NCBI GenBank assembly: GCA_041666505.1
Contig: JBAYGU010000001.1
Coordinates: 477 to 64,476, forward strand
Direction: 5' to 3'
Origin: Candidatus Buchananbacteria bacterium
GTDB taxonomy: Bacteria > Patescibacteriota > Patescibacteriia > 2-01-FULL-39-33
DNA length: 64,000 bases
In this document: in pieces, positions 1 to 64,000 of the stretch
Position numbering within the stretch: position 1 is the stretch's first letter
Layout of the letters: the number at the start of each line of letters is the position of its first letter
Program-made: the position numbers and the translations under genes
Notes under the pieces: generated by a model
The model's database searches: none
What the model saw: the letters and a program-made list of their open reading frames with translations, nothing else
What the model was told of the DNA's origin: nothing

Positions 1-276
1 TACATCAACGCTTTCCTGGCGAGCGTCATGGACGAGACTCTTCCCCAACCGAGGGACCAACATAACCACATCGACCGGTTTCTTGATCTTGCAGGCATCG
101 ATTGTGTCGACGGCCGCACGCGCAACCAACTTGGGCGCACACATCACCGTTCGACCGAGGCCGCCGAAGAAATTGGACACACCGTCGGCCACCTTGCCTT
201 GATCAGCGTAAGCGGTAAACGGCATGGCGACGGCGAACAACAGGGCGAATACGAGGACAAGACTGAACTTCTTCAT
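1..276 (-). CDS. Partial (window-truncated) small secreted protein with N-terminal signal peptide (MKKFSLVLVFALLFAVAMPFTA...)
   Basis: Minus-strand ORF starts at ATG 276-274 and is preceded by a strong SD (AAAGGAGACT). It stays open to the window edge and has a classic signal peptide. GC is about 58%, well above the window average. It is preferred over the plus-strand shadow ORF 28..282, which lacks an RBS. Confidence 0.4.
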   Translation of the reverse strand, partial: MKKFSLVLVFALLFAVAMPFTAYADQGKVADGVSNFFGGLGRTVMCAPKLVARAAVDTIDACKIKKPVDVVMLVPRLGKSLVHDARQESVDV

Positions 277-452
277 GAATAGTCTCCTTTTGAGGGCTGT
301 GGTTTAGGTAAATATACGTAAATCAATCAAAAATAGCTGAAATTATGAATTTTTTCACTTCATCTTACATCTCCTTCTGTTAACGTACACTAAGATCAAT
401 TGGAACTATGCGAGAGAATCTTATGTTATTTCACTAATTTTGTCAATACCCC

Positions 453-1355
453 CTACATTAAACCGAATTCCTTGATGTTTTCATCGCACATAGCCTGCCA
501 TTTGGCGATTTCCGCCTGGCCGGCATCATCCTTAAATAGATGTTTAAATCGTTTTTGAACCTTCAAAAAGTTCTCAATCGGCTCTTTTTTGTTGATTTTC
601 ATCTTATTTGTCAATTCGCCATTAACATACTCAATAATCGGGTAATAACCGGTCTGAACTGCCGATTTGGCGGCATTGGGCGTATCTTTCGGCTCAATGC
701 CCCAGCCAGGCACGCACGGCACGTAAATCTGGATGTATTTTGGCCCCTTCATCGTTAAAGCTTTAGTGATTTTAGCCACAACGTCATAAGGATAGCCGAT
801 CGAAGCCGTGGCGATATATGGAATATGATGCGCCAGAGCGATCTTGATCATGTCTTTCTTGCGCGTCGGATTGCCGAAGGATTTTTTGCCGGCCGGAGCA
901 GTCGTGGTGCTAGCATCCAGAGGCGTCGAGCCGCTAGTCTGATTGCCGGTATTCTCATAAGCCTCATTGTCATAACAGACATACAAGACATTATCGCCTC
1001 GTTCCCACAAGCCTGAAATATGGCCCAAGCCGATATCGAAAGTCGCGCCGTCGCCGCCGGCAGCAATAATATTTATGTTTTCATCTTTTTTCTGATTCTT
1101 CAGCGCGTAATATATTCCCGACGCTAAAGTCGAAGGATTCTCAAACAGCGAATGGATCCACGGAATTTTGAATGACGTCATCGGATATTGCGTCGTTGTC
1201 ACCTCGCTGCAACCGGTGGCATTAGCCATGATGGAATTCTTGCCGGCTGTATCGACTAACAATCGTGCCGCAATAATCATGCCACAACCGGCGCAAGCGC
1301 TATGGCCGGGATTCAATAAATGGGGTAGAGGAGATTTGTATTTTGTTTGTGGCAT
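453..1355 (-). CDS. porB: Pyruvate/2-oxoacid:ferredoxin oxidoreductase beta subunit (TPP-binding)
   Basis: GCGMIIAARL and GDGATFDIGLGHISG motifs are typical of the POR beta subunit. It is the last gene of a porG-D-A-B operon. Confidence 0.85.
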   Translation of the reverse strand: MPQTKYKSPLPHLLNPGHSACAGCGMIIAARLLVDTAGKNSIMANATGCSEVTTTQYPMTSFKIPWIHSLFENPSTLASGIYYALKNQKKDENINIIAAGGDGATFDIGLGHISGLWERGDNVLYVCYDNEAYENTGNQTSGSTPLDASTTTAPAGKKSFGNPTRKKDMIKIALAHHIPYIATASIGYPYDVVAKITKALTMKGPKYIQIYVPCVPGWGIEPKDTPNAAKSAVQTGYYPIIEYVNGELTNKMKINKKEPIENFLKVQKRFKHLFKDDAGQAEIAKWQAMCDENIKEFGLM

Positions 1356-1502
1356 ATTTACCCAGTTGAATAATTTAAATTTTTTTACAAAAATTTAAAT
1401 AAAATTTTATTAATATATTTTTACTGAAACAATTAATCCGATTTAATATTGTATTAGCATGAATAAATTTATCCTACTAAAATTTTTATTCAACCGGGAA
1501 AT

Positions 1503-2639
1503 TTACTTCCCAACAAATACTGTTTCCTCTTTGCTTTTCTTCGCCAGCGCGTAAACATTCTTGATCATGTCCTTAGTAATATCGCGGCCGCCCAAGCCCA
1601 TAATAAATCCAATTATCTTTGCTCTTGACTTGCCATAAAAAGCGCGGCGGATTTCTCCGGCAAAAATTCCTTCCTCGCCCAGAGATAAAGATTTATCGAT
1701 CACTGCGATATTTTTCTTCTTGCCGATCAATCTTATTATCTCGTCTGACGGGAACGGCCTGAGCGAAGTGATTTTAAGCACGCCGACTTTCTTGCCCGCC
1801 TCATTAAGCTCATCCGCCGCCTCTTTGATCGTGCCAAGGACAGAACCCATAGCCACGATTACAGTTGTCGCCTCAGGATCGCCGTAATATTCAGCCAAGG
1901 ATAATTTCCGGCTGAAGACTTTTTCGAATTCCAACATTTCCTCGGCAATGACCGCTTGGGATTTAACAATGTCCTCATGCAGCTCCTGCCGGATTTCCAT
2001 ATAATGCGCCGGCGTGGCGAATGAGCCAAAAGTCTTGGGATCGTTCACATCAAGAATTTCCTCAGGCTGCCACTCGGGCAGATATTTTCTTATCTGTTCG
2101 CGCTCGGGAACATCGACTGGCTCGACAGTATGAGTCAGAACGAAGCCGTCCATATTGACCATAACGGGAATCGATAACTTCTCAGCCACTTTATAAGCCA
2201 AAACATGCAGATCGCAGGTTTCCTGATTCGTCTCGCCGTATAGCATCAGCCAACCGGCATCGCGCATCACCACGGCATCCTGCTGATCATTCCAGATATT
2301 GATCGGTCCGGAAATGGCGCGATTGGCGTCAGTCATGACGATCGGCAGCCTCAAGCCGGCAATATTAAATATGACTTCCGTCATAAGCAATAAGCCTTGC
2401 GAAGACGTGGCGGTATATGTCCTAGAGCCGGCCGCTGACGCGCCGATCAGAAGAGATATGGCGGCGAATTCGCTTTCCGTCCGGACATATTCGTAATCTG
2501 CCTCGCCGTTAGCCTTGAACTTCGCCAAATCTTCCACGATATGTGTCTGCGGCGTTATGGGATAAGCCGACACCACGCCCGGCCCAATATTGTTTACTGT
2601 CTCAGCAACAGCTCTGCTGCCTTCTAGTATTTTTTTCAT
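1503..2639 (-). CDS. porA: Pyruvate:ferredoxin oxidoreductase alpha subunit
   Basis: N-terminus MKKILEGSRAVAETV...AYPITPQT is characteristic of PorA. It sits adjacent to the delta and beta subunits. Confidence 0.85.
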   Translation of the reverse strand: MKKILEGSRAVAETVNNIGPGVVSAYPITPQTHIVEDLAKFKANGEADYEYVRTESEFAAISLLIGASAAGSRTYTATSSQGLLLMTEVIFNIAGLRLPIVMTDANRAISGPINIWNDQQDAVVMRDAGWLMLYGETNQETCDLHVLAYKVAEKLSIPVMVNMDGFVLTHTVEPVDVPEREQIRKYLPEWQPEEILDVNDPKTFGSFATPAHYMEIRQELHEDIVKSQAVIAEEMLEFEKVFSRKLSLAEYYGDPEATTVIVAMGSVLGTIKEAADELNEAGKKVGVLKITSLRPFPSDEIIRLIGKKKNIAVIDKSLSLGEEGIFAGEIRRAFYGKSRAKIIGFIMGLGGRDITKDMIKNVYALAKKSKEETVFVGK

Positions 2640-2642
2640 ATT

Positions 2643-2918
2643 TTATTTGTTTTCTTCCTTCATCATAATCGCTTTAACAGGGCAGACTTCGGCACAGATG
2701 CCGCAGCCCTTGCAGTAATCCAGATCGGCCTCATAGATATTCTGATTCCTCGAATTTTTTTCCCCGGTATCGAAGCAAATGCCCTCAGGGCAGACCATGC
2801 CGCACAGCTTGCAGCCGATGCAGACTTCATGATCGAATTCAGGATAGCTTTCTTCGCGCCAATTGCCGGTTTGGACCTTGCTGGTCGTTCCCGGCTCGCA
2901 TGTTAATATGTTTTTCAT
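2643..2918 (-). CDS. porD: POR delta subunit, 2x[4Fe-4S] ferredoxin
   Basis: Two CxxCxxCxxxCP motifs (CIGCKLCGMVCP and CKGCGICAEVCP). Confidence 0.8.
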   Translation of the reverse strand: MKNILTCEPGTTSKVQTGNWREESYPEFDHEVCIGCKLCGMVCPEGICFDTGEKNSRNQNIYEADLDYCKGCGICAEVCPVKAIMMKEENK

Positions 2919-2921
2919 ACT

Positions 2922-3461
2922 CTAGTTATTACTCATTACTTCGAATCCGCGCTTGGCGGCAGCCACGTTCTTATCCGCGATATCGCCGGAAAATCGGTTG
3001 CGAATCGCTTTTTCCACCGCATCTAATTCTATCAATCCCGACATGGCGGCGAAAGCGCCCAGCAGCACAGTATTGATGATTGGCCGTCCAATCACTTCCC
3101 TAGCTATGCCGGTGGCATCCAGATCCCTGATTTTCACTCCTCGCGGCACAGTGCAGACATATTCTTTGCAGGAGTTCATCAGGATAGTTGCGGTTTTTTT
3201 TAAATCAGACAAAATAGCTCCGCCTTCCAAAAGCGATGTGTCTTGGACAATGGCATAATCAGGCGCGTAAACTTGGGCGCGCAAGCGAATTTCCTTGTCG
3301 TCTATCCTGACAAACGCCGTGACAGGCGCGCCACGACGCTCCACACCGAAATTCGGAAAGGCCTGAGCTGTCTTGCCGCCGTAATAAGCGGCTTCCGCCA
3401 AAAGTTCCGCCATCGTTACCGAGCCTTGGCCGCCGCGGCCATGAATTCTGATTTCTATCAT
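2922..3461 (-). CDS. porG: POR gamma subunit
   Basis: N-terminus MIEIRIHGRGGQGSVT is typical of the PorG/PorC family. It is the first gene of the operon. Confidence 0.8.
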   Translation of the reverse strand: MIEIRIHGRGGQGSVTMAELLAEAAYYGGKTAQAFPNFGVERRGAPVTAFVRIDDKEIRLRAQVYAPDYAIVQDTSLLEGGAILSDLKKTATILMNSCKEYVCTVPRGVKIRDLDATGIAREVIGRPIINTVLLGAFAAMSGLIELDAVEKAIRNRFSGDIADKNVAAAKRGFEVMSNN

Positions 3462-3491
3462 AAAATAGTTTTTAGTTTGTAGAAAATAGCG

Positions 3492-4370
3492 CTATTTATT
3501 CAGTTCTTTGAACTTAACAATAATCTGCTCCCAAGTCTCCTGCGTTACCGCGCCTTCAAGCTTCTTGCCATTGACGAAAAAAGTCGGCGTACCGCGCACT
3601 CCTAAGTCCAGAGCATCAGACATATCTTCCAGTAGTTGCGGCTTGTATTTTTCCTTATTGACGCAATCCTGCAGCTTATTCCAATTCAATCCGGACATCA
3701 GAGCGATCTGCTTGAAATCGTCCAGCTTGGAAATCTGCCCTTGCATGGGATATAAGCGGTCATGCAGCGGCCAGAATTTACCCTGCTCCAAGGCGCACAA
3801 GCCGGCTTCGGCGAACATCATGGAATTCTGGTCGATGACCGGATAATTGCGGAATATGAATAATACATCTTTCGCATATTTATTGGTGATAGCCCGGAAA
3901 ATCGGAAATTCCGCCAAACAAGTCGGGCATTGGAAGTCAGCAAACTCGACGATAACCAGACTTGATGAAGTATTGCCTAATTGCGGCCGGCCGGATTTTT
4001 CCGCCAGCTGGCGATTCTTGTCTTTTGATCCTGCAACATCAATTAGTGCTGTCGATGAAACTGAGGAATCAGCAGTCGAACTCGTTGAATTTATTTTCCC
4101 CGATAAGCCGCTTAACAGCTCATTTTCTATAATCGCTCCGGATGTTTCTTTTTGGGCTGTTTTAAGGAAGTTTTTTAATTCAGCATCGCGGTTAGATATT
4201 TCCGCATAAACCGCGCTGATAAATACGGCTGCAATGATAATAGCCAAAATAGCCAAAATAATCCAGAGCCAGCCAATCCGGCGCTTTTGAGCAATTTTCG
4301 ACGAGGCATACAGATTGCTTACCGGATCTGGAGAGGCAGAATGATTGAATTGTTGATTATTAAAATCCAT
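3492..4370 (-). CDS. DsbA-like thiol:disulfide oxidoreductase, membrane-anchored
   Basis: N-terminal TM helix and a thioredoxin-fold CPTC active site (FADFQCPTC). Confidence 0.7.
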   Translation of the reverse strand: MDFNNQQFNHSASPDPVSNLYASSKIAQKRRIGWLWIILAILAIIIAAVFISAVYAEISNRDAELKNFLKTAQKETSGAIIENELLSGLSGKINSTSSTADSSVSSTALIDVAGSKDKNRQLAEKSGRPQLGNTSSSLVIVEFADFQCPTCLAEFPIFRAITNKYAKDVLFIFRNYPVIDQNSMMFAEAGLCALEQGKFWPLHDRLYPMQGQISKLDDFKQIALMSGLNWNKLQDCVNKEKYKPQLLEDMSDALDLGVRGTPTFFVNGKKLEGAVTQETWEQIIVKFKELNK

Positions 4371-4501
4371 AATAATATCTGTATATTAACATAAATACGC
4401 TCAACTGACAAAAAATCGTTAAATCAGTATTATCGCCGAATTGCTTGCGTTATATCCGCCAAAGGAATAAAATTATACCATTAACGCATTAACGCAACTC
4501 T

Positions 4502-4735
4502 ATGCCAAACCCAGAAAAAATGTCTCCAGTGAAATTTCATGACCCATTAGATGAAGAAAGAGCGAAAAAAGCAAGAACTTATGAGGGCAGCAAAATCAAT
4601 GAAACAACGCCCGACGGCATCCCGGTTTATATTACGCCTAGGCCTGATAAAATGGACGAACAACTAAAGCAACGGAACCAGGAAGATTTCGAGTTGGCGG
4701 AAAAAAACAGGGAATATATTGCGAATGAAAAATAG
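4502..4735 (+). CDS. Small acidic hypothetical protein
   Basis: 77-aa ORF with no recognisable motifs, followed by a hairpin terminator. Confidence 0.3.
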   Translation: MPNPEKMSPVKFHDPLDEERAKKARTYEGSKINETTPDGIPVYITPRPDKMDEQLKQRNQEDFELAEKNREYIANEK

Positions 4736-4753
4736 CTAATAACGGCTCCAAAA

Positions 4754-4796
4754 AATCCTCTCGTCTGCCAGGCGGCTGATCAAGAGGATTTTTTTA
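4754..4796 (+). terminator. Rho-independent terminator (AATCCTCT...AGAGGATT + T-run)
   Basis: 8-bp perfect stem followed by TTTTTTT. The right arm overlaps the last codons of the convergent acyltransferase gene. Confidence 0.5.
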
Positions 4797-5979
4797 TTCT
4801 GAAAATTCTGTTTTCTATCAGCAGCGCCAAAAGATGGAACAGATAAGCGATCAGCAAGAGCAAGGGCAGATACAGCGCAGTCGCCAGCCAGGGCGGCAAG
4901 AAGCGATAAAAAATATCATAGCGGCTGACTAGCGGCCAATGCCACAGATAAATTTCGAAGGAATAAATGCCGACTAGCTCCAAAAAGTTGGATTTGGTCT
5001 TCTTGAAAATGAAAAAAAAGATGACGCAGAACATGGTGAAAAGCGCATAGCCCTGCTCGAGCAAAATCCCCTTGCCGACTCCCGAGTGATACGCCGTCTG
5101 CCAGGCCAATCCAGCCAAAATAATCAGGATTACCGCTCGCCAACCGGCAGAAAGAGAGCTAGCCGCATTAATTACTCTAGCAACCGGCTTAGAGCATATA
5201 TCCGCGCCCTTAACGAAGGCCGACAGCAGCCAACGATATGACAAACACTTGCCATTCCGTAAGCAAACCGCGCAAACCGCTTGCGGCGACACGATCAATG
5301 CGGCGAATACGACGCCAAGCGGAAATGCCAGAAAATGGGTCTTATATAATCCAATCATCTGCTCCGTAAGCGGCACATTAGGGATGAAGGGCAATAAACT
5401 CACGGCAGATACTGCCACAATCGACCAGCGCGGATGTTTCGGCTGGAAAACAAAAGGAAAGACGATATAATAAAATAGCAGCGGCGTCAAAAACCAAAGC
5501 GGTGAATTGATAGAAGCGAAGAGATCAGCCTTCGGGAAAAAACCTATGAAAGCAGACGCGATTTCTTGCCAGCCGTAGATGCGATTCAAAAATAATGCAT
5601 CAGAGATTAAAATAACAATGAGAAAAATCCAAAGGGGCAGAAATATCTTGATGACTCGCTTGAGATAAAATTCCAACGGCTTTTTCGGATGATAAATCGC
5701 TGAGGCCGCCAAGCCGTAACATGACAGAAACAAAAATAAATTTACCGCCACGCCGGCCCAAATGCCCAAAGGAAAAAGAAAATCAGTGCCCAGAAATTTG
5801 CCGTAAGTCAGATGCGCGAATAAAATTCCCAAAATCGCCAAGCCGCGCAGCTCATTGGACGTCTCCTTGCCCATAGGGCCGCTGTCGCTTTTTTTGCGAG
5901 TGAAAATAAAAACTGCCGCCAAAAAAATGACGGATAAAATAACAGTTTGCAGGCTCCAATAATTATCGAATAGCATCAT
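4780..5979 (-). CDS. Acyltransferase family 3 (OafA-like) integral membrane protein
   Basis: Multi-TM protein with an RGLAILGILFAHL motif, consistent with the AT3 family R..G.A...V..H signature. Confidence 0.6.
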   Translation of the reverse strand: MMLFDNYWSLQTVILSVIFLAAVFIFTRKKSDSGPMGKETSNELRGLAILGILFAHLTYGKFLGTDFLFPLGIWAGVAVNLFLFLSCYGLAASAIYHPKKPLEFYLKRVIKIFLPLWIFLIVILISDALFLNRIYGWQEIASAFIGFFPKADLFASINSPLWFLTPLLFYYIVFPFVFQPKHPRWSIVAVSAVSLLPFIPNVPLTEQMIGLYKTHFLAFPLGVVFAALIVSPQAVCAVCLRNGKCLSYRWLLSAFVKGADICSKPVARVINAASSLSAGWRAVILIILAGLAWQTAYHSGVGKGILLEQGYALFTMFCVIFFFIFKKTKSNFLELVGIYSFEIYLWHWPLVSRYDIFYRFLPPWLATALYLPLLLLIAYLFHLLALLIENRIFRIKKSS

Positions 5980-6694
5980 AAATCAAATTTGCCCATACGT
6001 CGTAACCTTTGCCCGAAGGATGAAAATCATCCGAGGCGTATAGCGCCTTATCGGCGCCAAATAAATTTTTTGTCGAATGAATATCGATGGGAGTGATGCC
6101 GAATTCTTTCGCAACTTCGCTCAAGACTTTGTTAAAATTATCAGTTTTATAATTAAAATACAGATTATACGGCGGCAGTAACAATGAATCCGTGCCCAGA
6201 TACGGCAGATTGATCAAGACTATTTTTGCCTTAGTCTTGTTTTTTAATTCGCTTAATATCAAAGTTAAATTCTTACGGTAGTTATCCAATGAGACAAAAT
6301 TATGCAGATCATTAATGCCGATAAGAAGCGTGACTAAATCCGGCTGAGCCTTGACCGCCTCGGCCAACTGATTATCGATGACGTCCTGCGACAAGGCGCC
6401 GGGAATGGCAAAATTCATCAGCTCTACTGAAGTCTGATTGCTCGACATCTTGCCCGCCACAATGGCCGGCCAGGACTGGCCAGTATTATCCGCGCCCGTT
6501 CCATAAGTCAGGCTGTCACCCAACGCGACGTATTTGATATTTTCCGCTTTTTTTTCTGTCGTCATAATGATTGCCTCAGGCTGCTTAAGCTGATCAAACT
6601 TGCTATAAACATGTGCGTAAGCGCGATTAAAATAAACGCCGATTAACACCGCCGTAATTGCCAAGGTTAAAATGATGGCTTTTTTCCTTTTCAT
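5963..6694 (-). CDS. SGNH/GDSL hydrolase, signal-anchored
   Basis: GDSLTYG block I and a DDFHPS catalytic block. It is adjacent to the AT3 gene, as in split OafA-type O-acyltransferases. Confidence 0.7.
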   Translation of the reverse strand: MKRKKAIILTLAITAVLIGVYFNRAYAHVYSKFDQLKQPEAIIMTTEKKAENIKYVALGDSLTYGTGADNTGQSWPAIVAGKMSSNQTSVELMNFAIPGALSQDVIDNQLAEAVKAQPDLVTLLIGINDLHNFVSLDNYRKNLTLILSELKNKTKAKIVLINLPYLGTDSLLLPPYNLYFNYKTDNFNKVLSEVAKEFGITPIDIHSTKNLFGADKALYASDDFHPSGKGYDVWANLIYDAIR

Positions 6695-6763
6695 GACTTA
6701 ATCTTAGCAAATATGCGGATAAATAAAAAGGCCTCCCAATAGAATTGAGAGGCACAGCTAAAA

Positions 6764-7381
6764 TCAAAGGTACTGGAAAAGTTCTTTTAAACTGGCAATG
6801 CTGCCCTCAGTATATGAACCAGATCGATTCAAATGGACCGCTTTCATGCCGGCATCTCTAGGCGGACCGACATCCTTAATGAATTGATCACCAGTCATCA
6901 ATATACACTGCGGTTCAAGGCCGAGCCGGCTGATCATAATCTGATAAATCCGCGGATCGGGCTTAACTAGTCCAACATCGCAAGAAAATACCATATACTC
7001 GAAATACTCGTCTAACTTAAAATTATATACTACCCGTTTATAAGGCGTGGCAAGATTGGATATCAAACCCAATCTTAAGCCCATGTCTTTCAGACCCTTC
7101 AAGACTCCTATGACTTCTGGAAATAGGATGGCATGATCGATATCAGTATCCAAATCATGCTTCAACTGTTCGCAATCGATTATGCAGCCTGGACGCAATT
7201 TTTCCGCCAAAGATTGAAAGCTTTCAAAATTCTGAGTCATGCTCAGCATCCTGGCTTCCTTCATTTCTGCCGGCGTCAATCCTAGCGTCGTAAACAACTG
7301 TCTGAAAGGCTTCCGCTCATTGGCAGAAAAACGGACCAACGTGCCATATAAGTCAAAAACTACAGCTTTTATCTCACCCAT
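6764..7381 (-). CDS. HAD-superfamily hydrolase
   Basis: N-terminal VVFDLYGTL (HAD motif I) and a downstream GD motif. Confidence 0.65.
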   Translation of the reverse strand: MGEIKAVVFDLYGTLVRFSANERKPFRQLFTTLGLTPAEMKEARMLSMTQNFESFQSLAEKLRPGCIIDCEQLKHDLDTDIDHAILFPEVIGVLKGLKDMGLRLGLISNLATPYKRVVYNFKLDEYFEYMVFSCDVGLVKPDPRIYQIMISRLGLEPQCILMTGDQFIKDVGPPRDAGMKAVHLNRSGSYTEGSIASLKELFQYL

Positions 7382-7470
7382 GTCATTTCTCCTTTTCTTT
7401 TTCCTTCAGTTTAATGAACGATTTTCAGTCTCCGTAGCTTATCACAAATAGATTATATATTCAAGGGTAC

Positions 7471-7508
7471 ACAAAAAAGCGACCCGTTCTGGCCGCTTCT
7501 TTTTTTTA
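7471..7508. terminator. Bidirectional hairpin terminator downstream of ileS
   Basis: AAGCGACC-cgttct-GGCCGCTT stem flanked by A-run and T-run. Confidence 0.45.
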
Positions 7509-10500
7509 AACTTTTACGATTTTTATCTTTACCTTCTCGCCGTTGATATTGACCGGCTTTTCATCGTTTTCCGCTTCAGCCACGCTATCGGCCAAAACCG
7601 ATTTAAGCAGCTCGGCGGATAATGCCGGATCAGCGAATACCTTACGAGCGATCTCACCGTCGCTATGCCAGCCGATCGTTATGCGGTCTTGGATCGTCAA
7701 CCCGGCATCCTTGCGCAAGCCGTTGATCGTCCTGACCAGTTCCCGCAGCACGCCTTCGGCTTTCAATTCCTCAGTCAATTCAGTATATAGCACGATACGT
7801 ATATTTTTTGAGAAAATAGTGTCTTTAATATTTTCACCACTCAAATTAATAGTATCATTAAATTCAAGGTGAATACTCCGTGGTTTTTCTGAAGATTTTA
7901 TTTCTAAATCTTTTTTAAATTCCACAACCTTAACATTTACTTCATCTGCAATAATTTTTGAATATATTTCATCCATAACCATGCCATAAACTTCAAGTTT
8001 ACTTAATGGCTGACGAATTTTAATCCCATTTTGGGCTCGCGAAGCCAATCCCAGCTCGACAATCTTCTTGACTTGCTCCATCTGCTCCAAAACATCAGTT
8101 CCAATTTTCCCCACTTTGGGCCACTTGGCTAGATGGACGGACTCCAATTCCCCACCAGCCCTCTTGTAAGCTTGCTCGGCGATAAACGGCGTAAATGGCG
8201 CCATGACTTTAGATAATTCCAAGATAGCGTGGCGGAAAGCTGCGATCGCCTGCTTCTTATCCGCTTCATCTTCACCCTTAAAACGATCACGGCTGCGCCT
8301 CAGCCACCAAGTCGAGAATTCATCGATGAATTCCTGGATCGGACGGACGGATCGCGGCAGATCATAAGCCTCCATCGACTTCGTCACCTCCGCGATTAAG
8401 GAATCCAATTTAGCCAGCAGCCACTGGTCCAGGACATTATCGAATTGGGAATTCTTCTCCCCCTTTACGAAAGGGGGAGCTAGAGGGGGTTTTGAAGTGT
8501 CTTCAGTCTTATATAGCTCGTAAAAACTGATAATATTATTGAGCAGCATCACGACTTTCTGCATCGCCTCCTTGACCCCGGCTTCGGAAAAATTCATGTT
8601 CTCGGCCTGCATGACGGGCGCCGATAATAAATAATACCTGAGTGCGTCAGCGCCGTATTTTTCCATGATGACTTCCGGCTCCGGATAGTTCTGCAATTTC
8701 TTCGCCATTTTTTTGCCGTCCTCGGCCAAAACGATGCCATTAACTATGACGTTGTCGAAGGCGCGGCTGCCCTTTATTGCCGAGGCGATCATATGCAGAT
8801 AATAGAACCAAGCGCGGGTCTGATCGACGCCCTCGGCGATGAATTTAGCCGGAAAACTGTGCTCAAATTCTTTCTTATTCTCGAAGGGGTAATGCTTCTG
8901 CGCATACGGCATCGAGCCGGAATCGAACCAGGTATCGAGCACATCGGGGATGCGCTTCATCTCTCCCTGGCACTTATGGCATTTGACCGTAACTTTATCG
9001 ATATGATGCTTATGCAAATCAGTGATTTTCTCGCCGCTGTCATGCTCCAATTCTGCGACAGAGCCATAGACCTTCATCTCGCCGCAGCCGCATTTCCAGA
9101 TCGGCATGACGCTCGCCCAGAATCTCTGGCGAGAAATTGACCAATCCCGCGCTCCCTCCAGCCATTTACCGAACCGGCCTTCCTTGATATGCTCTGGCGA
9201 CCAATTAATATCCTCGGCCAGCTTCATCGCCTTGTCTTTGACGTCCGTAACTTTGACGAACCAGGAAGACGTGGCGTAATTGATCAGCGGCGTGTCGCAG
9301 CGCCAGCAATGCGGATAGCTATGCTCGTATTTTTCCTTGGCGAACAGTAGCCCCTTGCCGGCCAGATATTTGATGATCATGACATCGGTTTTTTGCGTAT
9401 CTTCTGACGGCTTGACGTTCTCGCCGGCGAAGTCAGTTACTTCAGCGGTAAAATTGCCGCTCATGGTAACATTCTGGATGAAAGGCAAATTCCTTTCCTT
9501 GCCCAAGCGCATGTCATCTTCGCCAAAGGCCGGCGCGATATGTACCACGCCCGTACCATCCTCAGTAGTTACAAAATCTGCACTGACGATAGTATAAAGA
9601 TTGTCAATATTATTCAATTTTGCTTTAGCTTCAGCAGATTCATAATACGGAAATAATGGTCTGTATTTCTTTCCGACTAAAGATTGACCAGAAAATTCTT
9701 CAATAATTTTAAAGCCATATGGTTCTAATGCCATTAATCGATTATCTTTAATAAGAATAAATAAACGATCTTTTTTATCTGGTTCTTCGGTATCTAATTT
9801 AATTTTAAAATAAGTCTTTTCTGGATTAACAGCCAAAGCCACATTGGCCGGCAAAGTCCAAGGCGTGGTCGTCCAAGCCAAGACATAAGTGCCAGGTTCA
9901 TCAACTAATTCGAACTTGGCTGTCGCGCTCAGATCTTTGATATCGCGATAGCCTTCGCTGACTTCCTGCTGCGACAAAGTCGTCTCGCAGCGCGGGCAGA
10001 CATGCATTGATTTGTAGCCTTCATAAACCAAGTCCTTATCGTATAGTTCCTTGAACACCCACCAGACGGTTTCCATGTAATCCAGATCCATCGTCTTGTA
10101 TGGATTATCCATATCCGCCCAGCGGCCGAATCTGCCGATCGTAATTTTCCACTCCTCTGTATATTCCAAAACCTTACTGCGGCAAGCCTCATTGAATTTA
10201 TCCACGCCGTATTTGAGAATGTCCTTTTTCGATTTGAAGCCGAGCTGCTTCTCAATAATGTTCTCGATCGGCAAGCCGTGGCAATCCCAGCCCCAGCGGC
10301 GCGCGACATGGTAGCCCTTCATAGTCCAATAGCGTGGTACGACATCCTTCATGGCGCTGCCGACCAAGTGGCCATAATGCGGCGTGCCGGTGGCGAAAGG
10401 CGGACCGTCGTAAAAAGAATAAGCCGGACCGTTCTTGGTCTGCTCCAAAGACTGTTCAAAAATTTTGTTCGTTTTCCAAAATTCCTGGACTTCATGCTCA

Positions 10501-10574
10501 TTCTCGACTATGGAATTCAATTTTGTTTCTGTCATAATGTAAGAATAATACCAAAAAATACCTCTAAAAGTCAA
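7506..10574 (-). CDS. ileS: Isoleucyl-tRNA synthetase (long, type-2-like, 1022 aa)
   Basis: HYGH (HIGH motif), a KMAKK (KMSKS-like) motif and a zinc-finger CxxC pair. Carries a 13-aa repeat-encoded insert (see repeat at 8456-8494). Confidence 0.9.
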   Translation of the reverse strand: MTFRGIFWYYSYIMTETKLNSIVENEHEVQEFWKTNKIFEQSLEQTKNGPAYSFYDGPPFATGTPHYGHLVGSAMKDVVPRYWTMKGYHVARRWGWDCHGLPIENIIEKQLGFKSKKDILKYGVDKFNEACRSKVLEYTEEWKITIGRFGRWADMDNPYKTMDLDYMETVWWVFKELYDKDLVYEGYKSMHVCPRCETTLSQQEVSEGYRDIKDLSATAKFELVDEPGTYVLAWTTTPWTLPANVALAVNPEKTYFKIKLDTEEPDKKDRLFILIKDNRLMALEPYGFKIIEEFSGQSLVGKKYRPLFPYYESAEAKAKLNNIDNLYTIVSADFVTTEDGTGVVHIAPAFGEDDMRLGKERNLPFIQNVTMSGNFTAEVTDFAGENVKPSEDTQKTDVMIIKYLAGKGLLFAKEKYEHSYPHCWRCDTPLINYATSSWFVKVTDVKDKAMKLAEDINWSPEHIKEGRFGKWLEGARDWSISRQRFWASVMPIWKCGCGEMKVYGSVAELEHDSGEKITDLHKHHIDKVTVKCHKCQGEMKRIPDVLDTWFDSGSMPYAQKHYPFENKKEFEHSFPAKFIAEGVDQTRAWFYYLHMIASAIKGSRAFDNVIVNGIVLAEDGKKMAKKLQNYPEPEVIMEKYGADALRYYLLSAPVMQAENMNFSEAGVKEAMQKVVMLLNNIISFYELYKTEDTSKPPLAPPFVKGEKNSQFDNVLDQWLLAKLDSLIAEVTKSMEAYDLPRSVRPIQEFIDEFSTWWLRRSRDRFKGEDEADKKQAIAAFRHAILELSKVMAPFTPFIAEQAYKRAGGELESVHLAKWPKVGKIGTDVLEQMEQVKKIVELGLASRAQNGIKIRQPLSKLEVYGMVMDEIYSKIIADEVNVKVVEFKKDLEIKSSEKPRSIHLEFNDTINLSGENIKDTIFSKNIRIVLYTELTEELKAEGVLRELVRTINGLRKDAGLTIQDRITIGWHSDGEIARKVFADPALSAELLKSVLADSVAEAENDEKPVNINGEKVKIKIVKV
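8456..8494. repeat. Partial palindromic mini-element (RPE-like half copy) inside the ileS coding sequence
   Basis: CTCCCCCTTTACGAAAGGGGGAGCTAGAGGGGGTTTT. The same unit occurs at 32806, 40967 and 50111. It is translated in frame as KPPLAPPFVKGEK. Confidence 0.65.
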
Positions 10575-10578
10575 CTAA

Positions 10579-10619
10579 AAACACCCCCGATCGCCGACTG
10601 GCGAAAATCGAAGGTGTTT
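10579..10619 (-). terminator. Hairpin terminator downstream of the ferredoxin gene
   Basis: AAACACC...GGTGTTT stem with an inner CGCCGACTGGCG hairpin, followed by a T-run on the minus strand. Confidence 0.4.
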
Positions 10620-10630
10620 AGAAATAATGA

Positions 10631-10825
10631 TTATTCCTTGGAAATGGCCTGTACTGGGCAAGCGCTGATAGATTCATCGATCTTGGCGACAAAGGCGTCA
10701 TAATCGGCTTCCAATACATGAGCGATCATTCGACCGTCAATTTCAGAAATCTTGAATACTTCAGGGCACAAGGCTTCGCAAGTGCCGCAAGCGATGCAGC
10801 TGTCGTTGATGACTGGTTTGGACAT
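10631..10825 (-). CDS. Small [4Fe-4S] ferredoxin
   Basis: CIACGTCEALCP plus a second cluster-binding half (SACPVQAI). Confidence 0.7.
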   Translation of the reverse strand: MSKPVINDSCIACGTCEALCPEVFKISEIDGRMIAHVLEADYDAFVAKIDESISACPVQAISKE

Positions 10826-10837
10826 AATTAACTATTG

Positions 10838-11221
10838 TTATTTATTTTTTAATATTTCTTTGACCTTCTGTGCCAGGGTTGCCGGCGTGTAATCGGATTT
10901 TATGAGGTAGCCGTTGACGCCTAATTTCTGCGCCTTTTCCTGATCCTTTTTCTGCGTCAAATTGCTCCAGATATAGACCTTGATTTTCTTCAAATCTTTA
11001 TCCTTCCTTATCTTAACAAATAATTCAAAACCGTCAATCTCCGGCATCATGACATCCAATAAAACCAGATCCGGCGTTTCTTGCTTCAAGACATCAATGG
11101 CCTTGGCGCTATCATTGATAACCACAGTCTCAATGCCGTCCATAACCAGCCGCATACTGTAAATTTCAGCCAAATCTTTTTCGTCCTCGATCAAGGCGAT
11201 TTTACATTTATTTTCAGACAT
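10838..11221 (-). CDS. Single-domain response regulator (CheY-like receiver)
   Basis: Receiver-domain pattern with phospho-acceptor context LLDVMMPEIDG. Confidence 0.75.
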   Translation of the reverse strand: MSENKCKIALIEDEKDLAEIYSMRLVMDGIETVVINDSAKAIDVLKQETPDLVLLDVMMPEIDGFELFVKIRKDKDLKKIKVYIWSNLTQKKDQEKAQKLGVNGYLIKSDYTPATLAQKVKEILKNK

Positions 11222-11287
11222 AATATTTGAGTATATAAAGATATTATATCACAAATCCTGGCAGAATTACACAATACTTTGACAATC

Positions 11288-12997
11288 CTACATCCGTTCA
11301 ACCGTATCGATGCCCAGTATGGCTAAGCCATTGATAAGCACCTGCCGGACGGAAACTATCAGTGCCAAACGCGCATCGCGGATATTTTCCTTCGACTTGA
11401 GAATCGGCACTTCCTGATAATAGCTGGAAAACTTCTTTGCCAGCTCGAACAGATACTGCGCCAACTGGCTCGGTTCGAATTCCGCTGCGGCATCGGCAAT
11501 GATTTCCGGAAACTGCGCCAGCTTGATGATTAATTCTTTTTCGTGCTGTTCTGTCAATAATAAATAATCCGCTGACTTTACATTATTGGATTCGGCTTTT
11601 CTTAAGATGCTATTAATGCGCGTTACGGTATATTGCAGATACGGCCCGGTATAGCCGTCGAACGACAGCGCTTCTTGCATGTCGAAAACGATGGCATTGC
11701 TGCGGCCGCTTTTGATCATCGAGAACTTGATGGCAGAAAGCGCGATTTTTTCCGCAGTTTTCTTCACTTCCTCCTCCGGCCAATCCTCATGGCGCTTCTT
11801 CGTTTCTTCTTCGGCCGCTTTAAGCATCTCGCCGAAAAAATCCTCAAATAATACGACGTTGCCTTTGCGTGATGACATCGCCCCTTCCGCCAAGGTAACA
11901 AATTCATAAGCGATCAAAGCCGTTTTCTTCTTAAAGCCGATGACTTCGAGCGTCTTGAAGAACTGCTTGAAGTAAAAGCTTTGCCGGCTATCGATGACTA
12001 CATATGACGCATCAATTTTGTATTTCTCAAATTTCAATTTGGCCAGCGCCAGCTCCTTAGTAGAGTAAAGCGACGAGCCGTCTGACTTCAAGAGTAGTAA
12101 TTGCTTCAAACCGTATTTATCCAAATCGATAATAACTGCGCCTTGTGAACGCTCGGCGATCTTTTTTTCCAAAAGCTCCGCCACCATTAATTTGCCCGGC
12201 TTTTCGACTTCGCTTTCATAAAAAAACTTGTCGAACTTAACGCCCAGAGTCTTATAGATGCCGTCGAATTCTTCCAATGACCAAGTGCGGGTTTTTTTCC
12301 ATAGCGCGGTAAAATATTTATCGCCGCTTTCCAATTTCTTCTGCACTTCGGCGGCTTCCTTCTTATTCTCCTCGCTCGCTTCGCACAGATTGACCGCCTC
12401 AGTATAAAGTTTGCCTAAGTACTGCCCCTTATGCTCTGCCGGCTCCGGTTCATCCTTGTGGAATTTATCCAGCGCCCAAAGAGTCTTGGCGACGTGCGAG
12501 CCGATATCGCCGATGTAATTGGCAGCGATTACCTTCTTGCCGAAAAACCGATATAAATTTACCAGCGATGAGCCCAAAACCACATTCCTCAGATGCCCGA
12601 TATGGAATTCCTTATGAGTATTAGGCTGGGAATATTCGATCATCACTTTTTCCTTGTCGGATTTGATGGCACCGTAAGCGCTGCCCTTCTTCTCGATTTC
12701 CTTCAGCACTTTAGCCGGCAGCAATTTATCATTCAGATAAAAATTCAGATACGGCCCGAGATTCTGCACCGATTTGATCATGCCTTTGGGGCGGATCTTA
12801 TCCTTCAATTCCTGCGCGATCTGGTTCGGCGAGATTCTCAGAAGCTTAGTCAAATAAAAGCAAGGCACGGAAAAATCACCCATACCAGGCTCGGGCGGAC
12901 GGGTTATCTCCAGTTTTGACTTATCGATCTCTTGGCCGACCGCTCCCGCAACCGCCTCGATAATCTCATGTTTGATTTTTTCTATGGCGTAATCCAT
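11288..12997 (-). CDS. argS: Arginyl-tRNA synthetase
   Basis: HIGH motif (HIGHLRN) and a DALR anticodon-binding C-terminus ending ...DTVERM. Confidence 0.9.
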   Translation of the reverse strand: MDYAIEKIKHEIIEAVAGAVGQEIDKSKLEITRPPEPGMGDFSVPCFYLTKLLRISPNQIAQELKDKIRPKGMIKSVQNLGPYLNFYLNDKLLPAKVLKEIEKKGSAYGAIKSDKEKVMIEYSQPNTHKEFHIGHLRNVVLGSSLVNLYRFFGKKVIAANYIGDIGSHVAKTLWALDKFHKDEPEPAEHKGQYLGKLYTEAVNLCEASEENKKEAAEVQKKLESGDKYFTALWKKTRTWSLEEFDGIYKTLGVKFDKFFYESEVEKPGKLMVAELLEKKIAERSQGAVIIDLDKYGLKQLLLLKSDGSSLYSTKELALAKLKFEKYKIDASYVVIDSRQSFYFKQFFKTLEVIGFKKKTALIAYEFVTLAEGAMSSRKGNVVLFEDFFGEMLKAAEEETKKRHEDWPEEEVKKTAEKIALSAIKFSMIKSGRSNAIVFDMQEALSFDGYTGPYLQYTVTRINSILRKAESNNVKSADYLLLTEQHEKELIIKLAQFPEIIADAAAEFEPSQLAQYLFELAKKFSSYYQEVPILKSKENIRDARLALIVSVRQVLINGLAILGIDTVERM

Positions 12998-13092
12998 ACC
13001 AAAACTATAGCAAAAATATGCTTAAATATCAAGATTAATGCTTTACAAATAAAAAAGGCACAGACTTCATAGTCCGCGCCATAAATGTGCGT

Positions 13093-13827
13093 TTATTCCT
13101 GTTTTGCTTCCGGCTGATCCAATTTATCCAGCCAATCCTGCAGCTGCAGCCTCATGGTAAAATCTGCGCAAGTGGGCAGCCATTCTTTGACCGCCTCCAG
13201 ACCGACCACAACCTGCCAATCACATTCGCTTGTTATCATGTGCAACAGGGAATAAATCAATTTCTGCAATTCGGGTAAAACAACATCCTGTTCATTGTCT
13301 GTATTTGATGACACAATATTCCCGCCGCTTTCCAAACTACTCATTTTTTTGACATACACATACATGGTGTCTGATTCAAAGTTAAAATACAACCGACCGT
13401 CTTCTAAAATACCAAAATCCACCGCGTAATGCGGAACAGGCCCAAGCGGCGGTATTAGCGGCATCATTAACCCCGATCCAGATAATATATCATCAGCGCT
13501 CATGTAATGTTTCATGGATCTCTCACGAGTCTCGCGATGAATGATAAATACCGGCTCGCCCTTATGCAAGGATACCTCTTGATATAAATCCTTAAGATAC
13601 TTCGATACTAAACCGCCAGAGAAATTAGTTTTATCCATTAAGCTAGGATGAAGCGCCAGATAATCCGTTATAATGTCACCTGTTGATTCGCCCGCCCCGA
13701 TTCTAACGGCCAAAGCTTCCAAATCAGCTCTTTTTCTTTCCTTGGCCGCCTGGGTCTGCTGATCCAATCGGGCAACCAATTCTTCTGTGCACATTATCTG
13801 CTTAAACAACTTTTCCGCCTCACTCAT
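13093..13827 (-). CDS. Hypothetical protein (244 aa)
   Basis: Long ORF with no recognisable motifs and slightly elevated GC. Confidence 0.4.
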   Translation of the reverse strand: MSEAEKLFKQIMCTEELVARLDQQTQAAKERKRADLEALAVRIGAGESTGDIITDYLALHPSLMDKTNFSGGLVSKYLKDLYQEVSLHKGEPVFIIHRETRERSMKHYMSADDILSGSGLMMPLIPPLGPVPHYAVDFGILEDGRLYFNFESDTMYVYVKKMSSLESGGNIVSSNTDNEQDVVLPELQKLIYSLLHMITSECDWQVVVGLEAVKEWLPTCADFTMRLQLQDWLDKLDQPEAKQE

Positions 13828-13993
13828 GACAAATCCTCCTCCGTTGTTGTTTTAAATACCCAAATTGATTTAATCAATTGTAATATGCGATATTTACAAA
13901 CAAATACTAGCATCAGATCGCCATTTCGTCAATCCTCCCATTAGAATTGACTAAAATGCGCGAAAAGAGTATATTTCAATAAAGATACCAATC

Positions 13994-14093
13994 TACGAAT
14001 GGTACGAATAATACTAATGAATACGAATTTTTATTGAATTTATTCGTACCTATTTGTATCATTAGTAAATTAGTATATTCGTATCTTTCAAAT
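13994..14093 (+). promoter_or_regulatory. Cluster of five TACGAAT/ATTCGTA heptamer repeats in the thrS leader
   Basis: Three direct copies (13994, 14003, 14022) and two inverted copies (14042, 14087) within 100 bp upstream of the thrS ATG. The same motif is triplicated upstream of ymdB. Confidence 0.35.
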
Positions 14094-14102
14094 AATAAAA
14101 AT

Positions 14103-15833
14103 ATGTCCAAAAACAACGAGGCTTTAGACAAAATCCGCCACTCGACTTCGCACATACTGGCTTACGCCGTGCGTGAGCTTTTCGGCGAGGAAGTAAAATT
14201 TGCCATCGGCCCGACGATCGATGACGGCTTTTATTACGATTTTGATTTAAATGATCAAACTTTCACGCCGGAAGACCTGAAGAAAATCGAGAAAAAGATG
14301 GAAGAAATTATCAAGAAGAAACTGCCGTTCGAAAAATCAGAGCTATCGATCGCCGATGCGGAAAAGAAAATGTCCGGCCAACCGTATAAGCTGGAACTGA
14401 CCAAAGACTTAGCGGCCGCTGGAGAATCAACAGTCAGTTTTTACACTGTCGGAGATTTTACCGATCTCTGCCGCGGCCCTCATGTCGAAACCACCAAGGA
14501 GCTCGGCGCTTTAAAATTAATGAAAATCGCCGGCGCTTATTGGAAAGGCAACGAAAAGAATAAGATGCTGCAAAGGATCTACGGCACGGCCTTCGAAACA
14601 AAAGATCAATTAGCCGAATATCTTAAAATCTTGGAAGAAGCGGAAAAACGCGATCACAGAAAATTAGGCAAGGAGTTAGGTTTGATTTCCTTCCACGATG
14701 AAGGCCCCGGCTTTCCTTTCTTTAAACCGAAGGGCATGGTTATTTGGAATGAGCTTTTGAACTACTGGCGCGAAATGCATGAAGCGGCAGGCTATGATGA
14801 GATCAAGACGCCGATAATGCTCTCCCAGCACCTCTGGGAGACTTCCGGCCATTGGACCAATTATCGCGAGAACATGTATGAGACAATCATCGACGAAACC
14901 AAATTCGCCATCAAGCCGATGAATTGTCCGGGCGGATTCCTGATGTACAAGGAAGACATACATTCCTATCGCGAACTGCCGCTGAGATGGGGCGAGATCG
15001 GCTTAGTGCATCGCCATGAACTCTCCGGCGTCTTGTCCGGGCTGTTCCGCGTCCGCGCTTTCCATCAGGACGATGCGCACATCTTCATGCGGCCCGACCA
15101 GATCAAAGACGAGATTTTGGGCGTCTTGAATCTAGTTGATAAGATGTACGCCACCTTCGGCCTGACATATACTCTGGAACTTTCCACTAAGCCGGAAAAA
15201 GCCATCGGCTCCGATGAGGCTTGGGAAACGGCTACCGCCGGTTTGACGGAAGCGTTAAACAGCACTGGCAAGGAATACGAAATCAATGAGGGCGACGGCG
15301 CTTTCTACGGTCCGAAAATCGACATCAAGATCAAAGACGCCATCGGCCGGACTTGGCAATGCGGCACCATCCAGCTCGATATGAATATGCCTGACCGCTT
15401 CGATCTGACTTACACCGATTCCGACGGACAGGAAAAGCGTCCGGTCATGATCCATCGCGTCATTTACGGCTCGATGGAAAGGTTCTTCGGCGTGCTCATC
15501 GAGCACTTTGCCGGCGCTTTCCCGCTCTGGCTCTCTCCGGTGCAGGCGATGATCATTCCGGTCTCGGAAAAATTCAATGATTACGGCGATAAAGTATTTG
15601 CTGATATGAAGGCCGCCGGCATCCGCGTCGAAATCGATAAATCCGATGAATCGCTGGGCAAGCGCATCAGGAACGCGGAGAAGCAAAAGACTCCCTACAT
15701 ATTAGTCGTGGGCGAAAAGGAAGTCGAAGCGAAAACGATCGCCGTCCGCAAGCGCAGCGAAGGCGATCTCGGTAGCAAGGATACAAATGAATTCATCGAA
15801 GAAATAAAAAATGAAATTGCGGATAAGAAATAG
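14103..15833 (+). CDS. thrS: Threonyl-tRNA synthetase (lacks N-terminal TGS domain)
   Basis: HSTSHILA editing-domain motif and the class II core RDHRKLGKELGL..FHDEGPGFPFF. Start is taken at ATG 14103 (MSKNNE...) rather than the track's upstream TTG start at 14034. Confidence 0.9.
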   Translation: MSKNNEALDKIRHSTSHILAYAVRELFGEEVKFAIGPTIDDGFYYDFDLNDQTFTPEDLKKIEKKMEEIIKKKLPFEKSELSIADAEKKMSGQPYKLELTKDLAAAGESTVSFYTVGDFTDLCRGPHVETTKELGALKLMKIAGAYWKGNEKNKMLQRIYGTAFETKDQLAEYLKILEEAEKRDHRKLGKELGLISFHDEGPGFPFFKPKGMVIWNELLNYWREMHEAAGYDEIKTPIMLSQHLWETSGHWTNYRENMYETIIDETKFAIKPMNCPGGFLMYKEDIHSYRELPLRWGEIGLVHRHELSGVLSGLFRVRAFHQDDAHIFMRPDQIKDEILGVLNLVDKMYATFGLTYTLELSTKPEKAIGSDEAWETATAGLTEALNSTGKEYEINEGDGAFYGPKIDIKIKDAIGRTWQCGTIQLDMNMPDRFDLTYTDSDGQEKRPVMIHRVIYGSMERFFGVLIEHFAGAFPLWLSPVQAMIIPVSEKFNDYGDKVFADMKAAGIRVEIDKSDESLGKRIRNAEKQKTPYILVVGEKEVEAKTIAVRKRSEGDLGSKDTNEFIEEIKNEIADKK

Positions 15834-15905
15834 CATAAAAAAAATCACCTTGGATTATACCAAGGTGATTTTAATTGCGAGCAATCTTTCTATCTTCCAA
15901 GCCGC

Positions 15906-16340
15906 TCATATGCGATCAATAAACAGCGCGGCTTTTTCCAAAAGCTTCTTGATGTCTTCATGCTTGGCTGATTTGATCGCTTCCGGCAAGCTCATCCAAG
16001 ATCCGCTCAAGCCTTCGGCCTGCCTTTCGCTTGTTTCTGCAAAATCATTCTCTAGCAGCTTGGCGAGATAATAATAGATGACTTTGAAGGCTTTTTCCCC
16101 GTCCAATTCGAATTCGAATTCGATCTTGCCGAGCAATCCGCCATCGACCAATTCGATATCCTTATATCCCGTCTCTTCCGTTATTTCTCGCAAAGCGGCC
16201 TATTCCACGCTCTCGCCTTCTTCGACGTGGCCTTTCGGCAGGAGCCATTCGTCGCGCTCCTTCTTATAAATCATATAGACTTTCTTCTGCCGCGGATCAT
16301 ATAATACTCCTCCGGCCGTAACATGTGTTTTCATATTCAT
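15906..16340 (-). pseudogene. Nudix hydrolase interrupted by an in-frame TAG inside the Nudix box
   Basis: ATG 16340 overlaps the upstream gene stop (ATGA). Translation reads ...GHVEEGESVE-TAG(16200-16202)-AALREITEETGY, a perfect GX5EX7REUXEEXGU box except for the stop at a position usually E or Q. Confidence 0.5.
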
Positions 16341-17176
16341 ATATTATTCCTGATAGCAGCTGTTATGGCTTTTGCTTCTCCTTGCGCATAATAGCAAGGT
16401 AAAATTTTAGTTAATCTGCCGATCAAGACATTACGTTTTCTAGCGAGAAGAATATTATCCAACGGAGGCAACGGCTCGATATTTGAAAAAACCCGTCTTG
16501 ATGTGCCCCTAATCTTCCTGTTCATCTCTTCGAACAGATGCCAGTCGAATTTCTCACTCGTCCATCTATCCCAACTTAGTTCATTGGGGACGGAAGTGAC
16601 AAAAGGGTAAACAAACATTGCTATCGGCAATTCCATCTTTTTGCGCAAAGCTAACTTATCATAAACATTCTTTTTACCCTTATTAAAATAAGCGCTGCCA
16701 ACTCCCCCGACGACCATTGAATGCTTCAAGTCAATGACGACTTTTTCGTCAGCAAACCAAATACAATCCGCTTGTTCGCTGAAATACTTAGCTAAAGCAG
16801 TCTTGCCCATACCGCTGGCGCCGCCCCAAAAAATAATCGCCCTTCCTCCGACTTCGACTGCCGCGCCATGCATACAATAGTAGCCTCTGCTTTGTCTAGC
16901 ACGTTCCAATAAATATTCCGCCAGCGATAAGACATCATTGACATCAACTGACTTATTTCGATATTCAGCCCGAGGATATTTTAACATTATTCGACTCGCT
17001 CCTCTTTCTAAATCCAATATCACATCTGTTTTATTTCCCGATTGATCGATAATTACCTCAGGAATATAACGATATAAAAAATCAGACTTAATCAGTTTTT
17101 CAATATCTTCTGGATTATTGCTCCTCACCAATACCGATGCGCCGCATGAGCTAATTCTTAGAAAATGTCTTTTCAT
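16337..17176 (-). CDS. HPr kinase C-terminal-domain-like P-loop protein
   Basis: HGAAVEVGGRAIIFWGGASGMGKTALAKYF matches the HprK core (hG..v...G.GvLi.G.SG.GKS..AL). Confidence 0.5.
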   Translation of the reverse strand: MKRHFLRISSCGASVLVRSNNPEDIEKLIKSDFLYRYIPEVIIDQSGNKTDVILDLERGASRIMLKYPRAEYRNKSVDVNDVLSLAEYLLERARQSRGYYCMHGAAVEVGGRAIIFWGGASGMGKTALAKYFSEQADCIWFADEKVVIDLKHSMVVGGVGSAYFNKGKKNVYDKLALRKKMELPIAMFVYPFVTSVPNELSWDRWTSEKFDWHLFEEMNRKIRGTSRRVFSNIEPLPPLDNILLARKRNVLIGRLTKILPCYYAQGEAKAITAAIRNNI

Positions 17177-18269
17177 AAATTTTTTCCACTTGTTTGATTC
17201 TTATTTGCCAGCTCCATTTGCCCGCAGCCGCTATTCTGGCATTTCTGCCAAGACTGTCAGCTAAAACAGAGTCAGCCAACAATCTGTTCATTGCTTCGGC
17301 TAATGCGATGGCATTTCGGGGAGCGACCAATAATCCGTTACCGCCATTTTTTAAATATTCCGACATGCTGCAAGCAGTAGTGGTTATGACTGGCCGACCG
17401 CAAGCTCCAGCCTCCAGCATAGTAGTTAATATTCCCTCACGGTCATATGAGGGCAATACTACCATTAAGGCTGAATTATAAAGCGAGGGCAAATCCTCAT
17501 CTTTAACGTAACCGAGAAAATGAACATTTTGGGTCAATTTTTTTTCCTTGGCCAACTTACGCAAATTGCCCTCTTCTGGCCCACTACCAGCTATGGCAAC
17601 CCTTATCGCCTTATTTCTTAACTTGGCCAATGCCTCGATCAAATAATTGATTCCCTTGGTTTCAATAAGCCTTCCAACATAAAGCGCGTCATATTCGATA
17701 TCCGTCTTCATCGGGATAAAATGATCAGCATCAATTCCATTAACGGCCACGGAAATTGTTCTTATCGGCGCCATATCCAGCCATTTTTGCTTTATCAATT
17801 CTGAAACGGAAATAAATGCTGAAGGAATCGTTGCGCACAGATCATGCATGTAATTGCTTTGCAGCGGATATCCATGAAGATGCAGAACCGACTTCTGGCC
17901 GAAAGGCACCGCGATAGAATCTAAATAATTATGGACGGCTATTAAATCAAAATGCTGACGTAAAAAATAGCAATAAGCTAATCTGCCGACATGTAAGCTC
18001 TCATAATCCCACCGTATCCATCTCTGACCAGGTAGTTCGCCATAAATCCACTCAAATTCTTCCGGCAAATCAATATAAGCTACCTTAACTTGAGGATTTT
18101 CCTTAAGAAATTTCAAAAAATATCCGCTGGATTTTATATATTTTGCCCGGACAGTCACCAGCGTCACTTGATGACCTGCCAATGAAAGGAATTTTGCATG
18201 CTGCAAAGGAACGACTTCTCCGCCTCCGACATAATAGCTGGCTCTCGGCTGATATATGGCAATTTTCAT
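17151..18269 (-). CDS. Glycosyltransferase family 4 (GT-B, group 1)
   Basis: C-terminal GT1 signature ...PSYDREGILTTMLEAGACGRPVITT. Confidence 0.75.
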   Translation of the reverse strand: MKIAIYQPRASYYVGGGEVVPLQHAKFLSLAGHQVTLVTVRAKYIKSSGYFLKFLKENPQVKVAYIDLPEEFEWIYGELPGQRWIRWDYESLHVGRLAYCYFLRQHFDLIAVHNYLDSIAVPFGQKSVLHLHGYPLQSNYMHDLCATIPSAFISVSELIKQKWLDMAPIRTISVAVNGIDADHFIPMKTDIEYDALYVGRLIETKGINYLIEALAKLRNKAIRVAIAGSGPEEGNLRKLAKEKKLTQNVHFLGYVKDEDLPSLYNSALMVVLPSYDREGILTTMLEAGACGRPVITTTACSMSEYLKNGGNGLLVAPRNAIALAEAMNRLLADSVLADSLGRNARIAAAGKWSWQIRIKQVEKIYEKTFSKN

Positions 18270-18769
18270 AGTCGATTCCTTTCAAAAAATCTTATGAATG
18301 ATTCAATCTGCGCCTGGCCGGTAACCGATGATTTCATCCATTCGATATATTCCGGCAATTCCGCAGGAGAAACGAAATTACGTTCCGACGTTTCAAACTC
18401 AGCTCTGAATTCTCCGATATCAGATAATCTGCAAAAAAATCGCAATTGGAAATATTCCCGGCCTTCGATCGAATCATTGTTCGGATCATTGACTTCGACA
18501 TAGCCTATAAGCTTAAAATCTTTTATGGAGCAATCAGCCTCTTCCATAATCTCTCTTTTCAGCGACTCCTCCAATGTCTCTCCTGATTCCGGATGTCCTC
18601 CCGGCAATCCCCATCCGTGTTTATTCTTTATGATTAAAACCTTATCCTCGTTATCCAGACAAAAAGCGCTAACTTGGGAAATATTTTTTCCGACAGGAAT
18701 ATTTTCTGCTTCTTGCCAAGTGAGCGTAAGATCTCTGCCTGCAAATGTCGTTTTTTCGCTGATTAGCAT
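18266..18769 (-). CDS. Nudix hydrolase (intact)
   Basis: Nudix box GGHPESGETLEESLKREIMEEAD. Confidence 0.75.
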   Translation of the reverse strand: MLISEKTTFAGRDLTLTWQEAENIPVGKNISQVSAFCLDNEDKVLIIKNKHGWGLPGGHPESGETLEESLKREIMEEADCSIKDFKLIGYVEVNDPNNDSIEGREYFQLRFFCRLSDIGEFRAEFETSERNFVSPAELPEYIEWMKSSVTGQAQIESFIRFFERNRL

Positions 18770-18782
18770 AAATAATATTTTA

Positions 18783-19367
18783 TTAATTTTCGTTGAATAT
18801 TTCCCAAAGCTCCGTCGGCAGATTGCCTTTCTTCTTTAATCGATCGAATTTATCTCCCAATATCATCCTTAAATCACTTAATGCCTCATCTGCGCTGTCT
18901 GCTGTATGGATGACATTCTTCTGCGTCAGAACGACTGATAATTCGTCCTGCCGCGGATGAGCGCCATTCTGCCACAGCTTTAGATCCTCATCGGATACTT
19001 TTGAATCCCGCTGTAATTTCTGCCTGATAACACCGTCACCCGTTTCTTTTTTTTTCAGACTGGACAATACCCGTTGGGCTTCCAAGCCGTCGCCTCCGAC
19101 CAGCAAAACAATCACCTCATGACTAGACAGATATTTTCTCATTGCCGGATAAAAATGCTGATTGATTGAATCAGCATAAATATAATCGACCGCTTGCGGC
19201 GATAATTTTACTTTATCTTCATAAACGATCATTAAGCCGTTTTCTTTTAAAATAGATTCTATCGCCGGCAAATCATCTATATATTCCGGCTTTATGAAAG
19301 CAAATGCTATTTCCTTTTTGGGCATTAAGTCTTTGATTTCTTGCCCTGGCGGATATTCTCTTATCAT
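18783..19367 (-). CDS. Nucleoside-diphosphate-kinase-like protein (divergent, N-terminal extension)
   Basis: AFAFIKPEY (compare NDK FIMIKPDG) and NVIHTADS (compare NDK NIIHGSDS, catalytic His). Confidence 0.5.
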   Translation of the reverse strand: MIREYPPGQEIKDLMPKKEIAFAFIKPEYIDDLPAIESILKENGLMIVYEDKVKLSPQAVDYIYADSINQHFYPAMRKYLSSHEVIVLLVGGDGLEAQRVLSSLKKKETGDGVIRQKLQRDSKVSDEDLKLWQNGAHPRQDELSVVLTQKNVIHTADSADEALSDLRMILGDKFDRLKKKGNLPTELWEIFNEN

Positions 19368-21103
19368 ATATTCCTCTCGATTATTTCTAATAAACCGGCT
19401 TCGCCCGGTTTTTGAGCGACGTATTGGCTACGCCTCCTGTAAAAGGATTTCGCATTCATGATAGCGCAAAATTTTATTTTGCGCCAATTGCCATCGACAG
19501 TCTCGTTATCACTGATGAAAATCGCCTGCTTGCCGCTAAAATAGACGTTAATCAATCGGTCTAGAGCCGAGATCTTTGATACGCCAGGATTGTCCACTGT
19601 TATCTTTGCCGGCTTGGATAATAAATTTATCTTATGATCAGGCAATTCCCTCTGAAGCATGGCATATATATTCTTGGCCAATCCATAATTGGGCTGCCCA
19701 TTACATCTTGCATAAATACTGGCAGAATATTTCCTTTTTGCGCTGACAAATATCAAATATTTTTCTTTTTGAATATTAATAATATTCTTGTCATAACCGG
19801 TTACTACTCGATACCCCGCGCCTTTATAATTATCTTTCAATAAGCTTGAAATAGTCCGCCTCAATCGCCTATCAGAATGCGGAGCTTCTTTTTTTAAGCC
19901 ATGGGGCGTTAACTTGAAATATGAACCACCCTCGCAGATAATAGGGCCGTTTAATCCAAAATCATAATAAACGCTTTTCGCCTCAGCCCAGGGACGATTA
20001 GTATTCAATCCGAATATAACGCCGTCTTTCGTAAGATTTCTAATCTTATTTTTTAATTTTACAAAAGAAACGGCATCGTCGGATACCAATGTGCCGTCGA
20101 TATCGAAAAAAACCAGCGGATATGCTTTTTTCTTGGTGCTAACGGCCGCCTTCCATTGAGTAGGCGGCTCATAAATACCTATATTAAGCAGCAGGAATTC
20201 TAATTTAAGGCACATCCAGAAAAACCCCTTCATTGCCAAGTAAATCAGCCAGATTAAACCGTCGCCAAAACCTGATTTTTGCCATTTCTTCCAATCAGTG
20301 CGTCGGTTCAGATGCGGCCAAAGATAATTATATTCGGGGAACCAACACTTCATTTTTTCCATTTCGATATTGCGGCGGCGATAGACATTAAGCCAATCAT
20401 AGAATGAACTGATCGGCCAGGAATAGCATTTTGCCTTGGCAACCTGCCTTATGGAATTCAAGCCGAATTTGTCAATGAAGTAACTCGACATGAACACATC
20501 GTCTGCAGACAGCAATATGCCGTTGCTGCAATATTTCAGCATCATTTTACTCCGACGACAATTTTTTGCCCGCCTGGACACCTCATAATCAGTGGGAATA
20601 TGCCAATGACGAGTTGCAAATAACCGCCCATGAAAATACTGGCGCGGCGAAAGCATTGCCTGCGAATCATACAATCTGCCGATTTTTTCGGCTAAATTCA
20701 TATTAATTTTATCCTTAGCCAAGGATACTGTTTTAGCATAGGTAACGGCCAACTGAGAATTGCCTTTTAATGCGTCAACGAGCAACTTTATGGAATCTTC
20801 GGCAATTAGACCATCAGCATCAGGAAACACGAAAATTTCCGCCGGAAATTTATTGACAATCATGCGCTGGGCATTGACTAGGCCGGGACGGCTCCTGATT
20901 AGTTCACAGGCGATTTTAGGGTGGTCTTTTTTGAAACGCCTGAATTCCTTTTCAGTGTCATCCGTACAGCCGTTAACGCAAACGACGATTATATATTTTT
21001 TTATTCGACAAAAAATAACAGCCTTGCTGATCGATTCCAGGGCTGAGTAAATATTGGTTGCTTCATTTTTTGCCGGAATTCCAACGGTTAACGAATACTT
21101 CAT
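19364..21103 (-). CDS. Bifunctional GT2 glycosyltransferase / HAD-IIB-like phosphatase fusion
   Basis: N-terminal GT-A fold (VGIPAKNE...DADG) and C-terminal HAD motifs (VFFDIDGTLV, GLNTNRP, ISDNETVDG). Confidence 0.65.
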   Translation of the reverse strand: MKYSLTVGIPAKNEATNIYSALESISKAVIFCRIKKYIIVVCVNGCTDDTEKEFRRFKKDHPKIACELIRSRPGLVNAQRMIVNKFPAEIFVFPDADGLIAEDSIKLLVDALKGNSQLAVTYAKTVSLAKDKINMNLAEKIGRLYDSQAMLSPRQYFHGRLFATRHWHIPTDYEVSRRAKNCRRSKMMLKYCSNGILLSADDVFMSSYFIDKFGLNSIRQVAKAKCYSWPISSFYDWLNVYRRRNIEMEKMKCWFPEYNYLWPHLNRRTDWKKWQKSGFGDGLIWLIYLAMKGFFWMCLKLEFLLLNIGIYEPPTQWKAAVSTKKKAYPLVFFDIDGTLVSDDAVSFVKLKNKIRNLTKDGVIFGLNTNRPWAEAKSVYYDFGLNGPIICEGGSYFKLTPHGLKKEAPHSDRRLRRTISSLLKDNYKGAGYRVVTGYDKNIINIQKEKYLIFVSAKRKYSASIYARCNGQPNYGLAKNIYAMLQRELPDHKINLLSKPAKITVDNPGVSKISALDRLINVYFSGKQAIFISDNETVDGNWRKIKFCAIMNAKSFYRRRSQYVAQKPGEAGLLEIIERNI

Positions 21104-21123
21104 ACGACGGTGTAAAGCATCTT

Positions 21124-22752
21124 TTAACTGATCTTTTTTGCTTGCTTCCTATCCGCCATCGGCAATGAAAAACAGAACTTGCTGCCTTTGTTTTTACCGG
21201 GCGATTCCACCCAGATGCGGCCGCCCATATTCTCTACCAGGACGCGCGCGTAATATAAGCCCAAGCCAGTCCCCTCGGTATTGACCTTGGCCGAATCCTT
21301 GCCGCGGGTGAATTTGTTGAATAATCGTTTGATGTCGTCAGCATCCATACCCATGCCGGTATCTTGAGAAGTAAAAACGACAGACGTGCCCTCTTGATGC
21401 AGGCCGACCATGATCTCGCCTTGCTTGGTGTATTTGATGGCATTATCGATTATATTGGAAACGATGTCTTTTATCTTCTGCGCGTCCGCCGCGACTTTCG
21501 GCACCTTTTCTTTACTCATGAAGGCCAGCTTCAATTTGCGCGCCTTGGCTTTCTCTTGGAAATCATTGACCATCGACTTGGCGACTTCCGTCAGATCCAC
21601 TGGCTCGATAGTGAACTCAATCCTGCCCGCCTCGATACGCGATATATTAAGTAGGCTTTCCACTAAATTAATTAATCGTTCGGTCGAGACGAATATCTTG
21701 TCGATGCTTTCCTTGACTGGTTTAGTCATCTTGCCAAAACTGCCTTCCAAAAGCATCGAAGAATAGCCTTTGATGATCGTGAGCGGCGTCCTCAGCTGAT
21801 GCGAGGAGATCGACAGGAATTCCGATTTGGATTCATCTAATCGCTTCAATTCCTTGTTGGCGCTCGCCAAATCCTTCGTGACTTTATTCAATTTTTTATT
21901 AAGCGCTTCCATTTCCTCGCGGCGATGGACTTCGTGAAGTACTGAGCGAACAAGCAACACGGCAAAGAATAAGGTAATAATAAATATGACCACCCTGAAA
22001 TAAACAGAAATTTGCGATGTTTGAAATATTTGTAAAAAAGTTATAACTATTAAAAATACAGAGAATAATTCCGTTGCAATTACTTTAATATTCATCAAGT
22101 GGTGCTTGATTATCGCATAAGCCACTGCTGCGACGTAAAAAGTTACCAATATATTAGTAATGGGCGGAATGGGTATTTTATACCACAAAAAATAATTAGT
22201 AGACCCGCCGATAAATCCGATTGTCATTCCGACTAATACATAAATAATTTGAATTTTTATGATTCCCTCTGATTGAATATATTTCTTATAAAGTAGAGAA
22301 CAAGAATAGACTACGTAAAAAAACCAAATAATCAAAAAAGGGGCGAATGCTGGACCGGCCATTGGCCAAAACTTAAAAGTTAAAATCGGTTCGACGCCAA
22401 TGACAAATAGGGGGGTAAAATCAAGTATTAAAAAGATGAGGGAAATGATGAACGTCAGAATCAAAAATTTTCTTCTTTTTGGAAGCAAACCGACAAAAGA
22501 ATAAATAAAATATAAATAAGTAAATGGAATAAAAATAGCTGGAGCCATCAATAGACGGCACCAAAATAAGGCTGAGATCGGATCACTGGCCAATTGCCAA
22601 TAATAATATCCGATGCTCCAAAAAGCCACAGTAAAAGCAAAAAGTGAAAAGGAGGCATTAACTTTGTCTTCTTTATTGCTAAAAAAAACAAAAGTACCCA
22701 GAAATATACTGCTAAAAAAATTAATTATTGCAACGATGGCGTAAATATTCAT
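21124..22752 (-). CDS. Membrane sensor histidine kinase
   Basis: About 7 N-terminal TM helices, an H-box (SHQLRTPL) and HATPase_c G-boxes (GTGLGL). Confidence 0.8.
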   Translation of the reverse strand: MNIYAIVAIINFFSSIFLGTFVFFSNKEDKVNASFSLFAFTVAFWSIGYYYWQLASDPISALFWCRLLMAPAIFIPFTYLYFIYSFVGLLPKRRKFLILTFIISLIFLILDFTPLFVIGVEPILTFKFWPMAGPAFAPFLIIWFFYVVYSCSLLYKKYIQSEGIIKIQIIYVLVGMTIGFIGGSTNYFLWYKIPIPPITNILVTFYVAAVAYAIIKHHLMNIKVIATELFSVFLIVITFLQIFQTSQISVYFRVVIFIITLFFAVLLVRSVLHEVHRREEMEALNKKLNKVTKDLASANKELKRLDESKSEFLSISSHQLRTPLTIIKGYSSMLLEGSFGKMTKPVKESIDKIFVSTERLINLVESLLNISRIEAGRIEFTIEPVDLTEVAKSMVNDFQEKAKARKLKLAFMSKEKVPKVAADAQKIKDIVSNIIDNAIKYTKQGEIMVGLHQEGTSVVFTSQDTGMGMDADDIKRLFNKFTRGKDSAKVNTEGTGLGLYYARVLVENMGGRIWVESPGKNKGSKFCFSLPMADRKQAKKIS

Positions 22753-22823
22753 AAAAACAAATTAAAAACCCGAGTCAATGCTTTTATTATAGCATTTTCT
22801 CGGGTTGATTCAAAATGTTCGAC

Positions 22824-23783
22824 TTATTTCTCGGCAATAAGAATGCCATGAATGCGCAACGGTTCATAGATTATTCGATAATCCTTAAATCCTGCTTTTT
22901 CGGCTATTTCCACTAGATCGCTAGGATCGCGATAGATCATGGGCCAATTGATGACCCAATGAAGGAAGTGTTGTTCCGGATTCGGAGCGATATTGCATGT
23001 CAGATATACACCATCGGGCTCTAGTGATTCCCGGATCTTTTCCGACAATCGTATCGCCTTTCCTTGTTCGATGTAATCAAGTAGCCCCAACATCTCAATG
23101 ATCTGCGGTTTGAAGTCGACCGCTACCATGGCCACTGCCGCAACACTAATCTGTTTTATTTCGATTTGACTACATACACCATAGCACTTAGCCAAATTTC
23201 TGGCATATTCCAGCGCATCCTTATCGATATCGACAAGAATCGCCTTAACGATTACACCCCTGTGTTTAAACTCGGCAATAATTTCAATCACTGCTTGAGC
23301 CGAACCGCAAGCCAATGAAATCAATCTGACTTCACCATGACCACTAAATCTCAATATTGCCCGTCGCACCTCTTGCCGCACCAACTTGTAACGATTACGA
23401 ACAGCCTGAGCGTTCATCATGCCAATCCAGAAATTATCTATAATCTTTCTCCAGCCGAAACTGAAATTGTGATTGTAGATAATGTCCAAGGCTTTCCACG
23501 AAGCCGCACCATCCTTGATCTGACGATTACCAGGCCCCAAGCCATCAAACCACATAGTGTTGGTCTGTGGCCTATCGATTCCAAATTTCTTATACACCAA
23601 TTTCTTAGCGATCACGTACAGTGTGAGCAACCAAGAAATTGGCAGGGTGAGTATGTAAAGCCAGCGGCGATGCTCATAGGAATCCAGCTTAATCGGTTGA
23701 ACAAATGAGGCTTCAATATTACCCGACTCTGACATTTCCGGAGCCGTAGCTATTTCCACCCCAGAGAGAGTATATTTATTCAT
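22824..23783 (-). CDS. Class I SAM-dependent methyltransferase with N-terminal TM helix
   Basis: Motif I-like LISLACGSAQAV plus an acidic loop VDIDKDAL. Confidence 0.55.
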   Translation of the reverse strand: MNKYTLSGVEIATAPEMSESGNIEASFVQPIKLDSYEHRRWLYILTLPISWLLTLYVIAKKLVYKKFGIDRPQTNTMWFDGLGPGNRQIKDGAASWKALDIIYNHNFSFGWRKIIDNFWIGMMNAQAVRNRYKLVRQEVRRAILRFSGHGEVRLISLACGSAQAVIEIIAEFKHRGVIVKAILVDIDKDALEYARNLAKCYGVCSQIEIKQISVAAVAMVAVDFKPQIIEMLGLLDYIEQGKAIRLSEKIRESLEPDGVYLTCNIAPNPEQHFLHWVINWPMIYRDPSDLVEIAEKAGFKDYRIIYEPLRIHGILIAEK

Positions 23784-23805
23784 TTCTATTTTCCCTTCCT
23801 TTCTT

Positions 23806-24990
23806 CTAGAACTTCACAGTTCCGCTAATTGCACCTGTCCAGACGTCAGCAGAAATTTCCCGGCCGTCAGCCTTATTGCTGCCCCAGCCGCGGGAAAGTC
23901 CCACTGTCAGGTCCCACGACTTCGCGATTTGATAATTGAGCCGACCGGCGACAAACACTCCGTCCGTATCCGGCGTCATGAAGTCCGCCGTCTGGTCAGG
24001 AACTGCTGCGGACATATAGCCCGTGCCGCCGCCGATCGTCAGGCGATCATTCACTTTGTAACTAGCGCCGACTCGGGCCGCCCAATTATCCGCCCAACCG
24101 GTCTTGACCGGCTTGGTGAACGTGAGCTTGTCGAATTTGATATCGACCGACTCCAACGAACTCTTGGAGTAGCCGTACCAAGTCCAATCAGCCACTAAGA
24201 GCAATCGATCAGTCGCCTTCCAAGCTCCGGAAACTTCGAGTTCGTCCGGAAATTGGAAATCAGCTTTGATCTCATCCCGCAAATGGAACGGACTCAGGAT
24301 TTCCGTGCGGCCATTCAAACGCGCCTTAATGCTCGAAGTATAATTCATTCCGAACGCCCAATTCTCATTCGGCTGATAAAACACGCCAACGGCCGCGCCG
24401 ATTCCGGCTCCGATCGCTTTCGTGTCCGTCTCGATCGGCAGGTTATGCCGATTGATGTCGAATGGCCCGTGCCACGTCAGCATAGTGTCGGCAATTATCA
24501 AGCCGAGTCCGATTGACCACTGATCGTTTAATCTCTGAGTAACGTACGGTTCAATGTACGTCCCGGATATAAGAGTCCGAGAATCTATCCTGCCGAAGCT
24601 TTTTTCGAAGCTCGCACCCATGCCGAATTCCGTCCGGATCTTCAAGCCGGTGACGGTATCGCCATCGACCCTTTGAGCCCAGCACAGATACGGCAATGTA
24701 TGCGCCACGTTCTTCGACTCAATAGTTCGACCAAATCGATCCGTAATACGGAATTTCGGCACCATGGTTTCGAAACCGAATTCCAATTGGCTGCCATCAA
24801 TCTGGATCATACTGCCCAGATTCTCCGGCAGCCATGGTCCGTCCGGATTCGAGCCATTGCCGACACCTGTCGGCCCAGTTACAGCCAAGCGATCCAATCC
24901 TCCGCCATAGGCCAAAGGATTAAACATTACGGCCATAATGGCCAAAAGTACCAACAAAATTAACTTTACTGAATTGTAATGAACTTGCAT
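23806..24990 (-). CDS. FadL/OmpP1/TodX-like outer-membrane beta-barrel protein
   Basis: Signal peptide, amphipathic beta-strand periodicity and a C-terminal ...ISGTVKF ending in Phe. GC of about 56% far exceeds neighbouring genes. Confidence 0.55.
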   Translation of the reverse strand: MQVHYNSVKLILLVLLAIMAVMFNPLAYGGGLDRLAVTGPTGVGNGSNPDGPWLPENLGSMIQIDGSQLEFGFETMVPKFRITDRFGRTIESKNVAHTLPYLCWAQRVDGDTVTGLKIRTEFGMGASFEKSFGRIDSRTLISGTYIEPYVTQRLNDQWSIGLGLIIADTMLTWHGPFDINRHNLPIETDTKAIGAGIGAAVGVFYQPNENWAFGMNYTSSIKARLNGRTEILSPFHLRDEIKADFQFPDELEVSGAWKATDRLLLVADWTWYGYSKSSLESVDIKFDKLTFTKPVKTGWADNWAARVGASYKVNDRLTIGGGTGYMSAAVPDQTADFMTPDTDGVFVAGRLNYQIAKSWDLTVGLSRGWGSNKADGREISADVWTGAISGTVKF

Positions 24991-25137
24991 TTCTTTTCTC
25001 CTATTTCTCTGCTATTTTAGCAGTTTTTGACAGCTACCAACAGTTATCCACAATATTCTGACTAACATAAAATTATAGCAAATAATAACACTTTTGTCAA
25101 TGAATGATTAAATATTTACTAATTTTACGCAAAAAAA

Positions 25138-25164
25138 CCGCCGAATCGCTTCGGCGGCCATGAA
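25138..25164 (-). terminator. Rho-independent terminator (CCGCCGAA-tcgc-TTCGGCGG + T-run)
   Basis: Perfect 8-bp stem. An identical copy lies at 30073-30099. Confidence 0.6.
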
Positions 25165-25166
25165 TG

Positions 25167-25862
25167 TTATTTCTCGCTTTCCAGTCGAGCTTTTAATAAA
25201 AATATCGTATCGGTTCGCAATTTCGCTCGAGCCCAATCTTTTTGAGAAGCCGTCAACATCTCTCCCAGGCCATCGAGAATATGGCGATTGTCCATCTTTT
25301 CCAACATCTTAATGCATTTAGCTACAACTTCCTCAAAAGTCAGCTTAGCACGATTTTCCACTAATTTCTTATTGATCGGCCACATGTTTTTGGCAAAAAA
25401 ATAAACGTCATAGACATCGCGACTCGTCTTGCCTATCCTCTCATACATCGCCATGAGTTTATTGGCGAACATATCTTCCTTAACCATAACCGGCATAGAG
25501 ATGCCCAGCAACGTTTTCACTTCGTATTTCGATCCGAAATTCCGTCGATTGACTTCGATTTTTATATTCTGAGACTTCAAGTCATGCGCGATAATAACGA
25601 TCAGATTAAATCTCTTAATCTTGGAATCAATGATCTTACCGTAGCCTGCGGCTATCTTTTGGATTTTTTCAAACACTTCCTTTTCCTTATCAACAACCAA
25701 AAGATCAAGATCGATATCGACGGAGTTGCGATCCAGGCCGTAAAACATCAAAGCCGCCGTTCCGCCTTTAAAACCCAAATACGGGGACAGCGAAGTGTCA
25801 GAAAAAATATCTTTCAATATCTGCAATAGAATATTCTTATGTTTGGGATAGTCTAATGTCAT
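25167..25862 (-). CDS. abiEii: AbiEii/AbiGii-family nucleotidyltransferase toxin (type IV TA)
   Basis: Hallmark LGFKGGTAALMFYGLDRNSVDIDLDL. Confidence 0.7.
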   Translation of the reverse strand: MTLDYPKHKNILLQILKDIFSDTSLSPYLGFKGGTAALMFYGLDRNSVDIDLDLLVVDKEKEVFEKIQKIAAGYGKIIDSKIKRFNLIVIIAHDLKSQNIKIEVNRRNFGSKYEVKTLLGISMPVMVKEDMFANKLMAMYERIGKTSRDVYDVYFFAKNMWPINKKLVENRAKLTFEEVVAKCIKMLEKMDNRHILDGLGEMLTASQKDWARAKLRTDTIFLLKARLESEK

Positions 25863-26476
25863 ACGGTTTGAATGTTATCCAGTTTATCGTTTTTATAATA
25901 ATTGAAATATTTTTCAACTTTCTTAGCCATTCTTTGATTGCGGTAAATCGGCAAAATTTCAAAAACTTTTTTCCAGTCCAAAACGCTCAGATTGTCGAAA
26001 TGATAATCCTTGCTGATATATATCCGATCCAAAAATGCCCGCTCTTTTGTCGCGACAGCCACGCCATTTACATGCTCGATCCCCGCCGTATTGCTCAGAA
26101 CAAAATCCTTCATCCTGATAAACGATATTTTTTGCCCGTCCGCCTCAATCTCCCTCGTAACATAGGAAGCAACAAAAATATTTCCGTAATACTGGAAATT
26201 CACTCCGGTCCGAGTCAAGACTGTTTCAAAACTGACATAAGAGGGAGTATAGATCCGCGTAGCCAATTCAAAACGATCATAATTCTTATCCTTGGCATAA
26301 ATGCCGCGATGGACCCTGATTAATTTTCCCCTTTTTACATAATTGCTCAATCTAACCCTGATTTTAGCCTCTCCTATTTCACCCCACAGCAAAGAAATGT
26401 CTTTTGTGGAAAAGACAGTTTTTGGCGATCTGAGCAACATATCGATATATTGGCCTTTTGTGAGTTTATTAACCAT
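25859..26476 (-). CDS. abiEi: AbiEi-family antitoxin/transcriptional regulator
   Basis: RGKLIRVHRGIYA signature of the AbiEi N-terminal domain. It overlaps the toxin by 4 nt. Start is taken at MVNKL (26476) rather than the longer track ORF ending at 26545. Confidence 0.65.
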   Translation of the reverse strand: MVNKLTKGQYIDMLLRSPKTVFSTKDISLLWGEIGEAKIRVRLSNYVKRGKLIRVHRGIYAKDKNYDRFELATRIYTPSYVSFETVLTRTGVNFQYYGNIFVASYVTREIEADGQKISFIRMKDFVLSNTAGIEHVNGVAVATKERAFLDRIYISKDYHFDNLSVLDWKKVFEILPIYRNQRMAKKVEKYFNYYKNDKLDNIQTV

Positions 26477-26517
26477 ATACTTACTAGATGTTAGTTTAAA
26501 ACTTACTAACAGTACAA

Positions 26518-26545
26518 TTATAGCACATATATAAAATATATGCAA
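26518..26545 (-). promoter_or_regulatory. Putative sigma70-type promoter for abiEi (TTGCAT-16/17-TATAAT)
   Basis: On the minus strand, TTGCAT lies at 26545-26540 and TATAAT at 26523-26518, about 45 nt upstream of ATG 26476. The recurring TTTTTGTCTAAAATTAGCTAA motif lies immediately upstream. Confidence 0.35.
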
Positions 26546-26591
26546 GTATTTAATAATTAGCTAATTTTAGACAAAAAGATACCAGAATTAA

Positions 26592-28046
26592 CTAATGCCT
26601 CATTTTCGATGTAAATAATCTGGTCGGTTCAAAATCAGTCTGAGCAAAATTAATGCCCAATTTCATCAGCCACACAAAATATATTACTCCCGGATCATCT
26701 CTAAGTTGTTTCGCTATGAATTTGTCCACCAGATTATCAACCGCTTTCACGCTCAATTTATCAGAAAAGCTCGGCAGTTCTTTGGTCAAAAAATTTATGA
26801 TATTTGTATTGAACTCACCCTTATCCAAACGATCCAATTGAGAGGCAGCAAAATCATAATGCGGATTCAATTCCAAAGCCATATGTAATAATTCCTCTCC
26901 GGCGGGATTGCCTGCAGCCAACATAGACGATCCTTTATTGGCAAATAAGCGATAAATTTCCCGATCGGTTGTTTTTGATGATAATAATTCCTGGAAACCC
27001 TTATCATATGATTCCATTGCCAGCCCTGGCTTTCCCTGTTTAGTAGCTTTCATCGCTTTCTCCGCATAATCCATCCAGCCTTCAGAACTGAATATCCCGC
27101 TAATATAACGAGGGGTTGATTGATCGCGATCCGGCCTGACTTTCCCCTTCATCTCATGCGGGCATTTACCACTAAGTGATTTATGCGGGGAATAATTGCT
27201 AAGATCGCAAGACGCTTTCACCAATAAATCCATGTCATCTTTTTTCAGGTCATGATGAGCCAAACCCATTAAGATCGAAATAGGGAAAGTCGCTAAATCA
27301 TCATTAGCGGTTTTATTAATCCATTTCTTGACTTGACTCACAGAAACAAAAGGCGAGATGCCGCATACATTAAAGGCTGCCTCCGCTTGCTTTTCTGCCT
27401 TTTGTTCGTTCATCGTCAGATCAATTTTGTCGCTTGCATTTTCCGCCTCATCGGCTTGCTGTCTGCCAGGCTTATAAAGAATTTCATAAACCACCTGGGG
27501 CGTTATAATATCACCAGATTTCCTAAAATATTTTTTTGCCTGCTCGGTCATCATTGTATCCAGCATTTGGCATGTGCCACTGGCGAATTCATAACGTTCT
27601 CCGATCTTAGCTACTCGACAAATAATCGTCTGACCCGGAAGAAGCAATCTGGCTCCCGCATATTCCCGCACCGCATACTCCTTATCCTGTTGCAGGCTTT
27701 CAACTTCTATCCGCCCGGGTTTGACTGAGGTGACAGAGAAAAAACCATATTCATTATCTAACATATCCCTTAAATCCGATAATTCATTATCAGTTAACCT
27801 AAGAGGATTATTTTTAACAAAATCAGACAGCGGCGTCTTGCCATTAGACAGCTTGAAATCAAATACCAGCCATTCCATAAAAAGCATATTAACCGGATCC
27901 ATGTCATCATCGGCAATCAAATCGCCATCTACGACATCACCAATGGAGCGGCCAAAAAATTCCAAACTTGCTCTTTTAATATCCGCATTACGCCCGAGAT
28001 CGTAAAGATAATGATCTAGGACGTCAGAAATTGCATTTTTTCTCAT
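26592..28046 (-). CDS. Hypothetical 484-aa protein with C-terminal TPR-like repeat, flanked by AbiE modules
   Basis: No recognisable catalytic motif; positioned between two type IV TA pairs. Confidence 0.4.
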   Translation of the reverse strand: MRKNAISDVLDHYLYDLGRNADIKRASLEFFGRSIGDVVDGDLIADDDMDPVNMLFMEWLVFDFKLSNGKTPLSDFVKNNPLRLTDNELSDLRDMLDNEYGFFSVTSVKPGRIEVESLQQDKEYAVREYAGARLLLPGQTIICRVAKIGERYEFASGTCQMLDTMMTEQAKKYFRKSGDIITPQVVYEILYKPGRQQADEAENASDKIDLTMNEQKAEKQAEAAFNVCGISPFVSVSQVKKWINKTANDDLATFPISILMGLAHHDLKKDDMDLLVKASCDLSNYSPHKSLSGKCPHEMKGKVRPDRDQSTPRYISGIFSSEGWMDYAEKAMKATKQGKPGLAMESYDKGFQELLSSKTTDREIYRLFANKGSSMLAAGNPAGEELLHMALELNPHYDFAASQLDRLDKGEFNTNIINFLTKELPSFSDKLSVKAVDNLVDKFIAKQLRDDPGVIYFVWLMKLGINFAQTDFEPTRLFTSKMRH

Positions 28047-28082
28047 ATTTTTCGTTATGATTATTCTTGTATGATTACAGGC

Positions 28083-29372
28083 CTACTTCAACAGATCATC
28101 CAGCTCGCAAGACAGCAAGGCGGATTTATTTAGCAAGATCTGCTCATTGGGATTCAGATTATCCGCAGTCATCCGAATAAGCTTGGTGGTGATGCTGTCG
28201 CCTAACATAATCCTGCCGGTTTTCTTGAAATATTTCTCTGTCATTTGAAAAAAGTGGGTCGCATACTGTTTGAGAACTTCCTGCGGAGCGAGCCGACTAC
28301 TTATACCGTTATTCGTAAATTCTGTAATCTTCATTAAATTATCATCTATCATATTATTCATTTTACCATCTGTCGCAATAATCCAATCTTCATCAATCGC
28401 ATATTTAACAAGAACAATTTTCCCATCATCTGTTTCATACAAAAATTTAAACAAAAAAATATCCTTAAACATATCCTCAAAAATTACCAACTTTTGAAGA
28501 ATTTTAATATCTCTAATTTTATATTCATCCAAAAGACGCAGATAGCTCTCTCGCCAATTCTTTAACCAATTGGCAATGAAAGCCTGATCCAAGAAAAGCG
28601 GGGTCAAATCATGTTTGAGATTGGCATCCGTCTTCGGACTGTTTAAAATTTTTATCGTAACCTTGTCGAATAATTCTTTCGGATTCTTAATATCGATACC
28701 TTTGGCGATGAGATAATCGAAATCAGGCACGATTTTTTTGCCCATATACCACAGCAGGTCATAAATATCGCGCCCTTTTTCTTCATAAATTTCTTTCCCT
28801 GTCCCGCGAGAGCCGCGCAGAAAAATTGCGGCTAATTTGCTTGCCATGAGCGCACCCATATTATATGTCCAGATGACAAATGACAACTGTCCGCGATTTA
28901 TCGGCTGGCGGTCAATTACGGTTTTAGAAGCGGCAAAATGATTCAAATCAATTTTTACGTGGATCTGATCCGAAGGCCAGCCAAGGCTAAGTTCCTTGCC
29001 GACATGGAACTTCAAGATCAATCCTCTGCCGGCAGTTATTTTTAACGTTAAGAAACCGGCTCCGGCTCCATATGTATTTGCAAAATAATCTTCAATCTCC
29101 CTTTTCAATTCGCCCAAAAATTCCTCTGTCACCTCATGAGAAACCTCAAAATCCAAATCAACCGACATACGATCCAGGCCATGGATTATGCGCAGCGCGG
29201 AACCGCCATACATGACCCAATCGCCGTATTCCTGATGATGATAAATAAAATTCAGGACATAAAACTGCAGCTCTTCTTCAAGGGCGTTAAGGCGCGTCTC
29301 GGCATCGATACCGCCATAAGCTGACAGGCTCTCGATTTTCCTTTTCAAAATTGCGATTATCTGTTCGCTCAT
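28083..29372 (-). CDS. AbiEii-family nucleotidyltransferase (second, 429 aa)
   Basis: VMYGGSALRIIHGLDRMSVDLDFEV. Confidence 0.65.
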   Translation of the reverse strand: MSEQIIAILKRKIESLSAYGGIDAETRLNALEEELQFYVLNFIYHHQEYGDWVMYGGSALRIIHGLDRMSVDLDFEVSHEVTEEFLGELKREIEDYFANTYGAGAGFLTLKITAGRGLILKFHVGKELSLGWPSDQIHVKIDLNHFAASKTVIDRQPINRGQLSFVIWTYNMGALMASKLAAIFLRGSRGTGKEIYEEKGRDIYDLLWYMGKKIVPDFDYLIAKGIDIKNPKELFDKVTIKILNSPKTDANLKHDLTPLFLDQAFIANWLKNWRESYLRLLDEYKIRDIKILQKLVIFEDMFKDIFLFKFLYETDDGKIVLVKYAIDEDWIIATDGKMNNMIDDNLMKITEFTNNGISSRLAPQEVLKQYATHFFQMTEKYFKKTGRIMLGDSITTKLIRMTADNLNPNEQILLNKSALLSCELDDLLK

Positions 29373-30004
29373 ATGAGTATATTTTTAACAAATGAATAAA
29401 ATTTTTCCTGCTCTTCGATATCCATCTCGTCAAAATCAATGCGCAATTCCTCGATCATTGGATCAATATCTTCCAGCTTAATGCCGCGGAACTGGCGAGT
29501 TCTGAAATACAGAAGATCAAATAATGCTTTCGCCGGAGAAGCGATAAAAAAATCAAACCCCCCTGCATCAGATCCAGGCCTTCCCGTTACTAAGTGAAAA
29601 TCAGAAAAGAGCTCTTTTTTAATCGACTGATAGGCGAAATTGCCCGCCTTGGCCTGATAATCCTTAGTTACTTTAATGGTTACTGATGTGATAGAATTGA
29701 TCGATTCGGTCGCTAAGCCATAATACTGCAAGGCTGCCCAAGAACTGATATAAGACGGCACACGGATAATATTAGCAAGATAAAATGAATATGAACCGTC
29801 ATGCTTATACTTATCATAAAAAGCAGAGGTTACATATAAACCGTTTTTTAGCTGAAAAATCTCATTATATTTCAAAAATCGGCTGATATATGTGTCAACC
29901 GTGGAATCCTTAAGCCCCAACTGCTTACCGAGCTGATATACGGCGTTTTTATTGAAGTGGGGTAATGTTTTTAACTGCTCAAGCAGGTTTTTCTTGCTTT
30001 TCAT
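29369..30004 (-). CDS. AbiEi-family antitoxin (second)
   Basis: LKNGLYVT and an AbiEi-like C-terminal domain. It overlaps the downstream NTase gene by 4 nt. Confidence 0.6.
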   Translation of the reverse strand: MKSKKNLLEQLKTLPHFNKNAVYQLGKQLGLKDSTVDTYISRFLKYNEIFQLKNGLYVTSAFYDKYKHDGSYSFYLANIIRVPSYISSWAALQYYGLATESINSITSVTIKVTKDYQAKAGNFAYQSIKKELFSDFHLVTGRPGSDAGGFDFFIASPAKALFDLLYFRTRQFRGIKLEDIDPMIEELRIDFDEMDIEEQEKFYSFVKNILI

Positions 30005-30072
30005 ATATATGACATAAGTGTATCATATATGAAACATAATGTCAATACAATAAATATTAGCTGAATTTAGAC

Positions 30073-30099
30073 AAAAAAACCGCCGAATCGCTTCGGCGG
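30073..30099 (-). terminator. Terminator downstream of coaC (apparently identical hairpin to 25138-25164)
   Basis: CCGCCGAATCGCTTCGGCGG preceded by A7 (T-run on minus). Confidence 0.6.
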
Positions 30100-30119
30100 C
30101 AGATAACTGCTAACAACCT

Positions 30120-30704
30120 CTAATCTTCCATTCTCCAATCAGAATGGCCCTCGAAAAGTTTCTGAACGTCATCGATTGCATTAACGATATCGCCGATATT
30201 AGCCATGGCACCCATGCCGATATCGCCGCAAGCCAGCATTTTTTCAACCGGAGGCACAATGACCAAATGCGGATATCGACGCCTCAATCGCTCTAAATGC
30301 TCTTTTGTGAGCCGGTTTTTCCACATGTCAGTGTTCATCGCCGGAGCGATGACAATCGGACGAAACCGAGTCCACGCATAAAAAATGCAGGTTAAGTAAT
30401 TATCGGCAATGCCCAGAGCGAGCTTAGTTAAAGTATTTGCCGTCAGCGGTGCGATGACAAACACTTCGCCCCAATGCTCCATATCGATGTGGCCGACTGG
30501 CCCATTCTTAATAAATCCGCCTGCTGGCCATTCGTCTTTATCTTTGTATATGCCAGCATGCGGCTCGGGAATGAAATACAACGCCGGCGTAGTGGCAACT
30601 ACTCTGACTTCATGGCCGGCGGCCACCATTGCGGCGGCCATTTTGTGAGTCAATGTTGCAGCAGCCACGCTGCCCGTAACTCCAAGAATTATTCGCTTTC
30701 CCAT
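30120..30704 (-). CDS. coaC: Flavoprotein, phosphopantothenoylcysteine decarboxylase-like
   Basis: GKRIILGVTGSVAAA flavoprotein fold. It lies directly after a standalone coaB. Confidence 0.65.
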   Translation of the reverse strand: MGKRIILGVTGSVAAATLTHKMAAAMVAAGHEVRVVATTPALYFIPEPHAGIYKDKDEWPAGGFIKNGPVGHIDMEHWGEVFVIAPLTANTLTKLALGIADNYLTCIFYAWTRFRPIVIAPAMNTDMWKNRLTKEHLERLRRRYPHLVIVPPVEKMLACGDIGMGAMANIGDIVNAIDDVQKLFEGHSDWRMED

Positions 30705-31369
30705 TGCATTGTCTCCCTGATTTTTTCTTCGATTCCCTGGGGCAATCCCCCGCGATCAACTCGAAGTGTTTCTTCTTTAGTCACGATAAACGCATATTCC
30801 TTTGATGTCTCCAAGCAATTGGCGACGATCATGTCGGCATCACTATCGAGCATGCTTTTCTTGGCAATTTCCAAAAGCCGGTCATCGGAAATTCCGACTT
30901 GCAGCTTGAATTTAACCAAGCATTCTTCGTAGCCCCAAGGCTCACGAATTAAATCGACGATCTTCGGCGTCTTGATTAAGCGCAGATATAACACTTCGAA
31001 ATCAGAGGAAATTTTGCCGCTGTTATCCAATTCGATAAGAGCACCGGATTCATTCTGGAAGCAGACTCCGTCGACCTTATAGTCGCTGACAGCCGACGAA
31101 TGAATTACGATATCAAATCGATTGTTGCAAATCTCCTGTTCCATCAATTGGAGCAATTCATCAAAAGTCTGATATCTAATAATGCGATTCAGATTATTAA
31201 CATCAGGAATCAAACCGGGATTGGAAGTCAACAGTGTAACCTCATATCCATTATCGGCAAAATACATCGCGATATTTGTTCCCGTCCGGCCTTTGAAAAT
31301 ATTCGTGATCGCCCGGACCTGATCGATGGGCGTCAAAGTCGCTCCCGCTGTAACAAGTACTTTCTTCAT
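30689..31369 (-). CDS. coaB: Phosphopantothenate--cysteine ligase domain protein
   Basis: KKVLVTAGATLTPIDQVRAITNIFKG DFP-domain N-terminus. Confidence 0.7.
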   Translation of the reverse strand: MKKVLVTAGATLTPIDQVRAITNIFKGRTGTNIAMYFADNGYEVTLLTSNPGLIPDVNNLNRIIRYQTFDELLQLMEQEICNNRFDIVIHSSAVSDYKVDGVCFQNESGALIELDNSGKISSDFEVLYLRLIKTPKIVDLIREPWGYEECLVKFKLQVGISDDRLLEIAKKSMLDSDADMIVANCLETSKEYAFIVTKEETLRVDRGGLPQGIEEKIRETMQWESE

Positions 31370-31393
31370 CTTGCTATCCTCCTGAACTTAGTC

Positions 31394-32263
31394 TCACCAA
31401 GAAATCTTCAAAAGCCTCTGAGCATTGCCGCCCAATATTTTATTCTCATCATCCGGCGAAAGATTCAACGACGCGACGATTTCCAAAGTGTCGCGATAAG
31501 ACTGGATTGGAAAATCCGTCGCGAACATGATACGATCGATGCCGTTGGGCAGTTCGATGAATTGCTTGATCTGACTAGTAATGAATTTCCGATACTCCGG
31601 CGTGTCTTCGGAACTGCCCGAGACGAACTGCCCGGAAATATCAGTCATGACATTAGGGCAATCGATCATCACCTGGCGCAAAATATCGAAATACGGGTTG
31701 GCCAGATGGCAAGCAATGAAGTTGACTTCCGGATAACGAAGAGCCAGAAGCCGCAGACGTTCCGGATTTGCCAAGTGCGCCCTTTCATCCAAGGGGCAAA
31801 GAGGGCGGCCGCATCGGCCTTGGCCGATTACTCTAACATCCTTGGGACAGCAATGATACAATTCGCCCAAATGCATCGCAATCGGCAGATCATATTCCTG
31901 AGCCAGCCGGCAAATTCGCCCGACTGCCCGACAATCCAATTCGAATTTCTGATAACCCGGGTACAGCTTGAAGCCGCTTAAACTCCCAGCATCGGCCATA
32001 ACTTCTAATTCAAAAGTCGATGGTTTATCGGCGCTCAAATCCAGACTGCCGAACATACGAAACAGGCTGTCGCCCATTATCCGCTCGTGCAAATCGAGAT
32101 TAGAAAGCCCTGTGCCCTTGAGCGGAAAATACGTCGCCATCAAGACGATTACCTTGATATAGTACATCTTGGCGTATTCGCGCAGATCATCCAGATCGGC
32201 ATCTGCCGTGTGCAAACCCTTCATTTGATGCCTAGAAGTATGCGCGTGCATATCGATTATCAT
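31394..32263 (-). CDS. Amidohydrolase-2 family TIM-barrel metal-dependent hydrolase
   Basis: N-terminal MIIDMHAHT with downstream His/Asp ligand positions. Confidence 0.6.
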   Translation of the reverse strand: MIIDMHAHTSRHQMKGLHTADADLDDLREYAKMYYIKVIVLMATYFPLKGTGLSNLDLHERIMGDSLFRMFGSLDLSADKPSTFELEVMADAGSLSGFKLYPGYQKFELDCRAVGRICRLAQEYDLPIAMHLGELYHCCPKDVRVIGQGRCGRPLCPLDERAHLANPERLRLLALRYPEVNFIACHLANPYFDILRQVMIDCPNVMTDISGQFVSGSSEDTPEYRKFITSQIKQFIELPNGIDRIMFATDFPIQSYRDTLEIVASLNLSPDDENKILGGNAQRLLKISW

Positions 32264-32364
32264 GGCTTTTCTCCTTCCTTTATCAGTTGTTATTCAAATG
32301 TAAAGTGCAATAGCGCATCTTAAACTATTATCGGAGTTTTGTCAATCAAAAAAACCGGTCAATT

Positions 32365-32472
32365 GGGGCTGTCCCAAAACTCCGTTTTTGGTGATTTTGC
32401 AAAAAATTTTTAGCTAATTTTAGCTTCTGTTTTTTGAAAAATTCCTGAAAAATCGAGTAATGGGACAACCCC
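32365..32472 (+). mobile_element. 108-bp MITE, copy 1 (TIR GGGGCTGTCCC / GGGACAACCCC), TSD AATT
   Basis: Appears identical (by eye) to the reverse complement of 61235-61342 and is flanked by an AATT direct duplication. Confidence 0.7.
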
Positions 32473-32474
32473 AA

Positions 32475-32795
32475 TTAGCCGATTTTTCTCGCTTTCTTCT
32501 CCGCAATCTCTTTTTCCAGCTTCACCGCCATATCAAAATCATCTTCCTTGCGTATCTTGTCATTCCTTACAAAACCGCAGGTTTCGCAGCGATGGCTGAT
32601 GATCCACTCGTGGCGGCGGTAATACAAATCAACCGGCCGCATCATGCCGCCGCAGACAGCGGAGCGATCGCCCGGATCAACGTCGACATGCTTGGACCAA
32701 AGGCATTTGGGGCAATGATTGGTAAAACCGGTGCCTTTGACCTTGTAGCCGCACTTAGCGCAAGTGAAATCTTCGATATTTTTGATAAAAGCCAT
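32475..32795 (-). CDS. RNHCP-domain zinc-ribbon protein
   Basis: CAKCG...TNHCPKC...CETCG cysteine pattern. Confidence 0.6.
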   Translation of the reverse strand: MAFIKNIEDFTCAKCGYKVKGTGFTNHCPKCLWSKHVDVDPGDRSAVCGGMMRPVDLYYRRHEWIISHRCETCGFVRNDKIRKEDDFDMAVKLEKEIAEKKARKIG

Positions 32796-32805
32796 ATTAT
32801 TATTA

Positions 32806-32843
32806 AACCCCCTCTAACTCCCCCTTTCGTAAAGGTGGAGAAT
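32806..32843. repeat. RPE-like half element abutting the RNHCP start codon
   Basis: AAACCCCCTCTAACTCCCCCTTTCGTAAAGGTGGAG. On the minus strand its G-rich arm (GAGGGGG) sits 9-12 nt upstream of the RNHCP ATG as a Shine-Dalgarno. Confidence 0.6.
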
Positions 32844-33012
32844 AATTGTCTTGACAGTATAGCATATCTTTTGATATAATTTCAATACTAATTAAAAGAA
32901 ACCCGTAAAGACTCGAAAAAACGGGGCTCTGGAATGATTTAGGCCAGATAATAGCTATAAGTCAGGCTATCATCGCGTCCATTCAGGGTTAAAATATGGC
33001 TACAATACGAAT

Positions 33013-34308
33013 ATGATTTTTGGCAACAAAGATTCAATCATGGCAAAACTGCTCGACGAGAAGCAGTATTTTAATTTGCCCAAATTAGGCGACCTCGTCA
33101 AAGGCAAGGTAATTTCCATCGACAACAACGAGATCCACATCGACCTGAGCGGCATCGCTACGGGCGTGGTCCGCGGCAGAGAACGCTACGATGAAGGCGA
33201 CCAATACAAAAACTTGAAAACCGGCGACATAGTAGAAGCAACTGTCTTGGAATTAGAAAACGAAAATGGCGAAGTCGAATTATCATTCCAATATGCCGGC
33301 AAGCAGAAATCCTGGCAGACATTGATCGACTTAATGAAAGCCGGCTCGATCGTGCAAGCGGTTATCACCGAAGCCAATAAGGGCGGCTTGATGGTTAAAC
33401 TCGAAAGCGTTCCCGGCTTCTTGCCGGTATCGCAATTATCTCCGGAACATTATCCTCGCGTACCGGGCGGCGACAAGAATCGCATCTTTGAGATCTTAAA
33501 AACTTACATCGGCAAGAAATTCGACGTCAAAGTATTCGACGTCAATGAAGGCGAAGATAAATTAATCGTCTCGGAAAAAGCAGCTTGGGAAGAGACCCAG
33601 AAAGATGTCATCGGCAAATACAAAATCGGCATGTCCGTTGAGGGCTCAGTTACAGCAGTAACTGACTTCGGCGTCTTCGTCGAATTCGCCGACAAGCTCG
33701 AAGGCTTGATTCATATCTCGGAAATCGCCTGGCAGCGCATCGACAATCCGCATGACTTCGTAAAAGTCGGCGAAAAGATTAAAGCAGAAATCATCGGCAT
33801 CGAGAACTCCAAGATTTTCCTATCAATGAAAAAACTGGAGCATGATCCTTGGGTCGGCATCGAGAAGAAATTCAAGATCGGCGACAAGATTACCGGCGAG
33901 ATCATCAAAGTCAATCCGTTCGGCTTATTCGTCGAATTGGAAAAGAACATCCAGGGCTTGGCGCACGTCTCTCAATTATCAGACAAGGGCCAAGTCAATC
34001 CGGTCGATATCGCCAAGGTCGGCGAGAAAAAGGAATTCTATGTCGTATCTCTCGAACCGAAGAACCATCGCTTGGGACTGAGCTTAACCAAGCCGAAGAC
34101 TAAGGGCGAGCCGAAAACCGAAGCTGCTGAAAAAGCAGAAACTCCAGCTGAAGAAGCGAAGGAAGAAAATAAAGAAGAGAAGAAAAAACCGGCGAAGGAA
34201 AAGAAACCGAAGAAAGAAAAGAAGAGCGAAGAGCCGAAAGAAGAAATCACTTCGGAAAAAATCGCCGAGGAAATTGACGAAACCAAGGATATTCCTCTCT
34301 CAGAATAA
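33013..34308 (+). CDS. rpsA: 30S ribosomal protein S1 (four S1 domains) with Lys/Glu-rich C-terminal tail
   Basis: Repeated S1 OB-fold motifs (G..V.G.V....FG.FV) and a 70-aa KE-rich low-complexity tail. Confidence 0.85.
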   Translation: MIFGNKDSIMAKLLDEKQYFNLPKLGDLVKGKVISIDNNEIHIDLSGIATGVVRGRERYDEGDQYKNLKTGDIVEATVLELENENGEVELSFQYAGKQKSWQTLIDLMKAGSIVQAVITEANKGGLMVKLESVPGFLPVSQLSPEHYPRVPGGDKNRIFEILKTYIGKKFDVKVFDVNEGEDKLIVSEKAAWEETQKDVIGKYKIGMSVEGSVTAVTDFGVFVEFADKLEGLIHISEIAWQRIDNPHDFVKVGEKIKAEIIGIENSKIFLSMKKLEHDPWVGIEKKFKIGDKITGEIIKVNPFGLFVELEKNIQGLAHVSQLSDKGQVNPVDIAKVGEKKEFYVVSLEPKNHRLGLSLTKPKTKGEPKTEAAEKAETPAEEAKEENKEEKKKPAKEKKPKKEKKSEEPKEEITSEKIAEEIDETKDIPLSE

Positions 34309-34334
34309 TCCATCATATATATATACATAAAAAA

Positions 34335-34391
34335 AATCCCTCCGAATTCTATTATCCGCCGAAAGGCGGAGACCGAACGGGGGGATTTTTT
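34335..34391 (+). terminator. rpsA terminator (nested hairpin + T-run)
   Basis: AATCCCTCCG...CGGGGGGATT outer stem, inner CCGCCGAAAGGCGG, then TTTTTT. Confidence 0.55.
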
Positions 34392-34474
34392 ATTGGTTGA
34401 TTTTTTCCGCCAATGTGCTAAGGTGTAATCGCGCACATTAAATTCTATAAGATCATAAAACCTCAAAAAGGAGA

Positions 34475-35482
34475 ATGATAATGAAACTGATAGTCGATCT
34501 GATGGGCGGCGATAATGCGCCGACTGTCGTAATCAAAGGCATAGAGCTGGCTTTAAAGCTGGGATTCGTCCAGCCCGATGAAATTACTATGGTAGGCACG
34601 GATGAAGCACTCGATTCGGCAAGACGGATAAAAAGCTTGAGGCAGTTAGAATATATAATCTGCAAAGACGCAATCGGCATGGGCGAAAAGGTCCCAGTAA
34701 CTACGGTAAAAAGAAAAAAGGATTCCTCAATTGTCGTAGGATTGCATAGACTTCGCGATAATAATTCTGATGGCTTAGTTTCTGCCGGCAACTCAGCGGC
34801 TCTCACCTTCTTAGCGACATTCATGCTGGGGCGAGTTGCGCACGGATTGTTTCCGGCTATTGCCGTTCCGATGCCGAATATTTTCGGACAATGCTTATTG
34901 CTGGATATCGGCGCCAATGCGCACGCTACAGCAAAAAATCTTTTGCAGAATGCTCAAATGGGCGCTATTTATGCCAAGAATTGCATGGGCAAAGAAAATC
35001 CGAAGATTGGCCTAATCAATATTGGCGAAGAGGTAGATAAGGGCAATAAAACTGTCCATGACGCCTATGATTTATTAGTTAAAAGTGGCTTGAATTTTAT
35101 CGGCTTCATCGAAGGCCGGGATATCTTTATGGGTAAAGTCGATGTAGCAATAACAGACGGCTTTACCGGTAATACGATTTTAAAATCTAATGAAGGCCTG
35201 GTTAAACTGCTAGATGGGGCGATTCGCGCAGAATTCAAAAAACATTATTTATCCTACTTCTCTTTCCTAGCATATCCGTTTATTCTACCGATGAAAAAAG
35301 CTTTGAAAAAACGCTTTTTCGATGAGGAAACGGGCGGGGCTATATTATTGGGCGTCAATAAACCGGTAATTTTCGCTCATGGCAATTCACAACCTCTGGC
35401 AATTGCCAATGCTATTAGACAAGCAAAAATCGAAGTTGAGGCCGGAATTGTTAATGAGATAAAGCGGGGAATTAATAATTAA
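34475..35482 (+). CDS. plsX: Phosphate acyltransferase PlsX
   Basis: LMGGDNAP, FTGNTILKSNEG and GVNKPVIFAHGNS motifs. Confidence 0.85.
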   Translation: MIMKLIVDLMGGDNAPTVVIKGIELALKLGFVQPDEITMVGTDEALDSARRIKSLRQLEYIICKDAIGMGEKVPVTTVKRKKDSSIVVGLHRLRDNNSDGLVSAGNSAALTFLATFMLGRVAHGLFPAIAVPMPNIFGQCLLLDIGANAHATAKNLLQNAQMGAIYAKNCMGKENPKIGLINIGEEVDKGNKTVHDAYDLLVKSGLNFIGFIEGRDIFMGKVDVAITDGFTGNTILKSNEGLVKLLDGAIRAEFKKHYLSYFSFLAYPFILPMKKALKKRFFDEETGGAILLGVNKPVIFAHGNSQPLAIANAIRQAKIEVEAGIVNEIKRGINN

Positions 35483-35651
35483 AGCACCTTAAAGTTGAGA
35501 GATCGCCTCTCAACTTTTTTAATTATTCTCACATGCTTGCATAATATCAGATTTTAGTATAGGGTAAGGTCAGTAATAAATAAGAGAGCCCCTTACAATT
35601 GCAATTATTTTAAGCTGCCCTTTAATCCCAACCCCAGAAAAGGAGTGCCTA

Positions 35652-37178
35652 ATGGATGTCTCGCTTAAATTCCTCGGCGGACTGGCAACAACGGAAAATC
35701 TTACCGGTTCCTGCACGGCAATCGAAGTCAAACGTGGCAAGCAAACAACGGTATTTTTGATCGATGCCGGACTAGTTCAGGGCGATAACAAAAACTTCCT
35801 TAGAAACAACAGAAGGATTCTTGAATACGTTGAACCGAAAAGAATCGACTTCGTCATCCTGACGCACAGTCATATTGATCATATCGGCCTATTGCCGCTA
35901 TTAGTCAGCCGAGGCTTCCGAGGCAGAATCGTCTGCACCGAGCAAACGGCCGACCTAATGCCGATCATGCTTGAAGATTCCTACAAAGTTCAAAAAGGCT
36001 TGGCTTGCAGGAACGAGCGACGGAACAAAGCACGCGCTAATGCCGGATCTTTTAAGAAACGTAGTAAGCAAAAAGAGAAAGTAGGAAAAAGTCGAAATTC
36101 GCAGCCGCATCAAAGAGAGCAACTCTTCCAATTTGAAGACGTGCAGAAGACACTTAAACTGATCTATTCGGCCAGCTACGGCAAACAAATAAAACTGGCT
36201 AAAGGTATAACCCTGCAATTCCATCCTTCAGGACATATTTTAGGCGGAGCAATTTGCACCATCGAAACTATCGACCCCCGCAATAAGAACCGTTCTCGAT
36301 TGGCTTTTAGCGGCGATTTGGGCAGACAAGAAGGATTACTCCTTCTACCTCCCGAAAAACTAAATATCCCTGTTGACTATTGGTTTACAGAGTCAACCTA
36401 CGGCGGCAAACAGCACCCTTCAAGAACAGAAGAAATATCCAAGCTATTTGGGCTAATTGCTGAAGCCGAAAAAGAGGGCAAAAGAATCATTATTCCTTCC
36501 TTCGCTTTGCAGCGAACACAAGAACTGATTTATCTGCTTTCAGCAGCTATGGAGCGGAATGAAATACCAAGAATACCTATCAATCTAGATTCACCGATGG
36601 CGATTGCTATCACGGAAGTTTTCGCTAAATATTGGGATTTAGGCGCCTTCAGTAATAAATTCTTACTTGGATTCAATCCATTCAGCGAAAATACCAATCC
36701 GAACCTCAAATTCCACAGGAGCCCCGAAGAATCAGCCGAGCTAATGCGCCAACCAGCCCCGCGAATCATCATTGCCAGCTCTGGTATGTGCGACGCTGGA
36801 AGAATTCGTGACCATCTTCGCGCTAATCTAGGAAGCGAAATGGCAATCATCTGTCTTGTAGGCTATATGGCTCCGACCAGTCTCGGCGCAAAACTGAAGA
36901 AAAAGCCGCTATTCGTACAAATGAATGAAGATAACATTAAAATCCAATCAAAAATTGAACATTTCGAAAGCTTTTCTGCCCACGCAGACAGCGTCGAGCT
37001 AGTCAATTATGCCCAATCAGTATTTAGCGGCAATAAAAGATCCCTGAATATCATTATTCTGCACGGAGAAACCGATAACGGCAAGTCTTTAAAAGACAAA
37101 CTGGAAGAACGGTTTAGAGGTCGCGATGTTGCGATCTTACTGCCGAAACTTGGCGATTCTATGACTTTGCCTCTCTAA
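35652..37178 (+). CDS. MBL-fold beta-CASP ribonuclease (RNase J-like) with a Lys/Arg-rich insert
   Basis: ILTHSHIDHIG (HxHxDH) and ESTYGG beta-CASP motif. Contains a KR-rich ~40-aa insert. Confidence 0.65.
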   Translation: MDVSLKFLGGLATTENLTGSCTAIEVKRGKQTTVFLIDAGLVQGDNKNFLRNNRRILEYVEPKRIDFVILTHSHIDHIGLLPLLVSRGFRGRIVCTEQTADLMPIMLEDSYKVQKGLACRNERRNKARANAGSFKKRSKQKEKVGKSRNSQPHQREQLFQFEDVQKTLKLIYSASYGKQIKLAKGITLQFHPSGHILGGAICTIETIDPRNKNRSRLAFSGDLGRQEGLLLLPPEKLNIPVDYWFTESTYGGKQHPSRTEEISKLFGLIAEAEKEGKRIIIPSFALQRTQELIYLLSAAMERNEIPRIPINLDSPMAIAITEVFAKYWDLGAFSNKFLLGFNPFSENTNPNLKFHRSPEESAELMRQPAPRIIIASSGMCDAGRIRDHLRANLGSEMAIICLVGYMAPTSLGAKLKKKPLFVQMNEDNIKIQSKIEHFESFSAHADSVELVNYAQSVFSGNKRSLNIIILHGETDNGKSLKDKLEERFRGRDVAILLPKLGDSMTLPL

Positions 37179-37188
37179 GAAAAAACAA

Positions 37189-37215
37189 ATCCCAGCCATG
37201 AAGAATGGCTGGGAT
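37189..37215. terminator. Bidirectional terminator between convergent genes
   Basis: ATCCCAGCCAT-gaagaa-ATGGCTGGGAT with flanking A/T runs. Confidence 0.55.
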
Positions 37216-37238
37216 ATTTTAATTCATATTTTGTTTTT

Positions 37239-37508
37239 TTATTCCTTCTTGTCCCAGAAAGCCTCTGCTTCCTCTTCCATTTTCTCTAAGCGAGTGTAAT
37301 AATCGGCGAATTCATTCAAATGGGCCAGAGCGATTTTGCCAGTGGTAAAAGCGCCGTCATTAGTGACATTAGTCTGCGGATCCCTGGTGCCATGTTCTAA
37401 TTCCACATCCATGCCCATACGGAATTGCTCCACATCGAATTTCGTCCAATCGATTCCCAATCTCTCTCCTGTTTCCTTCGCCTCCTCGGCGGAAAATATT
37501 GTCTTCAT
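37239..37508 (-). CDS. Small hypothetical protein (89 aa)
   Basis: Acidic ORF with a 4-nt overlap with the upstream phosphohexomutase gene. Confidence 0.35.
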   Translation of the reverse strand: MKTIFSAEEAKETGERLGIDWTKFDVEQFRMGMDVELEHGTRDPQTNVTNDGAFTTGKIALAHLNEFADYYTRLEKMEEEAEAFWDKKE

Positions 37509-38884
37509 ATTAATTCTAATATTTGTTTTTTAATTTTTTCTAATGTTTCTTTGCTTACTGCTTCGATATTTAATCTGATTACCGGCTCGGTATGCGACGG
37601 CCTGATATTGAAGAACCATAATCTATCCACCGCCGTTACGGATAAACCGTCGATCAGACTGATCTTATCCCGAGGAAATAACTTCTTGATCTCTTGGGAG
37701 ATTTGATCGAATCGAGCGGTCTTAAAATTCAACTCGCCAGAAATTTGATAATTAGATGATATCGGCTTTATCGCCTCGGATAATTTTAATTTATTTTGTT
37801 TTAAATACTTCAAGACTAATAGGACAGAAATTATCGCATCGCCATAGACAAATTGCTTCTTGTTTTTCAAGTTAAAATTATACATGAAGTGGCCGGAATT
37901 CTCGCAGCCGAACAAGAGTTTTTTTTCTGTCATCGTCTTGATAAAATTCGCATAACCGGCGCGATGCACCAATATTTTGCCACCACTATCTCTGATCGCT
38001 TTTTCTATTGCCAGATTGAGGCGGGCATCAGCAACGATTGTCGCGCCTTTCTTCATGGCCAGTATTATCTGCGACATCAGGCAATTGATATGGTACGGCT
38101 CAACGAATCTGCCTTGCTCATCGATAAAAATAGCGCGATCGGCATCACCATCGAATATTACGCCCAAATCAGCTTTCTTCGCTTTGACTTGACTTATTAT
38201 AACCGCTCTATTTTCTTTCAATAACGGATTCGGTCCATGGCCGAATTTCTTATCGCTGGCGCGAAAATTTATCGCCGTAAATTTCAAAGGTAAGGCATCA
38301 AATATCACTTCCGCCAAACGTCCGCCCGATCCGCCAGAAGCATCTAGAATTATATTAAAGTCTTTGATATCACTGGGCTTAATAAAAGATAAAGCGAATT
38401 TCTTATAATCCAAGGCAATAGAAATAAAATCAACTTGCTCGCTTTTCGTTGTAAATTTAATTCCTGACGGAATTTTATTAATTTCCTGGTTAGCAAATTT
38501 TTCCAATATTTTTGATCCGGAATTAAGACCGAATACCCGCCCCTTGCTGTCGCAGAATTTAAAGCCTGTTTCTCCTGTCGGCGAATGCGATGCGGTTACC
38601 ATCACTCCACCCGGAAATTTCTTGGTTCCGACGGCAAAAAATAATTCCGGCGTAGCGCAGACTCCGAGATCGTATATCTTAATTCCGCCCTTTGAGAGTC
38701 CCGCCACCAGCGGCCAGAAAGCCTTCTCTGATTCTTTTCGAGCATCGCGGCCGATGGCTATTTTCTTCGCTTTAATGACTTTAGCAAACGCCAAGCCAAG
38801 AGCATAAGCGGCATTATCGCTGATCTCCTCGGGATATTTCCCTCGTATATCGTATTCTTTAAAAATTGTAGGTGTAATTATCAT
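37505..38884 (-). CDS. Alpha-D-phosphohexomutase (phosphoglucomutase/phosphomannomutase/GlmM family)
   Basis: Active-site loop GVMVTASHSPTGETG. Confidence 0.8.
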   Translation of the reverse strand: MIITPTIFKEYDIRGKYPEEISDNAAYALGLAFAKVIKAKKIAIGRDARKESEKAFWPLVAGLSKGGIKIYDLGVCATPELFFAVGTKKFPGGVMVTASHSPTGETGFKFCDSKGRVFGLNSGSKILEKFANQEINKIPSGIKFTTKSEQVDFISIALDYKKFALSFIKPSDIKDFNIILDASGGSGGRLAEVIFDALPLKFTAINFRASDKKFGHGPNPLLKENRAVIISQVKAKKADLGVIFDGDADRAIFIDEQGRFVEPYHINCLMSQIILAMKKGATIVADARLNLAIEKAIRDSGGKILVHRAGYANFIKTMTEKKLLFGCENSGHFMYNFNLKNKKQFVYGDAIISVLLVLKYLKQNKLKLSEAIKPISSNYQISGELNFKTARFDQISQEIKKLFPRDKISLIDGLSVTAVDRLWFFNIRPSHTEPVIRLNIEAVSKETLEKIKKQILELI

Positions 38885-38896
38885 AACCTTATGTTA

Positions 38897-39679
38897 TCAT
38901 TTTTTAACCGCGATGGCTAACAGATTATCGCCGGTCAAGATGGAAACCGATCCCCGGCTTTTGCTGGCATAACTCAAATAATCAATTGAGAACCCGGCTG
39001 ACGTCAGGAGATTTTTCATCTCTCTTTTCGTAAATGAATGTACGTATCTGACGTGCCACTCGCTTTGGCGCAAGTTGGCCTTCCAGGGCACGAAAGCGTC
39101 AGAAATATTGTAGACTCCGAGATTGAATTTTTCAACCAGATTGAACAGATATGGATAGTAGCGGAAATATTTGCGGCCATTAACATTCCACAAATTCCAA
39201 TTACTGATCACTAAGCGTCCGCCCGGCTTTAAGGCCTGATATAAATCTTTCAATATTTTTAATCTTAATGCGCGCGTAGGAATATGATGCAAGGCGGCAA
39301 TCATTAATTCGAGATCAAATTGATTCGAGGCCAAATGCAAATCAACCGCATCCGCAACTTCGAACTTGAAATCAGACTTATTCTTATACCGGTTTTGAGC
39401 GATTTCTATCAGCTCTTGGGAATTATCTAAGCCGAGATACTCGACTCCGGAATTATCAAAAAGTTGAGCCATGCGTCCGTTGCCGCAGCCAAGGTCTAAA
39501 ACATTGTCTCCCCTTTTTACATACTTGGCGAAATCTCCGAATCCCTCCCACCATTTGCCGCGGGTATCAGAAAAATCAGCTGCAATTTCATTATAAATCT
39601 TCGGCGTTTCCTCTAATATGCGATTGACATTTTGTCGTTTCATAAGTATAATAAGGTTTAAACTATGCCAGAAATCCAT
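38897..39679 (-). CDS. Class I SAM-dependent methyltransferase
   Basis: VLDLGCGNGRMAQ motif I. Confidence 0.7.
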   Translation of the reverse strand: MDFWHSLNLIILMKRQNVNRILEETPKIYNEIAADFSDTRGKWWEGFGDFAKYVKRGDNVLDLGCGNGRMAQLFDNSGVEYLGLDNSQELIEIAQNRYKNKSDFKFEVADAVDLHLASNQFDLELMIAALHHIPTRALRLKILKDLYQALKPGGRLVISNWNLWNVNGRKYFRYYPYLFNLVEKFNLGVYNISDAFVPWKANLRQSEWHVRYVHSFTKREMKNLLTSAGFSIDYLSYASKSRGSVSILTGDNLLAIAVKK

Positions 39680-41338
39680 TCACAAATCATTCTAGACATC
39701 ATCAAAGGCAAGCCGCAAAGCGATGCTGATCTTTTTAATATTGTCAGAAAATCCACCGCTGGCCTCAAAATGGCTCCGCCGCCCAAGGCCGTACTGTTAA
39801 AAGCTTACCATAAACTGGCAAAAAGTGGAAAAATAAAATCGAACACAAATATTGCTCAATTACTAACTAAGCGAGCCGTGCGTACTCTTTCCGGCGTAGC
39901 AGTTATTTCTGTCTTAACCAAACCGACAACTTGCCCCGGAAACTGCCTTTTCTGCCCGACCGAGAAAAATATGCCTAAATCATACCTTTCCAACGAACCG
40001 GCGGTCATGCGGGCTATTTTAAACGATTTTGACCCCTTCAGACAGGTCGAAATGCGCCTTAAAGCGCTTAAAGCCAATGGCCACTCGGTAGACAAGATCG
40101 AGCTGATCGTCATGGGCGGCACCTGGAGCTACCATACACCAAAATACCAATCCTGGTTCATCAAACGTTGCTTCGAAGCAGTCAACGGCAAAGAAGCCAA
40201 AACTTTGGCGGAAGCACAGAAAAAAAATGAATCAAGTAAGCACCGCGTCATCGGCCTAACTCTAGAAACCCGACCAGATTATATCGACGAAGAAGAAGTG
40301 AAGCGACTAAGAAATCTTGGCTGCACCCGGGTAGAATTAGGCATCCAGCATATTGACGACAAGATATTGAGATTGAATCGCCGCGGCCACAACACCAAAC
40401 AAAGTATCAATGCTATCAAGTTACTCAAGAATGCCGGTTTTAAAATCAATCTTCATCTGATGCCGAATTTATACGGCTCGACGCCAGCCAAAGATTTAGC
40501 AATGTTTAAAAAAATCTATACTGACGGCAATTACATGCCGGATATGGTCAAAATCTACCCCTGTGTCGTCAATGAGCATGCCGATTTATACAAATTATAT
40601 AAGCAGAAAAAATATAAGCCCTACACGCAAAAGCAATTGACTGATTTGATAGTCAAAATAAAAAAAATCACTCCGCCCTGGGTGCGCATCGCCCGATTGA
40701 TCCGCGATATTCCCGAGGAATCGATTGTCGCCGGCAACAAGACGACTAATCTGCGGCAGCTAATAGCGCTCACCGCATCTAAGGATGGCTGGAGCTGCAA
40801 GTGCATCAGATGCAGAGAAGTCGGAAGATCACATAACATGGAACATGGAACATTAAATGCAAAATTAGTCAGTAGAAAATATCAAGCAAATGGCGGTACG
40901 GAATATTTTTTAAGTTATGAATCGCCCGACAAAAAAATTCTTTATGCCTTCTTGAGGCTTCGGATCAAACCCCCTCTAACTCCCCCTTTCGTAAAGGGGG
41001 AGAAAAACTTCCTAACATCAATTCAGCAAGGGAACGATTCCTCCCCTTTACGAAAGGGGAGGCTAGGAGGGGTTTATCTGCCTGAACTAAATGGAGCAGC
41101 CTTGATCCGTGAGCTGCATACTTATGGTCAGGCGACGGAAATCGGCTCTAAGGGCAAAGTCCAGCACCTCGGACTGGGACAAAGACTACTTTCGGAAGCA
41201 GAAAAAATCACCCAGCAAAATAACTTGAATAAAATTGCTGTCATTTCCGGCATCGGCGTCCGCAGTTATTACAAGAAATTCGGCTATAAACTCGAAGGGA
41301 CTTATATGGTGAAAAATTTAACAAAAAAGACAAAATAA
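39665..41338 (+). CDS. elp3: Elp3-like radical-SAM / GNAT acetyltransferase (tRNA wobble-uridine modification family)
   Basis: CPGNCLFCP radical-SAM cysteine triad and a C-terminal GNAT (QHLGLGQRLL). Carries a ~37-aa repeat-encoded insert. Confidence 0.8.
   Translation: MPEIHSQIILDIIKGKPQSDADLFNIVRKSTAGLKMAPPPKAVLLKAYHKLAKSGKIKSNTNIAQLLTKRAVRTLSGVAVISVLTKPTTCPGNCLFCPTEKNMPKSYLSNEPAVMRAILNDFDPFRQVEMRLKALKANGHSVDKIELIVMGGTWSYHTPKYQSWFIKRCFEAVNGKEAKTLAEAQKKNESSKHRVIGLTLETRPDYIDEEEVKRLRNLGCTRVELGIQHIDDKILRLNRRGHNTKQSINAIKLLKNAGFKINLHLMPNLYGSTPAKDLAMFKKIYTDGNYMPDMVKIYPCVVNEHADLYKLYKQKKYKPYTQKQLTDLIVKIKKITPPWVRIARLIRDIPEESIVAGNKTTNLRQLIALTASKDGWSCKCIRCREVGRSHNMEHGTLNAKLVSRKYQANGGTEYFLSYESPDKKILYAFLRLRIKPPLTPPFVKGEKNFLTSIQQGNDSSPLRKGRLGGVYLPELNGAALIRELHTYGQATEIGSKGKVQHLGLGQRLLSEAEKITQQNNLNKIAVISGIGVRSYYKKFGYKLEGTYMVKNLTKKTK
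40967..41075. mobile_element. Full-length ~109-bp palindromic mini-element (RPE-like) inserted in-frame in the elp3 GNAT domain
   Basis: Terminal inverted repeats AAACCCCCTCTAAC / GCTAGGAGGGGTTT and two internal stems CTCCCCCTTTCGTAAAGGGGGAG / CCTCCCCTTTACGAAAGGGGAGG. The ORF stays open across it. Confidence 0.7.
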
Positions 41339-41384
41339 GCTATACTGTTGCTAGTTAATTAGAACTTAACTGAAAGGAGAATTT

Positions 41385-41849
41385 ATGGGCATCAATACAA
41401 CAATTACCAATGAGATTGGAGTTTTTCAGACAATGATCGCCTCCGGACCAGTGATAATTCAAAATCGAGATGGCATAGAAAAAACCCTGCTAGTCAAGCA
41501 CGGCGACAAGCCGCTAGCCGAATTGAAGTGGAAATTTTGCGGCGGAAAAATATTCGCGGAAATGGACCTTGAAGCAAACGCCATTCGTGAAGCAAAAGAA
41601 GAAATCGGAGTAACGGTCAAATTAATCAAGCCATTGAAGCCCATGATAATCTGGAATGAGATTCCGGAAACCGGTTCTGAGAAACCACAAGCGATCGTCT
41701 TAATCCATTACTTAGCGGAAATTTCAGAGGAACCGATTATGGGAAAAGAAGTTTTGGCAATGGAATGGCACGATATCAATAATTTGCCCAATGACTGCGC
41801 GCCAAATGTTAAGCCAGTAATTGAAGAATATCTCCAAGAATACAAATAA
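41385..41849 (+). CDS. Nudix hydrolase (third in window)
   Basis: GGKIFAEMDLEANAIREAKEEIGV Nudix-box variant. Confidence 0.6.
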   Translation: MGINTTITNEIGVFQTMIASGPVIIQNRDGIEKTLLVKHGDKPLAELKWKFCGGKIFAEMDLEANAIREAKEEIGVTVKLIKPLKPMIIWNEIPETGSEKPQAIVLIHYLAEISEEPIMGKEVLAMEWHDINNLPNDCAPNVKPVIEEYLQEYK

Positions 41850-41867
41850 TATAAACAGCACAAAAAA

Positions 41868-41899
41868 ATCCCGTTCGCCGTGGCGAATCGGGATTTTTT
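41868..41899. terminator. Bidirectional terminator between the Nudix gene and hup
   Basis: ATCCCGTTCGCC-gtgg-CGAATCGGGAT with A7/T6 flanks. Confidence 0.55.
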
Positions 41900-41907
41900 A
41901 ATGCAGA

Positions 41908-42261
41908 TTATTCTTGTGCAGGCTCTTGGGGAGCGGATTCCGCTTCTACGACCGGTTCTTCCATAACCGGAGCGACTTTGCCCTTGCCTTTCAAAGCATC
42001 CTTCAGGTTCTTGCCGGCTTTGAATTTGGCAACGACTACCGTAGGAATCTTGATTTTTTCCTGCGGATTCCTCGGATTGATGCCTTCGCGGCCTTTACGC
42101 GCTCGAGCGGAAAAAGTGCCGAAGCCGGTCAATACGACTTCGTTGCCGGCTTTCATTTCAGCTGTCGTGATGTCAGTCAAAGCGCTTAATGCGGCTTCGG
42201 CTTGCGCCTTAGTAATGCCGACTTTGTCGGCGATTTTTTGCGCGAGTTCTGTTTTGTTCAT
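41908..42261 (-). CDS. hup: HU-family DNA-binding protein with extended basic/acidic C-terminal tail
   Basis: MNKTELAQKIA...GFGTFSARARKGREGINPRNPQEKIKIP. Confidence 0.85.
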   Translation of the reverse strand: MNKTELAQKIADKVGITKAQAEAALSALTDITTAEMKAGNEVVLTGFGTFSARARKGREGINPRNPQEKIKIPTVVVAKFKAGKNLKDALKGKGKVAPVMEEPVVEAESAPQEPAQE

Positions 42262-42274
42262 ATTGATATGAATT

Positions 42275-42312
42275 AATTAACATTGATAATTTCTAATTAA
42301 CATTGATAATTT
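42275..42312. repeat. Perfect 19-bp tandem duplication (TAATTAACATTGATAATTTC x2) upstream of hup
   Basis: Spans the ymdB stop codon and the hup 5' region. Confidence 0.5.
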
Positions 42313-43108
42313 CATTGATTCTTTCGATTTTCACCGTCTTGCGGCTCTTCTCATCGATTTCCAGATATACCGCATTGAATGTCGCGACGCCCTGGGATGG
42401 CAGATCGTGTTTCTTCGATGATTGCCCTGTCTTCATGAAAAGATGGTAAATCTGCTGCTTATCAGCTCCGATTATCGAGTCGTAATATCCTACCATGCCG
42501 GCATCGGTTATGAATCCCGTGCCCTCAGGCAAGATCTTCTCATCAGCTGTCTGGATATGCGTGTGAGTGCCGAGAACAGCCGCAACTCTCCCGTCGAAAT
42601 AATTGGCCAACGCCGCTTTTTCTGAAGTTGCTTCCGCATGAAAATCAACCAGATAAATTCCCTGCCTATCGGAGGATATTATCTTTTCTAAGGTCTTGAA
42701 AGGATCGTGCAAGATTTCTTTCTTCTCCCTTTCCCAGCCATAGAATACCTTACCCATTAAGTTTACCACATTTAGCTTAATTTCGCCAATACTGTACTCA
42801 ATATGGCCCATACCGGCGAGCTTGGCTGCAAAATTAGCCGGCCGGATCAATTTATTTTCAGGATTTTCCAGCATCTCATCGCTGCCGCCCTTCTCCCAAA
42901 TATGATTGCCGGAAGTAAACATATCGACTCCAGCGTCTTTCATCTCATCTAATGTCTTCTGCGTCGCGCCGATGCCATGAGCCAGATTTTCCGCATTAGC
43001 GATGATCACATCGGGCTTATATTTACTTTTTAACGTCGGCAAATAATCCCGCACCGCATTGCGGCCGATTTTTCCCACTATGTCTGCTATAAAAATAATT
43101 TTTATCAT
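42293..43108 (-). CDS. ymdB: YmdB-like metallophosphoesterase
   Basis: MIKIIFIADIVGKIGR...GNHIWEKG, typical of the TIGR00282/YmdB family. Confidence 0.75.
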   Translation of the reverse strand: MIKIIFIADIVGKIGRNAVRDYLPTLKSKYKPDVIIANAENLAHGIGATQKTLDEMKDAGVDMFTSGNHIWEKGGSDEMLENPENKLIRPANFAAKLAGMGHIEYSIGEIKLNVVNLMGKVFYGWEREKKEILHDPFKTLEKIISSDRQGIYLVDFHAEATSEKAALANYFDGRVAAVLGTHTHIQTADEKILPEGTGFITDAGMVGYYDSIIGADKQQIYHLFMKTGQSSKKHDLPSQGVATFNAVYLEIDEKSRKTVKIERINEIINVN

Positions 43109-43114
43109 GATTGA

Positions 43115-43147
43115 ATTAATTCGTAATTTGAAATTCGTAATTCGTAA
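43115..43147. promoter_or_regulatory. Three ATTCGTAAT repeats in the 43-nt htpX-ymdB spacer
   Basis: TTCGTAA at 43120, 43134 and 43141. Shares the heptamer with the thrS leader repeats. Confidence 0.35.
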
Positions 43148-43151
43148 TTGA

Positions 43152-44036
43152 CTATGCCATCGCTCTCAATTTCTTTATCCTGTCTTCAACTGGAGGGTGA
43201 GTGGAGAAAGCCCGTGCTAGAAATTTTCCCGAGCCCTTGAAGGGATTGGAAATATACATATGCGCCGTGGCAGTCGAAGCGCTGGAAAGCACAGCCGGAT
43301 CGGCAGAAATTTTTTCCAAAGCGCGGGCCAAGCCTTCCGGATAGCGAGTCAGAAGCGCTCCGGAAGCATCCGCCAAATATTCCCTGCGGCGGGAAACTGC
43401 AAGCTGAATAAGCTGGGCGATTATCGGCGATAAAATTATTAAAATTATGCCGACAATCATTAGCCAATTTGCCCCGCTATTATTATCATCTTTCCTGCCC
43501 ACGCCGAATAATGATCCGCGAAAAAAGAAATCAGCCATGATTGAAATCATGCCGACCAAGACGATCACGATCGTCATCAGCCTGATGTCATAATTCTTGA
43601 CATGCGAAAGTTCATGCGCAATAACGCCTTCCAGTTCCTCATTCTCCAAGCGATTGATGGCGCCGGCCGTAACGGCAATCGAGGCATGCCTGGGGTCGCG
43701 ACCGGTAGCAAAAGCATTTATCGCTTCCTCTGGAATGACGTAAACTTTGGGTGATGGCAAACCGGCAGTAATGCAAAGATTCTCCACCATATTGCAGATA
43801 TAAGGATTGTCGGTTTTTTCTACCAATTGCGCCTTGGCGCTCCACAAAGCCACTTTATCCCCGCCATAATAGGAAAACAGCGTCATAACCAATGAGACGA
43901 TGGCCGCCAGAACCAGGGCGCTCGGACCGTAATTGAAATAATAGCCGATAAACCAGCCCAGTCCCAGGACGATGGCGATGAAAATTATGATTAGCGCCCA
44001 AGTCCGGCGCTTATTAGAATCGATTTGATTATACAT
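43152..44036 (-). CDS. htpX: Zinc metalloprotease HtpX (M48)
   Basis: HELSHVKNYD HExxH motif and four TM segments. Confidence 0.85.
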   Translation of the reverse strand: MYNQIDSNKRRTWALIIIFIAIVLGLGWFIGYYFNYGPSALVLAAIVSLVMTLFSYYGGDKVALWSAKAQLVEKTDNPYICNMVENLCITAGLPSPKVYVIPEEAINAFATGRDPRHASIAVTAGAINRLENEELEGVIAHELSHVKNYDIRLMTIVIVLVGMISIMADFFFRGSLFGVGRKDDNNSGANWLMIVGIILIILSPIIAQLIQLAVSRRREYLADASGALLTRYPEGLARALEKISADPAVLSSASTATAHMYISNPFKGSGKFLARAFSTHPPVEDRIKKLRAMA

Positions 44037-44064
44037 ACCTCTAATAAATTAAGAATTATAGATA

Positions 44065-44370
44065 TCAACTCCTTGCCAATATGGCAAAAGGTAATAAATA
44101 ATTTTGTATCGCTTTCAAACTGACTGAAAAATAATTACTATCAACGTAACAATCAGCAATAGCCTCACGCAAAATTCCCAATTCTCTGCTCCGTCCAAAA
44201 TTACGACTATCAGTTAAAGTCAAATCAATAAGCTCCAAAGCGCGTTCTAAGCAATTATTTCGATTTTCCAACTTATTCGTTTTCTCCCAATTGGCTGCGC
44301 GTGAAATTTCAGCTAATAAATTGCCTAATTGTTGCGGCAACGTCATTTGATGCCATTTTTCTTCTATCAT
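44065..44370 (-). CDS. Hypothetical protein (101 aa)
   Basis: ATGA-coupled to the upstream 114-aa ORF. Confidence 0.35.
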   Translation of the reverse strand: MIEEKWHQMTLPQQLGNLLAEISRAANWEKTNKLENRNNCLERALELIDLTLTDSRNFGRSRELGILREAIADCYVDSNYFSVSLKAIQNYLLPFAILARS

Positions 44371-44711
44371 AAAACTATTTTTTCAAATATTTCAAAAATC
44401 TTCTTCCTAATTTCCGGCAATTGAATTTCCGTCGAGCGATTATTATCTTTGGGTCTGATATTAATCAGAGAATCATAAATTAATATGCTGTCCGCTGGGT
44501 TATCAGGATAAATATTAAAACCCCACAAATCTACCTGCCGGCTTCCCTTAGCCAATAATAGCTGCTCTCCATCAGCATGAAATTCCCCGCCGATAGCCAA
44601 AATACCTAGATTAATATCGGCAACAGCCTTGACCATTTCGCCATAGCTTTCTTCTGCCAGTTTCCTTACTTCCGCCCAAGTTATTTGATTTTCGACTATT
44701 ATTATATTCAT
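44367..44711 (-). CDS. Hypothetical protein (114 aa)
   Basis: First gene of a three-gene minus-strand unit with htpX. Confidence 0.35.
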   Translation of the reverse strand: MNIIIVENQITWAEVRKLAEESYGEMVKAVADINLGILAIGGEFHADGEQLLLAKGSRQVDLWGFNIYPDNPADSILIYDSLINIRPKDNNRSTEIQLPEIRKKIFEIFEKIVL

Positions 44712-44779
44712 AAATTATATAGTATTTGCCTGCCATTTACTTAACAATATCTTAGCAAAAATAGGCCAAAAAATCAAAA

Positions 44780-44800
44780 GCCCGTCCTTTTCAGACGGGC
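44780..44800 (-). terminator. Terminator downstream of the HEPN-like gene
   Basis: GCCCGTC-cttttca-GACGGGC; T-run on the minus strand. Confidence 0.5.
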
Positions 44801-44808
44801 GGATAATA

Positions 44809-45168
44809 TCATACTTCAAATGAAATGGCGACTTGTCTCGCGAATCGGTAAAAACGATCCGCCTCTAATTTAAGTTTTGAAATCACCTGCCGATATCCAT
44901 CTTCATTTGGATGTCTTAATTGATCTGCAAAATCTGCGTTATATTGGCTGTCACAGCCAACCAACTCACGGAATAATTGGGGCAAGCCGAATTCTTCATG
45001 GCCAATCAAATCCAAATATTTTTCAATAACCAAATTTCTGGAATCATTCTCCATATCACAGCCACGCAAAGTCAGTACTTTTCTGGCTATATGAATCGGC
45101 GATTCCAGCATTTTCTGAAAATATTTATGTTGAGCTGGCGCAGACATCGTATCTTGACTCTTGATCAT
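44809..45168 (-). CDS. HEPN-like putative toxin partner of the adjacent nucleotidyltransferase
   Basis: Size and position fit a HepT/MntA-type pair. A weak R-x(n)-H motif is present. The true start may be an internal Met (MSAPAQ...). Confidence 0.4.
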   Translation of the reverse strand: MIKSQDTMSAPAQHKYFQKMLESPIHIARKVLTLRGCDMENDSRNLVIEKYLDLIGHEEFGLPQLFRELVGCDSQYNADFADQLRHPNEDGYRQVISKLKLEADRFYRFARQVAISFEV

Positions 45169-45358
45169 AAACTACTAAAAAATCAAGATCACTACGCCGA
45201 TTATGACAGCCCCAAAGGACCGAACCAAACAATAATCCGCCATGAATGTCTTTATTGCCGATGATTTCCGCCTTCATAATATCGGCTAAATCATCAAATG
45301 ATGATAATTCCGGTACCCTTTTGCCAGCAATATCTTCCCAACTGAAGACTTTTCCCAT
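45125..45358 (-). CDS. Minimal nucleotidyltransferase (MntA-like)
   Basis: GS-x9-SDLD motif (LFGSVLWGCHNRRSDLDFLVVY). Start is taken at ATG 45358 after a strong SD AAAGGAGAGG. Confidence 0.6.
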   Translation of the reverse strand: MGKVFSWEDIAGKRVPELSSFDDLADIMKAEIIGNKDIHGGLLFGSVLWGCHNRRSDLDFLVVYDQESRYDVCASST

Positions 45359-45452
45359 TTTTCCTCTCCTTTCGTTTAACTTATTTGACTTAAATGTTAA
45401 TGGACGATTCAAATCAGTATAGCAAATAAAAACAAAATTGTCAAAAATCAAA

Positions 45453-45473
45453 AGCCCCGGACAAACCGAGGCT
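45453..45473 (-). terminator. lemA terminator
   Basis: AGCCCCGG...CCGAGGCT stem with a T-run on the minus strand. Confidence 0.4.
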
Positions 45474-45490
45474 TTTGTGGAGTATTTTTT

Positions 45491-46048
45491 TTAAAACTTA
45501 ACCTGCACGACTTCTTTTTCTCCAGCGGAGGCTTCGAAGAAATCATATTTCTTAAATTTCAGCATGCCGTTGATGATATTGGTCGGGAAGACCTGGATCA
45601 TGGTGTTGAAATCACGGACGTTGCCATTATAGAAGCGGCGAGCGGCCTGGATCTTGTTTTCCGTGTCTGAGAGCTCATCCTGCAATTTCAGGAAATTGGT
45701 ATTGGCCTTCAAATCCGGATAGCTTTCCGCCAAGGCGAAAATCGATTTCAATGTCTGGGACAGCGCGTTCTCGGCTTGGGCCTTGTTGGCGGCCGAGCCG
45801 TCAACAGACATGGCGCTGTTTCTCGCCTCGATCACTTTCTGCAAAGTGCCCTGTTCGTGCGCGGCATAACCCTTGACCGTTTCCACCAGATTGGGAATTA
45901 GGTCATAGCGGCGCTTGAGCTGGACATCGATGTCTGACCATGCCTCATCGGTGCGATTCTTGGCTCTGATCAAGCCGTTGTAGACTAAGACTAACCACAC
46001 TGCAATAATCGCGATTATGGCGATTACTATCCACCAGATGTTTGACAT
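45491..46048 (-). CDS. lemA: LemA-family membrane protein
   Basis: N-terminal TM helix followed by RAKNRTDEAWSDIDVQLKRRYDLIPNLVETVKGY. Confidence 0.8.
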   Translation of the reverse strand: MSNIWWIVIAIIAIIAVWLVLVYNGLIRAKNRTDEAWSDIDVQLKRRYDLIPNLVETVKGYAAHEQGTLQKVIEARNSAMSVDGSAANKAQAENALSQTLKSIFALAESYPDLKANTNFLKLQDELSDTENKIQAARRFYNGNVRDFNTMIQVFPTNIINGMLKFKKYDFFEASAGEKEVVQVKF

Positions 46049-46101
46049 AGGATTTTTTAATATTTAATATTCAATATTGAATATTGATAATACTCAAAAT
46101 T

Positions 46102-47628
46102 TTATCTTGCATATTCAACCACTCTCTTCTCCCTAATGACATTGACTTTGATTTCGCCCGGATATTTGAGTTCGGCTTCGATCTTTTCGGCGATATCCTT
46201 GGCCATCTTGATGGCGCCCAAATCATCGATCTGATCAGGCGTGACAAAGACGCGGACTTCCCGGCCGGCGGCAATAGCATAGACTTTTTCCACGCCGGTG
46301 AAAGACAAGGCGATTTTCTCCAATTCCTCCAACCGTTGCAGATAATTCTCGTAAGAATCCTTGCGAGCGCCTTCACGAGCGCCGCTAATGGCATCTGCCA
46401 CCTTGACGATGACCGCTTCCAAAGTCGACGGCTTGTCATTATGATGCTCGAAGACGCCGACAATGACATCATCCTGCACATTGAATTTCTTACAGATGTC
46501 GCGGCCGATTTCCGGATGAGTTCCGGCAACTTCATGATCGACAGCCTTGCCAATATCATGTAGTAAGCCTGATTTCTTGGCCACAGCCACATTAGCGCCC
46601 AGTTCCTCCGCCAACATGCCGGAAAGAATCGCCACTTCAGTGGAATGATTCAAAATATTCTGGCCATAAGATGTCCTGTATTTTAAACGGCCCAAAATCT
46701 GGACTAATTTCGGATCTAATCCGGCGATACCGAGTTCATAAACAGCATTCTCACCGGCTTTCTTTATTTCGACCGCCAATTCCTGTTTGGCTTCTGCAAT
46801 AGTTTCTTCTATCCGTCCCGGATGGATGCGGCCGTCAAAAATCAATTTTTCAATCGCCCGCTTGGCCACTTGGCGCCTGATCGGAGAGAATGATGAAAGA
46901 GTTATGGCTTGAGGCGTGTCATCAATAATAATTTCTACGCCGGTCAGCTGCTCTATTGTCTTAATATTTCTGCCTTCACGGCCGATGATCCTGCCCTTCA
47001 TTTCGTCTGACGGCAAAGATACGGTCGATGACGTGGTTTCTGCGGCATGGCTCGAAGCGCAACGCTCAATGACGACAGACAAGACTTCCTTAGCTTTCTT
47101 CTCAAACTCATCGGATGCGCCCTCTTCCAATTTCTTGATGCGCTGCACCAGATTTTCCGCAATCATCTTTTCTGCGTTGTCCATCAAGATCTTTTCTGCT
47201 TCCGGCTTGGTGAAGCCGGCAATTTTTTCTAATTTCGCCAACTGATCCTCTTTGATCTTCTGGATTTCTTCTTTCGATTTGATGATCTTTTCTGCCTTGT
47301 CGGCTAAATCAGTTTTTTGATTCTCCAGATCCAACAGCTTCTGGTCGAACATTGTTTCGCGCTTTTCCAATCTAGTCTTAGCGCCTTCCATTTCCACTTT
47401 GACTTGTTTGGCTTCAACTTTGGCATCCTCAATTATCTTGATTGATTTTTCCTGCGAAGCCAAAAGCATTTCCTTCTGCTTCGCTTTAGCCTCAACGATC
47501 ATTTTTTCCACTTTCGCCTCGATGCTATCCTTCCGTTTCTGCGCCCAGGATTTGCGTACCAAATAGCCTCCGGTCATGCCGATGGCGAATGTAATGATGG
47601 CAATTACTGCCGAAATGATTATTTCCAT
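46102..47628 (-). CDS. rny: Ribonuclease Y
   Basis: N-terminal TM helix, coiled coil, KH domain (GRIIGREGRNIKT) and HD domain. Confidence 0.85.
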   Translation of the reverse strand: MEIIISAVIAIITFAIGMTGGYLVRKSWAQKRKDSIEAKVEKMIVEAKAKQKEMLLASQEKSIKIIEDAKVEAKQVKVEMEGAKTRLEKRETMFDQKLLDLENQKTDLADKAEKIIKSKEEIQKIKEDQLAKLEKIAGFTKPEAEKILMDNAEKMIAENLVQRIKKLEEGASDEFEKKAKEVLSVVIERCASSHAAETTSSTVSLPSDEMKGRIIGREGRNIKTIEQLTGVEIIIDDTPQAITLSSFSPIRRQVAKRAIEKLIFDGRIHPGRIEETIAEAKQELAVEIKKAGENAVYELGIAGLDPKLVQILGRLKYRTSYGQNILNHSTEVAILSGMLAEELGANVAVAKKSGLLHDIGKAVDHEVAGTHPEIGRDICKKFNVQDDVIVGVFEHHNDKPSTLEAVIVKVADAISGAREGARKDSYENYLQRLEELEKIALSFTGVEKVYAIAAGREVRVFVTPDQIDDLGAIKMAKDIAEKIEAELKYPGEIKVNVIREKRVVEYAR

Positions 47629-47957
47629 ATATCTCCTTCATGCTGAAAAGGAGAATTTCTGAGCGTGCTTACGCGGTGCTGTCCTGCCGTTTCAAATACG
47701 GCGATGAAATGAGAGGTTATTTACCGAATTGGCAATAAAAATACACGGCTTTAATCGCCGTTTTTAACGCTATTTAACTTTTGCTGAGACTTTCGGTAAA
47801 GAGTTTTCATGAGATTAATTCGCTAAAATTGGACAAAAAACCGCATAACGCCATGCCATCAGAAATTCCGCTGTTTCTACATTATTATTAATACTGCATT
47901 CATTATATCAATAAATACTGCAATAGTCAATTACAAAGAATCACTACATTTTGCGGG

Positions 47958-48533
47958 TTATTTAACGATTTTATCGATTACGCCGTAATCGATCGCCTCT
48001 TCGGACGACATGAAGTAATCGCGATCGGTATCTTTCTCTATCTGGGCCAAGGTCTTATTGGTATGCTTGGTCAAAATCTTATCCAACTTGCTTTTGACTT
48101 TCAGGATATGCTCGGCGCGGATCTTGATATCGGTCGCCTGTCCTTCGGCTCCGCCCATAACCTGATGGATCATAATCTCGGAATTAGGCAAGCTCAATCT
48201 TTTGCCTTTGGCGCCGCCAGCGAGAATGACCGCCGCCATGGAAGCGGCCGTACCGACGCAAATCGTCGAGACATCAGCCTTGACGTGCTGCATCGTATCG
48301 TAAATGGCCAGGCCAGCAGAGACTGAGCCGCCAGGTGAATTGATGTATAATTTAATGTCTGTCTTGCCATCTTCGCTGTCCAAAAACAACAGCTGGGCGA
48401 TGACCGTATTGGCGACAGCGTCATCGATCGGCGAGCCCAAGAAAATTATGCGATCCTTAAGCAGGCGCGAATAGATGTCATAAGCACGCTCGCCTTGCGA
48501 AGTTTTTTCTAGAACTGTCGGGATCAAGTACAT
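47958..48533 (-). CDS. clpP: ATP-dependent Clp protease proteolytic subunit
   Basis: [18 protein letters not shown] and the catalytic triad context. Confidence 0.9.
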
Positions 48534-48536
48534 AAA

Positions 48537-48764
48537 TTATCTGTTTAATAATTCAAAATATCTCTCGCGGCTGATGCCGGCTGTGCGCAATAAATTCCTA
48601 ATTATAAAAACCGGAACCTCATCATACCTCGGAATGACCAAAGGACGAAAAGCGCCGGCCCTAATATATATAATATGATCGCCTTTTGTGCGGCTGTATA
48701 CAAAACCTTCAACCAAGAAAATATCGCAAAGCTTGATATAGCTGATGGGCGACATTTTCGGCAT
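48537..48764 (-). CDS. hicA: HicA-like mRNA interferase toxin
   Basis: YcfA/HicA pattern ...SRTKGDHIIY...RNLLRTAGIS. Confidence 0.55.
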   Translation of the reverse strand: MPKMSPISYIKLCDIFLVEGFVYSRTKGDHIIYIRAGAFRPLVIPRYDEVPVFIIRNLLRTAGISRERYFELLNR

Positions 48765-48767
48765 AAA

Positions 48768-49094
48768 TTAAATGGCCAGCTTCATTTTTTCGTAAGCAAT
48801 GATTTCCGGCGCCTGCCAAAAACGGTCAAAAATGAATCCTGACTCCTTTAAAATACTGTCCAAGGTGCCGAGTTTTTCCGCCTCTTCAAAAAATAATTCT
48901 ATTGCCTCGGTCAAATTATTCCTGGCTGATTCGACAGTAACGCCGCAAGATGAAATATCCAATTGCGGCGCGTAAGCGACAAATTTATCGCCCTCCTGCC
49001 AAATTTCACTATTAAATTGTATATTAGTGTTTGCCATAATTATTGGTTCATTAATTACAATATAATCTTTTCCCGCTATTATGTCAAATGACAA
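48768..49094 (-). CDS. hicB: HicB-like antitoxin
   Basis: UPF0150/HicB pattern AYAPQLDISSCGVTVESARNNLTEAIELFFE. Lies directly upstream of hicA. Confidence 0.5.
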   Translation of the reverse strand: MSFDIIAGKDYIVINEPIIMANTNIQFNSEIWQEGDKFVAYAPQLDISSCGVTVESARNNLTEAIELFFEEAEKLGTLDSILKESGFIFDRFWQAPEIIAYEKMKLAI

Positions 49095-50037
49095 TCAGTT
49101 CCCCATCCTTTTCAACCACCTGCCAATTGACGGTAAAGCCTGAGGCTTTTTTGTGGCCGCCGCCGCCGAATTGCGAGCAAAAAGCCAACAAGTCGATATC
49201 TTCCCGCTTGGTGCGCCAGCTGGCCTTGACCCGGTTCGGGCTGATGCGGAAAAGCGCCGTCGCGTTGACATCGACTATGGCATTTAGGAAATTCGCCAAA
49301 CCGTCGAGCTCGTCTTCCTTGACCCGGTGATTCTTAAAATCATCATCGAAGATATAAGTATAAGCGATATTCAATTCCTTATTGAATTTTATCCGCGACA
49401 GGATTTCTCCCCACAGCCGCAAGCCCTCAATCGTCTTATTCCTGACGACATAATTGAAGATCTGATGTATCTTGATGCCGACTTTTATCAGCTCGGATGC
49501 AATCTTGATCGTTTCGCTTTTAGTCGTATTATGGATGAAGCCGGAAGTGTCACCCAAGATGCCGGCCAGAAGATTGGTCGCCACGCGCTTATCGATCGGA
49601 TAACCGATAGCCAGAAAATAATTATAAGCGATCTCGCAAGTCGAGCTGGCCTTGGCATCAATCAAATTCACTAAACCATAAGAGTTATTGGAAATATGAT
49701 GATCAATATTTAAAATTGCCTTTCCCTTGAATAGCTCCTCATCCAAGCGGGTATTGCTGATCGAGCCGCAGTCGAGAAAAAAATACAAATCCCAACGTTC
49801 GTCAAAAACGCTCTTATCGCAAGTTACTTCATCAATGCCTGGCATGAAATGCAGGTACGACGGTGCTATATCAGCTGTATAGACTTTTACCTCTTTGCCT
49901 AGTGATTTTAAGTAAATATAAAAGCTCAAATTGGCGCCCAAAGTATCCTCATCCGGCCGTTGATGGCCGATGAGCAGAATCCTTTGCGAGCGCAATAGCA
50001 ACTGATCAATTTGTCGATAAATATCTGTCATAAACAA
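49084..50037 (-). CDS. nrnA: DHH-family phosphoesterase (NrnA-like nanoRNase / pAp phosphatase)
   Basis: LLIGHQRPDEDTLG and NIDHHISN motifs. Confidence 0.7.
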   Translation of the reverse strand: MFMTDIYRQIDQLLLRSQRILLIGHQRPDEDTLGANLSFYIYLKSLGKEVKVYTADIAPSYLHFMPGIDEVTCDKSVFDERWDLYFFLDCGSISNTRLDEELFKGKAILNIDHHISNNSYGLVNLIDAKASSTCEIAYNYFLAIGYPIDKRVATNLLAGILGDTSGFIHNTTKSETIKIASELIKVGIKIHQIFNYVVRNKTIEGLRLWGEILSRIKFNKELNIAYTYIFDDDFKNHRVKEDELDGLANFLNAIVDVNATALFRISPNRVKASWRTKREDIDLLAFCSQFGGGGHKKASGFTVNWQVVEKDGELIVI

Positions 50038-50110
50038 TTCATCAGCTTAACTTATTATCGGTATTCTGTCAAACTAATAATTATGATATAATTTACTTAT
50101 TAGATATTTT

Positions 50111-50224
50111 CCCTCCCCTTTTTTCAAAGGGGAGGCTAGGAGGGGTTTTGTTGGAATTAATTAAACCCCCTTTCGATGCTCCTTATGGTCGCATCCGAAT
50201 CCCCCTTTGAAAAAGGTGGAGAAT
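50111..50224. repeat. Two tandem partial RPE-like units in the intergenic region upstream of the PGI/PMI gene
   Basis: CCTCCCCTTTTTTCAAAGGGGAGGCTAGGAGGGGTTTT (50111-50149), followed by AAACCCCC...CCCCCTTTGAAAAAGGTGGAGAATAAT (50164-50224). Confidence 0.6.
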
Positions 50225-50247
50225 AATGCAACTCAATAATTAAATCT

Positions 50248-51315
50248 ATGAACCTAGATAACATACAGGCCATAAGGAAGCTGGACAAGGAAAATGTCGC
50301 AGCCTCGATCAATAATCTGCCCAAGCAATTGATGGCCTCATGGGAAACGGCGAAGAAAATAAAAATACCGCCAACATTCGGCAAGGCGGAGAATATTATT
50401 TTCTGCGGCATGGGCGGATCCAATTTGGCATCCGAACTATTAAAACGAGTCTATGGCGCAAAAATCAAAGTGCCGATGGTGCTCGTCCGCAGCTATAATC
50501 TGCCAGCCTTCGCCGGAAAAAATTCACTCATAATCATCGACAGTTATTCCGGCAATACCGAAGAAACCGTAAATTGCCTTAACCAAGCAATCAAATTAAA
50601 AGCAAAAATTATTTGCATTTCCAGTGGAGGCAAGATCGAGCAGTTGGCCAAGCGCAATAAATTAGTTCACTTTAAGCTCAACCCGGCATACAACCCATCA
50701 GGACAGCCACGCTATGATGTCGGCTCGCAATTAGGTACGACGCTCGTGATTTTCAACAAATTAAAATTCATTTCCATTTCCGACAAAGAAATTTCTGATG
50801 TTTCTGCCAAATTGATCGAATTGGGAATAAATATCTCGCCATCGGCAAAACTGAGATTAAATTTTACCAAGCAGATGGCGCAAAGACTCATTGGCAATAG
50901 CATATATATTGTCTCCAGCGAATACCTATCCGCCAACGCCCATATCCTCTCCAATCAAATCAATGAAAGTGCCAAGCAACTCGCCAGCCCCTACAAGATT
51001 CCCGAATTGAATCATCATTTTTTAGAGGCACTTACGTATCCGAAAAAAATCATCCGTGATACAGCTTTTATATTCTTAGTCTCAATGGATTTCAATGAGC
51101 GGATTATGAAACGTTTTATTACTACAAAGAGAATACTAGATCAGAAGGGCATCGCCAATTACACTATTACCGCCAAGACGCAAGGAGCCTTGAATCAATC
51201 CTTGGAAATACTGGCCATCGGCAGTTGGGTCAGCTTTTACCTTGCCATGGCCAACGGTGTTGACCCGGCAGAGATACCATGGGTCGATTACTTCAAGCAG
51301 GAACTGGAAAAATAA
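50248..51315 (+). CDS. Bifunctional phosphoglucose/phosphomannose isomerase (SIS domain)
   Basis: Two SIS domains; CGMGGSNLASEL and the C-terminal PGI/PMI-type domain. Confidence 0.75.
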   Translation: MNLDNIQAIRKLDKENVAASINNLPKQLMASWETAKKIKIPPTFGKAENIIFCGMGGSNLASELLKRVYGAKIKVPMVLVRSYNLPAFAGKNSLIIIDSYSGNTEETVNCLNQAIKLKAKIICISSGGKIEQLAKRNKLVHFKLNPAYNPSGQPRYDVGSQLGTTLVIFNKLKFISISDKEISDVSAKLIELGINISPSAKLRLNFTKQMAQRLIGNSIYIVSSEYLSANAHILSNQINESAKQLASPYKIPELNHHFLEALTYPKKIIRDTAFIFLVSMDFNERIMKRFITTKRILDQKGIANYTITAKTQGALNQSLEILAIGSWVSFYLAMANGVDPAEIPWVDYFKQELEK

Positions 51316-51322
51316 ACTGAAT

Positions 51323-51354
51323 AAAAAAAGAGGCGTCGAATCGGCGCCTCTTTT
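51323..51354. terminator. Bidirectional terminator between convergent units
   Basis: GAGGCGtcgaatcggCGCCTC flanked by A7 and T4. Confidence 0.6.
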
Positions 51355-51368
51355 ATAAAATGCAAATA

Positions 51369-51776
51369 CTAGCCCTTCAAAACATTATTAGTCAAATTAT
51401 CCATAACGAAGGCAGTGATAGCATAAGCAGCAAAAATAATAATGATACCAATAATAGCCTGCTGGATCATTTTTTTCGCTTTTTCTACTTTCTTGCCTTC
51501 TCCGCCATCAGTCATCCAAAGGAACCCAGCCCAAATAATGTAAAGTACCAAAAGCACGCCTAAAAATCCGATTAATATTGATACTAAACTTCCAATCCAT
51601 AAAACCAAATCCTGACTAGTTCCGGTACCAGAAAGCTGCGCATTAGTGTTAAAAGCATTCAAATTAGCCAGCCAACCATCATTGGCGCCAAAAGCCACCA
51701 ACGGCATGCCCATCAGCACGCTCAATCCGGCAAACGATGTCAAATACTTGCCGTATTTTTTTAATGTTTTCTTCAT
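51369..51776 (-). CDS. VirB2/TrbC-like small membrane protein, paralog 1
   Basis: Sec signal peptide followed by two TM helices with a conserved LW.GF.WMT..GE..KVEKAKKMI core. Tandem with four paralogs. Confidence 0.5.
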   Translation of the reverse strand: MKKTLKKYGKYLTSFAGLSVLMGMPLVAFGANDGWLANLNAFNTNAQLSGTGTSQDLVLWIGSLVSILIGFLGVLLVLYIIWAGFLWMTDGGEGKKVEKAKKMIQQAIIGIIIIFAAYAITAFVMDNLTNNVLKG

Positions 51777-51807
51777 AGTTTTTTTTATTTTAGTTATTAT
51801 ATTTTTA

Positions 51808-52248
51808 TTAATATGGATATACCTGCCCCGGCCCTCCCGGAAATAAAGGATCTAATATTGGCTGACCAGATTGGTTTGTCGTCTTGCTTAAACTGCTCAT
51901 CACGAATTGCGTAATACCATAAGCGGCGAAAACTATTATCAATCCGATCACCGCATTTTTTATCATGTCTTTGGCAGTCTGCACTTTTTTAGCATCATCC
52001 GCGGATAAAAATCCCCACATTATGCCGGCATAAATCAGCACCAGCACCAAGGCGACGCCTAAAAGAGATAAGACAACCCCGACTATAGAGCCGATAAACT
52101 TGACTATGTCGGAATTTTTCTTCAAGTCTGATCCGGCAGCGACATCCAAATTACTATACAAGCCGCCAGCCAGCGCGAACTGCGCGCCAAAAACCAAAAA
52201 AATGACAACAAATGAGATGATTGAATTTCTTATGTATTTATGATTCAT
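51808..52248 (-). CDS. VirB2/TrbC-like small membrane protein, paralog 2
   Basis: Same architecture as paralog 1 (IYAGIMWGFLSADDAKKVQTAKDMI). Confidence 0.5.
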   Translation of the reverse strand: MNHKYIRNSIISFVVIFLVFGAQFALAGGLYSNLDVAAGSDLKKNSDIVKFIGSIVGVVLSLLGVALVLVLIYAGIMWGFLSADDAKKVQTAKDMIKNAVIGLIIVFAAYGITQFVMSSLSKTTNQSGQPILDPLFPGGPGQVYPY

Positions 52249-52307
52249 AACGTAATTCTTATTCCAAGGGGCTCGATAAATCGAAGCCCCTATGGAATAA
52301 AATATTA

Positions 52308-52694
52308 TTAAGCGCCGATAGTGGTGCCTGTAATGGTTTGCAATTGAGAGAAAACAAAACTGGCGATAGCGTAAGAAGCAAAAATAATTATCAAGCCGAT
52401 AATGCCTGAGTAAATCATTTTCTTGGCCTTGTCTACCTTATCCGGCTCGCCGACTGCAGTCATCCAAATGAAGCCTCCCCAAAGGATGATAAGGACTGCG
52501 ATAACGCCCAAGAATCCAAGGATAACCTGGATTATGCCTTTGATCAAATCACTTAAGGTAGTGGTGCCCAGTCCCAAATCAGTCATCTGTGGAATATCTC
52601 CGGCAGCTCCGGCGATAGTCGGCAAGGCTAATAGCCCCAGCACGCCCAGAGTCATGGCTCCGGCAAACATTTTTTTCGTTGTAATTTTTTTCAT
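52308..52694 (-). CDS. VirB2/TrbC-like small membrane protein, paralog 3
   Basis: ILWGGFIWMTAVGEPDKVDKAKKMI core; AxA signal cleavage site. Confidence 0.5.
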   Translation of the reverse strand: MKKITTKKMFAGAMTLGVLGLLALPTIAGAAGDIPQMTDLGLGTTTLSDLIKGIIQVILGFLGVIAVLIILWGGFIWMTAVGEPDKVDKAKKMIYSGIIGLIIIFASYAIASFVFSQLQTITGTTIGA

Positions 52695-52839
52695 GTTTTC
52701 ACCCCCTTTCTCTGTCCAGTGCCCGCCGACCGCCGGTCGCCAATGGCGGAAGCGAGTACGGATAGCAGAGGAAATTGAGACGGCAATTCGGCCATCCCTT
52801 AATATATGAATTAATTATACAGTAAATTGAGCGACATTC

Positions 52840-53190
52840 CTAGCCAGGCGCTTGCAAGACATTCCTTAAGAAGAAAGTGATTACAGCGTAGGCAGTGAAT
52901 ATTATGAATAAGCCCAAAACCGCGTATTTCATCATCTCTTTGCCTTTGTCCACATTCTTCGGATTGACACCCGCCAGCAGATACAGCAATCCGCCATATA
53001 TGAATGCTATGAGAGCGAGAACGCCGGAAATTCCTAATGCCGCTTGAATGAATCTATTGGCTAGAAGCGGAATTGGATTACCAGATTCCAAGCCCAAGGG
53101 ATCGCCTATTTGAACGGCCGCTGCTGCAATTGAGGGCAGGATCAATGAGCCTAAAGCTAATATGGAAAATATTATTTTTTTCATAAACAT
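52840..53190 (-). CDS. VirB2/TrbC-like small membrane protein, paralog 4
   Basis: IYGGLLYLLAGVNPKNVDKGKEMM core. Confidence 0.5.
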   Translation of the reverse strand: MFMKKIIFSILALGSLILPSIAAAAVQIGDPLGLESGNPIPLLANRFIQAALGISGVLALIAFIYGGLLYLLAGVNPKNVDKGKEMMKYAVLGLFIIFTAYAVITFFLRNVLQAPG

Positions 53191-53211
53191 TACAATTTTT
53201 AATTAAGCAAA

Positions 53212-54003
53212 TTAATCAGTATATTCGCAAGAACAATTAAAGTAACCCGGCTGACTCGGAGAAGTAACCGCATTGAATGACCTTGAAACAGTATTAAGTC
53301 TTGTACATACAGCCAAACAAGAAACTTGTGCTTTTTCATCTCCATTAGCTCTTAACGAATCAGTCTTATAAAATGTAGTAACCGCTTGAATTTGTCCATC
53401 AGGCCTAACCGTTCCTGCTGGAACCTCAGATGACCCTGTTGAACCAGTAGCCGCCGCACTCGGAGCCTGAGTATCATATCCTTGGCAAACGCCCCAGCCG
53501 GCTGAACCGCTCACATTCCCGGTTATTTTCGATAACATATTCATTTTATCCGTGCCGCCGATGAGTGTCAGGATAACAAAATTCATAATGGAATAGCCAC
53601 CGAAAATAAAAGCCAAACCAATTATAACCGCCTTTAAAGTTCCTTTGGCTTTTTCCAGATTGGCGGGATTAAATGATACAGTCAAATACATTAAACCGGC
53701 ATAAACGAACATCAAGATAGCCACTGCGCCACTAACAGCCACAATCATATTGGACGCGTTAACGAATACTTGGATGAAATCGCACAAGCCGCATGGCCCG
53801 GAAGCAACAAATGCCGTAGCAGCCTGAGGACCATTCTGTCCCTGAATCGTAGTCGGAGTCTGAGCGCCGCCAGTCGCGCATTTTACATTCGCCAAAATCG
53901 AATTGGACATATCAATTGCCGCCCAAGCCGGAGTCGCAAAAAAAATTGCGGCGATAAGCGCCATGGCGATACTAATTGACTTGATTGGCTTAGAAATAAT
54001 CAC
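53212..54003 (-). CDS. Enlarged VirB2/TrbC-like paralog with Cys-rich extracellular N- and C-terminal extensions
   Basis: Central VYAGLMYLTVSFNPANLEKAKGTLK core. Flanked by CATGG...GPCGLCDF and CQGYD...CLAVC...NCSCEYTD regions. Confidence 0.45.
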   Translation of the reverse strand: MIISKPIKSISIAMALIAAIFFATPAWAAIDMSNSILANVKCATGGAQTPTTIQGQNGPQAATAFVASGPCGLCDFIQVFVNASNMIVAVSGAVAILMFVYAGLMYLTVSFNPANLEKAKGTLKAVIIGLAFIFGGYSIMNFVILTLIGGTDKMNMLSKITGNVSGSAGWGVCQGYDTQAPSAAATGSTGSSEVPAGTVRPDGQIQAVTTFYKTDSLRANGDEKAQVSCLAVCTRLNTVSRSFNAVTSPSQPGYFNCSCEYTD

Positions 54004-54017
54004 AAGGGATAGATAAA

Positions 54018-55421
54018 TTAATTAGATGGAGAAACAATCGTCTGAGCGATTTTCTGAGTCACAATCTGAATTACATCATTAATGCCCTGCGGATCAACTA
54101 CTAATAGGAATCTTTCGGCCATTTCCTTGAAAGCCTGTTCGGCGGCGAGAGCGTCCATGCCATAATACCAAGTCTTGGCAGTCAATGTCTGAGTCGAAGC
54201 TGCATGAAGATCTTCATTTTCCTGCTGCCCGGTTATCAGAGCCTTCTGGGCTGTCGGAGCATTAGTCACCGCCAGATACTTGGTGATTTCTTCCGGCTGA
54301 TTCAAGAAAAGCAGGAAGTTCCAAGCCTCATTCGTATATTTAGATTTTTTGGAAACTGATTCCAGCCAATAATTGGCATAATTGACGGTCGGATTACCCG
54401 GAATCTGCGGGATCGGCGCAATGCCGAAATTCACGCGCGAACTGGCGCGAATCTGGGCTAAGTGATAATTATAGCCGAAAAAGAATCCGACCTTGCCCGC
54501 CATGAAGGCCTGCAAAGAATTGGGCATGGTATTGTTCCAGGAGTAGACGCTTTTTACCGGTGAGGCGAAATCGGCATAGAACTGCAAAGCAGTCTGTCCA
54601 GGATTTACCCGTTTGCCGTCTTTCGTAATGCCAGAGAAGAAGGTGGGCATGTTCCTGACATCGCTCATGATGGCGCCGCTTTGCATCATTAAGACCGAGA
54701 TTATATCGAAGCTTCTTTCTACATTGAATCCCGTTCCCAAGGCGGTTCCGGATTGGATGATATTATTCTCGAACTCGAATTTAGTCGCCTTAATGACTGC
54801 TTCTTGAAAGGCGCTCCATGTTGTCGGAATCTGCGTGATGCCGGACTGGTTAGTTATATCCTTGTTATAGAACATGACCAAGCTATCAAGCGACAGCGGC
54901 AAACCGTAAACTTGATCGCCGATTACGGCATCATTGTAAATGGTATCCGCATATTTATCCTTTATCTGCCTTAAGGTGGGCGCCGTTTCATTCCTGATTT
55001 CTATGACTTTTTCCTTATTCAAATTGAAGAAACTTCCCTTCTCGATGATATAGCCCATCTTGATCTGAGCCGGCATAGGCTGGATCTTTGCCTGGTATTT
55101 CCTTAGCCAGCTTTCCGGTATGGAAAAAATATCCGGCCCGCGATCTTCGGCCAAAGCGTTGATAAGCTCCGTCTCATATTCCTCATAGCGGAACTTGCGG
55201 TAATTTATGGTGATATTCGGGTGTACTGTTTGATAATCCTTGATGACCTGATCGAACGCATCCTGATCATCCCAGACGCGCCAATAATTAAGCGTAATCG
55301 GCTTGACCGCCGCCTGCTGTTCCGCCGTCGTCAGCTTGCAGCCGAAGCCGGACACAGTCAAAAAAACTGCCGCCAGAAAGAGGTAGAGAATTTTATTTAA
55401 TGTCTTCTTCGTCATTGGCAT
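54018..55421 (-). CDS. Extracellular solute-binding protein (ABC-type, family 1), lipoprotein-like
   Basis: SBP_bac_1-like profile with a signal/lipobox-like LTVSGFGC. Start is taken at the MPMTKK Met rather than the track's longer N-terminus. Confidence 0.65.
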   Translation of the reverse strand: MPMTKKTLNKILYLFLAAVFLTVSGFGCKLTTAEQQAAVKPITLNYWRVWDDQDAFDQVIKDYQTVHPNITINYRKFRYEEYETELINALAEDRGPDIFSIPESWLRKYQAKIQPMPAQIKMGYIIEKGSFFNLNKEKVIEIRNETAPTLRQIKDKYADTIYNDAVIGDQVYGLPLSLDSLVMFYNKDITNQSGITQIPTTWSAFQEAVIKATKFEFENNIIQSGTALGTGFNVERSFDIISVLMMQSGAIMSDVRNMPTFFSGITKDGKRVNPGQTALQFYADFASPVKSVYSWNNTMPNSLQAFMAGKVGFFFGYNYHLAQIRASSRVNFGIAPIPQIPGNPTVNYANYWLESVSKKSKYTNEAWNFLLFLNQPEEITKYLAVTNAPTAQKALITGQQENEDLHAASTQTLTAKTWYYGMDALAAEQAFKEMAERFLLVVDPQGINDVIQIVTQKIAQTIVSPSN

Positions 55422-55458
55422 AATTTGCAATCTCAATATACATTTATTATAACACATT

Positions 55459-58400
55459 TTATGGAACTGCAATAGCATTATCCACTTCGCCAGCTGGCGG
55501 TACTTCAAAAATATCTTTAGTATTAATTGCGGTAAATCTTTTTTTCAATCCTTCAAAGGCCGTTTCAGCTGCCCTATTTTGAAAGGTGCGTCTGTCTTCA
55601 TTAAAATAAGACGCCTCCACTAACTTCTTAAGTTGTTCCGTTTTTTTCGAGTCAAAATGGATATCATTAATTTCTTCCGTAGTCAGGCCGCTGAGCCATT
55701 CCCTGGTCTTTTTTTTCTGATCATCCCGAAGCTTTCCTTTATTAAGCAGGATTTCCTTTACTAATTCTTCCAGTGTCTGGCGCTTGGCTTTTGTTTCAGA
55801 AACTTCAACTTTTGGTTCTTCCACTGCTGTCTCAGACTTTATTTCAGTCACGCTTCTTTCACCTTCCTGAAAAGTAATTCCCGGGATTTCCTTTTCCACT
55901 ATCGGCAAGCCTATCGGAACATTGCCTGCTTTTTTTTGTCTCAAATCTTCCAATGCGATACGGCCTCCAGTTTCACCTGCTCCGCCTTTCGGATTATTTG
56001 CGCCAACGGCTTCCGATTCCATATCTTTAGTCCGCGGTCCTTCTAATGGCCGCCTAGGATCGAAGGGCAAAACTGGCGGCACATCCCAATCCTTGCCGAT
56101 CGGCAGCTCAGGGTTTTTCATATCGAATGAGTAGCTGAATTTATTCGTTACTGATCCCGACATAACTCCCGCATCGATATTCTTACCGGATATCGTCGCC
56201 AAAACATGGCTATTGCCGGCATCATCAATAATCCTCAATTCGCCGAAACGGAAAGGTATATTGCCATCCTGCATGCTGTTTTTGGCGCCGAATAATTTAG
56301 AAATGGAATCCCCCAGATTAATCTTGCCTGAGCCGTCAGTCGAATCAGTCAGATAGCTTAAGCCCGCTTTATTGTCTCCCTCTGTCGGGAATATCGCCAC
56401 TTTAAGATGTTTGGCCAGTTCCCCTTTGCTCGCCCATTCAGCCAATTGATCCCTTAATCCGGCCAATTTCGTATCCACGCTGCCGTCAGGATTAGTGCCG
56501 AATTCTTTGACCGCGTCCTTGGCGTTTGCCGATAAATTCTCCAATATTCTAGAAGCATCGACCACGACATTGCCGGACGCATCCTTATTCATATAGAACA
56601 TCTGCTGCTTGCCCTCATGCTCGATCAAGCGATTGAAGAATGATGACATTTTCTTGCCCGGTTCATCATGCCAATCAGCCCGAGCATGCTTAGCCAGCCC
56701 TTCCTGCAGCTTGCTGGCCACGCTGACATTTTCCGTTACTTGCGTGTGAGTCTCATTAGGTATTATTCCGCTTTCTTTTAATGACTTCAATAATTCCGGA
56801 TCGATTCGACCAGTCTTGGGATCGAGTTCAATAGGACTTTTTATAATTGAATTTCCTTTGCTATCCAATAACTGGCCATCTCTGAATGCCAGATGCTGCA
56901 CGGCGCCTTCGCCGGCCGTTCCGTGATCGCCTTTGAACCAATGATACATATGTTCCAGGGCGCTTTCCGCTTTAGACGTTCTGCCCAATACATGCTCGCT
57001 GAATTGCCCAGTTATCCATTGGCCGATCGCACCCGCAGCCAAGCCAGTTCCTGCGCCTATTAAAAAACTCTTTTTTCTTTCCCAGCGTTTATAAGCCTCG
57101 AAATTATTATCGTTTTGTTCGATATTGCCGGTTAAATCAGCTTTGATTTCATTTATCAGCGCTTGCATTTCATGACCATCGGGCGACAGATTGAATTTTT
57201 TTCTGATATCTTTTAACGCCACTTTCAAATCCTTCATAGCGATCAGCTTTGTCTTATGCGCTTCGCCTTCCGCCTCAGAAACGCCGATCAAGTCGACTGA
57301 TTTTTCTTTTTCCAACTCAATGCGCGCCATCACATCAGCGATGGCTTTTTTATCCTCATCGGTCAAATTCTCCCTGGCCATGATTTCCGCCAGGCTCGCC
57401 TGCAATTGCTCGGCGCGCTTAAGGTCATAATTAAATTCCCTGATTTTATTCGTTCTTTTGGCATCATCATCAACTTCAATGCCCAAAGTCGAACGACGCA
57501 AATCCATTCCTCGATCATACTGCAGATCGCGAGAACGGCGCATGGCAGTAAACGTTCCGCCCATGCCGGCACCGATTAAAAGCGGCGCCAGCCACGGCGC
57601 TACTCCGGCAACAGTAACTAGCCCGCCCATTGCCGCCAATCTGGCCGTACCCTTGCCAATCACAGCGCCCGCGATTCCGCCGACTACGCCATAAGTCACA
57701 GGATTAGCTATTACTTTATTGAGTATGGGAATATTTTCTGTCGCGTCGACGAATTTTTCATACCACTTCAAAACCGGCTTCGGCTTGGTTTCATACAAGT
57801 CTTTCTGTTTCAATCCTAACTGAATATCCAAAGCCATCTCCGCCTTGACCTGCATTTCTATATTTGCCGCCTGTTCCGGACCAAATTCCTTTCCTAATTC
57901 TTTCACCTGGCTCTCCACTTGTTTCCGATAACCTTCAGCCAAAGCGAATAAATTATTGGCATACATCAAGCCTTCGGCTTCATCCTCCCGGCCGGTTGCG
58001 CCGAACTTCTTATTCTTGTTTTTCAATAGGGCGATAACCCGCACCTCTACGGTCTGATCGAACTCAGCGCGAGTCATATCGGAAGTGGCATAATCGACGA
58101 ATAATTGACCGACCACCAAATTGATTTCGTCATCTTGCACTAAGTCGCCTTTTTCATCAGCATCCATAACCTCATGAGTGAACTCTTCCAAAACAGCGTC
58201 CAATATCTCATATGATTTGTCAATATTTTCTGATTTGATTCCGCTGGTCAGCATCCTGGCTTCTATTTCCGCCATTAGATTCTTATTGTCCTTGATCGCC
58301 GCCAAAGCCTCTTTGTAATATTTCATCAAATAGCCCTTTTCGCCCAAGCGGACTGCAGCCCGCGTCAAAAAATTAGATTGAGATTTATCCAGCATGCTTC

Positions 58401-60045
58401 TGAGTTTCTGCTCCGCTTCACGCCAAGCCATGGCTTTGACAATTTCCGAGATATCAACGATGAAAATCTTTTCTCGCGATTTTTTAATGACTTCTAACTC
58501 TCCGGCGTTTTCCGGCTTGTGTTCGATCTGCAACTGTTCGACAATCGGATCAACAATCACCTTTTCTTTCGGAACAACTTCCAACTCGCTGGCGTTTCTT
58601 GAATCATGAGTAATTTGCAAAGGCGGTTTTATAACTCTTTTTTTAGGCGGTATGACTTCCAACTCGCCAGTACCCGGCTTGTGTTCAATCTGTAATGGTT
58701 CGTCATATGTGATCTCCAATGGCTTAATTTTCGGTTTTTCTTCCGGTTTCTTATCTTCCTGCAAAACAATCTCTCGACGTTTGCTCATCGCCTCCATAGC
58801 CAGCTGGTAATCCTTGTCAGCATCTCCGGTCGAACGCATATCCAACGACGCCAATACAGCTTCTAATTCCGTCCGCCAATGCTGTTCATCTCCCTTCATG
58901 TCCGGACGAATTTCAAAATATCCCCTGCTATTGGCTTGCAAGGTCTCAATTATACCGTTAATTTTCTTTAATTCCTCATCCAGCTTCTTCAATTTATCCC
59001 GATTAACCTCGCCTTCGCCGTCTTGAGCCGCTTTTTCCGTTACCTGCCTCAATGCTTCACCGGTCTGCAAAGGAAAATTATCAGAATCGACCGCATAATC
59101 AACGCCATCCTGATTAAGCGCCGCACTATTGCCCGCCTCCTTATCGGCCTTGGCCCAAGTCTGCCTCGTGGCATCTACCCATTGCCTTACCCTGCCCCTA
59201 ATAGCGCTTTTATTCGTTGATAAGCCATTATAAACTTGGTGCCAAGCGATTTTTTCTTGATGTTCCTGATCCGTCCCCTCCTTATCGCGTCCGATCTTTT
59301 CCAAAGTCTGTTCATACTGCTTCTTCAGATCTTTCGCCAATCTCGCCATGCTTTCCAAATCCTTTTTACGTTCTGCCAGCTTTCCGGCTTCCGTCTCCTG
59401 GCTCTTGGCAATAAGCTTCAGCTCCTCAATCAAGTCATCAACCGGAATGCCTTCGCGCTGGGAGCGATCATCCACTTTGACCTCAAAAGTCAGGTCAGCG
59501 CTGTCTTGAGCTTTATTTTTTGCATTCTCAACGCTTTTTATGATCCATTTTATGCGGTCGGATTTCTGCGCTTCGGGCAGATTCTTCAATATTTCCAGTC
59601 CTTCATCTACCTGGCTGATTATTTTTCTTCTAATCTCAATATTATTCGCAACTTTTTCCGGAGCCTGTTCGCTTACGTTAACAGTAGTTTCCGATTTCGA
59701 AGAAACTTCAATTTTTGCCTCGAACTCGGCTTTTAAGGCAGCGGCTTCGCGCTGGATCGCCTCAATCTCTTGCATGTCTTTTTGAAGATCCAAATCAGAT
59801 TCCTTGATTCCCAGCTCCCTTAATTCGGCCAATATCCTTTTTAAATCACCCTCAGTTTCCGCATTGATCTTATCAGCGCTTTCTTCCATTTTCTGTTTGA
59901 GCTTATCAAGAATTTCGCCCAAAGACTCCCGCCTGGCCAAGGCAACGTCTTCTGGATTTTTTATTTCTTCGATTTTTGCATCTTTAGACTCATCCATATT
60001 TATCCTATTTAATTTTTGACAGGATCCTTCTAATTTTTTCGTCAT
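55459..60045 (-). CDS. Giant (1528 aa) coiled-coil membrane protein with central glycine-zipper TM hairpin and internal ~25-aa repeats
   Basis: Uninterrupted 4.6-kb ORF. The N-terminal ~780 aa are charged and coiled-coil. A TM block (GVVGGIAGAVIGKG...LLIGAGMGGTF) follows. Three PLQIEHKPGTGELEVIPPKK-like repeats are present. Confidence 0.6.
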   Translation of the reverse strand: MTKKLEGSCQKLNRINMDESKDAKIEEIKNPEDVALARRESLGEILDKLKQKMEESADKINAETEGDLKRILAELRELGIKESDLDLQKDMQEIEAIQREAAALKAEFEAKIEVSSKSETTVNVSEQAPEKVANNIEIRRKIISQVDEGLEILKNLPEAQKSDRIKWIIKSVENAKNKAQDSADLTFEVKVDDRSQREGIPVDDLIEELKLIAKSQETEAGKLAERKKDLESMARLAKDLKKQYEQTLEKIGRDKEGTDQEHQEKIAWHQVYNGLSTNKSAIRGRVRQWVDATRQTWAKADKEAGNSAALNQDGVDYAVDSDNFPLQTGEALRQVTEKAAQDGEGEVNRDKLKKLDEELKKINGIIETLQANSRGYFEIRPDMKGDEQHWRTELEAVLASLDMRSTGDADKDYQLAMEAMSKRREIVLQEDKKPEEKPKIKPLEITYDEPLQIEHKPGTGELEVIPPKKRVIKPPLQITHDSRNASELEVVPKEKVIVDPIVEQLQIEHKPENAGELEVIKKSREKIFIVDISEIVKAMAWREAEQKLRSMLDKSQSNFLTRAAVRLGEKGYLMKYYKEALAAIKDNKNLMAEIEARMLTSGIKSENIDKSYEILDAVLEEFTHEVMDADEKGDLVQDDEINLVVGQLFVDYATSDMTRAEFDQTVEVRVIALLKNKNKKFGATGREDEAEGLMYANNLFALAEGYRKQVESQVKELGKEFGPEQAANIEMQVKAEMALDIQLGLKQKDLYETKPKPVLKWYEKFVDATENIPILNKVIANPVTYGVVGGIAGAVIGKGTARLAAMGGLVTVAGVAPWLAPLLIGAGMGGTFTAMRRSRDLQYDRGMDLRRSTLGIEVDDDAKRTNKIREFNYDLKRAEQLQASLAEIMARENLTDEDKKAIADVMARIELEKEKSVDLIGVSEAEGEAHKTKLIAMKDLKVALKDIRKKFNLSPDGHEMQALINEIKADLTGNIEQNDNNFEAYKRWERKKSFLIGAGTGLAAGAIGQWITGQFSEHVLGRTSKAESALEHMYHWFKGDHGTAGEGAVQHLAFRDGQLLDSKGNSIIKSPIELDPKTGRIDPELLKSLKESGIIPNETHTQVTENVSVASKLQEGLAKHARADWHDEPGKKMSSFFNRLIEHEGKQQMFYMNKDASGNVVVDASRILENLSANAKDAVKEFGTNPDGSVDTKLAGLRDQLAEWASKGELAKHLKVAIFPTEGDNKAGLSYLTDSTDGSGKINLGDSISKLFGAKNSMQDGNIPFRFGELRIIDDAGNSHVLATISGKNIDAGVMSGSVTNKFSYSFDMKNPELPIGKDWDVPPVLPFDPRRPLEGPRTKDMESEAVGANNPKGGAGETGGRIALEDLRQKKAGNVPIGLPIVEKEIPGITFQEGERSVTEIKSETAVEEPKVEVSETKAKRQTLEELVKEILLNKGKLRDDQKKKTREWLSGLTTEEINDIHFDSKKTEQLKKLVEASYFNEDRRTFQNRAAETAFEGLKKRFTAINTKDIFEVPPAGEVDNAIAVP

Positions 60046-60187
60046 CGATCTTTCTCAAGACTCGGCTGACTGCCGCATCCTTTTCTTTTTTTAATGCCAG
60101 CAATCTGCTTTCAAACTCAAGATAAATCGCCTCCAGTTCCTCTGGAGTCTTGATTGATGCAGCAGCATTATTTCTTTTGGCCGGCAT
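60005..60187 (-). CDS. Small basic hypothetical protein (60 aa)
   Basis: Sits immediately upstream of the giant gene in the same operon. Confidence 0.3.
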   Translation of the reverse strand: MPAKRNNAAASIKTPEELEAIYLEFESRLLALKKEKDAAVSRVLRKIDDEKIRRILSKIK

Positions 60188-60196
60188 ATAAGAAAA

Positions 60197-60514
60197 TTAA
60201 GCGTTCAAATATACAGCGCGGAATTCCAACATTGCCGCCGCCGTTATTTCTTCGATATTCTTCACTCGTCCCTTTAAAAACATCTGGAATTCCGGCTGGG
60301 AATAATCAACCGAGCCTTCCAGCATGCGATTCAGCTCTTGCGCCGTCTCCTCATCCAACTCCTTAGTTATGGATGAAAAAATAAAAGCCTGCAGGCGCGG
60401 ATACATACTGTTTACCATCGCCTCTTTTAATTCCGGAGACAAGTTATCGAACTTTTTTTCCTCGATTACTTTTTCCAAAAAAGCCCGTATTTCTTCTGGG
60501 ATAATTGTCGACAT
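60197..60514 (-). CDS. Hypothetical protein (105 aa), first gene of the cluster operon
   Basis: Acidic helical protein preceded by an AT-rich divergent promoter region. Confidence 0.35.
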   Translation of the reverse strand: MSTIIPEEIRAFLEKVIEEKKFDNLSPELKEAMVNSMYPRLQAFIFSSITKELDEETAQELNRMLEGSVDYSQPEFQMFLKGRVKNIEEITAAAMLEFRAVYLNA

Positions 60515-60686
60515 ATTTTATCGGCGCTAAAAATTTAATTGGCTTGTTCTATAAATATATTATACAACTTTTTTTAAAAATAATAAAATACCACTTATAT
60601 GCAATCAGACATATGATGATAAAAAAAATATTATTGCAAATTTGACGTTTGACGATAACGCTGATAAAAGCTAATATTATCTTAGA

Positions 60687-61208
60687 ATGATTGGAAATTA
60701 CCCTATGCCCACAGCCAAGAAAATCGGAGTCAAATTGGTCAAACAGACGCCTGGCTATTGCGGTCCGGCCAGCCTGAAGATGGTCTTAGATTATTTCGGC
60801 GTCAAAAAAAGCCTGGAAGCCTTGGCTAAAATGTCGAGCACGCCTGCTGCCGGAAAAACTGCCGGCGCCTCAGGCAAGAATCTTCTGGCGGCGGCCAAAA
60901 AATTAGGCTTTTCCGGCTCCATGAAAGACTGGGCGAACTTCAGTGATATCCGCAAATACGTCGAGAAGCAAGGCATCCCGGTCATCATTAGCTGGTTTTC
61001 AGGCTACGAGAGCCACTTTTCCGTCGTCGTTAAGATCGATAAAGATAATATTTATTTCCTGGACCCGGAATACTGCGCGCTCAGGAAAATGAGCCTGAAG
61101 AGATTCGAGAAGATCTGGTTCGAATTTGAAGGCGGACTTGGCCAGTCAACGCCCAAGCTCATCGTCAGGCGAATCATCGTCATCCAGCCGAAAAAATCTT
61201 CCAAATAA
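60687..61208 (+). CDS. Standalone peptidase C39-like (papain-fold) domain protein
   Basis: QTPGYCGPASLKMVLDYFG (catalytic Cys context) and a downstream His (ESHFSVVV). Confidence 0.55.
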   Translation: MIGNYPMPTAKKIGVKLVKQTPGYCGPASLKMVLDYFGVKKSLEALAKMSSTPAAGKTAGASGKNLLAAAKKLGFSGSMKDWANFSDIRKYVEKQGIPVIISWFSGYESHFSVVVKIDKDNIYFLDPEYCALRKMSLKRFEKIWFEFEGGLGQSTPKLIVRRIIVIQPKKSSK

Positions 61209-61234
61209 ATTTCATAAAAAACAGTCTGCCGTGG

Positions 61235-61342
61235 GGGGTTGTCCCATTACTCGATTTTTCAGGAATTTTTCAAAAAACAGAAGCTAAAATTAGCTAAAAA
61301 TTTTTTGCAAAATCACCAAAAACGGAGTTTTGGGACAGCCCC
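61235..61342 (-). mobile_element. 108-bp MITE, copy 2 (inverted), TSD GTGG, inserted in the loop of a pre-existing terminator
   Basis: Reverse complement appears identical (by eye) to 32365-32472. Flanked by GTGG direct repeats inside the palindromic CAGTCTGCC...GGCGGACTG + T7 terminator. Confidence 0.7.
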
Positions 61343-61384
61343 GTGGCGGACTGTTTTTTTATTAGCTGAATTGATGAAAGATTC

Positions 61385-62482
61385 TTATCCGCTAATCCTC
61401 TTTCTGAATCTTCCGGTCATACCGACCGCCTTGCCTTTCGCCAAAATAGCGAAACGGCCGGCCGGCCTGCCGATCTCGTCGGTGATATACTTGATATTAG
61501 TATAAGTGGAAGGATAGCCGACCAACTCCATGAAGCCGGCTCCCCTGACTTTTTCTGCGCCAAAGCTGCCTTCGACTTTGAGCGGGCCTTCCCAATAATT
61601 AATCGAACCGAACAGCATCTCCTGATTATCTATCTTAGCTGTCAGATTGAGTTCGATATTCTTCTTTGCTATCTTTATTTTCCAAGCCAGCGGATAAGCC
61701 GCTTGGCTTTTCGGGCTGACCCATTTCTTGGCCAGCGGGATTATCTCAATATCCCGATAATTCTCCTGCCTGCCGTCTGCATAGCAGATATCGGCAAAAT
61801 AAGTCTTAGTTTTGCCATCATCATAAACGCAGCACACGGCTTCTGTGCCATTGTCCAGCTGGATTGAAAACCAATCCCAGCGATCCTGCGAATACTCAGT
61901 ATCCGCCCATTGATGATCCATCCACGATTTGCCGGCAACCTCGATCCACTTATCTTTAATTTTTATTCTGCCCTCTGTCTGTAAGCTGGTCAGAGAATAA
62001 TAGTAAGTTTTTTTCGACTGCAGATCCACGTAACCCTTACCGCCTTCTAGCAGCGGTTTCTTAGTCGAAGTCAGCGTCAATTCAATATCTTCATTTTTTA
62101 AAAAATACTTCGACTCGCTAATTTTTTCTATGACACAATTAATATAGCCATTTTTTATTTCCGGATTCAGATAATTGATGAACAGCTCGGGTCGGGAAAA
62201 GCTGTCATCAGAGACAACAGAAAAAGGCGCTATCCGATGCTGGAATTCTTTTCTCTTCAGATCAGTCAAAAGCGAATGCGAGAAATATGAAATCTTCAGC
62301 GGGATTTTGCTCAAGAATGGGATTTTGACTTTTTTCACATCCACCTTGAACAGGCAATCCATATATGAATACTCATTGCCCTTCTTGTCCTTAAGGTGTC
62401 CATTGAAATACCACCATTCGACAATGCAATCGTGGGCAGATTCGTCTGTCGGAAATTTTATCGGCCTGAATCCCTTGTGCAT
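61385..62482 (-). CDS. CrtC/AttH-like (lipocalin-like hydratase family) protein
   Basis: N-terminal FPTDESAHDCIVEWWYFNGHL matches the P.DH..H...EWWY.NGHL family signature. Confidence 0.55.
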   Translation of the reverse strand: MHKGFRPIKFPTDESAHDCIVEWWYFNGHLKDKKGNEYSYMDCLFKVDVKKVKIPFLSKIPLKISYFSHSLLTDLKRKEFQHRIAPFSVVSDDSFSRPELFINYLNPEIKNGYINCVIEKISESKYFLKNEDIELTLTSTKKPLLEGGKGYVDLQSKKTYYYSLTSLQTEGRIKIKDKWIEVAGKSWMDHQWADTEYSQDRWDWFSIQLDNGTEAVCCVYDDGKTKTYFADICYADGRQENYRDIEIIPLAKKWVSPKSQAAYPLAWKIKIAKKNIELNLTAKIDNQEMLFGSINYWEGPLKVEGSFGAEKVRGAGFMELVGYPSTYTNIKYITDEIGRPAGRFAILAKGKAVGMTGRFRKRISG

Positions 62483-62510
62483 ATATTGTATTTTAATTTA
62501 CCGCGAAATA

Positions 62511-62834
62511 TCACGACAAAGGCAGAGTCTGTTTATGCAGCTTGGCATTCCTGCCGGCAATCAAAACCATTGCCAACCAGACAACGACTATTGCTGCGGT
62601 CATAATTACGCCTAATGTCAAAATTTCTCTCAGCATCGCGATCGGATTATTTGCAGCTGTTAAAAAGGGTAAATAAGGTACGATTTCTCCGCTGGCGATA
62701 TGATCGACTATAAGCATTAACGTACCTCCCCAGAGCATCGACATCAGCCATTCGGGATGTAATTTCTGAGGAATTTTTTTGTTCACTGCCGTCACTGCCA
62801 TTGCAGCGACTGCCGGCGCTATGAAACATGCCAT
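62511..62834 (-). CDS. Small integral membrane protein (3 TM)
   Basis: Hydrophobic ORF with no recognisable motifs. Confidence 0.3.
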   Translation of the reverse strand: MACFIAPAVAAMAVTAVNKKIPQKLHPEWLMSMLWGGTLMLIVDHIASGEIVPYLPFLTAANNPIAMLREILTLGVIMTAAIVVVWLAMVLIAGRNAKLHKQTLPLS

Positions 62835-62873
62835 ATATTGGAATTAATAAATAATTATCTAACAAGCTTAGTA

Positions 62874-63197
62874 TTATAAAAGACTTGGATTTCTGCTTGG
62901 ATTATTATCTTCAATCAATTTTCCGACTTCTCTTAAAAGTGCAGTAACGTCTTTATGCGCTTGAGTTATTTCTTGTTGTGATACCGGGTTAGAATCGCCA
63001 TATTCAAGTTGCTGTCTTTTATTTCGCATTTTCTGAATCCTTATAAATTCATTTTCTAACCTTCCATCCATTAATTGGGCGGCAAAGTTAATAATCTTAT
63101 AATGGTGGCTTTTTGTGCTTTGTCTTACTCTGTAACCAAAAAATATAAGCACTCCTTCACAAATAATTCTGGCAGCATCATAAATAGTAATATACAC
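62874..63197 (-). CDS. HEPN-like protein, possibly N-terminally truncated (GTG start)
   Basis: Downstream partner of the NTase gene. The in-frame upstream region (to 63282) encodes helix-like sequence but has no start codon. Confidence 0.35.
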   Translation of the reverse strand: MYITIYDAARIICEGVLIFFGYRVRQSTKSHHYKIINFAAQLMDGRLENEFIRIQKMRNKRQQLEYGDSNPVSQQEITQAHKDVTALLREVGKLIEDNNPSRNPSLL

Positions 63198-63275
63198 ATT
63201 ATCTTCCGCGTCTTTTAAAGCCCTTGCGTTTTCTGCAAAGTTAAGCTTTCCTTGAGCCTTAGCTAATTTTTTAGC

Positions 63276-63306
63276 GCTGAATCAATAGACGGCTCGATTG
63301 ATTCAG
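63276..63306. repeat. Perfect 11-bp inverted repeat hairpin (GCTGAATCAAT-n10-ATTGATTCAGC) between the NTase and HEPN genes
   Basis: Seen directly in the sequence; no adjacent T-run. Confidence 0.5.
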
Positions 63307-63308
63307 CA

Positions 63309-63761
63309 TCAATGTCCAATAAGGTTGGCATAATCATTAAAATTTCCTTTTAAGATTATCATTTCATTATTAAAAACATTCATAAAAAAACTATCTTTTT
63401 CCACTAATTTTTTATTTATTTCTCCTTTATCGAAAATGTGATAATTAATTTCTCTATTAAGTTCCCTTTCTAGTGCTACGGTTTTTTCGGTAAATAAATT
63501 GGCATCTGGATTGCCAATAATCATTAAGTCAATATCACTATCTGTTACTTCCTGATTTTTAGCCATCGATCCAAAAATAAATGCGCATTCTATATCAGGA
63601 AATATATTAACTAGCTCATGCAGACGATACTGCAGGCCAATGGTTTTAGAAATTATACTCTTTAATTCATTATACAGCGGATAATTTTTATTTAACTTAA
63701 AAAAACGTAAATTTCCCTTACGTTCATCTTCTAATACGCCATCCTCTACAAGACCATCCAA
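63309..63761 (-). CDS. Nucleotidyltransferase-domain protein (MNT-like)
   Basis: IFGSMAKNQEVTDSDIDLMIIG (GS...DxD). The upstream region encodes a winged-helix-like segment in frame but has no start codon. Confidence 0.55.
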   Translation of the reverse strand: MDGLVEDGVLEDERKGNLRFFKLNKNYPLYNELKSIISKTIGLQYRLHELVNIFPDIECAFIFGSMAKNQEVTDSDIDLMIIGNPDANLFTEKTVALERELNREINYHIFDKGEINKKLVEKDSFFMNVFNNEMIILKGNFNDYANLIGH

Positions 63762-64000
63762 ATGCCTCTGATAATATGCCGGTTCTTTATTGAGGCTCTT
63801 TGCAATTTCTCTAAAATAATAAACCCCGTCCGGATTCTTAAAAAAGAAATTTAGGATTTCGCCCTTGCCATTTTATAGGAATTCTAACATAAATACATTG
63901 TATCATATTTGTTTACAATCGTAAACATTTTGTGTACAATCTTAGTAAATTATCTAAATTGAGACAAAAATTAGTAAATACCGACTGGCGGTGTTTATTG

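Follow-up and report, generated by a model that had tools for sequence, protein, structure and literature searches.

The isoleucyl-tRNA synthetase gene (ileS) of a Candidatus Buchananbacteria genome contains a short palindromic sequence that recurs in the gene for an Elp3-like tRNA-modification enzyme, and both genes appear to read it as the same peptide. Is this segment a native part of the synthetase, or is it a repeat that has been inserted, translated and tolerated? We addressed this question in the stretch of DNA that contains both genes (64,000 nucleotides, hereafter the window), and by comparison with related loci and proteins.

The ileS gene lies on the minus strand at 7506..10535 and encodes a type-2 IleRS of 1009 aa, with the frame open further upstream to a TTG at 10574. 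ORF 7506..10574 carries the Pfam domains tRNA-synt_1, Anticodon_1 and DUF5915, matches IleRS entries of the PDB at E=1e-230, and has the type-2 IleRS 8c8v as its best fold match (TM 0.77). The residues of the HIGH and KMSKS regions fall in invariant alignment columns, the window protein included, and the gene is intact. The original prediction placed a repeat copy at 8456-8494; the region was correct, but both ends lay one base too far out. On the plus strand CTCCCCCTTTACGAAAGGGGGAGCTAGAGGGGGTTTT occupies positions 8457-8493, and direct read-out of these positions gives ctccccctttacgaaagggggagctagagggggtttt. On the minus strand the region is read in ileS as SKPPLAPPFVKGEKNS, and the translation of the ORF, which runs straight through the repeat as predicted, includes ...YKTEDTSKPPLAPPFVKGEKNSQFDNVLDQW..., identical to the peptide quoted at the outset. 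The second host is a radical-SAM/GNAT tRNA-modification gene (39665..41338, plus strand; Radical_SAM and Radical_SAM_C domains), whose homologues are named Elp3. It reads its copy in the same phase, as IKPPLTPPFVKGEKNF, and the translation of ORF 39665-41338 gives ...LRLRIKPPLTPPFVKGEKNFLTSIQQGNDSSPLRKGRLGGVYLPEL, which bears out the claim that the two proteins share a peptide.

The repeat unit in ileS is 36 nt long (8457..8492, minus strand). Its coding strand is AAA-CCCCCTC-TAG-CTCCCCC-TTTCGTAAA-GGGGGAG, translated as K-P-P-L-A-P-P-F-V-K-G-E, and both this unit and the Elp3 copy begin at codon phase 0. Four of its six reading frames are free of stops. The 12 added IleRS residues are KPPLAPPFVKGE, and peptide sequences spanning the insert read KPPLAPPFVKGEK and TEDTSKPPLAPPFVKGEKNSQFDNVLDQW; in the numbering of the 1022-aa ORF the insert spans residues 694-706, and counted from the Met of the public gene calls (1009 aa) it spans 681-693.

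How widespread is this unit in the window? The 23-nt hairpin core has five matches at up to three mismatches (0 expected, from 100 shuffles), and over 43-46 nt the ileS unit shows 91-93% complementarity to two further copies, 32805-32847 and 40967-41012. Altogether, five sites hold six units that are 80-93% alike, and three of the six are in frame within genes (ileS and Elp3). The Elp3 gene contains two of them, a left unit at 40967..41002 (plus strand), read as KPPLTPPFVKGE, and a right unit at 41040..41075 (plus strand, with the G-rich strand coding), read as SSPLRKGRLGGV and built from the variant arms CCTCCCC/GGGGAGG/GGAGGGG. The ileS copy had been described as half of a full element in Elp3. 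It is indeed a copy of the repeat, but it is better regarded as the basic unit, the Elp3 element being an inverted pair of such units. The remaining units are intergenic: a single one at 32805..32840 (C-rich strand on the plus strand) with one stem mismatch, GGTGGAG, and one at 50112..50148 (G-rich strand on the plus strand) with the loop TTTTTTCAAA. The latter has a degenerate partner at 50163..50221 (plus strand), which is interrupted or decayed (AAACCCCC ... TCCCCCTTTGAAAAAGGTGGAG). The unit at 32805..32840 lies immediately upstream of a predicted 12/12 sigma-70-like promoter at 32851-32880. The window also holds a separate MITE-like element of 108 nt, with 12-nt terminal inverted repeats and 4-5-nt duplications, whose sequence is unrelated to the unit.

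Rfam, at the gathering threshold, detected no family in the whole window; near the intergenic copy it gave nothing but chance matches to long-hairpin miRNAs, all on the separate 108-nt element. ARAGORN found no tRNA. The shortness of the unit (36 nt) and its occurrence in coding and non-coding contexts, in both orientations, led us to reject a known RNA or riboswitch.

The arrangement of the unit is instead that of an intrastrand triplex motif: a pyrimidine arm, a loop, a purine arm, a 3-nt loop (CTA or TTA) and a mirror-image purine arm. On the G-rich plus strand of the ileS copy, the pyrimidine arm CTCCCCC (8457..8463) pairs with the complementary purine arm GGGGGAG (8473..8479); a second loop, CTA (8480..8482; TTA in the copies at 32805 and 40967), leads to the third arm GAGGGGG (8483..8489), an exact mirror of the purine arm (score 7/7). 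The sequence carrying hairpin and third arm is 5'-CTCCCCCTTTACGAAAGGGGGAGCTAGAGGGGG-3'. Counting a TTT/AAA extension, the stem is 10 bp long and the first loop only 3 nt (ACG), while 9 nt separate the 7-nt triplex blocks. Watson-Crick folding gives the hairpin -17.7 kcal/mol as RNA (z = -2.7) and -11 kcal/mol as DNA. The third arm suits reverse-Hoogsteen pairing, with six G*G-C triads and one A*A-T triad, so that the unit has the blocks of a class II purine motif, as have those at 40967, 41040 and 50112. Its loops, 3 nt each with the extension counted, fall within the limits for such motifs (1-6 nt for the first and about 3 nt for the second, according to the ITxF criteria and the N3-6 and N3 of the E. 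coli motif TMECO).

Several observations indicate that the third arm is a real part of the unit. It exactly mirrors the purine arm in every intact window unit, and the three arms covary, CTCCCCC/GGGGGAG/GAGGGGG in one variant against CCTCCCC/GGGGAGG/GGAGGGG in the other. The mirror relation is kept in 36 of 37 matches in a genome collection, at positions left unconstrained by the search pattern. In a sample picked by the hairpin alone, ignoring the third arm, such an arm stood next to 55 of 67 hairpins; in control flanks shifted by 40 nt it appeared in 2 of 64. The third block shows, on these counts, both covariation and an excess over chance. From its sequence, and by analogy with known motifs, the unit would be expected to form a triplex on its G-rich strand. 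A G-quadruplex or i-motif was set aside, as it leaves unexplained why a single A/T position tracks through all three arms. A pyrimidine-motif triplex on the C-rich strand was demoted to a secondary option by variants with an A in the C-rich arm (a T on the G-rich strand); these fit a reverse-Hoogsteen T*A-T triad on the G-rich strand, in agreement with PMC4666352. The A-rich bases GAGAAGAAYTC that follow the unit also recur between copies and look like part of the element. The true unit may consequently exceed 36 nt, in which case the event in ileS may have been an insertion accompanied by a small deletion.

Comparison with orthologues addresses the history of the ileS copy. In the five closest homologues (P0002, P0004, P0005, P0007 and P0008; 71-74% identity) the corresponding loop is exactly 12 aa (36 nt) shorter, and, in a codon alignment, the window ileS has gained 36 nt net. 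P0003 and P0004 are syntenic orthologues without the insert; they share with the window the order ArgRS, response regulator, Fer4, IleRS, ..., GDSL lipase, acyltransferase, DsbA and POR, and their 23-kb loci contain zero such units, compared with six in the window. Judged from these alignments, the ileS segment is an insertion rather than a conserved motif. Conservation of the peptide in distant IleRS proteins would have spoken for a native feature; with the nearest homologues lacking the 12 residues and the syntenic orthologues lacking the insert, that objection fails.

The idea that the repeat sits in a tolerant loop is also well supported. In an AlphaFold2 model, helices 651-675 and 701-722 of the anticodon-binding domain are joined by a coil that contains the insert; pLDDT is <50 across residues 680-696. 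The length of this loop ranges from 13 to 43 aa among 112 homologues, and in other lineages the same loop also holds unrelated repeat-derived peptides. The Elp3 loop similarly accommodates extra length: it has 7-8 aa in 70 homologues, and the window protein is ~30 aa longer. In P0121, the closest Elp3 homologue, this site is occupied by a diverged pair whose arms still match. A search of the protein collection with the 41-aa Elp3 insert returned no candidate.

Related units, with free loop sequences, are spread across many phyla. Outside the window they occur in frame in real genes, including those for Dus, PolA, LeuRS, MurD, UvrD, PurL, FolD, glycosyltransferases, SpoIIE and ThrRS, and between them these different genes use all four open frames of the unit, in both orientations. 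Copies were counted as intragenic because they lie in a continuous open frame, so the open frames are no independent test of translation. Three IleRS lineages have different units in the same loop (the window, P0032 in L039 and P0037 in L123), the P0037 unit being in the opposite orientation. In L050, a LeuRS gene has a pair of units just upstream of its Anticodon_1 match; from the flanking sequence, this looks like the loop equivalent to that of IleRS.

Could the segment have another origin? We consider it extremely unlikely that the peptide belongs natively to IleRS and is conserved there, or that the sequence is an assembly artefact. The data do all come from metagenome assemblies, but the peptide is absent from 119 IleRS homologues, analogous in-frame units are seen in many unrelated assemblies, and a JGI metagenome contig, although possibly a non-independent assembly of the same genome, is 100% identical over 10.5 kb. 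The unit might also have arisen locally, by slippage or template switching on an existing C-rich stretch, its likeness to other copies being structural convergence. The occurrence of very similar motifs with free loops in many phyla would be easier to explain if the design were reinvented or strongly constrained, and no transposase, IS or RAYT was noticed in the window during a non-systematic look at its partly annotated ORFs. Nevertheless, orthologous ileS loops contain no C-rich precursor, the 91-93% identity to window copies over 43-46 nt includes the loop, the turn and the A-rich flank, and a Dus gene from another metagenome has the same 36+ nt as ileS and the same peptide, IKPPLAPPFVKGEKNS. 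A local origin is for these reasons very unlikely.

The fate of the insert can be questioned too. GC-rich hairpins can be skipped during translation, as in the 'byp' elements of Magnusiomyces mitochondria, and T4 gene 60 is another case of bypassing. The stable hairpin within the ileS coding sequence would suit such bypassing, or removal from the mRNA. We nonetheless regard an untranslated insert as highly improbable, given that it measures exactly 36 nt, keeps the phase and contains no stop, that all intragenic copies lie in continuous open frames (the same criterion that defined them as intragenic), and that read-through is the simpler explanation. A less remote alternative, which we still judge unlikely, is that the insert has been co-opted: its mRNA hairpin could pause ribosomes between folding units or regulate ileS, or its Pro/Gly/Lys-rich peptide could add a function such as binding of tRNA or a partner. 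The strength of the mRNA hairpin, the occupation of one loop in three IleRS lineages with the LeuRS pair similarly placed, and the matched arms retained in P0121 would all fit. Against this, the use of four open frames and both orientations implies that no particular peptide is selected, unrelated repeat-derived peptides occupy the same IleRS loop in other lineages, the nearest orthologues manage without an insert, and the AlphaFold2 model gives it no ordered structure.

We therefore favor, with a probability of roughly 0.8, the reading that a unit of a dispersed repeat with triplex-motif design was inserted in the ileS loop, where it is translated and tolerated. One 36-nt unit would have entered ileS where the gene encodes a loop of variable length between two helices of the anticodon-binding domain, and IleRS production would have continued, with a product 12 residues longer that is presumably functional. 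Three features would have let the copy survive there: the number of its bases is divisible by three, stops are absent from four of the six frames, and the loop can take up extra residues. Because the unit shares the architecture of class II intrastrand triplexes, the matching of the three arms is most likely maintained by a constraint on DNA structure, a hairpin plus third strand formed by the G-rich strand, and not by one on the peptide. With four frames stop-free and all four used, the peptide itself is most likely a tolerated by-product, by analogy with Rickettsia palindromic elements (RPEs). The unit would have spread by some trans-acting mechanism. Since no transposase came up in the non-systematic look at the window ORFs, and no target-site duplication or common target sequence is evident at the ileS, Elp3 and intergenic window copies, we infer its mobility from presence and absence among orthologues and from the dispersed, near-identical copies. 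A phage or virus vector was rejected: no match turned up among 50,697 phage records, and the 23-nt pattern gave none in IMG/VR.

Intrastrand triplex motifs of this kind were reportedly named 'PIT elements' by Hoyne and Maher in 2000. The E. coli example is BoxC, or TMECO, which Holder et al. (NAR 2015, PMC4666352) describe as occurring in single units and inverted pairs, as having a T-T-A turn in type A, as forming triplexes in vitro by CD and NMR spectroscopy, and as 'always located intergenically' in E. coli. According to the same paper, no link between TMECO and a mobile element was found, purine-motif triplexes are impossible in RNA, and a triplex of the C-rich strand would require acidic pH (PMC4666352). 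The C-rich strand is the sense of the ileS mRNA. Like the window units, TMECO has consecutive pyrimidine and complementary purine arms followed, after a 3-nt turn, by a second G-rich arm; its arms are G/C-rich with a single A/T position, its stems conserved and its first loop free; and it is short, dispersed and multicopy, in single units or inverted pairs, with no associated transposase. The two differ in arm (9-nt CCCTCNCCC in TMECO, 7-nt CTCCCCC/CCTCCCC here), and the TMECO/BoxC consensus 5'-CCCTCNCCC N3-6 GGGNGAGGG N3 GGGNGAGGG has 0 matches in the window. Furthermore, TMECO belongs to a proteobacterial host and is exclusively intergenic, whereas the units here come from a Patescibacteria (Buchananbacteria) metagenome-assembled genome (MAG) and three of the six lie in frame inside ileS and Elp3, their triplex being predicted from sequence.

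In its relation to genes, the unit resembles the RPEs, said to have been described by Ogata et al. in Science in 2000 and in Genome Research in 2002. Both are palindromic, lie in frame in unrelated housekeeping genes and are translated as an extra peptide; the window unit, too, appears from its open frame to be an in-frame insertion in protein-coding genes. RPEs form Rickettsia-specific families of about 100-150 bp, and their host proteins are thought to be functional, with inserts compatible with the fold, as summarised in PMC10969869. Size and host, as described, set the window unit apart: it has 36 nt (about 110 nt as a pair), encodes a shorter peptide than the longer conserved one of RPEs, and comes from a Candidatus Buchananbacteria MAG, in a free-living or episymbiotic candidate phylum, with relatives in many phyla. 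Unlike RPEs, it has a triplex-motif design.

Other short repeats share some of these features. REP and REPIN sequences are extragenic, have a conserved 5' tetranucleotide and are mobilised by RAYT transposases. They resemble the unit as short (20-40 nt), GC-rich, genome-dispersed hairpins in singlets and inverted doublets, but they have no mirror third arm, depend on RAYT, and are extragenic where half of the six window units are intragenic. In-frame intragenic copies are known for ERIC, BOX, Anabaena and Coxiella MITEs, among the cases given in PMC10969869. As a small element with inverted arms, the Elp3 pair recalls the terminal inverted repeats of a MITE; the single 36-nt ileS unit is smaller than a MITE, and neither a target-site duplication nor a parent IS was seen for it.

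The ileS case reveals no new mechanism. Its interest lies in finding translated "selfish" palindromes, known in housekeeping genes mainly from Rickettsia, in Patescibacteria, with DNA scans adding other phyla, and in linking, through the BoxC/TMECO-type design, the literature on non-B DNA repeats with that on protein-coding palindromes. Such units would account for many odd Pro/Gly-rich loop insertions in metagenomic proteins (PPLxPPFVKGE, SPLRKGRLGGV, TPSNSPFRKGGE), and they mark insertion-tolerant loops in aminoacyl-tRNA synthetases, Elp3, PolA and Dus.

A broader and much more tentative proposal, which we think rather doubtful, is that BoxC-like triplex-motif repeats are pan-bacterial, and that in Patescibacteria and several other uncultivated lineages they lie routinely in frame in genes, repeatedly in the same loops of essential enzymes, through structure-directed targeting or selection on intragenic DNA structure, beyond a filter for permissive sites. 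If this were true, these motifs would act, in compact genomes, as a general and hitherto undescribed source of variation in loop length. The recurrence of units in one loop could mean targeting and not a selective filter, and a hint of targeting, or of selection on structure, comes from the P0121 Elp3 pair, which has diverged at the shared site yet still matches in all three arms. The loops cited as repeatedly hit are the IleRS anticodon-domain loop (with the LeuRS pair similarly placed), the Elp3 loop, and those of PolA and Dus.

One repeat copy lies in frame within the isoleucyl-tRNA synthetase gene, as the original prediction had proposed: the minus-strand open reading frame 7506..10574 encloses it and translates to include ...FYELYKTEDTSKPPLAPPFVKGEKNSQFDNVLDQWLLAKL.... 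On the plus strand the copy reads CTCCCCCTTTACGAAAGGGGGAGCTAGAGGGGGTTTT at window positions 8457-8493; the predicted site was right, with ends (8456-8494) one base too wide on either side. The frame encodes isoleucyl-tRNA synthetase (IleRS). The public gene call on an identical JGI contig is a 1009-aa product with tRNA-synt_1, Anticodon_1 and DUF5915, a 100%-identical protein carries a name in one source, IleRS chains in the PDB match at E about 1e-230, and the nearest fold to an AlphaFold2 model is the type-2 IleRS of Priestia megaterium (TM 0.77). Because the invariant alignment columns at HIGH- and KMSKS-region residues include the window sequence, ileS looks functional. We infer that the insert is translated by read-through and that the enzyme retains its activity.

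Relative to its orthologues, ileS has gained this unit. In an alignment of 60 of the 120 best homologues, the insert peptide is flanked by the conserved NNIxSFYxLY helix end and NxLDxWLxAKL. Five homologous proteins of 71-74% identity (P0002, P0004, P0005, P0007 and P0008) have a loop exactly 12 residues shorter here, and the 36-nt difference in the codon-level alignment is AAACCCCCTCTAGCTCCCCCTTTCGTAAAGGGGGAG. With the boundaries we set, the loop is most often 14 aa long in 112 homologues and varies from 13 to 43 aa, compared with 26 (14 plus 12) in the window. P0003 and P0004 are true orthologues, encoded on contigs that share the window gene order (ArgRS, response regulator, ferredoxin, IleRS, ..., GDSL lipase, acyltransferase, DsbA, POR); both are without the insert at the codon level, and their 23-kb loci yielded zero such units, against six in the window. 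In the AlphaFold2 model (mean pLDDT 80.6), residues 676-700 form a coil bounded by helices 651-675 and 701-722, and pLDDT falls below 50 at residues 680-696, spanning the insert. This low-confidence coil and the variable loop length support the proposal that the insert is tolerated in a loop.

The same loop has received other units. The IleRS homologue P0032 carries a different one, ACCCCCTC-TCAT-TCTCCCCC-TTCGAA-GGGGGAGA, and P0037 another in the opposite orientation, CCCCCTCC-TTACGAA-GGAGGGGG-TTA-GGGGGAGG; in further Patescibacteria lineages (P0033, P0058, P0048, P0057, P0034, P0084 and P0089), unrelated repeat-looking peptides fill it, examples being ...KERDSSTTSGLPDSGRNDS..., VILSVAKDPLS..RDSSVATLPQNDR, VIPAKAGIQ, SHPELVSGS, QIQNYKLQINLKFKIQNSKF, TLPAGRQESKV and ISNFKFQISNF. 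Their sequences resemble translated dispersed hairpin repeats of different kinds, and many repeat families seem to accumulate in this loop. A clade of IleRS proteins of about 1150-1230 aa (P0021, P0030-P0032, P0034, P0040, P0041 and P0044) has His_Phos_1 (PF00300), and in a LeuRS at fetched locus L050 9222-12239 (-) the editing domain is followed by an inserted NUDIX domain; some Patescibacteria aminoacyl-tRNA synthetases thus carry whole extra domains.

The unit is dispersed in near-identical copies. Its 23-nt hairpin core has five window matches at up to 3 mismatches, versus none in 100 shuffles, and a repeat search of the window found the 43-46-nt ileS unit to be 91-93% complementary to copies at 32805-32847 and 40967-41012. 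What had been called a "half element" is the basic unit, and the "full element" of Elp3 is an inverted pair. On the C-rich strand the aligned copies read AAA-CCCCCTC-TA(A/G)-CTCCCCC-TTTCGTAAA-GGGGGAG; a second window variant, CCCCTCC-TAG-CCTCCCC-...-GGGGAGG, shows that all three 7-nt blocks change jointly. No Watson-Crick pairing is possible between the first block and the second or third; read on the G-rich strand, it mirrors the purine arm exactly (CTCCCCC / GGGGGAG / cta / GAGGGGG). Judged from sequence, this mirror arrangement is what an intramolecular triplex would require; its triads would be reverse-Hoogsteen G*G-C and A*A-T. Scanning a genome collection with AAACCCCYYCTARCYYCCCCTTT gave 37 loci spread over ten or more phyla, among them Ignavibacteria, Nitrospirae, Poribacteria, Planctomycetes, cyanobacteria, several Patescibacteria lineages, Bacteroidetes and Proteobacteria. 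Mirror symmetry at the two unconstrained YY positions holds in 36 of the 37, and nearly all matches continue with a free loop and a matching purine arm. A metagenome-collection scan anchored on the hairpin only (CYYCCCCTTTCGTAAAGGGGRRG) gave 81 loci; a mirror third arm (6/7 or better) adjoins 55 of 67 distinct hairpins, versus 2 of 64 with flanks displaced by 40 nt. The window unit itself may form a triplex.

This repeat design is already described by Holder et al. (NAR 2015, PMC4666352), who catalogued "intrastrand triplex motifs" across 5246 prokaryotic genomes and plasmids. There, TMECO (= BoxC), 5'-CCCTCNCCC N3-6 GGGNGAGGG N3 GGGNGAGGG, is a class II purine-motif triplex reported as stable in vitro and studied by CD and NMR spectroscopy. 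E. coli MG1655 has 23 copies, single or in five inverted pairs, with T-T-A or C-C-G as the second loop; the authors found no association with transposons, phages or plasmids, and describe such G/C-rich motifs as very abundant in Microcystis, Nostoc and Anabaena. In common with TMECO, the window unit has this order of blocks, a 3-nt turn (TTA/CTA), an unconstrained first loop and occurrence as singlets or inverted pairs, but it does not match the TMECO consensus, and we therefore file it as the same element class rather than BoxC itself. A further difference is that TMECO is described there as "always located intergenically", whereas three of six window units lie inside genes. According to the same source, purine-motif triplexes cannot form in RNA and a C-rich strand triplex needs acidic pH, so any triplex would arise at the DNA level on the G-rich strand, which is the template strand of ileS.

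The Elp3-like gene (39665-41338; Radical_SAM plus Radical_SAM_C, with homologues named Elp3) reads LRLRIKPPLTPPFVKGEKNFLTSIQQGNDSSPLRKGRLGGVYLPEL across its repeat, and its left copy and the one in ileS both start at codon phase 0, which bears out the predicted shared peptide. Its loop (LRLRIxxxxKNFLPEL) is 7-8 aa in 70 homologues and about 30 aa longer in the window. The closest homologue, P0121 (L124 236-1900; 73% identity), has a triplex-type pair at the same site as window 40967-41075, with different arms (CCCCGCCC-TAA-CCCTCCCC...GGGGAGGG and CTCCCTC...GAGGGAG-TTA-GAGGGAG). If the pairs are orthologous, these differences would be compensatory across arms; independent insertion is equally compatible. 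A 5.8-billion-protein collection returned no 100% match to window Elp3 (best 73%), whereas IleRS was present, and the 41-aa insert shared no word triplet with any entry; the contig's public annotation may contain a different call for Elp3, or none.

The peptide is most likely a by-product of the unit. Four of its six frames lack stop codons, and all four are used in different genes of the fetched loci, which Pfam confirms as real: KPPLxPPFVKGE in ileS, Elp3, FolD and a Dus gene with an identical IKPPLAPPFVKGEKNS; TPSNSPFRKGGE in a Dus N-terminus, LeuRS, PolA and SpoIIE; SPLRKGRLGGV in the Elp3 right unit, MurD and PolA; and LPFTKGE.. in UvrD. Units are also present in glycosyltransferases, PurL, a type ISP restriction enzyme and ThrRS, and one LeuRS has a pair shortly before its Anticodon_1 match, in what the flanks suggest is the equivalent of the IleRS loop. 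Related dihydrouridine synthase (Dus) genes at L005 5631-6746 and L084 9693-10862 both have inserts after ...VSVKLRTSI: in one it is a triplex-type pair (IKPPLAPPFVKGEKNSGRNFPPLYERGGQEGF) and in the other an unrelated stretch resembling a repeat (...NKRDSSASLITASVGMTTG...); the L005 gene has an additional N-terminal unit.

The use of four frames, and the varied units and peptides in one loop, point to a filter, under which only copies of length 3n, stop-free and within length-tolerant loops would survive inside genes. Three of six window units are intergenic; should coding sequence make up most of the window, as expected for compact genomes, units would be enriched outside genes. The ileS mRNA, in the sense of the C-rich strand, has a predicted 10-bp hairpin (-17.7 kcal/mol); we do not favour co-option of the insert as a regulatory hairpin or functional peptide, nor its skipping by translational bypass. 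Nor do we favour a native motif or an artefact, or local de novo origin beside the near-identical dispersed copies. Under the preferred reading, insertion followed by filtering, some factor acting in trans would spread the unit; no target-site duplication was evident at the window copies, no transposase was noticed among the window genes that were annotated, and 50,697 phage records and IMG/VR gave no viral or phage copies. In-frame palindromic repeats in housekeeping genes are already known, most familiarly as Rickettsia palindromic elements (Ogata 2000 and 2002, summarised in PMC10969869). What appears new is the combination, a unit of BoxC-like triplex-motif design that is translated within essential genes, together with the host, Patescibacteria, and the recurrence of such units in the same loops across lineages.

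Other repeats and signals were seen in the window. A perfect 12/12 sigma-70-type promoter (TTGACA, 18 nt, TG-TATAAT) at 32851-32880 (+) begins 11 nt past the intergenic unit 32805-32840 and is aimed at the gene starting at 33013, whose promoter region the unit may have entered or may help to form. A 108-nt AT-rich element has two 100%-identical copies in opposite orientation (32365-32472 and 61235-61342), both intergenic, with 12-nt terminal inverted repeats (GGGGCTGTCCCA / TGGGACAACCCC) and apparent 4-5-nt flanking duplications (AATT; ACGG); the second is within a terminator-like hairpin. Rfam gave this element chance long-hairpin miRNA matches only; it has the appearance of a true MITE with no relation to the triplex-type unit. 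Finally, a 50-nt direct repeat of 88% identity (25109-25158 and 30051-30100), terminating in AAAAAAACCGCCGAATCGCTTCGGCGGC, appears to be a terminator-like hairpin that follows each of two minus-strand or plus-strand genes.

Follow-up and report, generated by a model that had tools for sequence, protein, structure and literature searches.

What does a single amber codon mean when it stands inside an otherwise textbook catalytic motif, in a phylum known for changes of the genetic code? The question is raised by a Nudix hydrolase gene (Nudix1) on the minus strand of the window, the whole 64-kb stretch of DNA that was analysed. The initial annotation had offered very recent pseudogenisation, a sequencing error or site-specific readthrough as explanations. 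Translated from 16340 to 15903, the minus strand reads MNMKTHVTAGGVLYDPRQKKVYMIYKKERDEWLLPKGHVEEGESVE, a stop, AALREITEETGYKD and onwards to FIDRI and the terminal stop. This frame has 144 codons and one internal TAG, flanked by LPKGHVEEGESVE and AALREITEETGYKD. With the stop masked, the Pfam NUDIX family (PF00293) matched residues 5-133 of 144 in one stretch across the stop, with 68.2 bits against a cut-off of 21.1 (E 9.3e-19). The 46-aa and 95-aa ORFs are therefore the two halves of one domain. The C-terminal fragment stays in the frame of the N-terminal one and is free of other lesions. All fixed positions of the Nudix box are kept (G37-x5-E43-x7-R51-E52-I-x-E55-E56-x-G58-Y59), and the amber occupies the fourth of the seven variable x positions. 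The reading as a Nudix hydrolase with an in-frame TAG in a box that is otherwise complete was thus confirmed. Feature coordinates are collected in Table 1.

Table 1. Features of the Nudix1 locus and its surroundings. Positions refer to the window unless a relative is named.
Feature	Position	Strand	Description
Nudix1, Ap4A-hydrolase-like Nudix gene	15906..16334	-	142 codons from the conserved MKTH start; one amber codon inside
Premature TAG (amber)	16200..16202	-	codon 47 counted from the first ATG and 45 from the conserved MKTH start
Nudix box	16164..16232	-	GHVEEGESVE, stop, AALREITEETGY; G-x5-E-x7-R-E-U-x-E-E-x-G-U, whole except for the stop
N-terminal fragment ORF	16200..16340	-	46 codons and TAG, or 44 codons if counted from the conserved start; encodes beta-strands but not the catalytic helix
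C-terminal fragment ORF	15906..16193	-	95 aa; TTG start 6 nt past the TAG; as called by gene finders
Stub of deleted NDK-like gene	15871..15909	-	first 7 codons MSGLEDR (15909..15889) match the L003 NDK, then diverges and stops
Hairpin terminator	15841..15872		13-bp stem and T-run, between the convergent Nudix1 and ThrRS; kept in L003
P-loop protein, 279 aa	16337..17176	-	GGASGMGKT; PEPCK/HprK-like fold; last gene of the glyco-cassette
GT1, 372 aa	17151..18269	-	cassette gene
Nudix2, 167 aa	18266..18769	-	cassette gene
NDK-like, 194 aa (NDK194)	18783..19367	-	cassette gene
GT2+HAD fusion, 579 aa	19364..21103	-	cassette gene
Native module in relatives	L003 3959..6399; L007 4572..7031; L008 418..2861		NTP_transf_2; P-loop protein with faint HprK_C similarity

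An ATGA overlap with the upstream gene had been taken as a sign of genuine operon membership. The overlap is present in the window: the first ATG of Nudix1 (16340) is in frame and overlaps the upstream TGA (16339..16337). It is not the conserved start. Every Nudix1 orthologue begins at the second ATG (16334, MKTH), and relative L042, 90% identical, has TTG where the window has the first ATG. Judged from these alignments, the true start is therefore probably 16334, 2 nt past the upstream stop.

The upstream neighbour had been described as HprK-like, which holds for the fold class. A model of the 279-aa protein was confident (pLDDT 93.3) and showed a compact, kinase-like PEPCK/HprK fold. In Foldseek searches with this model, the best matches were ATP-dependent PEP carboxykinases (E 1e-8, TMq 0.5-0.58), ahead of weaker ones to HprK/P (E 3e-5 to 1e-3, TMq ~0.27). 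At the sequence level, no Pfam or NCBIfam family matched above threshold, the HprK matches included (Hpr_kinase_C, E 0.19; TIGR04352, E 0.007, cut-off 200 bits). Some relatives bear a precomputed PF27840 label, and the family comprises at least 35 clusters, widespread across Patescibacteria. On the model, the protein is assigned to the PEPCK/HprK P-loop fold class and is not demonstrably an HPr kinase.

Orthologues show what the interrupted codon replaces. A search of 5.8 billion proteins yielded 27 Nudix1 relatives, all of Patescibacteria type, including seven full-length proteins of 140-144 aa with 68-80% identity. The closest homologue, P0029 (142 aa, 97% identical), was added by cluster look-up. 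In the column aligned with the TAG, 25 homologues have glutamate (18), glutamine (2, in P0029 and P0014) or, once each, aspartate, alanine, asparagine, glycine and lysine; a stop occurs in none. The expectation of Glu or Gln at this site agrees with these counts. At this site the closest relative L003 has CAA, L005 has GAG, and L007 and L008 both have GAA, in line with the proposal that TAG lies one point mutation from GAG or CAG. On these sequences parsimony cannot decide between GAG and CAG as the immediate ancestor. Orthologues that are normally two separate ORFs had been named as grounds for rejecting a broken gene; all 25 homologues are single uninterrupted ORFs.

Other versions of the locus were sought in genome and metagenome collections. 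An exact DNA-pattern scan of the GTDB species genomes with the codon masked gave no match. Protein-guided scans of genome and metagenome collections retrieved orthologues that are all more distant, with 80% identity for the best one (Patescibacteria MAG JBAZMO01), and further alleles of this species were not recovered in these scans. A protein search with the 46-aa fragment alone returned only the fragment itself, the single candidate collected, which speaks only weakly against the existence of diverged truncated copies. The L042 contig (SRR22388334) stops at Nudix1 codon 28, short of the amber codon.

Most probably, Nudix1 is a genuine gene that has suffered a very recent single-base nonsense mutation (GAG or CAG to TAG) in one clonal population of an uncultured Patescibacteria bacterium from landfill groundwater. 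The stop recurs between assemblies, the orthologues are uninterrupted, TAG serves as a normal terminator in the window, the break lies in the catalytic helix and the neighbouring NDK-like gene is deleted. Ribosomes would terminate at the amber and release a peptide of 44-46 residues with the first beta-strands only, and essentially no active enzyme would be made. The rest of the ORF would look perfect only for want of time to decay further. The loss may be tolerated, the locus already being dismantled and the cassette described below supplying another Nudix and another NDK-like protein.

The consequence for the protein can be read from the AlphaFold (AF2) model of the 80% identical orthologue, a canonical Nudix fold with pLDDT 94.7. 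In this orthologue the Nudix catalytic helix spans residues 43-55, of which residue 45 is the third. The terminated product of 44-46 aa consists of four short beta-strands. It lacks R51, E52, E55 and E56 (R49, E50, E53 and E54 of the orthologue) and everything C-terminal of them, about two-thirds of the fold. In the Nudix fold, the glutamates of the REUXEE motif bind the catalytic metal. Without them, the terminated product is predicted to be inactive.

The age of the lesion was estimated by comparison with L003. Besides the stop, Nudix1 differs from L003 by 13 synonymous and 3 missense changes. The dN/dS is 0.054 for the whole gene; the part before the stop gives 0.081, the part after it (codons 46-142) 0.047 and the adjoining ThrRS 0.061. 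Relaxed selection downstream of the amber was not measurable in this comparison, and there were no frameshifts. The similarity of the value after the stop to those of the upstream part and of ThrRS argues for a recent mutation. As a rough bound, the C-terminal part may have been neutral for at most about a fifth of the window's branch: with ~231 non-synonymous sites and a dS of ~0.19, longer neutrality would leave more than two missense changes, and two were observed. The intact downstream part fits a very recent event and, as a sequence pattern, should not be taken as positive evidence of decay; a functional gene would also show no lesion or missense excess past the stop, and this counts against the pseudogene. 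With all 25 homologues intact, the TAG reproducible and relaxed selection not yet detectable, the evidence favours recent pseudogenisation among the explanations first offered.

The differences from L003 are unevenly distributed. They cluster around the TAG at 16172..16208 (codons 41-50), where a stretch of 10 codons contains 8 of the 17 codons that differ. At the nucleotide level there are 8 mismatches in 30 nt, a density with a permutation p of ~0.001 inside the gene. Both lineages contribute changes, and patches just as dense occur commonly in the flanking genes, which are more diverged. The cluster could be a short recombination or conversion tract or a clustered multi-nucleotide event. 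On a larger scale, DNA identity to L003 is 95.6% for Nudix1 (15889..16344) and 91.2% for ThrRS (14097..15876), with dS of 0.17 and 0.44, and the Nudix1 segment is bounded on both sides by rearrangement breakpoints. The lower divergence together with the breakpoints suggests that lineages have exchanged this segment more recently than the flanking DNA. The ThrRS protein is 95% identical between window and L003. Its mechanical ORF (599 aa, TTG start) is ~23 codons longer than the orthologues (573-576 aa), the extra part being 14034..14102; the real start is probably the ATG near 14103 (MSKNNEALDK...).

The locus around Nudix1 has been remodelled. In relatives, the gene belongs to a native four-gene module encoding a nucleotidyltransferase (~222 aa), a P-loop protein (~250 aa), the Nudix protein and a long NDK-like protein (~195 aa). 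This module was seen in L003, L007, L008/L009 and a 207-kb contig. Homology between the window and L003 starts 9 nt before MKTH and ends ~20 nt past the Nudix1 stop. Downstream of Nudix1, ~570 bp of the NDK-like gene are gone and the sequence runs into the hairpin terminator. Upstream, the two native genes are replaced by a cassette (16337..21103, minus strand) of GT2+HAD, NDK-like, Nudix2, GT1 and, as the last gene, the P-loop protein, transcribed in the same direction as Nudix1. The gene order matches in L042, L043/L044 and L045, and it occurs in a Buchananbacteria MAG and other contigs. Sizes are conserved as well (NDK-like ~193 aa, Nudix ~165 aa, GT1 ~370 aa, P-loop ~280 aa), and the HAD part is a HAD-IIB phosphatase. 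In the Buchananbacteria MAG and other contigs, no Nudix1 orthologue follows the cassette. The GT+HAD pair weakly resembles mannosyl-3-phosphoglycerate synthase/phosphatase, a sequence resemblance that hints at a glycoside solute or surface glycan for the cassette.

NDK194 shares 52-54% identity with the native NDKs, which are 63-70% identical among themselves. For the 279-aa protein, identity to the native P-loop proteins is 24-32% over 75-94 aa; the native ones share 70-83%. By sequence, the native module and the cassette are judged to be paralogous in three components, a triad of P-loop, Nudix and NDK-like proteins in two forms. The window holds a full second set of the triad beside a native set cut down to the amber-interrupted Nudix and the NDK stub, which makes a loss of Nudix1 plausible. 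That redundancy with the cassette allowed the loss is put forward with some caution, for three reasons. L042, 90% identical in DNA, has the same junction of cassette and Nudix1; its first 28 Nudix1 codons show 4 synonymous changes and 1 missense change, which argues that Nudix1 was kept for long, under purifying selection, after the cassette had arrived. In L005, the Nudix1 orthologue persists intact without NDK or P-loop neighbours. Nudix2 is only ~33-40% identical to Nudix1 over partial alignments and leans, below threshold, to a different, YtkD-like subfamily.

A near-cognate tRNA-Gln might sometimes read the amber, making the gene a 'pseudo-pseudogene' from which a little full-length Gln-45 Nudix1 is produced. 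We consider a leaky stop of this kind rather unlikely. The trace enzyme could suffice for a low-demand house-cleaning function, or the stop could act as a down-tuning mutation. Within the Nudix box, the amber falls on a variable position without a catalytic role. Glutamine is tolerated there in P0029 and P0014, and a Gln-inserting readthrough product should, on this alignment, be active. The downstream ORF is intact and its dN/dS low, as a leaky stop would predict, but a very young pseudogene is equally expected to have an intact downstream ORF. Among Salmonella pseudogenes, readthrough is most frequent at UAG and inserts mostly Gln (Feng et al. 2022, PMC9122581), which agrees with a leaky amber; a C-rich context is enriched around the stops concerned (PMC9122581). 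The context of the Nudix1 amber, GAA-UAG-GCC (A at -1, G at +4), is not C-rich. The stop is absent from every diverged sequence that reaches this site, the RNA 3' of the amber folds no better than shuffled sequence (z = +0.55), and no Rfam element was matched. Low-level readthrough with Gln is possible by analogy and might yield traces of active enzyme. Every premature UAG shows basal readthrough, however, and this does not turn a site into a programmed one. For site-specific, programmed readthrough, as proposed initially, there was no support: neither a conserved stop in diverged orthologues nor a stimulatory context, an RNA structure or an Rfam family was detected.

It is improbable that the amber is actively maintained, a leaky UAG serving as a heritable 'dimmer' of expression with trace Gln-45 enzyme made by near-cognate readthrough. 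If this were true, the same TAG would be expected in the diverged L042-type strain.

A sequencing or assembly artefact, with GAG or CAG as the true codon and an intact Nudix1, requires only a single-base error. The TAG recurs in separately built assemblies. A contig assembled by Logan from run SRR6484324 matches window 14059..16835 (2,777 bp) at 100% identity, as does a JGI contig of metagenome 3300037810 for 14646..19340 (4,695 bp); both include the TAG. With the window contig, no fewer than three assemblies, built from two or more datasets, have the allele, with flanks that are 100% identical. Database records list further contigs of 64.6 and 65.7 kb with the TAG allele. The exact 46-aa and 95-aa products are also on record from other assemblies, as separate genes called by two gene-calling pipelines. 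A random consensus error would not recur in this way, which makes an artefact very unlikely, and the sequencing error considered by the initial annotation is effectively excluded. Sample 3300037810 (SO_2017 GW1) was taken in 2017 from groundwater well GW1 at a Southern Ontario landfill; from its number range, our guess is that SRR6484324 belongs to a 2016 series from the same landfill. Since identity among the contigs with the TAG is 100%, they may stem from a single population at one site and not from independent lineages.

A reassignment of TAG, genome-wide or via a suppressor (Gln, Glu, pyrrolysine or similar), is scarcely credible. Altered codes do occur in part of the phylum, and only 64 kb of the genome are visible. 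The one recoding described in the phylum is UGA to Gly in Gracilibacteria/SR1, not UAG (PMC13293708). Stop usage of the 61 confident genes, covering 89% of the window, is 31 TAA, 16 TGA and 14 TAG (23%), as expected from the earlier remark that all three codons terminate genes. ORFs of up to 1,528 codons lack an in-frame TAG, and Nudix1 is the only amber-interrupted gene in ~57 kb of coding sequence. L003 keeps the terminal TAG of ThrRS at the aligned position. With ARAGORN, neither tRNA nor tmRNA genes were detected in the whole 64-kb window, despite its ~89% coding density and the presence of ThrRS and ArgRS, so no suppressor is visible there. Global recoding, regarded as unlikely from the start, is excluded for the window.

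Other same-frame TAG junctions between long coding-strand stretches are those of ordinary adjacent genes. At 2646..3461 (minus strand), a 2-oxoacid:ferredoxin oxidoreductase gamma subunit of 179 aa ends in TAG, and a 4Fe-4S delta-subunit-like ORF follows in the same frame with its ATG one codon past this TAG (MKNILTCEPG...CIGCKLCGMVCP...). The pair consists of ordinary adjacent subunits and is not a readthrough fusion. Two very large ORFs lie on the minus strand, at 55459..60045 (1,528 aa) and 7506..10574 (1,022 aa).

A split enzyme, in which translation restarts at the TTG (16193) and the pieces of 44-46 aa and 95 aa associate non-covalently to give an active Nudix fold, is hardly conceivable: the TTG lies 6 nt past the stop and is preceded at 5 nt by a weak AGG, and gene finders call both pieces, but the cut falls inside the catalytic helix, no orthologue is split, the TTG is the codon of the conserved Leu48, also in L003, L005 and L007, and did not evolve as a start, and we found and know of no precedent.

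The best reading of Nudix1 is that of an ordinary fresh pseudogene, a known kind of event and not a case of unusual decoding. This is a clean negative: in a phylum known for code changes, an in-frame stop in a textbook motif is a strain-level nonsense mutation. It gives annotators a reason to label the public 46-aa and 95-aa 'genes' as one pseudogene. The locus also reveals two paralogous Patescibacteria modules of P-loop kinase, Nudix and long NDK-like protein, one apparently displacing the other. The pair may be worth following up by comparing the metabolism of nucleotides or sugar nucleotides among these reduced genomes.

Several known systems resemble the interrupted gene. The nearest solved relative is the Ap4A hydrolase of Aquifex aeolicus (PDB 3i7u), which aligns end to end with Nudix1 residues 1-136 (E 3e-15) and has Glu at the position aligned with the amber. 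Judged by sequence, this likeness is at family level only. All NCBIfam equivalogs score far below their cut-offs (best NF052459, 55.7 bits, cut-off 475), and Nudix1 is therefore not assignable to MutT, RppH, Ap4A hydrolase or another named subfamily. The UGA-to-Gly code of Gracilibacteria/Absconditabacteria (genetic code 25) occurs in the same phylum and likewise shows as in-frame stops at conserved positions of conserved proteins. In Nudix1, by contrast, the codon is UAG and not UGA, it occurs once, and all three stops terminate genes in the window. The 'pseudo-pseudogenes' of Salmonella likewise have a single in-frame UAG, one substitution from sense, in an otherwise intact, operon-embedded gene. 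Their stops lie in a C-enriched context (PMC9122581), whereas the Nudix1 amber has A at -1 and G at +4. A functional member of the Nudix hydrolase superfamily (PF00293) would need an uninterrupted ORF for the whole alpha/beta/alpha fold, whereas that of Nudix1 has an amber in the catalytic helix. Cut at the third residue of this helix, Nudix1 is therefore filed as a Nudix pseudogene and not as a functional member.

Follow-up and report, generated by a model that had tools for sequence, protein, structure and literature searches.

When examining the window, that is, the whole 64,000-nucleotide stretch of Candidatus Buchananbacteria DNA analysed here, we found seven co-directional open reading frames (ORFs), all on the minus strand, that make up a tight block between positions 15906 and 22752 (Table 1). 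The earlier note described an overlap of 4 nt at each junction, which holds for three of the six, namely, GT2-HAD/NDK-like, Nudix A/GT4 and HprK-like/Nudix B (ATGA); the GT4 and HprK-like genes overlap by 26 nt, an overlap seen again in relatives (also 26 nt in the related locus L002), whereas gaps of 20 nt and 13 nt separate the sensor histidine kinase (HK) from GT2-HAD and the NDK-like gene from Nudix A, respectively. The tight packing itself stands. The operon is closed by an intrinsic terminator that sits between it and the convergent ThrRS gene, and is preceded by a promoter-like site that is a consensus match only, the total of such sites not exceeding the shuffled expectation. An Rfam search of positions 15500-25400 for a riboswitch or leader RNA that could give a clue to the ligand yielded nothing credible. 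The FadL-like and Methyltransf_20 genes upstream were kept out of the conserved cassette described below; the methyltransferase, the only one of the two used as a query, had no matches in any locus. AbiE toxin-antitoxin modules lie near the operon.

Table 1. Positions of the operon genes, their domains and the flanking signals in the window
Feature	Positions	Strand	Remarks
Sensor histidine kinase (HK)	21124..22752	-	first gene of the block; 7TM HisKA_7TM + HisKA + HATPase_c
GT2-HAD fusion gene	19364..21103	-	
GT2 domain of the fusion, aa 1-325	20129..21103	-	GT-A, inverting type
HAD-IIB (Cof-type) phosphatase domain of the fusion, aa 326-579	19364..20128	-	
NDK-like protein	18783..19367	-	cassette-specific
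Nudix hydrolase A	18266..18769	-	intact Nudix box
GT4 glycosyltransferase	17151..18269	-	GT-B, retaining type
HprK-like kinase, 279 aa	16337..17176	-	PEPCK/HprK fold; signature gene of the cassette
Nudix hydrolase B	15906..16340	-	in-frame TAG at 16200-16202
Intrinsic terminator	15841..15872	-	13-pair stem, then T-run; closes the operon after Nudix B
Promoter-like site	22786..22813	-	TTGAAT-16-TATAAT, extended TG; upstream of HK

Profile and fold searches confirmed all six domain assignments made earlier (GT2-HAD, NDK-like, Nudix, GT4, HprK-fold P-loop protein and a TAG-broken Nudix), each ORF falling within the superfamily then named. The GT4 glycosyltransferase matches Pfam Glycos_transf_1 (2.8e-42, 144.6 bits) and contains the GRL..KG motif, with G199-R200, K205 and E278-x7-E286 invariant. 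The profile of this family aligns with the BshA structures over its full length (residues 14-373; 1e-33 for 2jjm and 3mbo, 1e-30 for 5d00) but only partially with MshA and SPS; in a single-sequence search, the C-terminal half was closest to sucrose-phosphate synthase (6kih). BshA is the best match among solved structures only: the scores against the NCBIfam BshA and MshA models are 72 bits (cut-off 274) and 82 bits (cut-off 462), and the best NCBIfam matches are exopolysaccharide-type enzymes.

The GT2 domain scores 39.6 bits against its Pfam family (cut-off 23.3) and has the GT-A fold, with D48, the conserved D95xD97 and D201-D202, YRRRN at the QxxRW position and amphipathic, interface-type C-terminal helices. 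No transmembrane (TM) segments are predicted in the cassette proteins of the window, although the orthologous GT2 helix in L002 is just above the TM threshold. The HAD domain possesses motifs I-IV and the type IIB cap (DxDxT, T, K and D-x-E conserved); its similarity to Cof-type sugar phosphatases is generic, and it weakly matches the MPGP and SPP families. The glycosyltransferase-phosphatase fusion, which had been taken as the architecture of compatible-solute glycoside synthesis, is present here but is a minority state, found in 4 of the 37 GT2 homologues and otherwise represented by adjacent genes. The compatible-solute assignment is not supported: the closest folds are those of membrane-associated synthases (HAS, BcsA) and PcManGT rather than MPGS, GpgS or MGS, and the cassette glycosyltransferase falls outside the MPGS/GpgS/MGS (GT55/78/81) and TPS/SPS-type families.

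The signature protein of the cassette harbors H103, a P-loop (GASGMGKT, 119-126) and D143-E144, invariant in 35 sequences, and thus the HprK/P arrangement of a GxSGxGK[ST] P-loop with an upstream histidine and a downstream acidic pair, within the HprK/P catalytic-domain fold. The HprK signature noticed earlier is, accordingly, genuine; the protein, however, lies outside the HPr kinase/phosphorylase family proper and appears to resemble a miniature PEPCK along its entire length. It reaches only 11.7 bits against Pfam Hpr_kinase_C (cut-off 33.3), and the NCBIfam HprK_rel_A and HprK_rel_B matches are weak (E=0.007 for the window protein, with 15.4 bits for HprK_rel_A, and 5e-5 for a fusion protein in L031; 15-22 bits against a cut-off of 200), whereas the N-terminal domain aligns with PEPCK in a fold search (228 aa aligned). 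The fold search was needed because the kinase profile, searched against the PDB by sequence, gave only marginal PEPCK P-loop matches. Some homologues carry Pfam PF27840 'ScmC', and distant relatives adjoin CTP synthase. No called gene on record has exactly the sequence of the window kinase, and close homologues number about 35-37 in 5.8 billion proteins, as do those of the type-A GT2 and of the NDK-like protein.

The NDK-like protein matches Pfam NDK (1.3e-9, 38.5 bits against a gathering score of 27) and retains the catalytic histidine, NVIHTAD aligning with the NxxHGSD of E. coli Ndk and human NME1. It departs, however, from canonical NDK: an insertion of about 33 aa precedes NxxH, the canonical nucleotide-phosphate ligands (R88/T94 region, Kpn loop) are not retained, the R88/T94 region being replaced, and the NCBIfam equivalog score is 37.5 bits against 155. 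With 36 homologues, the longer of which lie on contigs size-matched to those of the kinase and GT2 homologues, this subfamily is similar in size to the likewise small families of the kinase and the GT2. Nudix A (Pfam NUDIX, 1.8e-16) contains a Nudix box of the form GX5EX7REUXEEXGU (GGHPESGETLEESLKREIMEEAD) whose core, G57-G58, E64, R72-E73 and E76-E77, is conserved across 25 orthologues, and is found in 41 of 58 related loci. In Nudix B, the TAG lies inside the Nudix box, at the fourth x of E-x7-RE; with this codon read as Q, the protein matches Pfam NUDIX at 2.1e-19. Recoding is ruled out, given that TAG terminates 14 of the 61 long ORFs in the window, including those for ThrRS and GT4; here, too, it is a plain nonsense codon. 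In L030, a relative with 91% identity, a Nudix B gene likewise begins after the kinase, and the disrupted gene of the window is probably a pseudogene or a sequencing or strain variant.

The HK contains HATPase_c (3.9e-27), HisKA (1.1e-16) and HisKA_7TM (1.3e-13). Two-component control of the operon, raised earlier, is only suggested: homologous HKs occur in 8 of the 58 related loci, many of which are short contigs, but the operon lacks a cognate response regulator, the nearest receiver being a stand-alone REC at 10838-11221. The HK recurs without being universal and is an optional sensor, an accessory neighbour of the enzymes.

The gene neighbourhood is conserved in related genomes. The same complement, GT4, HprK-like kinase, Nudix, GT2, HAD and a nucleotide kinase, was detected in about 50 non-redundant loci of Patescibacteria (CPR) and Clostridia, with the gene content and, mostly, the order recurring across different classes. 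The arrangement is far beyond chance. The six enzyme functions always travel together, their catalytic motifs are intact, and GT4 directly precedes the kinase in 38 of 49 cases. Individual components are subject to non-homologous replacement by lineage, namely, type A by type B GT2, HAD-IIB by HAD-IA, and the NDK-like protein by an NMP-kinase-like (dTMP/CMP-kinase-like) one in Clostridia and L031. The HAD-IA of type-B cassettes has a weak best match to pyrimidine nucleotidase (YjjG), and the N-terminal domain of about 240 aa in type-B GT2s has no Pfam or PDB match. The number of Nudix hydrolases per locus ranges from one to four, a methyltransferase is frequently present as well, and the Clostridial cassette is headed by a ManC-like mannose-1-P guanylyltransferase (206 bits). 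Two further fusions, GT2-Nudix in L017 and an MTase-fold (BpsA_C)-kinase in L031, join these functions; L034 carries a polyprenyl synthase and L026 a sulfotransferase. No exporter or transporter is conserved among the related loci. Positions 15906-21103 carry one copy of a biosynthetic cassette that is conserved and has spread horizontally. This cassette is previously undescribed; a literature search for HprK-like, Nudix and glycosyltransferase genes together in CPR and for PF27840, ScmC and SynChlorMet found nothing on it.

As a general reading, the pathway suggested earlier, an uncharacterised one involving an NDP-sugar or a glycoside phosphate, is still the best available. In the version that we favour, with a probability of roughly 0.4, the cassette would use NDP-sugars to make a small glycoside, often a methylated one, in the cytoplasm via a phosphorylated intermediate, with nucleotide recycling built in. 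The donor would be an NDP-sugar; for the Clostridial version at least, GDP-mannose is the probable one. The BshA/MshA-like GT4 would glycosylate a small hydroxylated acceptor (a hydroxy-acid, polyol or sugar phosphate); the kinase would either supply the phosphorylated acceptor or phosphorylate the GT4 product; the GT2 would add a second, beta-linked sugar; the HAD would remove the phosphate; and, in many lineages, methyltransferases would tailor the product. The Nudix and NDK-like or NMPK-like enzymes may salvage the nucleotide moiety or keep it in check (NDP-sugar to NMP and sugar-1-P; NMP/NDP to NTP), which would be of consequence to CPR cells that are auxotrophic for nucleotides. The resulting glycoside would be cytoplasmic and might respond to stress. 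What points this way is the combination of domain identities with conserved content and order despite non-orthologous replacement, the three Rosetta-stone fusions, the full-length alignment of GT4 with BshA, the Cof-type sugar phosphatase match, the Clostridial ManC-like enzyme, the conserved catalytic motifs in proteins devoid of TM segments and of a conserved transporter, the GT4-kinase adjacency, and the small NDK-like family on matching contigs.

The fold and interface helices of the GT2 are more in keeping with an acceptor that is a lipid or a polymer than with a soluble molecule, and so count against a soluble glycoside. Conceivably, the product could be a membrane glycolipid or lipid-linked glycan, with a peripheral GT4 similar to PimA or monoglucosyl-DAG synthase and the GT2 acting on diacylglycerol, phospholipid or polyprenyl phosphate, the Nudix and HAD enzymes stripping CDP-, PP- or P- head groups to yield the lipid acceptor, and the nucleotide kinases recycling NMP/NDP. 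We consider this unlikely, although GT4 also matches PimA, PimB, alpha-monoglucosyl-DAG synthase and GlcNAc-PG synthase, the GT2 helix of L002 just passes the TM threshold, and CMP-kinase-like proteins, CTP synthase and, in L034, polyprenyl synthase are neighbours in relatives. Neither an integral membrane domain nor a flippase is conserved, nor any transporter; a true TM helix in the fused forms would make the HAD extracellular; the GT4 profile covers the soluble, small-molecule enzyme BshA in full but PimA and PimB only in part; and the kinase would have no evident role. The nucleotidase-like HAD-IA and the CTP synthase neighbours also weigh against the glycoside model inasmuch as phosphatase, Nudix and kinase could act on nucleotides. 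In such a nucleotide-centred pathway, a nucleotide or NDP-sugar would itself be the substrate, and the glycosyltransferases would extend either a nucleoside or a sugar linked to a nucleotide. Nudix would split the pyrophosphate, the HAD would take off the phosphate that is left, and an unusual nucleotide would fall to the NDK-like or NMPK-like protein. Such a route could yield a modified nucleoside, a free oligosaccharide or a glycoside derived from a nucleotide. The dedicated NDK paralogue with its altered nucleotide-binding region, its replacement by a dTMP/CMP-kinase-like protein, the multiple Nudix paralogues and the GT2-Nudix fusion are compatible with this scheme, which we nevertheless rate as less probable still: base-modifying enzymes are absent, the cassette does not occur on viral contigs, the window HAD-IIB matches sugar-phosphate phosphatases, the ManC-like enzyme suggests ordinary donor activation and, to our knowledge, nucleotide-linked oligosaccharide pathways are very rare. 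A phage origin or DNA hypermodification was rejected, there being no relatives in viral contigs and only generic PHROG matches.

The nature of the kinase and the exopolysaccharide-type matches of GT4 raise further objections to a small glycoside. The only characterised stand-alone HprK-like kinases, paeninodin-type and LppK, transfer phosphate to serines in peptides, working together with NTP-transferases (PMC13381572). By analogy with these and with HprK/P, the cassette kinase could phosphorylate a serine in a ribosomal peptide or in a protein, which the glycosyltransferases would glycosylate, and the weak HprK_rel_A and HprK_rel_B matches, the 'ScmC' homologues and the sulfotransferase of L026 are in line with such a role. 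However, the window operon and the conserved set are free of a precursor peptide, RRE/PqqD, cyclase, protease and exporter, the N-terminal domain makes the kinase look PEPCK-like over its whole length, unlike HprK/P, and the ManC-like enzyme is a sugar-1-P guanylyltransferase, whereas the NTP-transferases of RiPP clusters are of another class; peptide modification is accordingly quite improbable. That the genes have no common function, being housekeeping genes packed by genome compaction in the gene-dense CPR or an anti-phage defence island next to AbiE modules, is hardly tenable and already contradicted by the conservation data: the same set, including fusions, turns up in Clostridia and in several lineages of Patescibacteria, each time flanked differently, and the three small families (kinase, type-A GT2 and NDK-like) share contigs. 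A defence system was also rejected on the PADLOC results, in which only Nudix gave a match, generic and weak, to the candidate PDC-S07.

Returning to the cytoplasmic glycoside, it is possible, if rather doubtful in its full detail, that the product belongs to an undescribed metabolite class, such as a di-glycoside of a small hydroxy-acid or polyol that bears methyl groups, a transient phosphate or both. CPR bacteria and certain Clostridia of gut and environmental origin would use it as a stress solute or as the precursor of a cofactor. In that case, the 279-aa protein would represent a new family of small-molecule kinases within the PEPCK/HprK fold, the obligate partner of a BshA-like GT4, and the NDK-like protein would be a pathway-dedicated phosphotransferase. 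Patescibacteria have tiny genomes with few recognisable biosynthetic pathways, and the persistence of an intact six-function cassette in several CPR lineages and Clostridia implies that the product is probably important for their lifestyle. Within the PEPCK/HprK fold, the kinase appears to form a new branch whose substrate is probably not a protein, and the cassette offers a pathway-specific NDK paralogue within a biosynthetic cluster that has its own nucleotide-recycling enzymes, a sensible provision for nucleotide auxotrophs. Should the product be an ordinary glycoside or surface sugar, the result would be a useful annotation rather than a conceptual advance.

Several known systems share parts of this design. 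The compatible-solute pairs (MPGS/MPGP, GpgS/GpgP, SPS/SPP and mannosylfructose-P synthase/phosphatase) likewise place a glycosyltransferase beside, or fused to, a HAD-IIB phosphatase, and the Clostridial version of the cassette has a GDP-mannose-forming enzyme, but these pathways lack the second glycosyltransferase, the kinase, the Nudix enzymes and the nucleotide kinase. The cassette GT4 resembles BshA, whose acceptor is the small hydroxy-acid L-malate (PMC5790435), over the entire length, and MshA in part, but is not accompanied by BshB/BshC or MshB/C/D. HprK/P carries its own MurE/F-like N-terminal domain in place of the PEPCK-like beta domain of the cassette kinase, and PEPCK is twice the size of the latter, whose gene is tied to GT4 rather than to HPr/PTS or gluconeogenesis genes; no HPr partner is found in any conserved neighbourhood of the related loci. 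The RiPP tailoring kinases (paeninodin PadeK and LppK) are also stand-alone HprK-fold kinases within biosynthetic clusters, which sometimes include nucleotidyl- and sulfo-transferases; the cassette differs from these in having GT4, GT2, Nudix, HAD and NDK as partners in place of precursor peptide, RRE and maturase. A further parallel, by analogy only, is with WbdD, which caps the polymannose O-antigen by kinase and methyltransferase activities. Although WbdD employs other kinase and methyltransferase families, and the conserved set of the cassette does not include an ABC exporter or lipid carrier, both systems combine GDP-mannose, GT4 enzymes and the action of a kinase and a methyltransferase on one glycan, a combination echoed in the methyltransferase-fold-kinase fusion of L031.

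The genes at issue form a glycosylation gene cluster, with a make-up that is maintained far beyond the window. Our collection from GTDB genomes, metagenomes and assemblies comprised 77 related loci, 58 of them non-redundant, and among the latter, the GT4 glycosyltransferase was present in 49, the HprK/PEPCK-fold kinase in 48 and a Nudix protein in 41; for 38 of 49 kinase genes, the GT4 gene was located directly upstream, the exceptions being mostly contig ends. Three architectures were apparent. Type A, which includes the window and loci labelled Buchananbacteria, Lloydbacteria, Paceibacterota, 'Saccharibacteria' and unclassified Patescibacteria, consists of GT2(A), HAD-IIB, NDK-like, Nudix, GT4 and kinase genes, in some loci with a SAM methyltransferase or the 7TM kinase in front of them. 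Type B (Shapiro-, Collier- and Amesbacteria, WWE3) combines a methyltransferase, a divergent NDK-like protein, HAD-IA, GT4, the kinase, a GT2(B) of ~520 aa and 2-4 Nudix paralogues. Type C, found in Clostridia including human-gut contigs, contains a ManC-type enzyme (mannose-1-phosphate guanylyltransferase, TIGR01479, 206 bits), GT2(B), HAD-IIB, Nudix, GT4, the kinase and a dTMP/CMP-kinase-like protein. No relative of the cassette was located on a viral contig. Because the set of functions is kept even where non-homologous proteins have taken over individual roles, this recurrence, for which the earlier note had suggested looking, is strong evidence for a single pathway.

Gene fusions lead to the same conclusion. 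The GT2-HAD fusion highlighted in that note is indeed present in the window but is a minority state, occurring in 4 of the 37 GT2(A) homologues. One type A cassette that has a separate GT2(A) encodes a GT2-Nudix fusion, and in another locus a BpsA_C domain (aminopropyl-/methyltransferase fold) is fused to the HprK-like kinase and followed by Nudix, GT4, GT2 and thymidylate-kinase-like genes. One cassette variant includes a Sulfotransfer_4 protein. The N-terminal domain of the type B GT2, seen in Microgenomates and Clostridia cassettes, has an invariant S-N-D-Y motif in an alignment of 11 loci and showed no match in Pfam or PDB.

In the window, the cassette belongs to seven same-direction genes in the ORF listing (minus strand, 22752 down to 15906), with a promoter-like site upstream of the histidine kinase gene. 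The block is tight, as previously described, but the 4-nt overlap that had been ascribed to every junction is found at three only; the GT4 and kinase genes overlap by 26 nt, and gaps of 13 and 20 nt separate the genes at the other two. The domain calls that had been made without databases hold, with confirmation by Pfam and NCBIfam for the GT2-HAD, NDK-like, GT4, histidine kinase and both Nudix proteins. The window derives from a MAG of Candidatus Buchananbacteria, and its GT2-HAD and NDK-like proteins show 100% identity to NCBI entries assigned to that group.

Features of the operon, its surroundings and related loci (L-numbers, loci from other genomes or metagenomes; all other positions refer to the window)
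Feature	Position	Strand	Evidence or setting
7TM sensor histidine kinase	21124-22752	-	HisKA_7TM, HisKA, HATPase_c (Pfam/NCBIfam)
GT2-HAD fusion, 579 aa	19364-21103	-	GT2 matched residues 1-120; Hydrolase_3/HAD-IIB 331-532 (Pfam/NCBIfam)
NDK-like protein, 194 aa	18783-19367	-	NDK, 38.5 bits, above cut-off (Pfam)
Nudix A, 167 aa	18266-18769	-	NUDIX (Pfam/NCBIfam)
GT4, 372 aa	17151-18269	-	Glycos_transf_1 (Pfam/NCBIfam)
P-loop kinase, 279 aa	16337-17176	-	HprK-type motif
Nudix B	15906-16340	-	NUDIX; in-frame TAG 16200-16202 within Nudix box
Strong terminator closing the block	15841-15872	-
Acyl_transf_3 membrane acyltransferase and GDSL/SGNH hydrolase	4780-6694	-	Overlapping genes
Response-regulator receiver domain, 127 aa	10838-11221	-	Stand-alone, without output domain; between ArgRS and IleRS
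Putative methyltransferase	22824-23783	-	Methyltransf_20-like; one hydrophobic segment; between FadL-like and histidine kinase genes
FadL/TodX-family outer-membrane beta-barrel	23806-24990	-	Toluene_X 1.2e-30, 106.7 bits; N-terminal signal-like sequence; just upstream of operon
Perfect -35/-10 match	25072-25100		In front of FadL-like gene
Terminator	25136-25159		Precedes the -35/-10 match
AbiEii toxin/AbiEi antitoxin module	25167-26545	-	Upstream of operon
Second AbiEii-domain gene, then 211-aa ORF	28083-30004	-	Upstream of operon; ORF without Pfam match
GT2-Nudix fusion, 466 aa	L017:1934-3334	-	Type A cassette
BpsA_C-kinase fusion	L031:1094-3013	+
Sulfotransfer_4 protein	L026:9438-9977	+	Between Nudix and kinase
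~240-aa N-terminal domain of type B GT2	L004:11995-12720; L024:10887-11642		Also in 9 other loci
Distant kinase-family members	L032:4696-9903; L034:1480-5547		Adjoin HAD and CTP-synthase homologue

The intact Nudix A is accompanied by Nudix B, whose TAG occupies the fourth variable position of E-x7-RE in the Nudix box; GAG or CAG in its place would restore the reading frame, and in a 91%-identical relative the same Nudix gene starts after the kinase. Recoding of TAG was rejected, given that it is an ordinary stop in the window, where it ends 14 of the 61 long ORFs, those of ThrRS and GT4 among them; hence the stop in Nudix B is either a nonsense mutation, making the gene a pseudogene or reflecting a strain polymorphism, or an error of sequencing.

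The two-component control previously suggested finds some resonance in the recurrence of a related histidine kinase in 8 of the 58 loci, but the link is unproven and the operon encodes no response regulator. The stand-alone receiver domain is the only one among the window ORFs scanned with Pfam. Unlike other methyltransferase families, which often accompany the cassette, the Methyltransf_20-like gene is not conserved beside it in other loci. The FadL-like barrel stands out because CPR bacteria are not known to have an outer membrane. Acyltransferase-hydrolase pairs like the one in the window occur in glycan or peptidoglycan O-acetylation systems.

The kinase is, over its whole length, a "mini-PEPCK" with an HprK-type motif, and H103, GASGMGKT and D143-E144 are all conserved in 35 homologues. 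Close relatives are rare (35 matches in 5.8 billion proteins), and a full scan with the kinase HMM yielded 134 clusters at E<1e-30, 274 at E<1e-10 and 692 at E<1e-3. PF27840 "ScmC", a new Pfam entry, is present in some homologues, and a distant family member reaches Hpr_kinase_C at 2.5e-7. Of two distant members, the one in L032 additionally adjoins a radical SAM/SPASM enzyme and the one in L034 a polyprenyl synthase, a context that is different from the cassette and also uncharacterised. The NDK-like protein is a cassette-specific paralogue rather than a housekeeping NDK: within its subfamily (n=36), the longer members are found on contigs that match those of the kinase and GT2(A) homologues in length. 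The equivalents of K12, Y52, R105 and N115 are retained together with the catalytic histidine, whereas the R88/T94 region is lost and a ~33-residue insertion has been gained.

The catalytic motifs of GT2, HAD, Nudix A and GT4 are intact across orthologues. A profile built for the cassette GT4 can be aligned from end to end with the GlcNAc-malate synthase BshA (1e-33 to 1e-30), and partially with sucrose-phosphate synthase, MshA, PimA and PimB; scores against the NCBIfam models of BshA and MshA are well below their cut-offs. The predicted structure of the GT2-HAD fusion (pLDDT 90.9) consists of a GT-A domain, amphipathic helices and a Cof-type HAD domain that matches generic Cof-type sugar-phosphate phosphatases (17-18.7), followed by sucrose phosphatase (16.2) and MpgP (14.3). 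The interpretation in the earlier note is thus supported in part; the analogy that it drew to compatible-solute synthase-phosphatase fusions does not fit the GT2.

Taken together, the cassette enzymes would account for two glycosyl transfers, two phosphorylations (one of ATP type, one of a nucleotide) and two hydrolyses (one of a phosphomonoester, one of a pyrophosphate), to which methylation is often added. The simplest scheme, to which we assign a probability of roughly 0.4, is the cytoplasmic synthesis of a small glycoside via a phosphorylated intermediate. The kinase would make a phosphorylated acceptor or phosphorylate the GT4 product, GT4 and GT2 would attach two sugars with an NDP-sugar as donor (probably GDP-mannose in cassettes that include ManC), HAD would remove the phosphate, and the nucleotide would be salvaged by Nudix together with the NDK-like or NMPK-like enzymes.

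That the product is a glycolipid or is linked to a lipid, a reading favoured by the GT2 fold, appears unlikely; hydropathy analysis predicted no transmembrane segment in any cassette protein of the window, and no transporter or flippase is conserved among the related loci. It is quite unlikely that the substrate of the pathway is itself a nucleotide, a possibility in line with the dedicated nucleotide enzymes, the nucleotidase-like HAD-IA and the CTP synthase beside distant kinase relatives. Characterised HprK-like RiPP kinases act on peptides or proteins (PMC13381572), so a target of this kind was considered as well, but is highly improbable because precursor and RiPP machinery are absent. 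In the available literature, we found no description of the combination that would carry out the favoured glycoside synthesis, above all the GT4-kinase pair; each of the cassette proteins, taken individually, belongs to a known superfamily.
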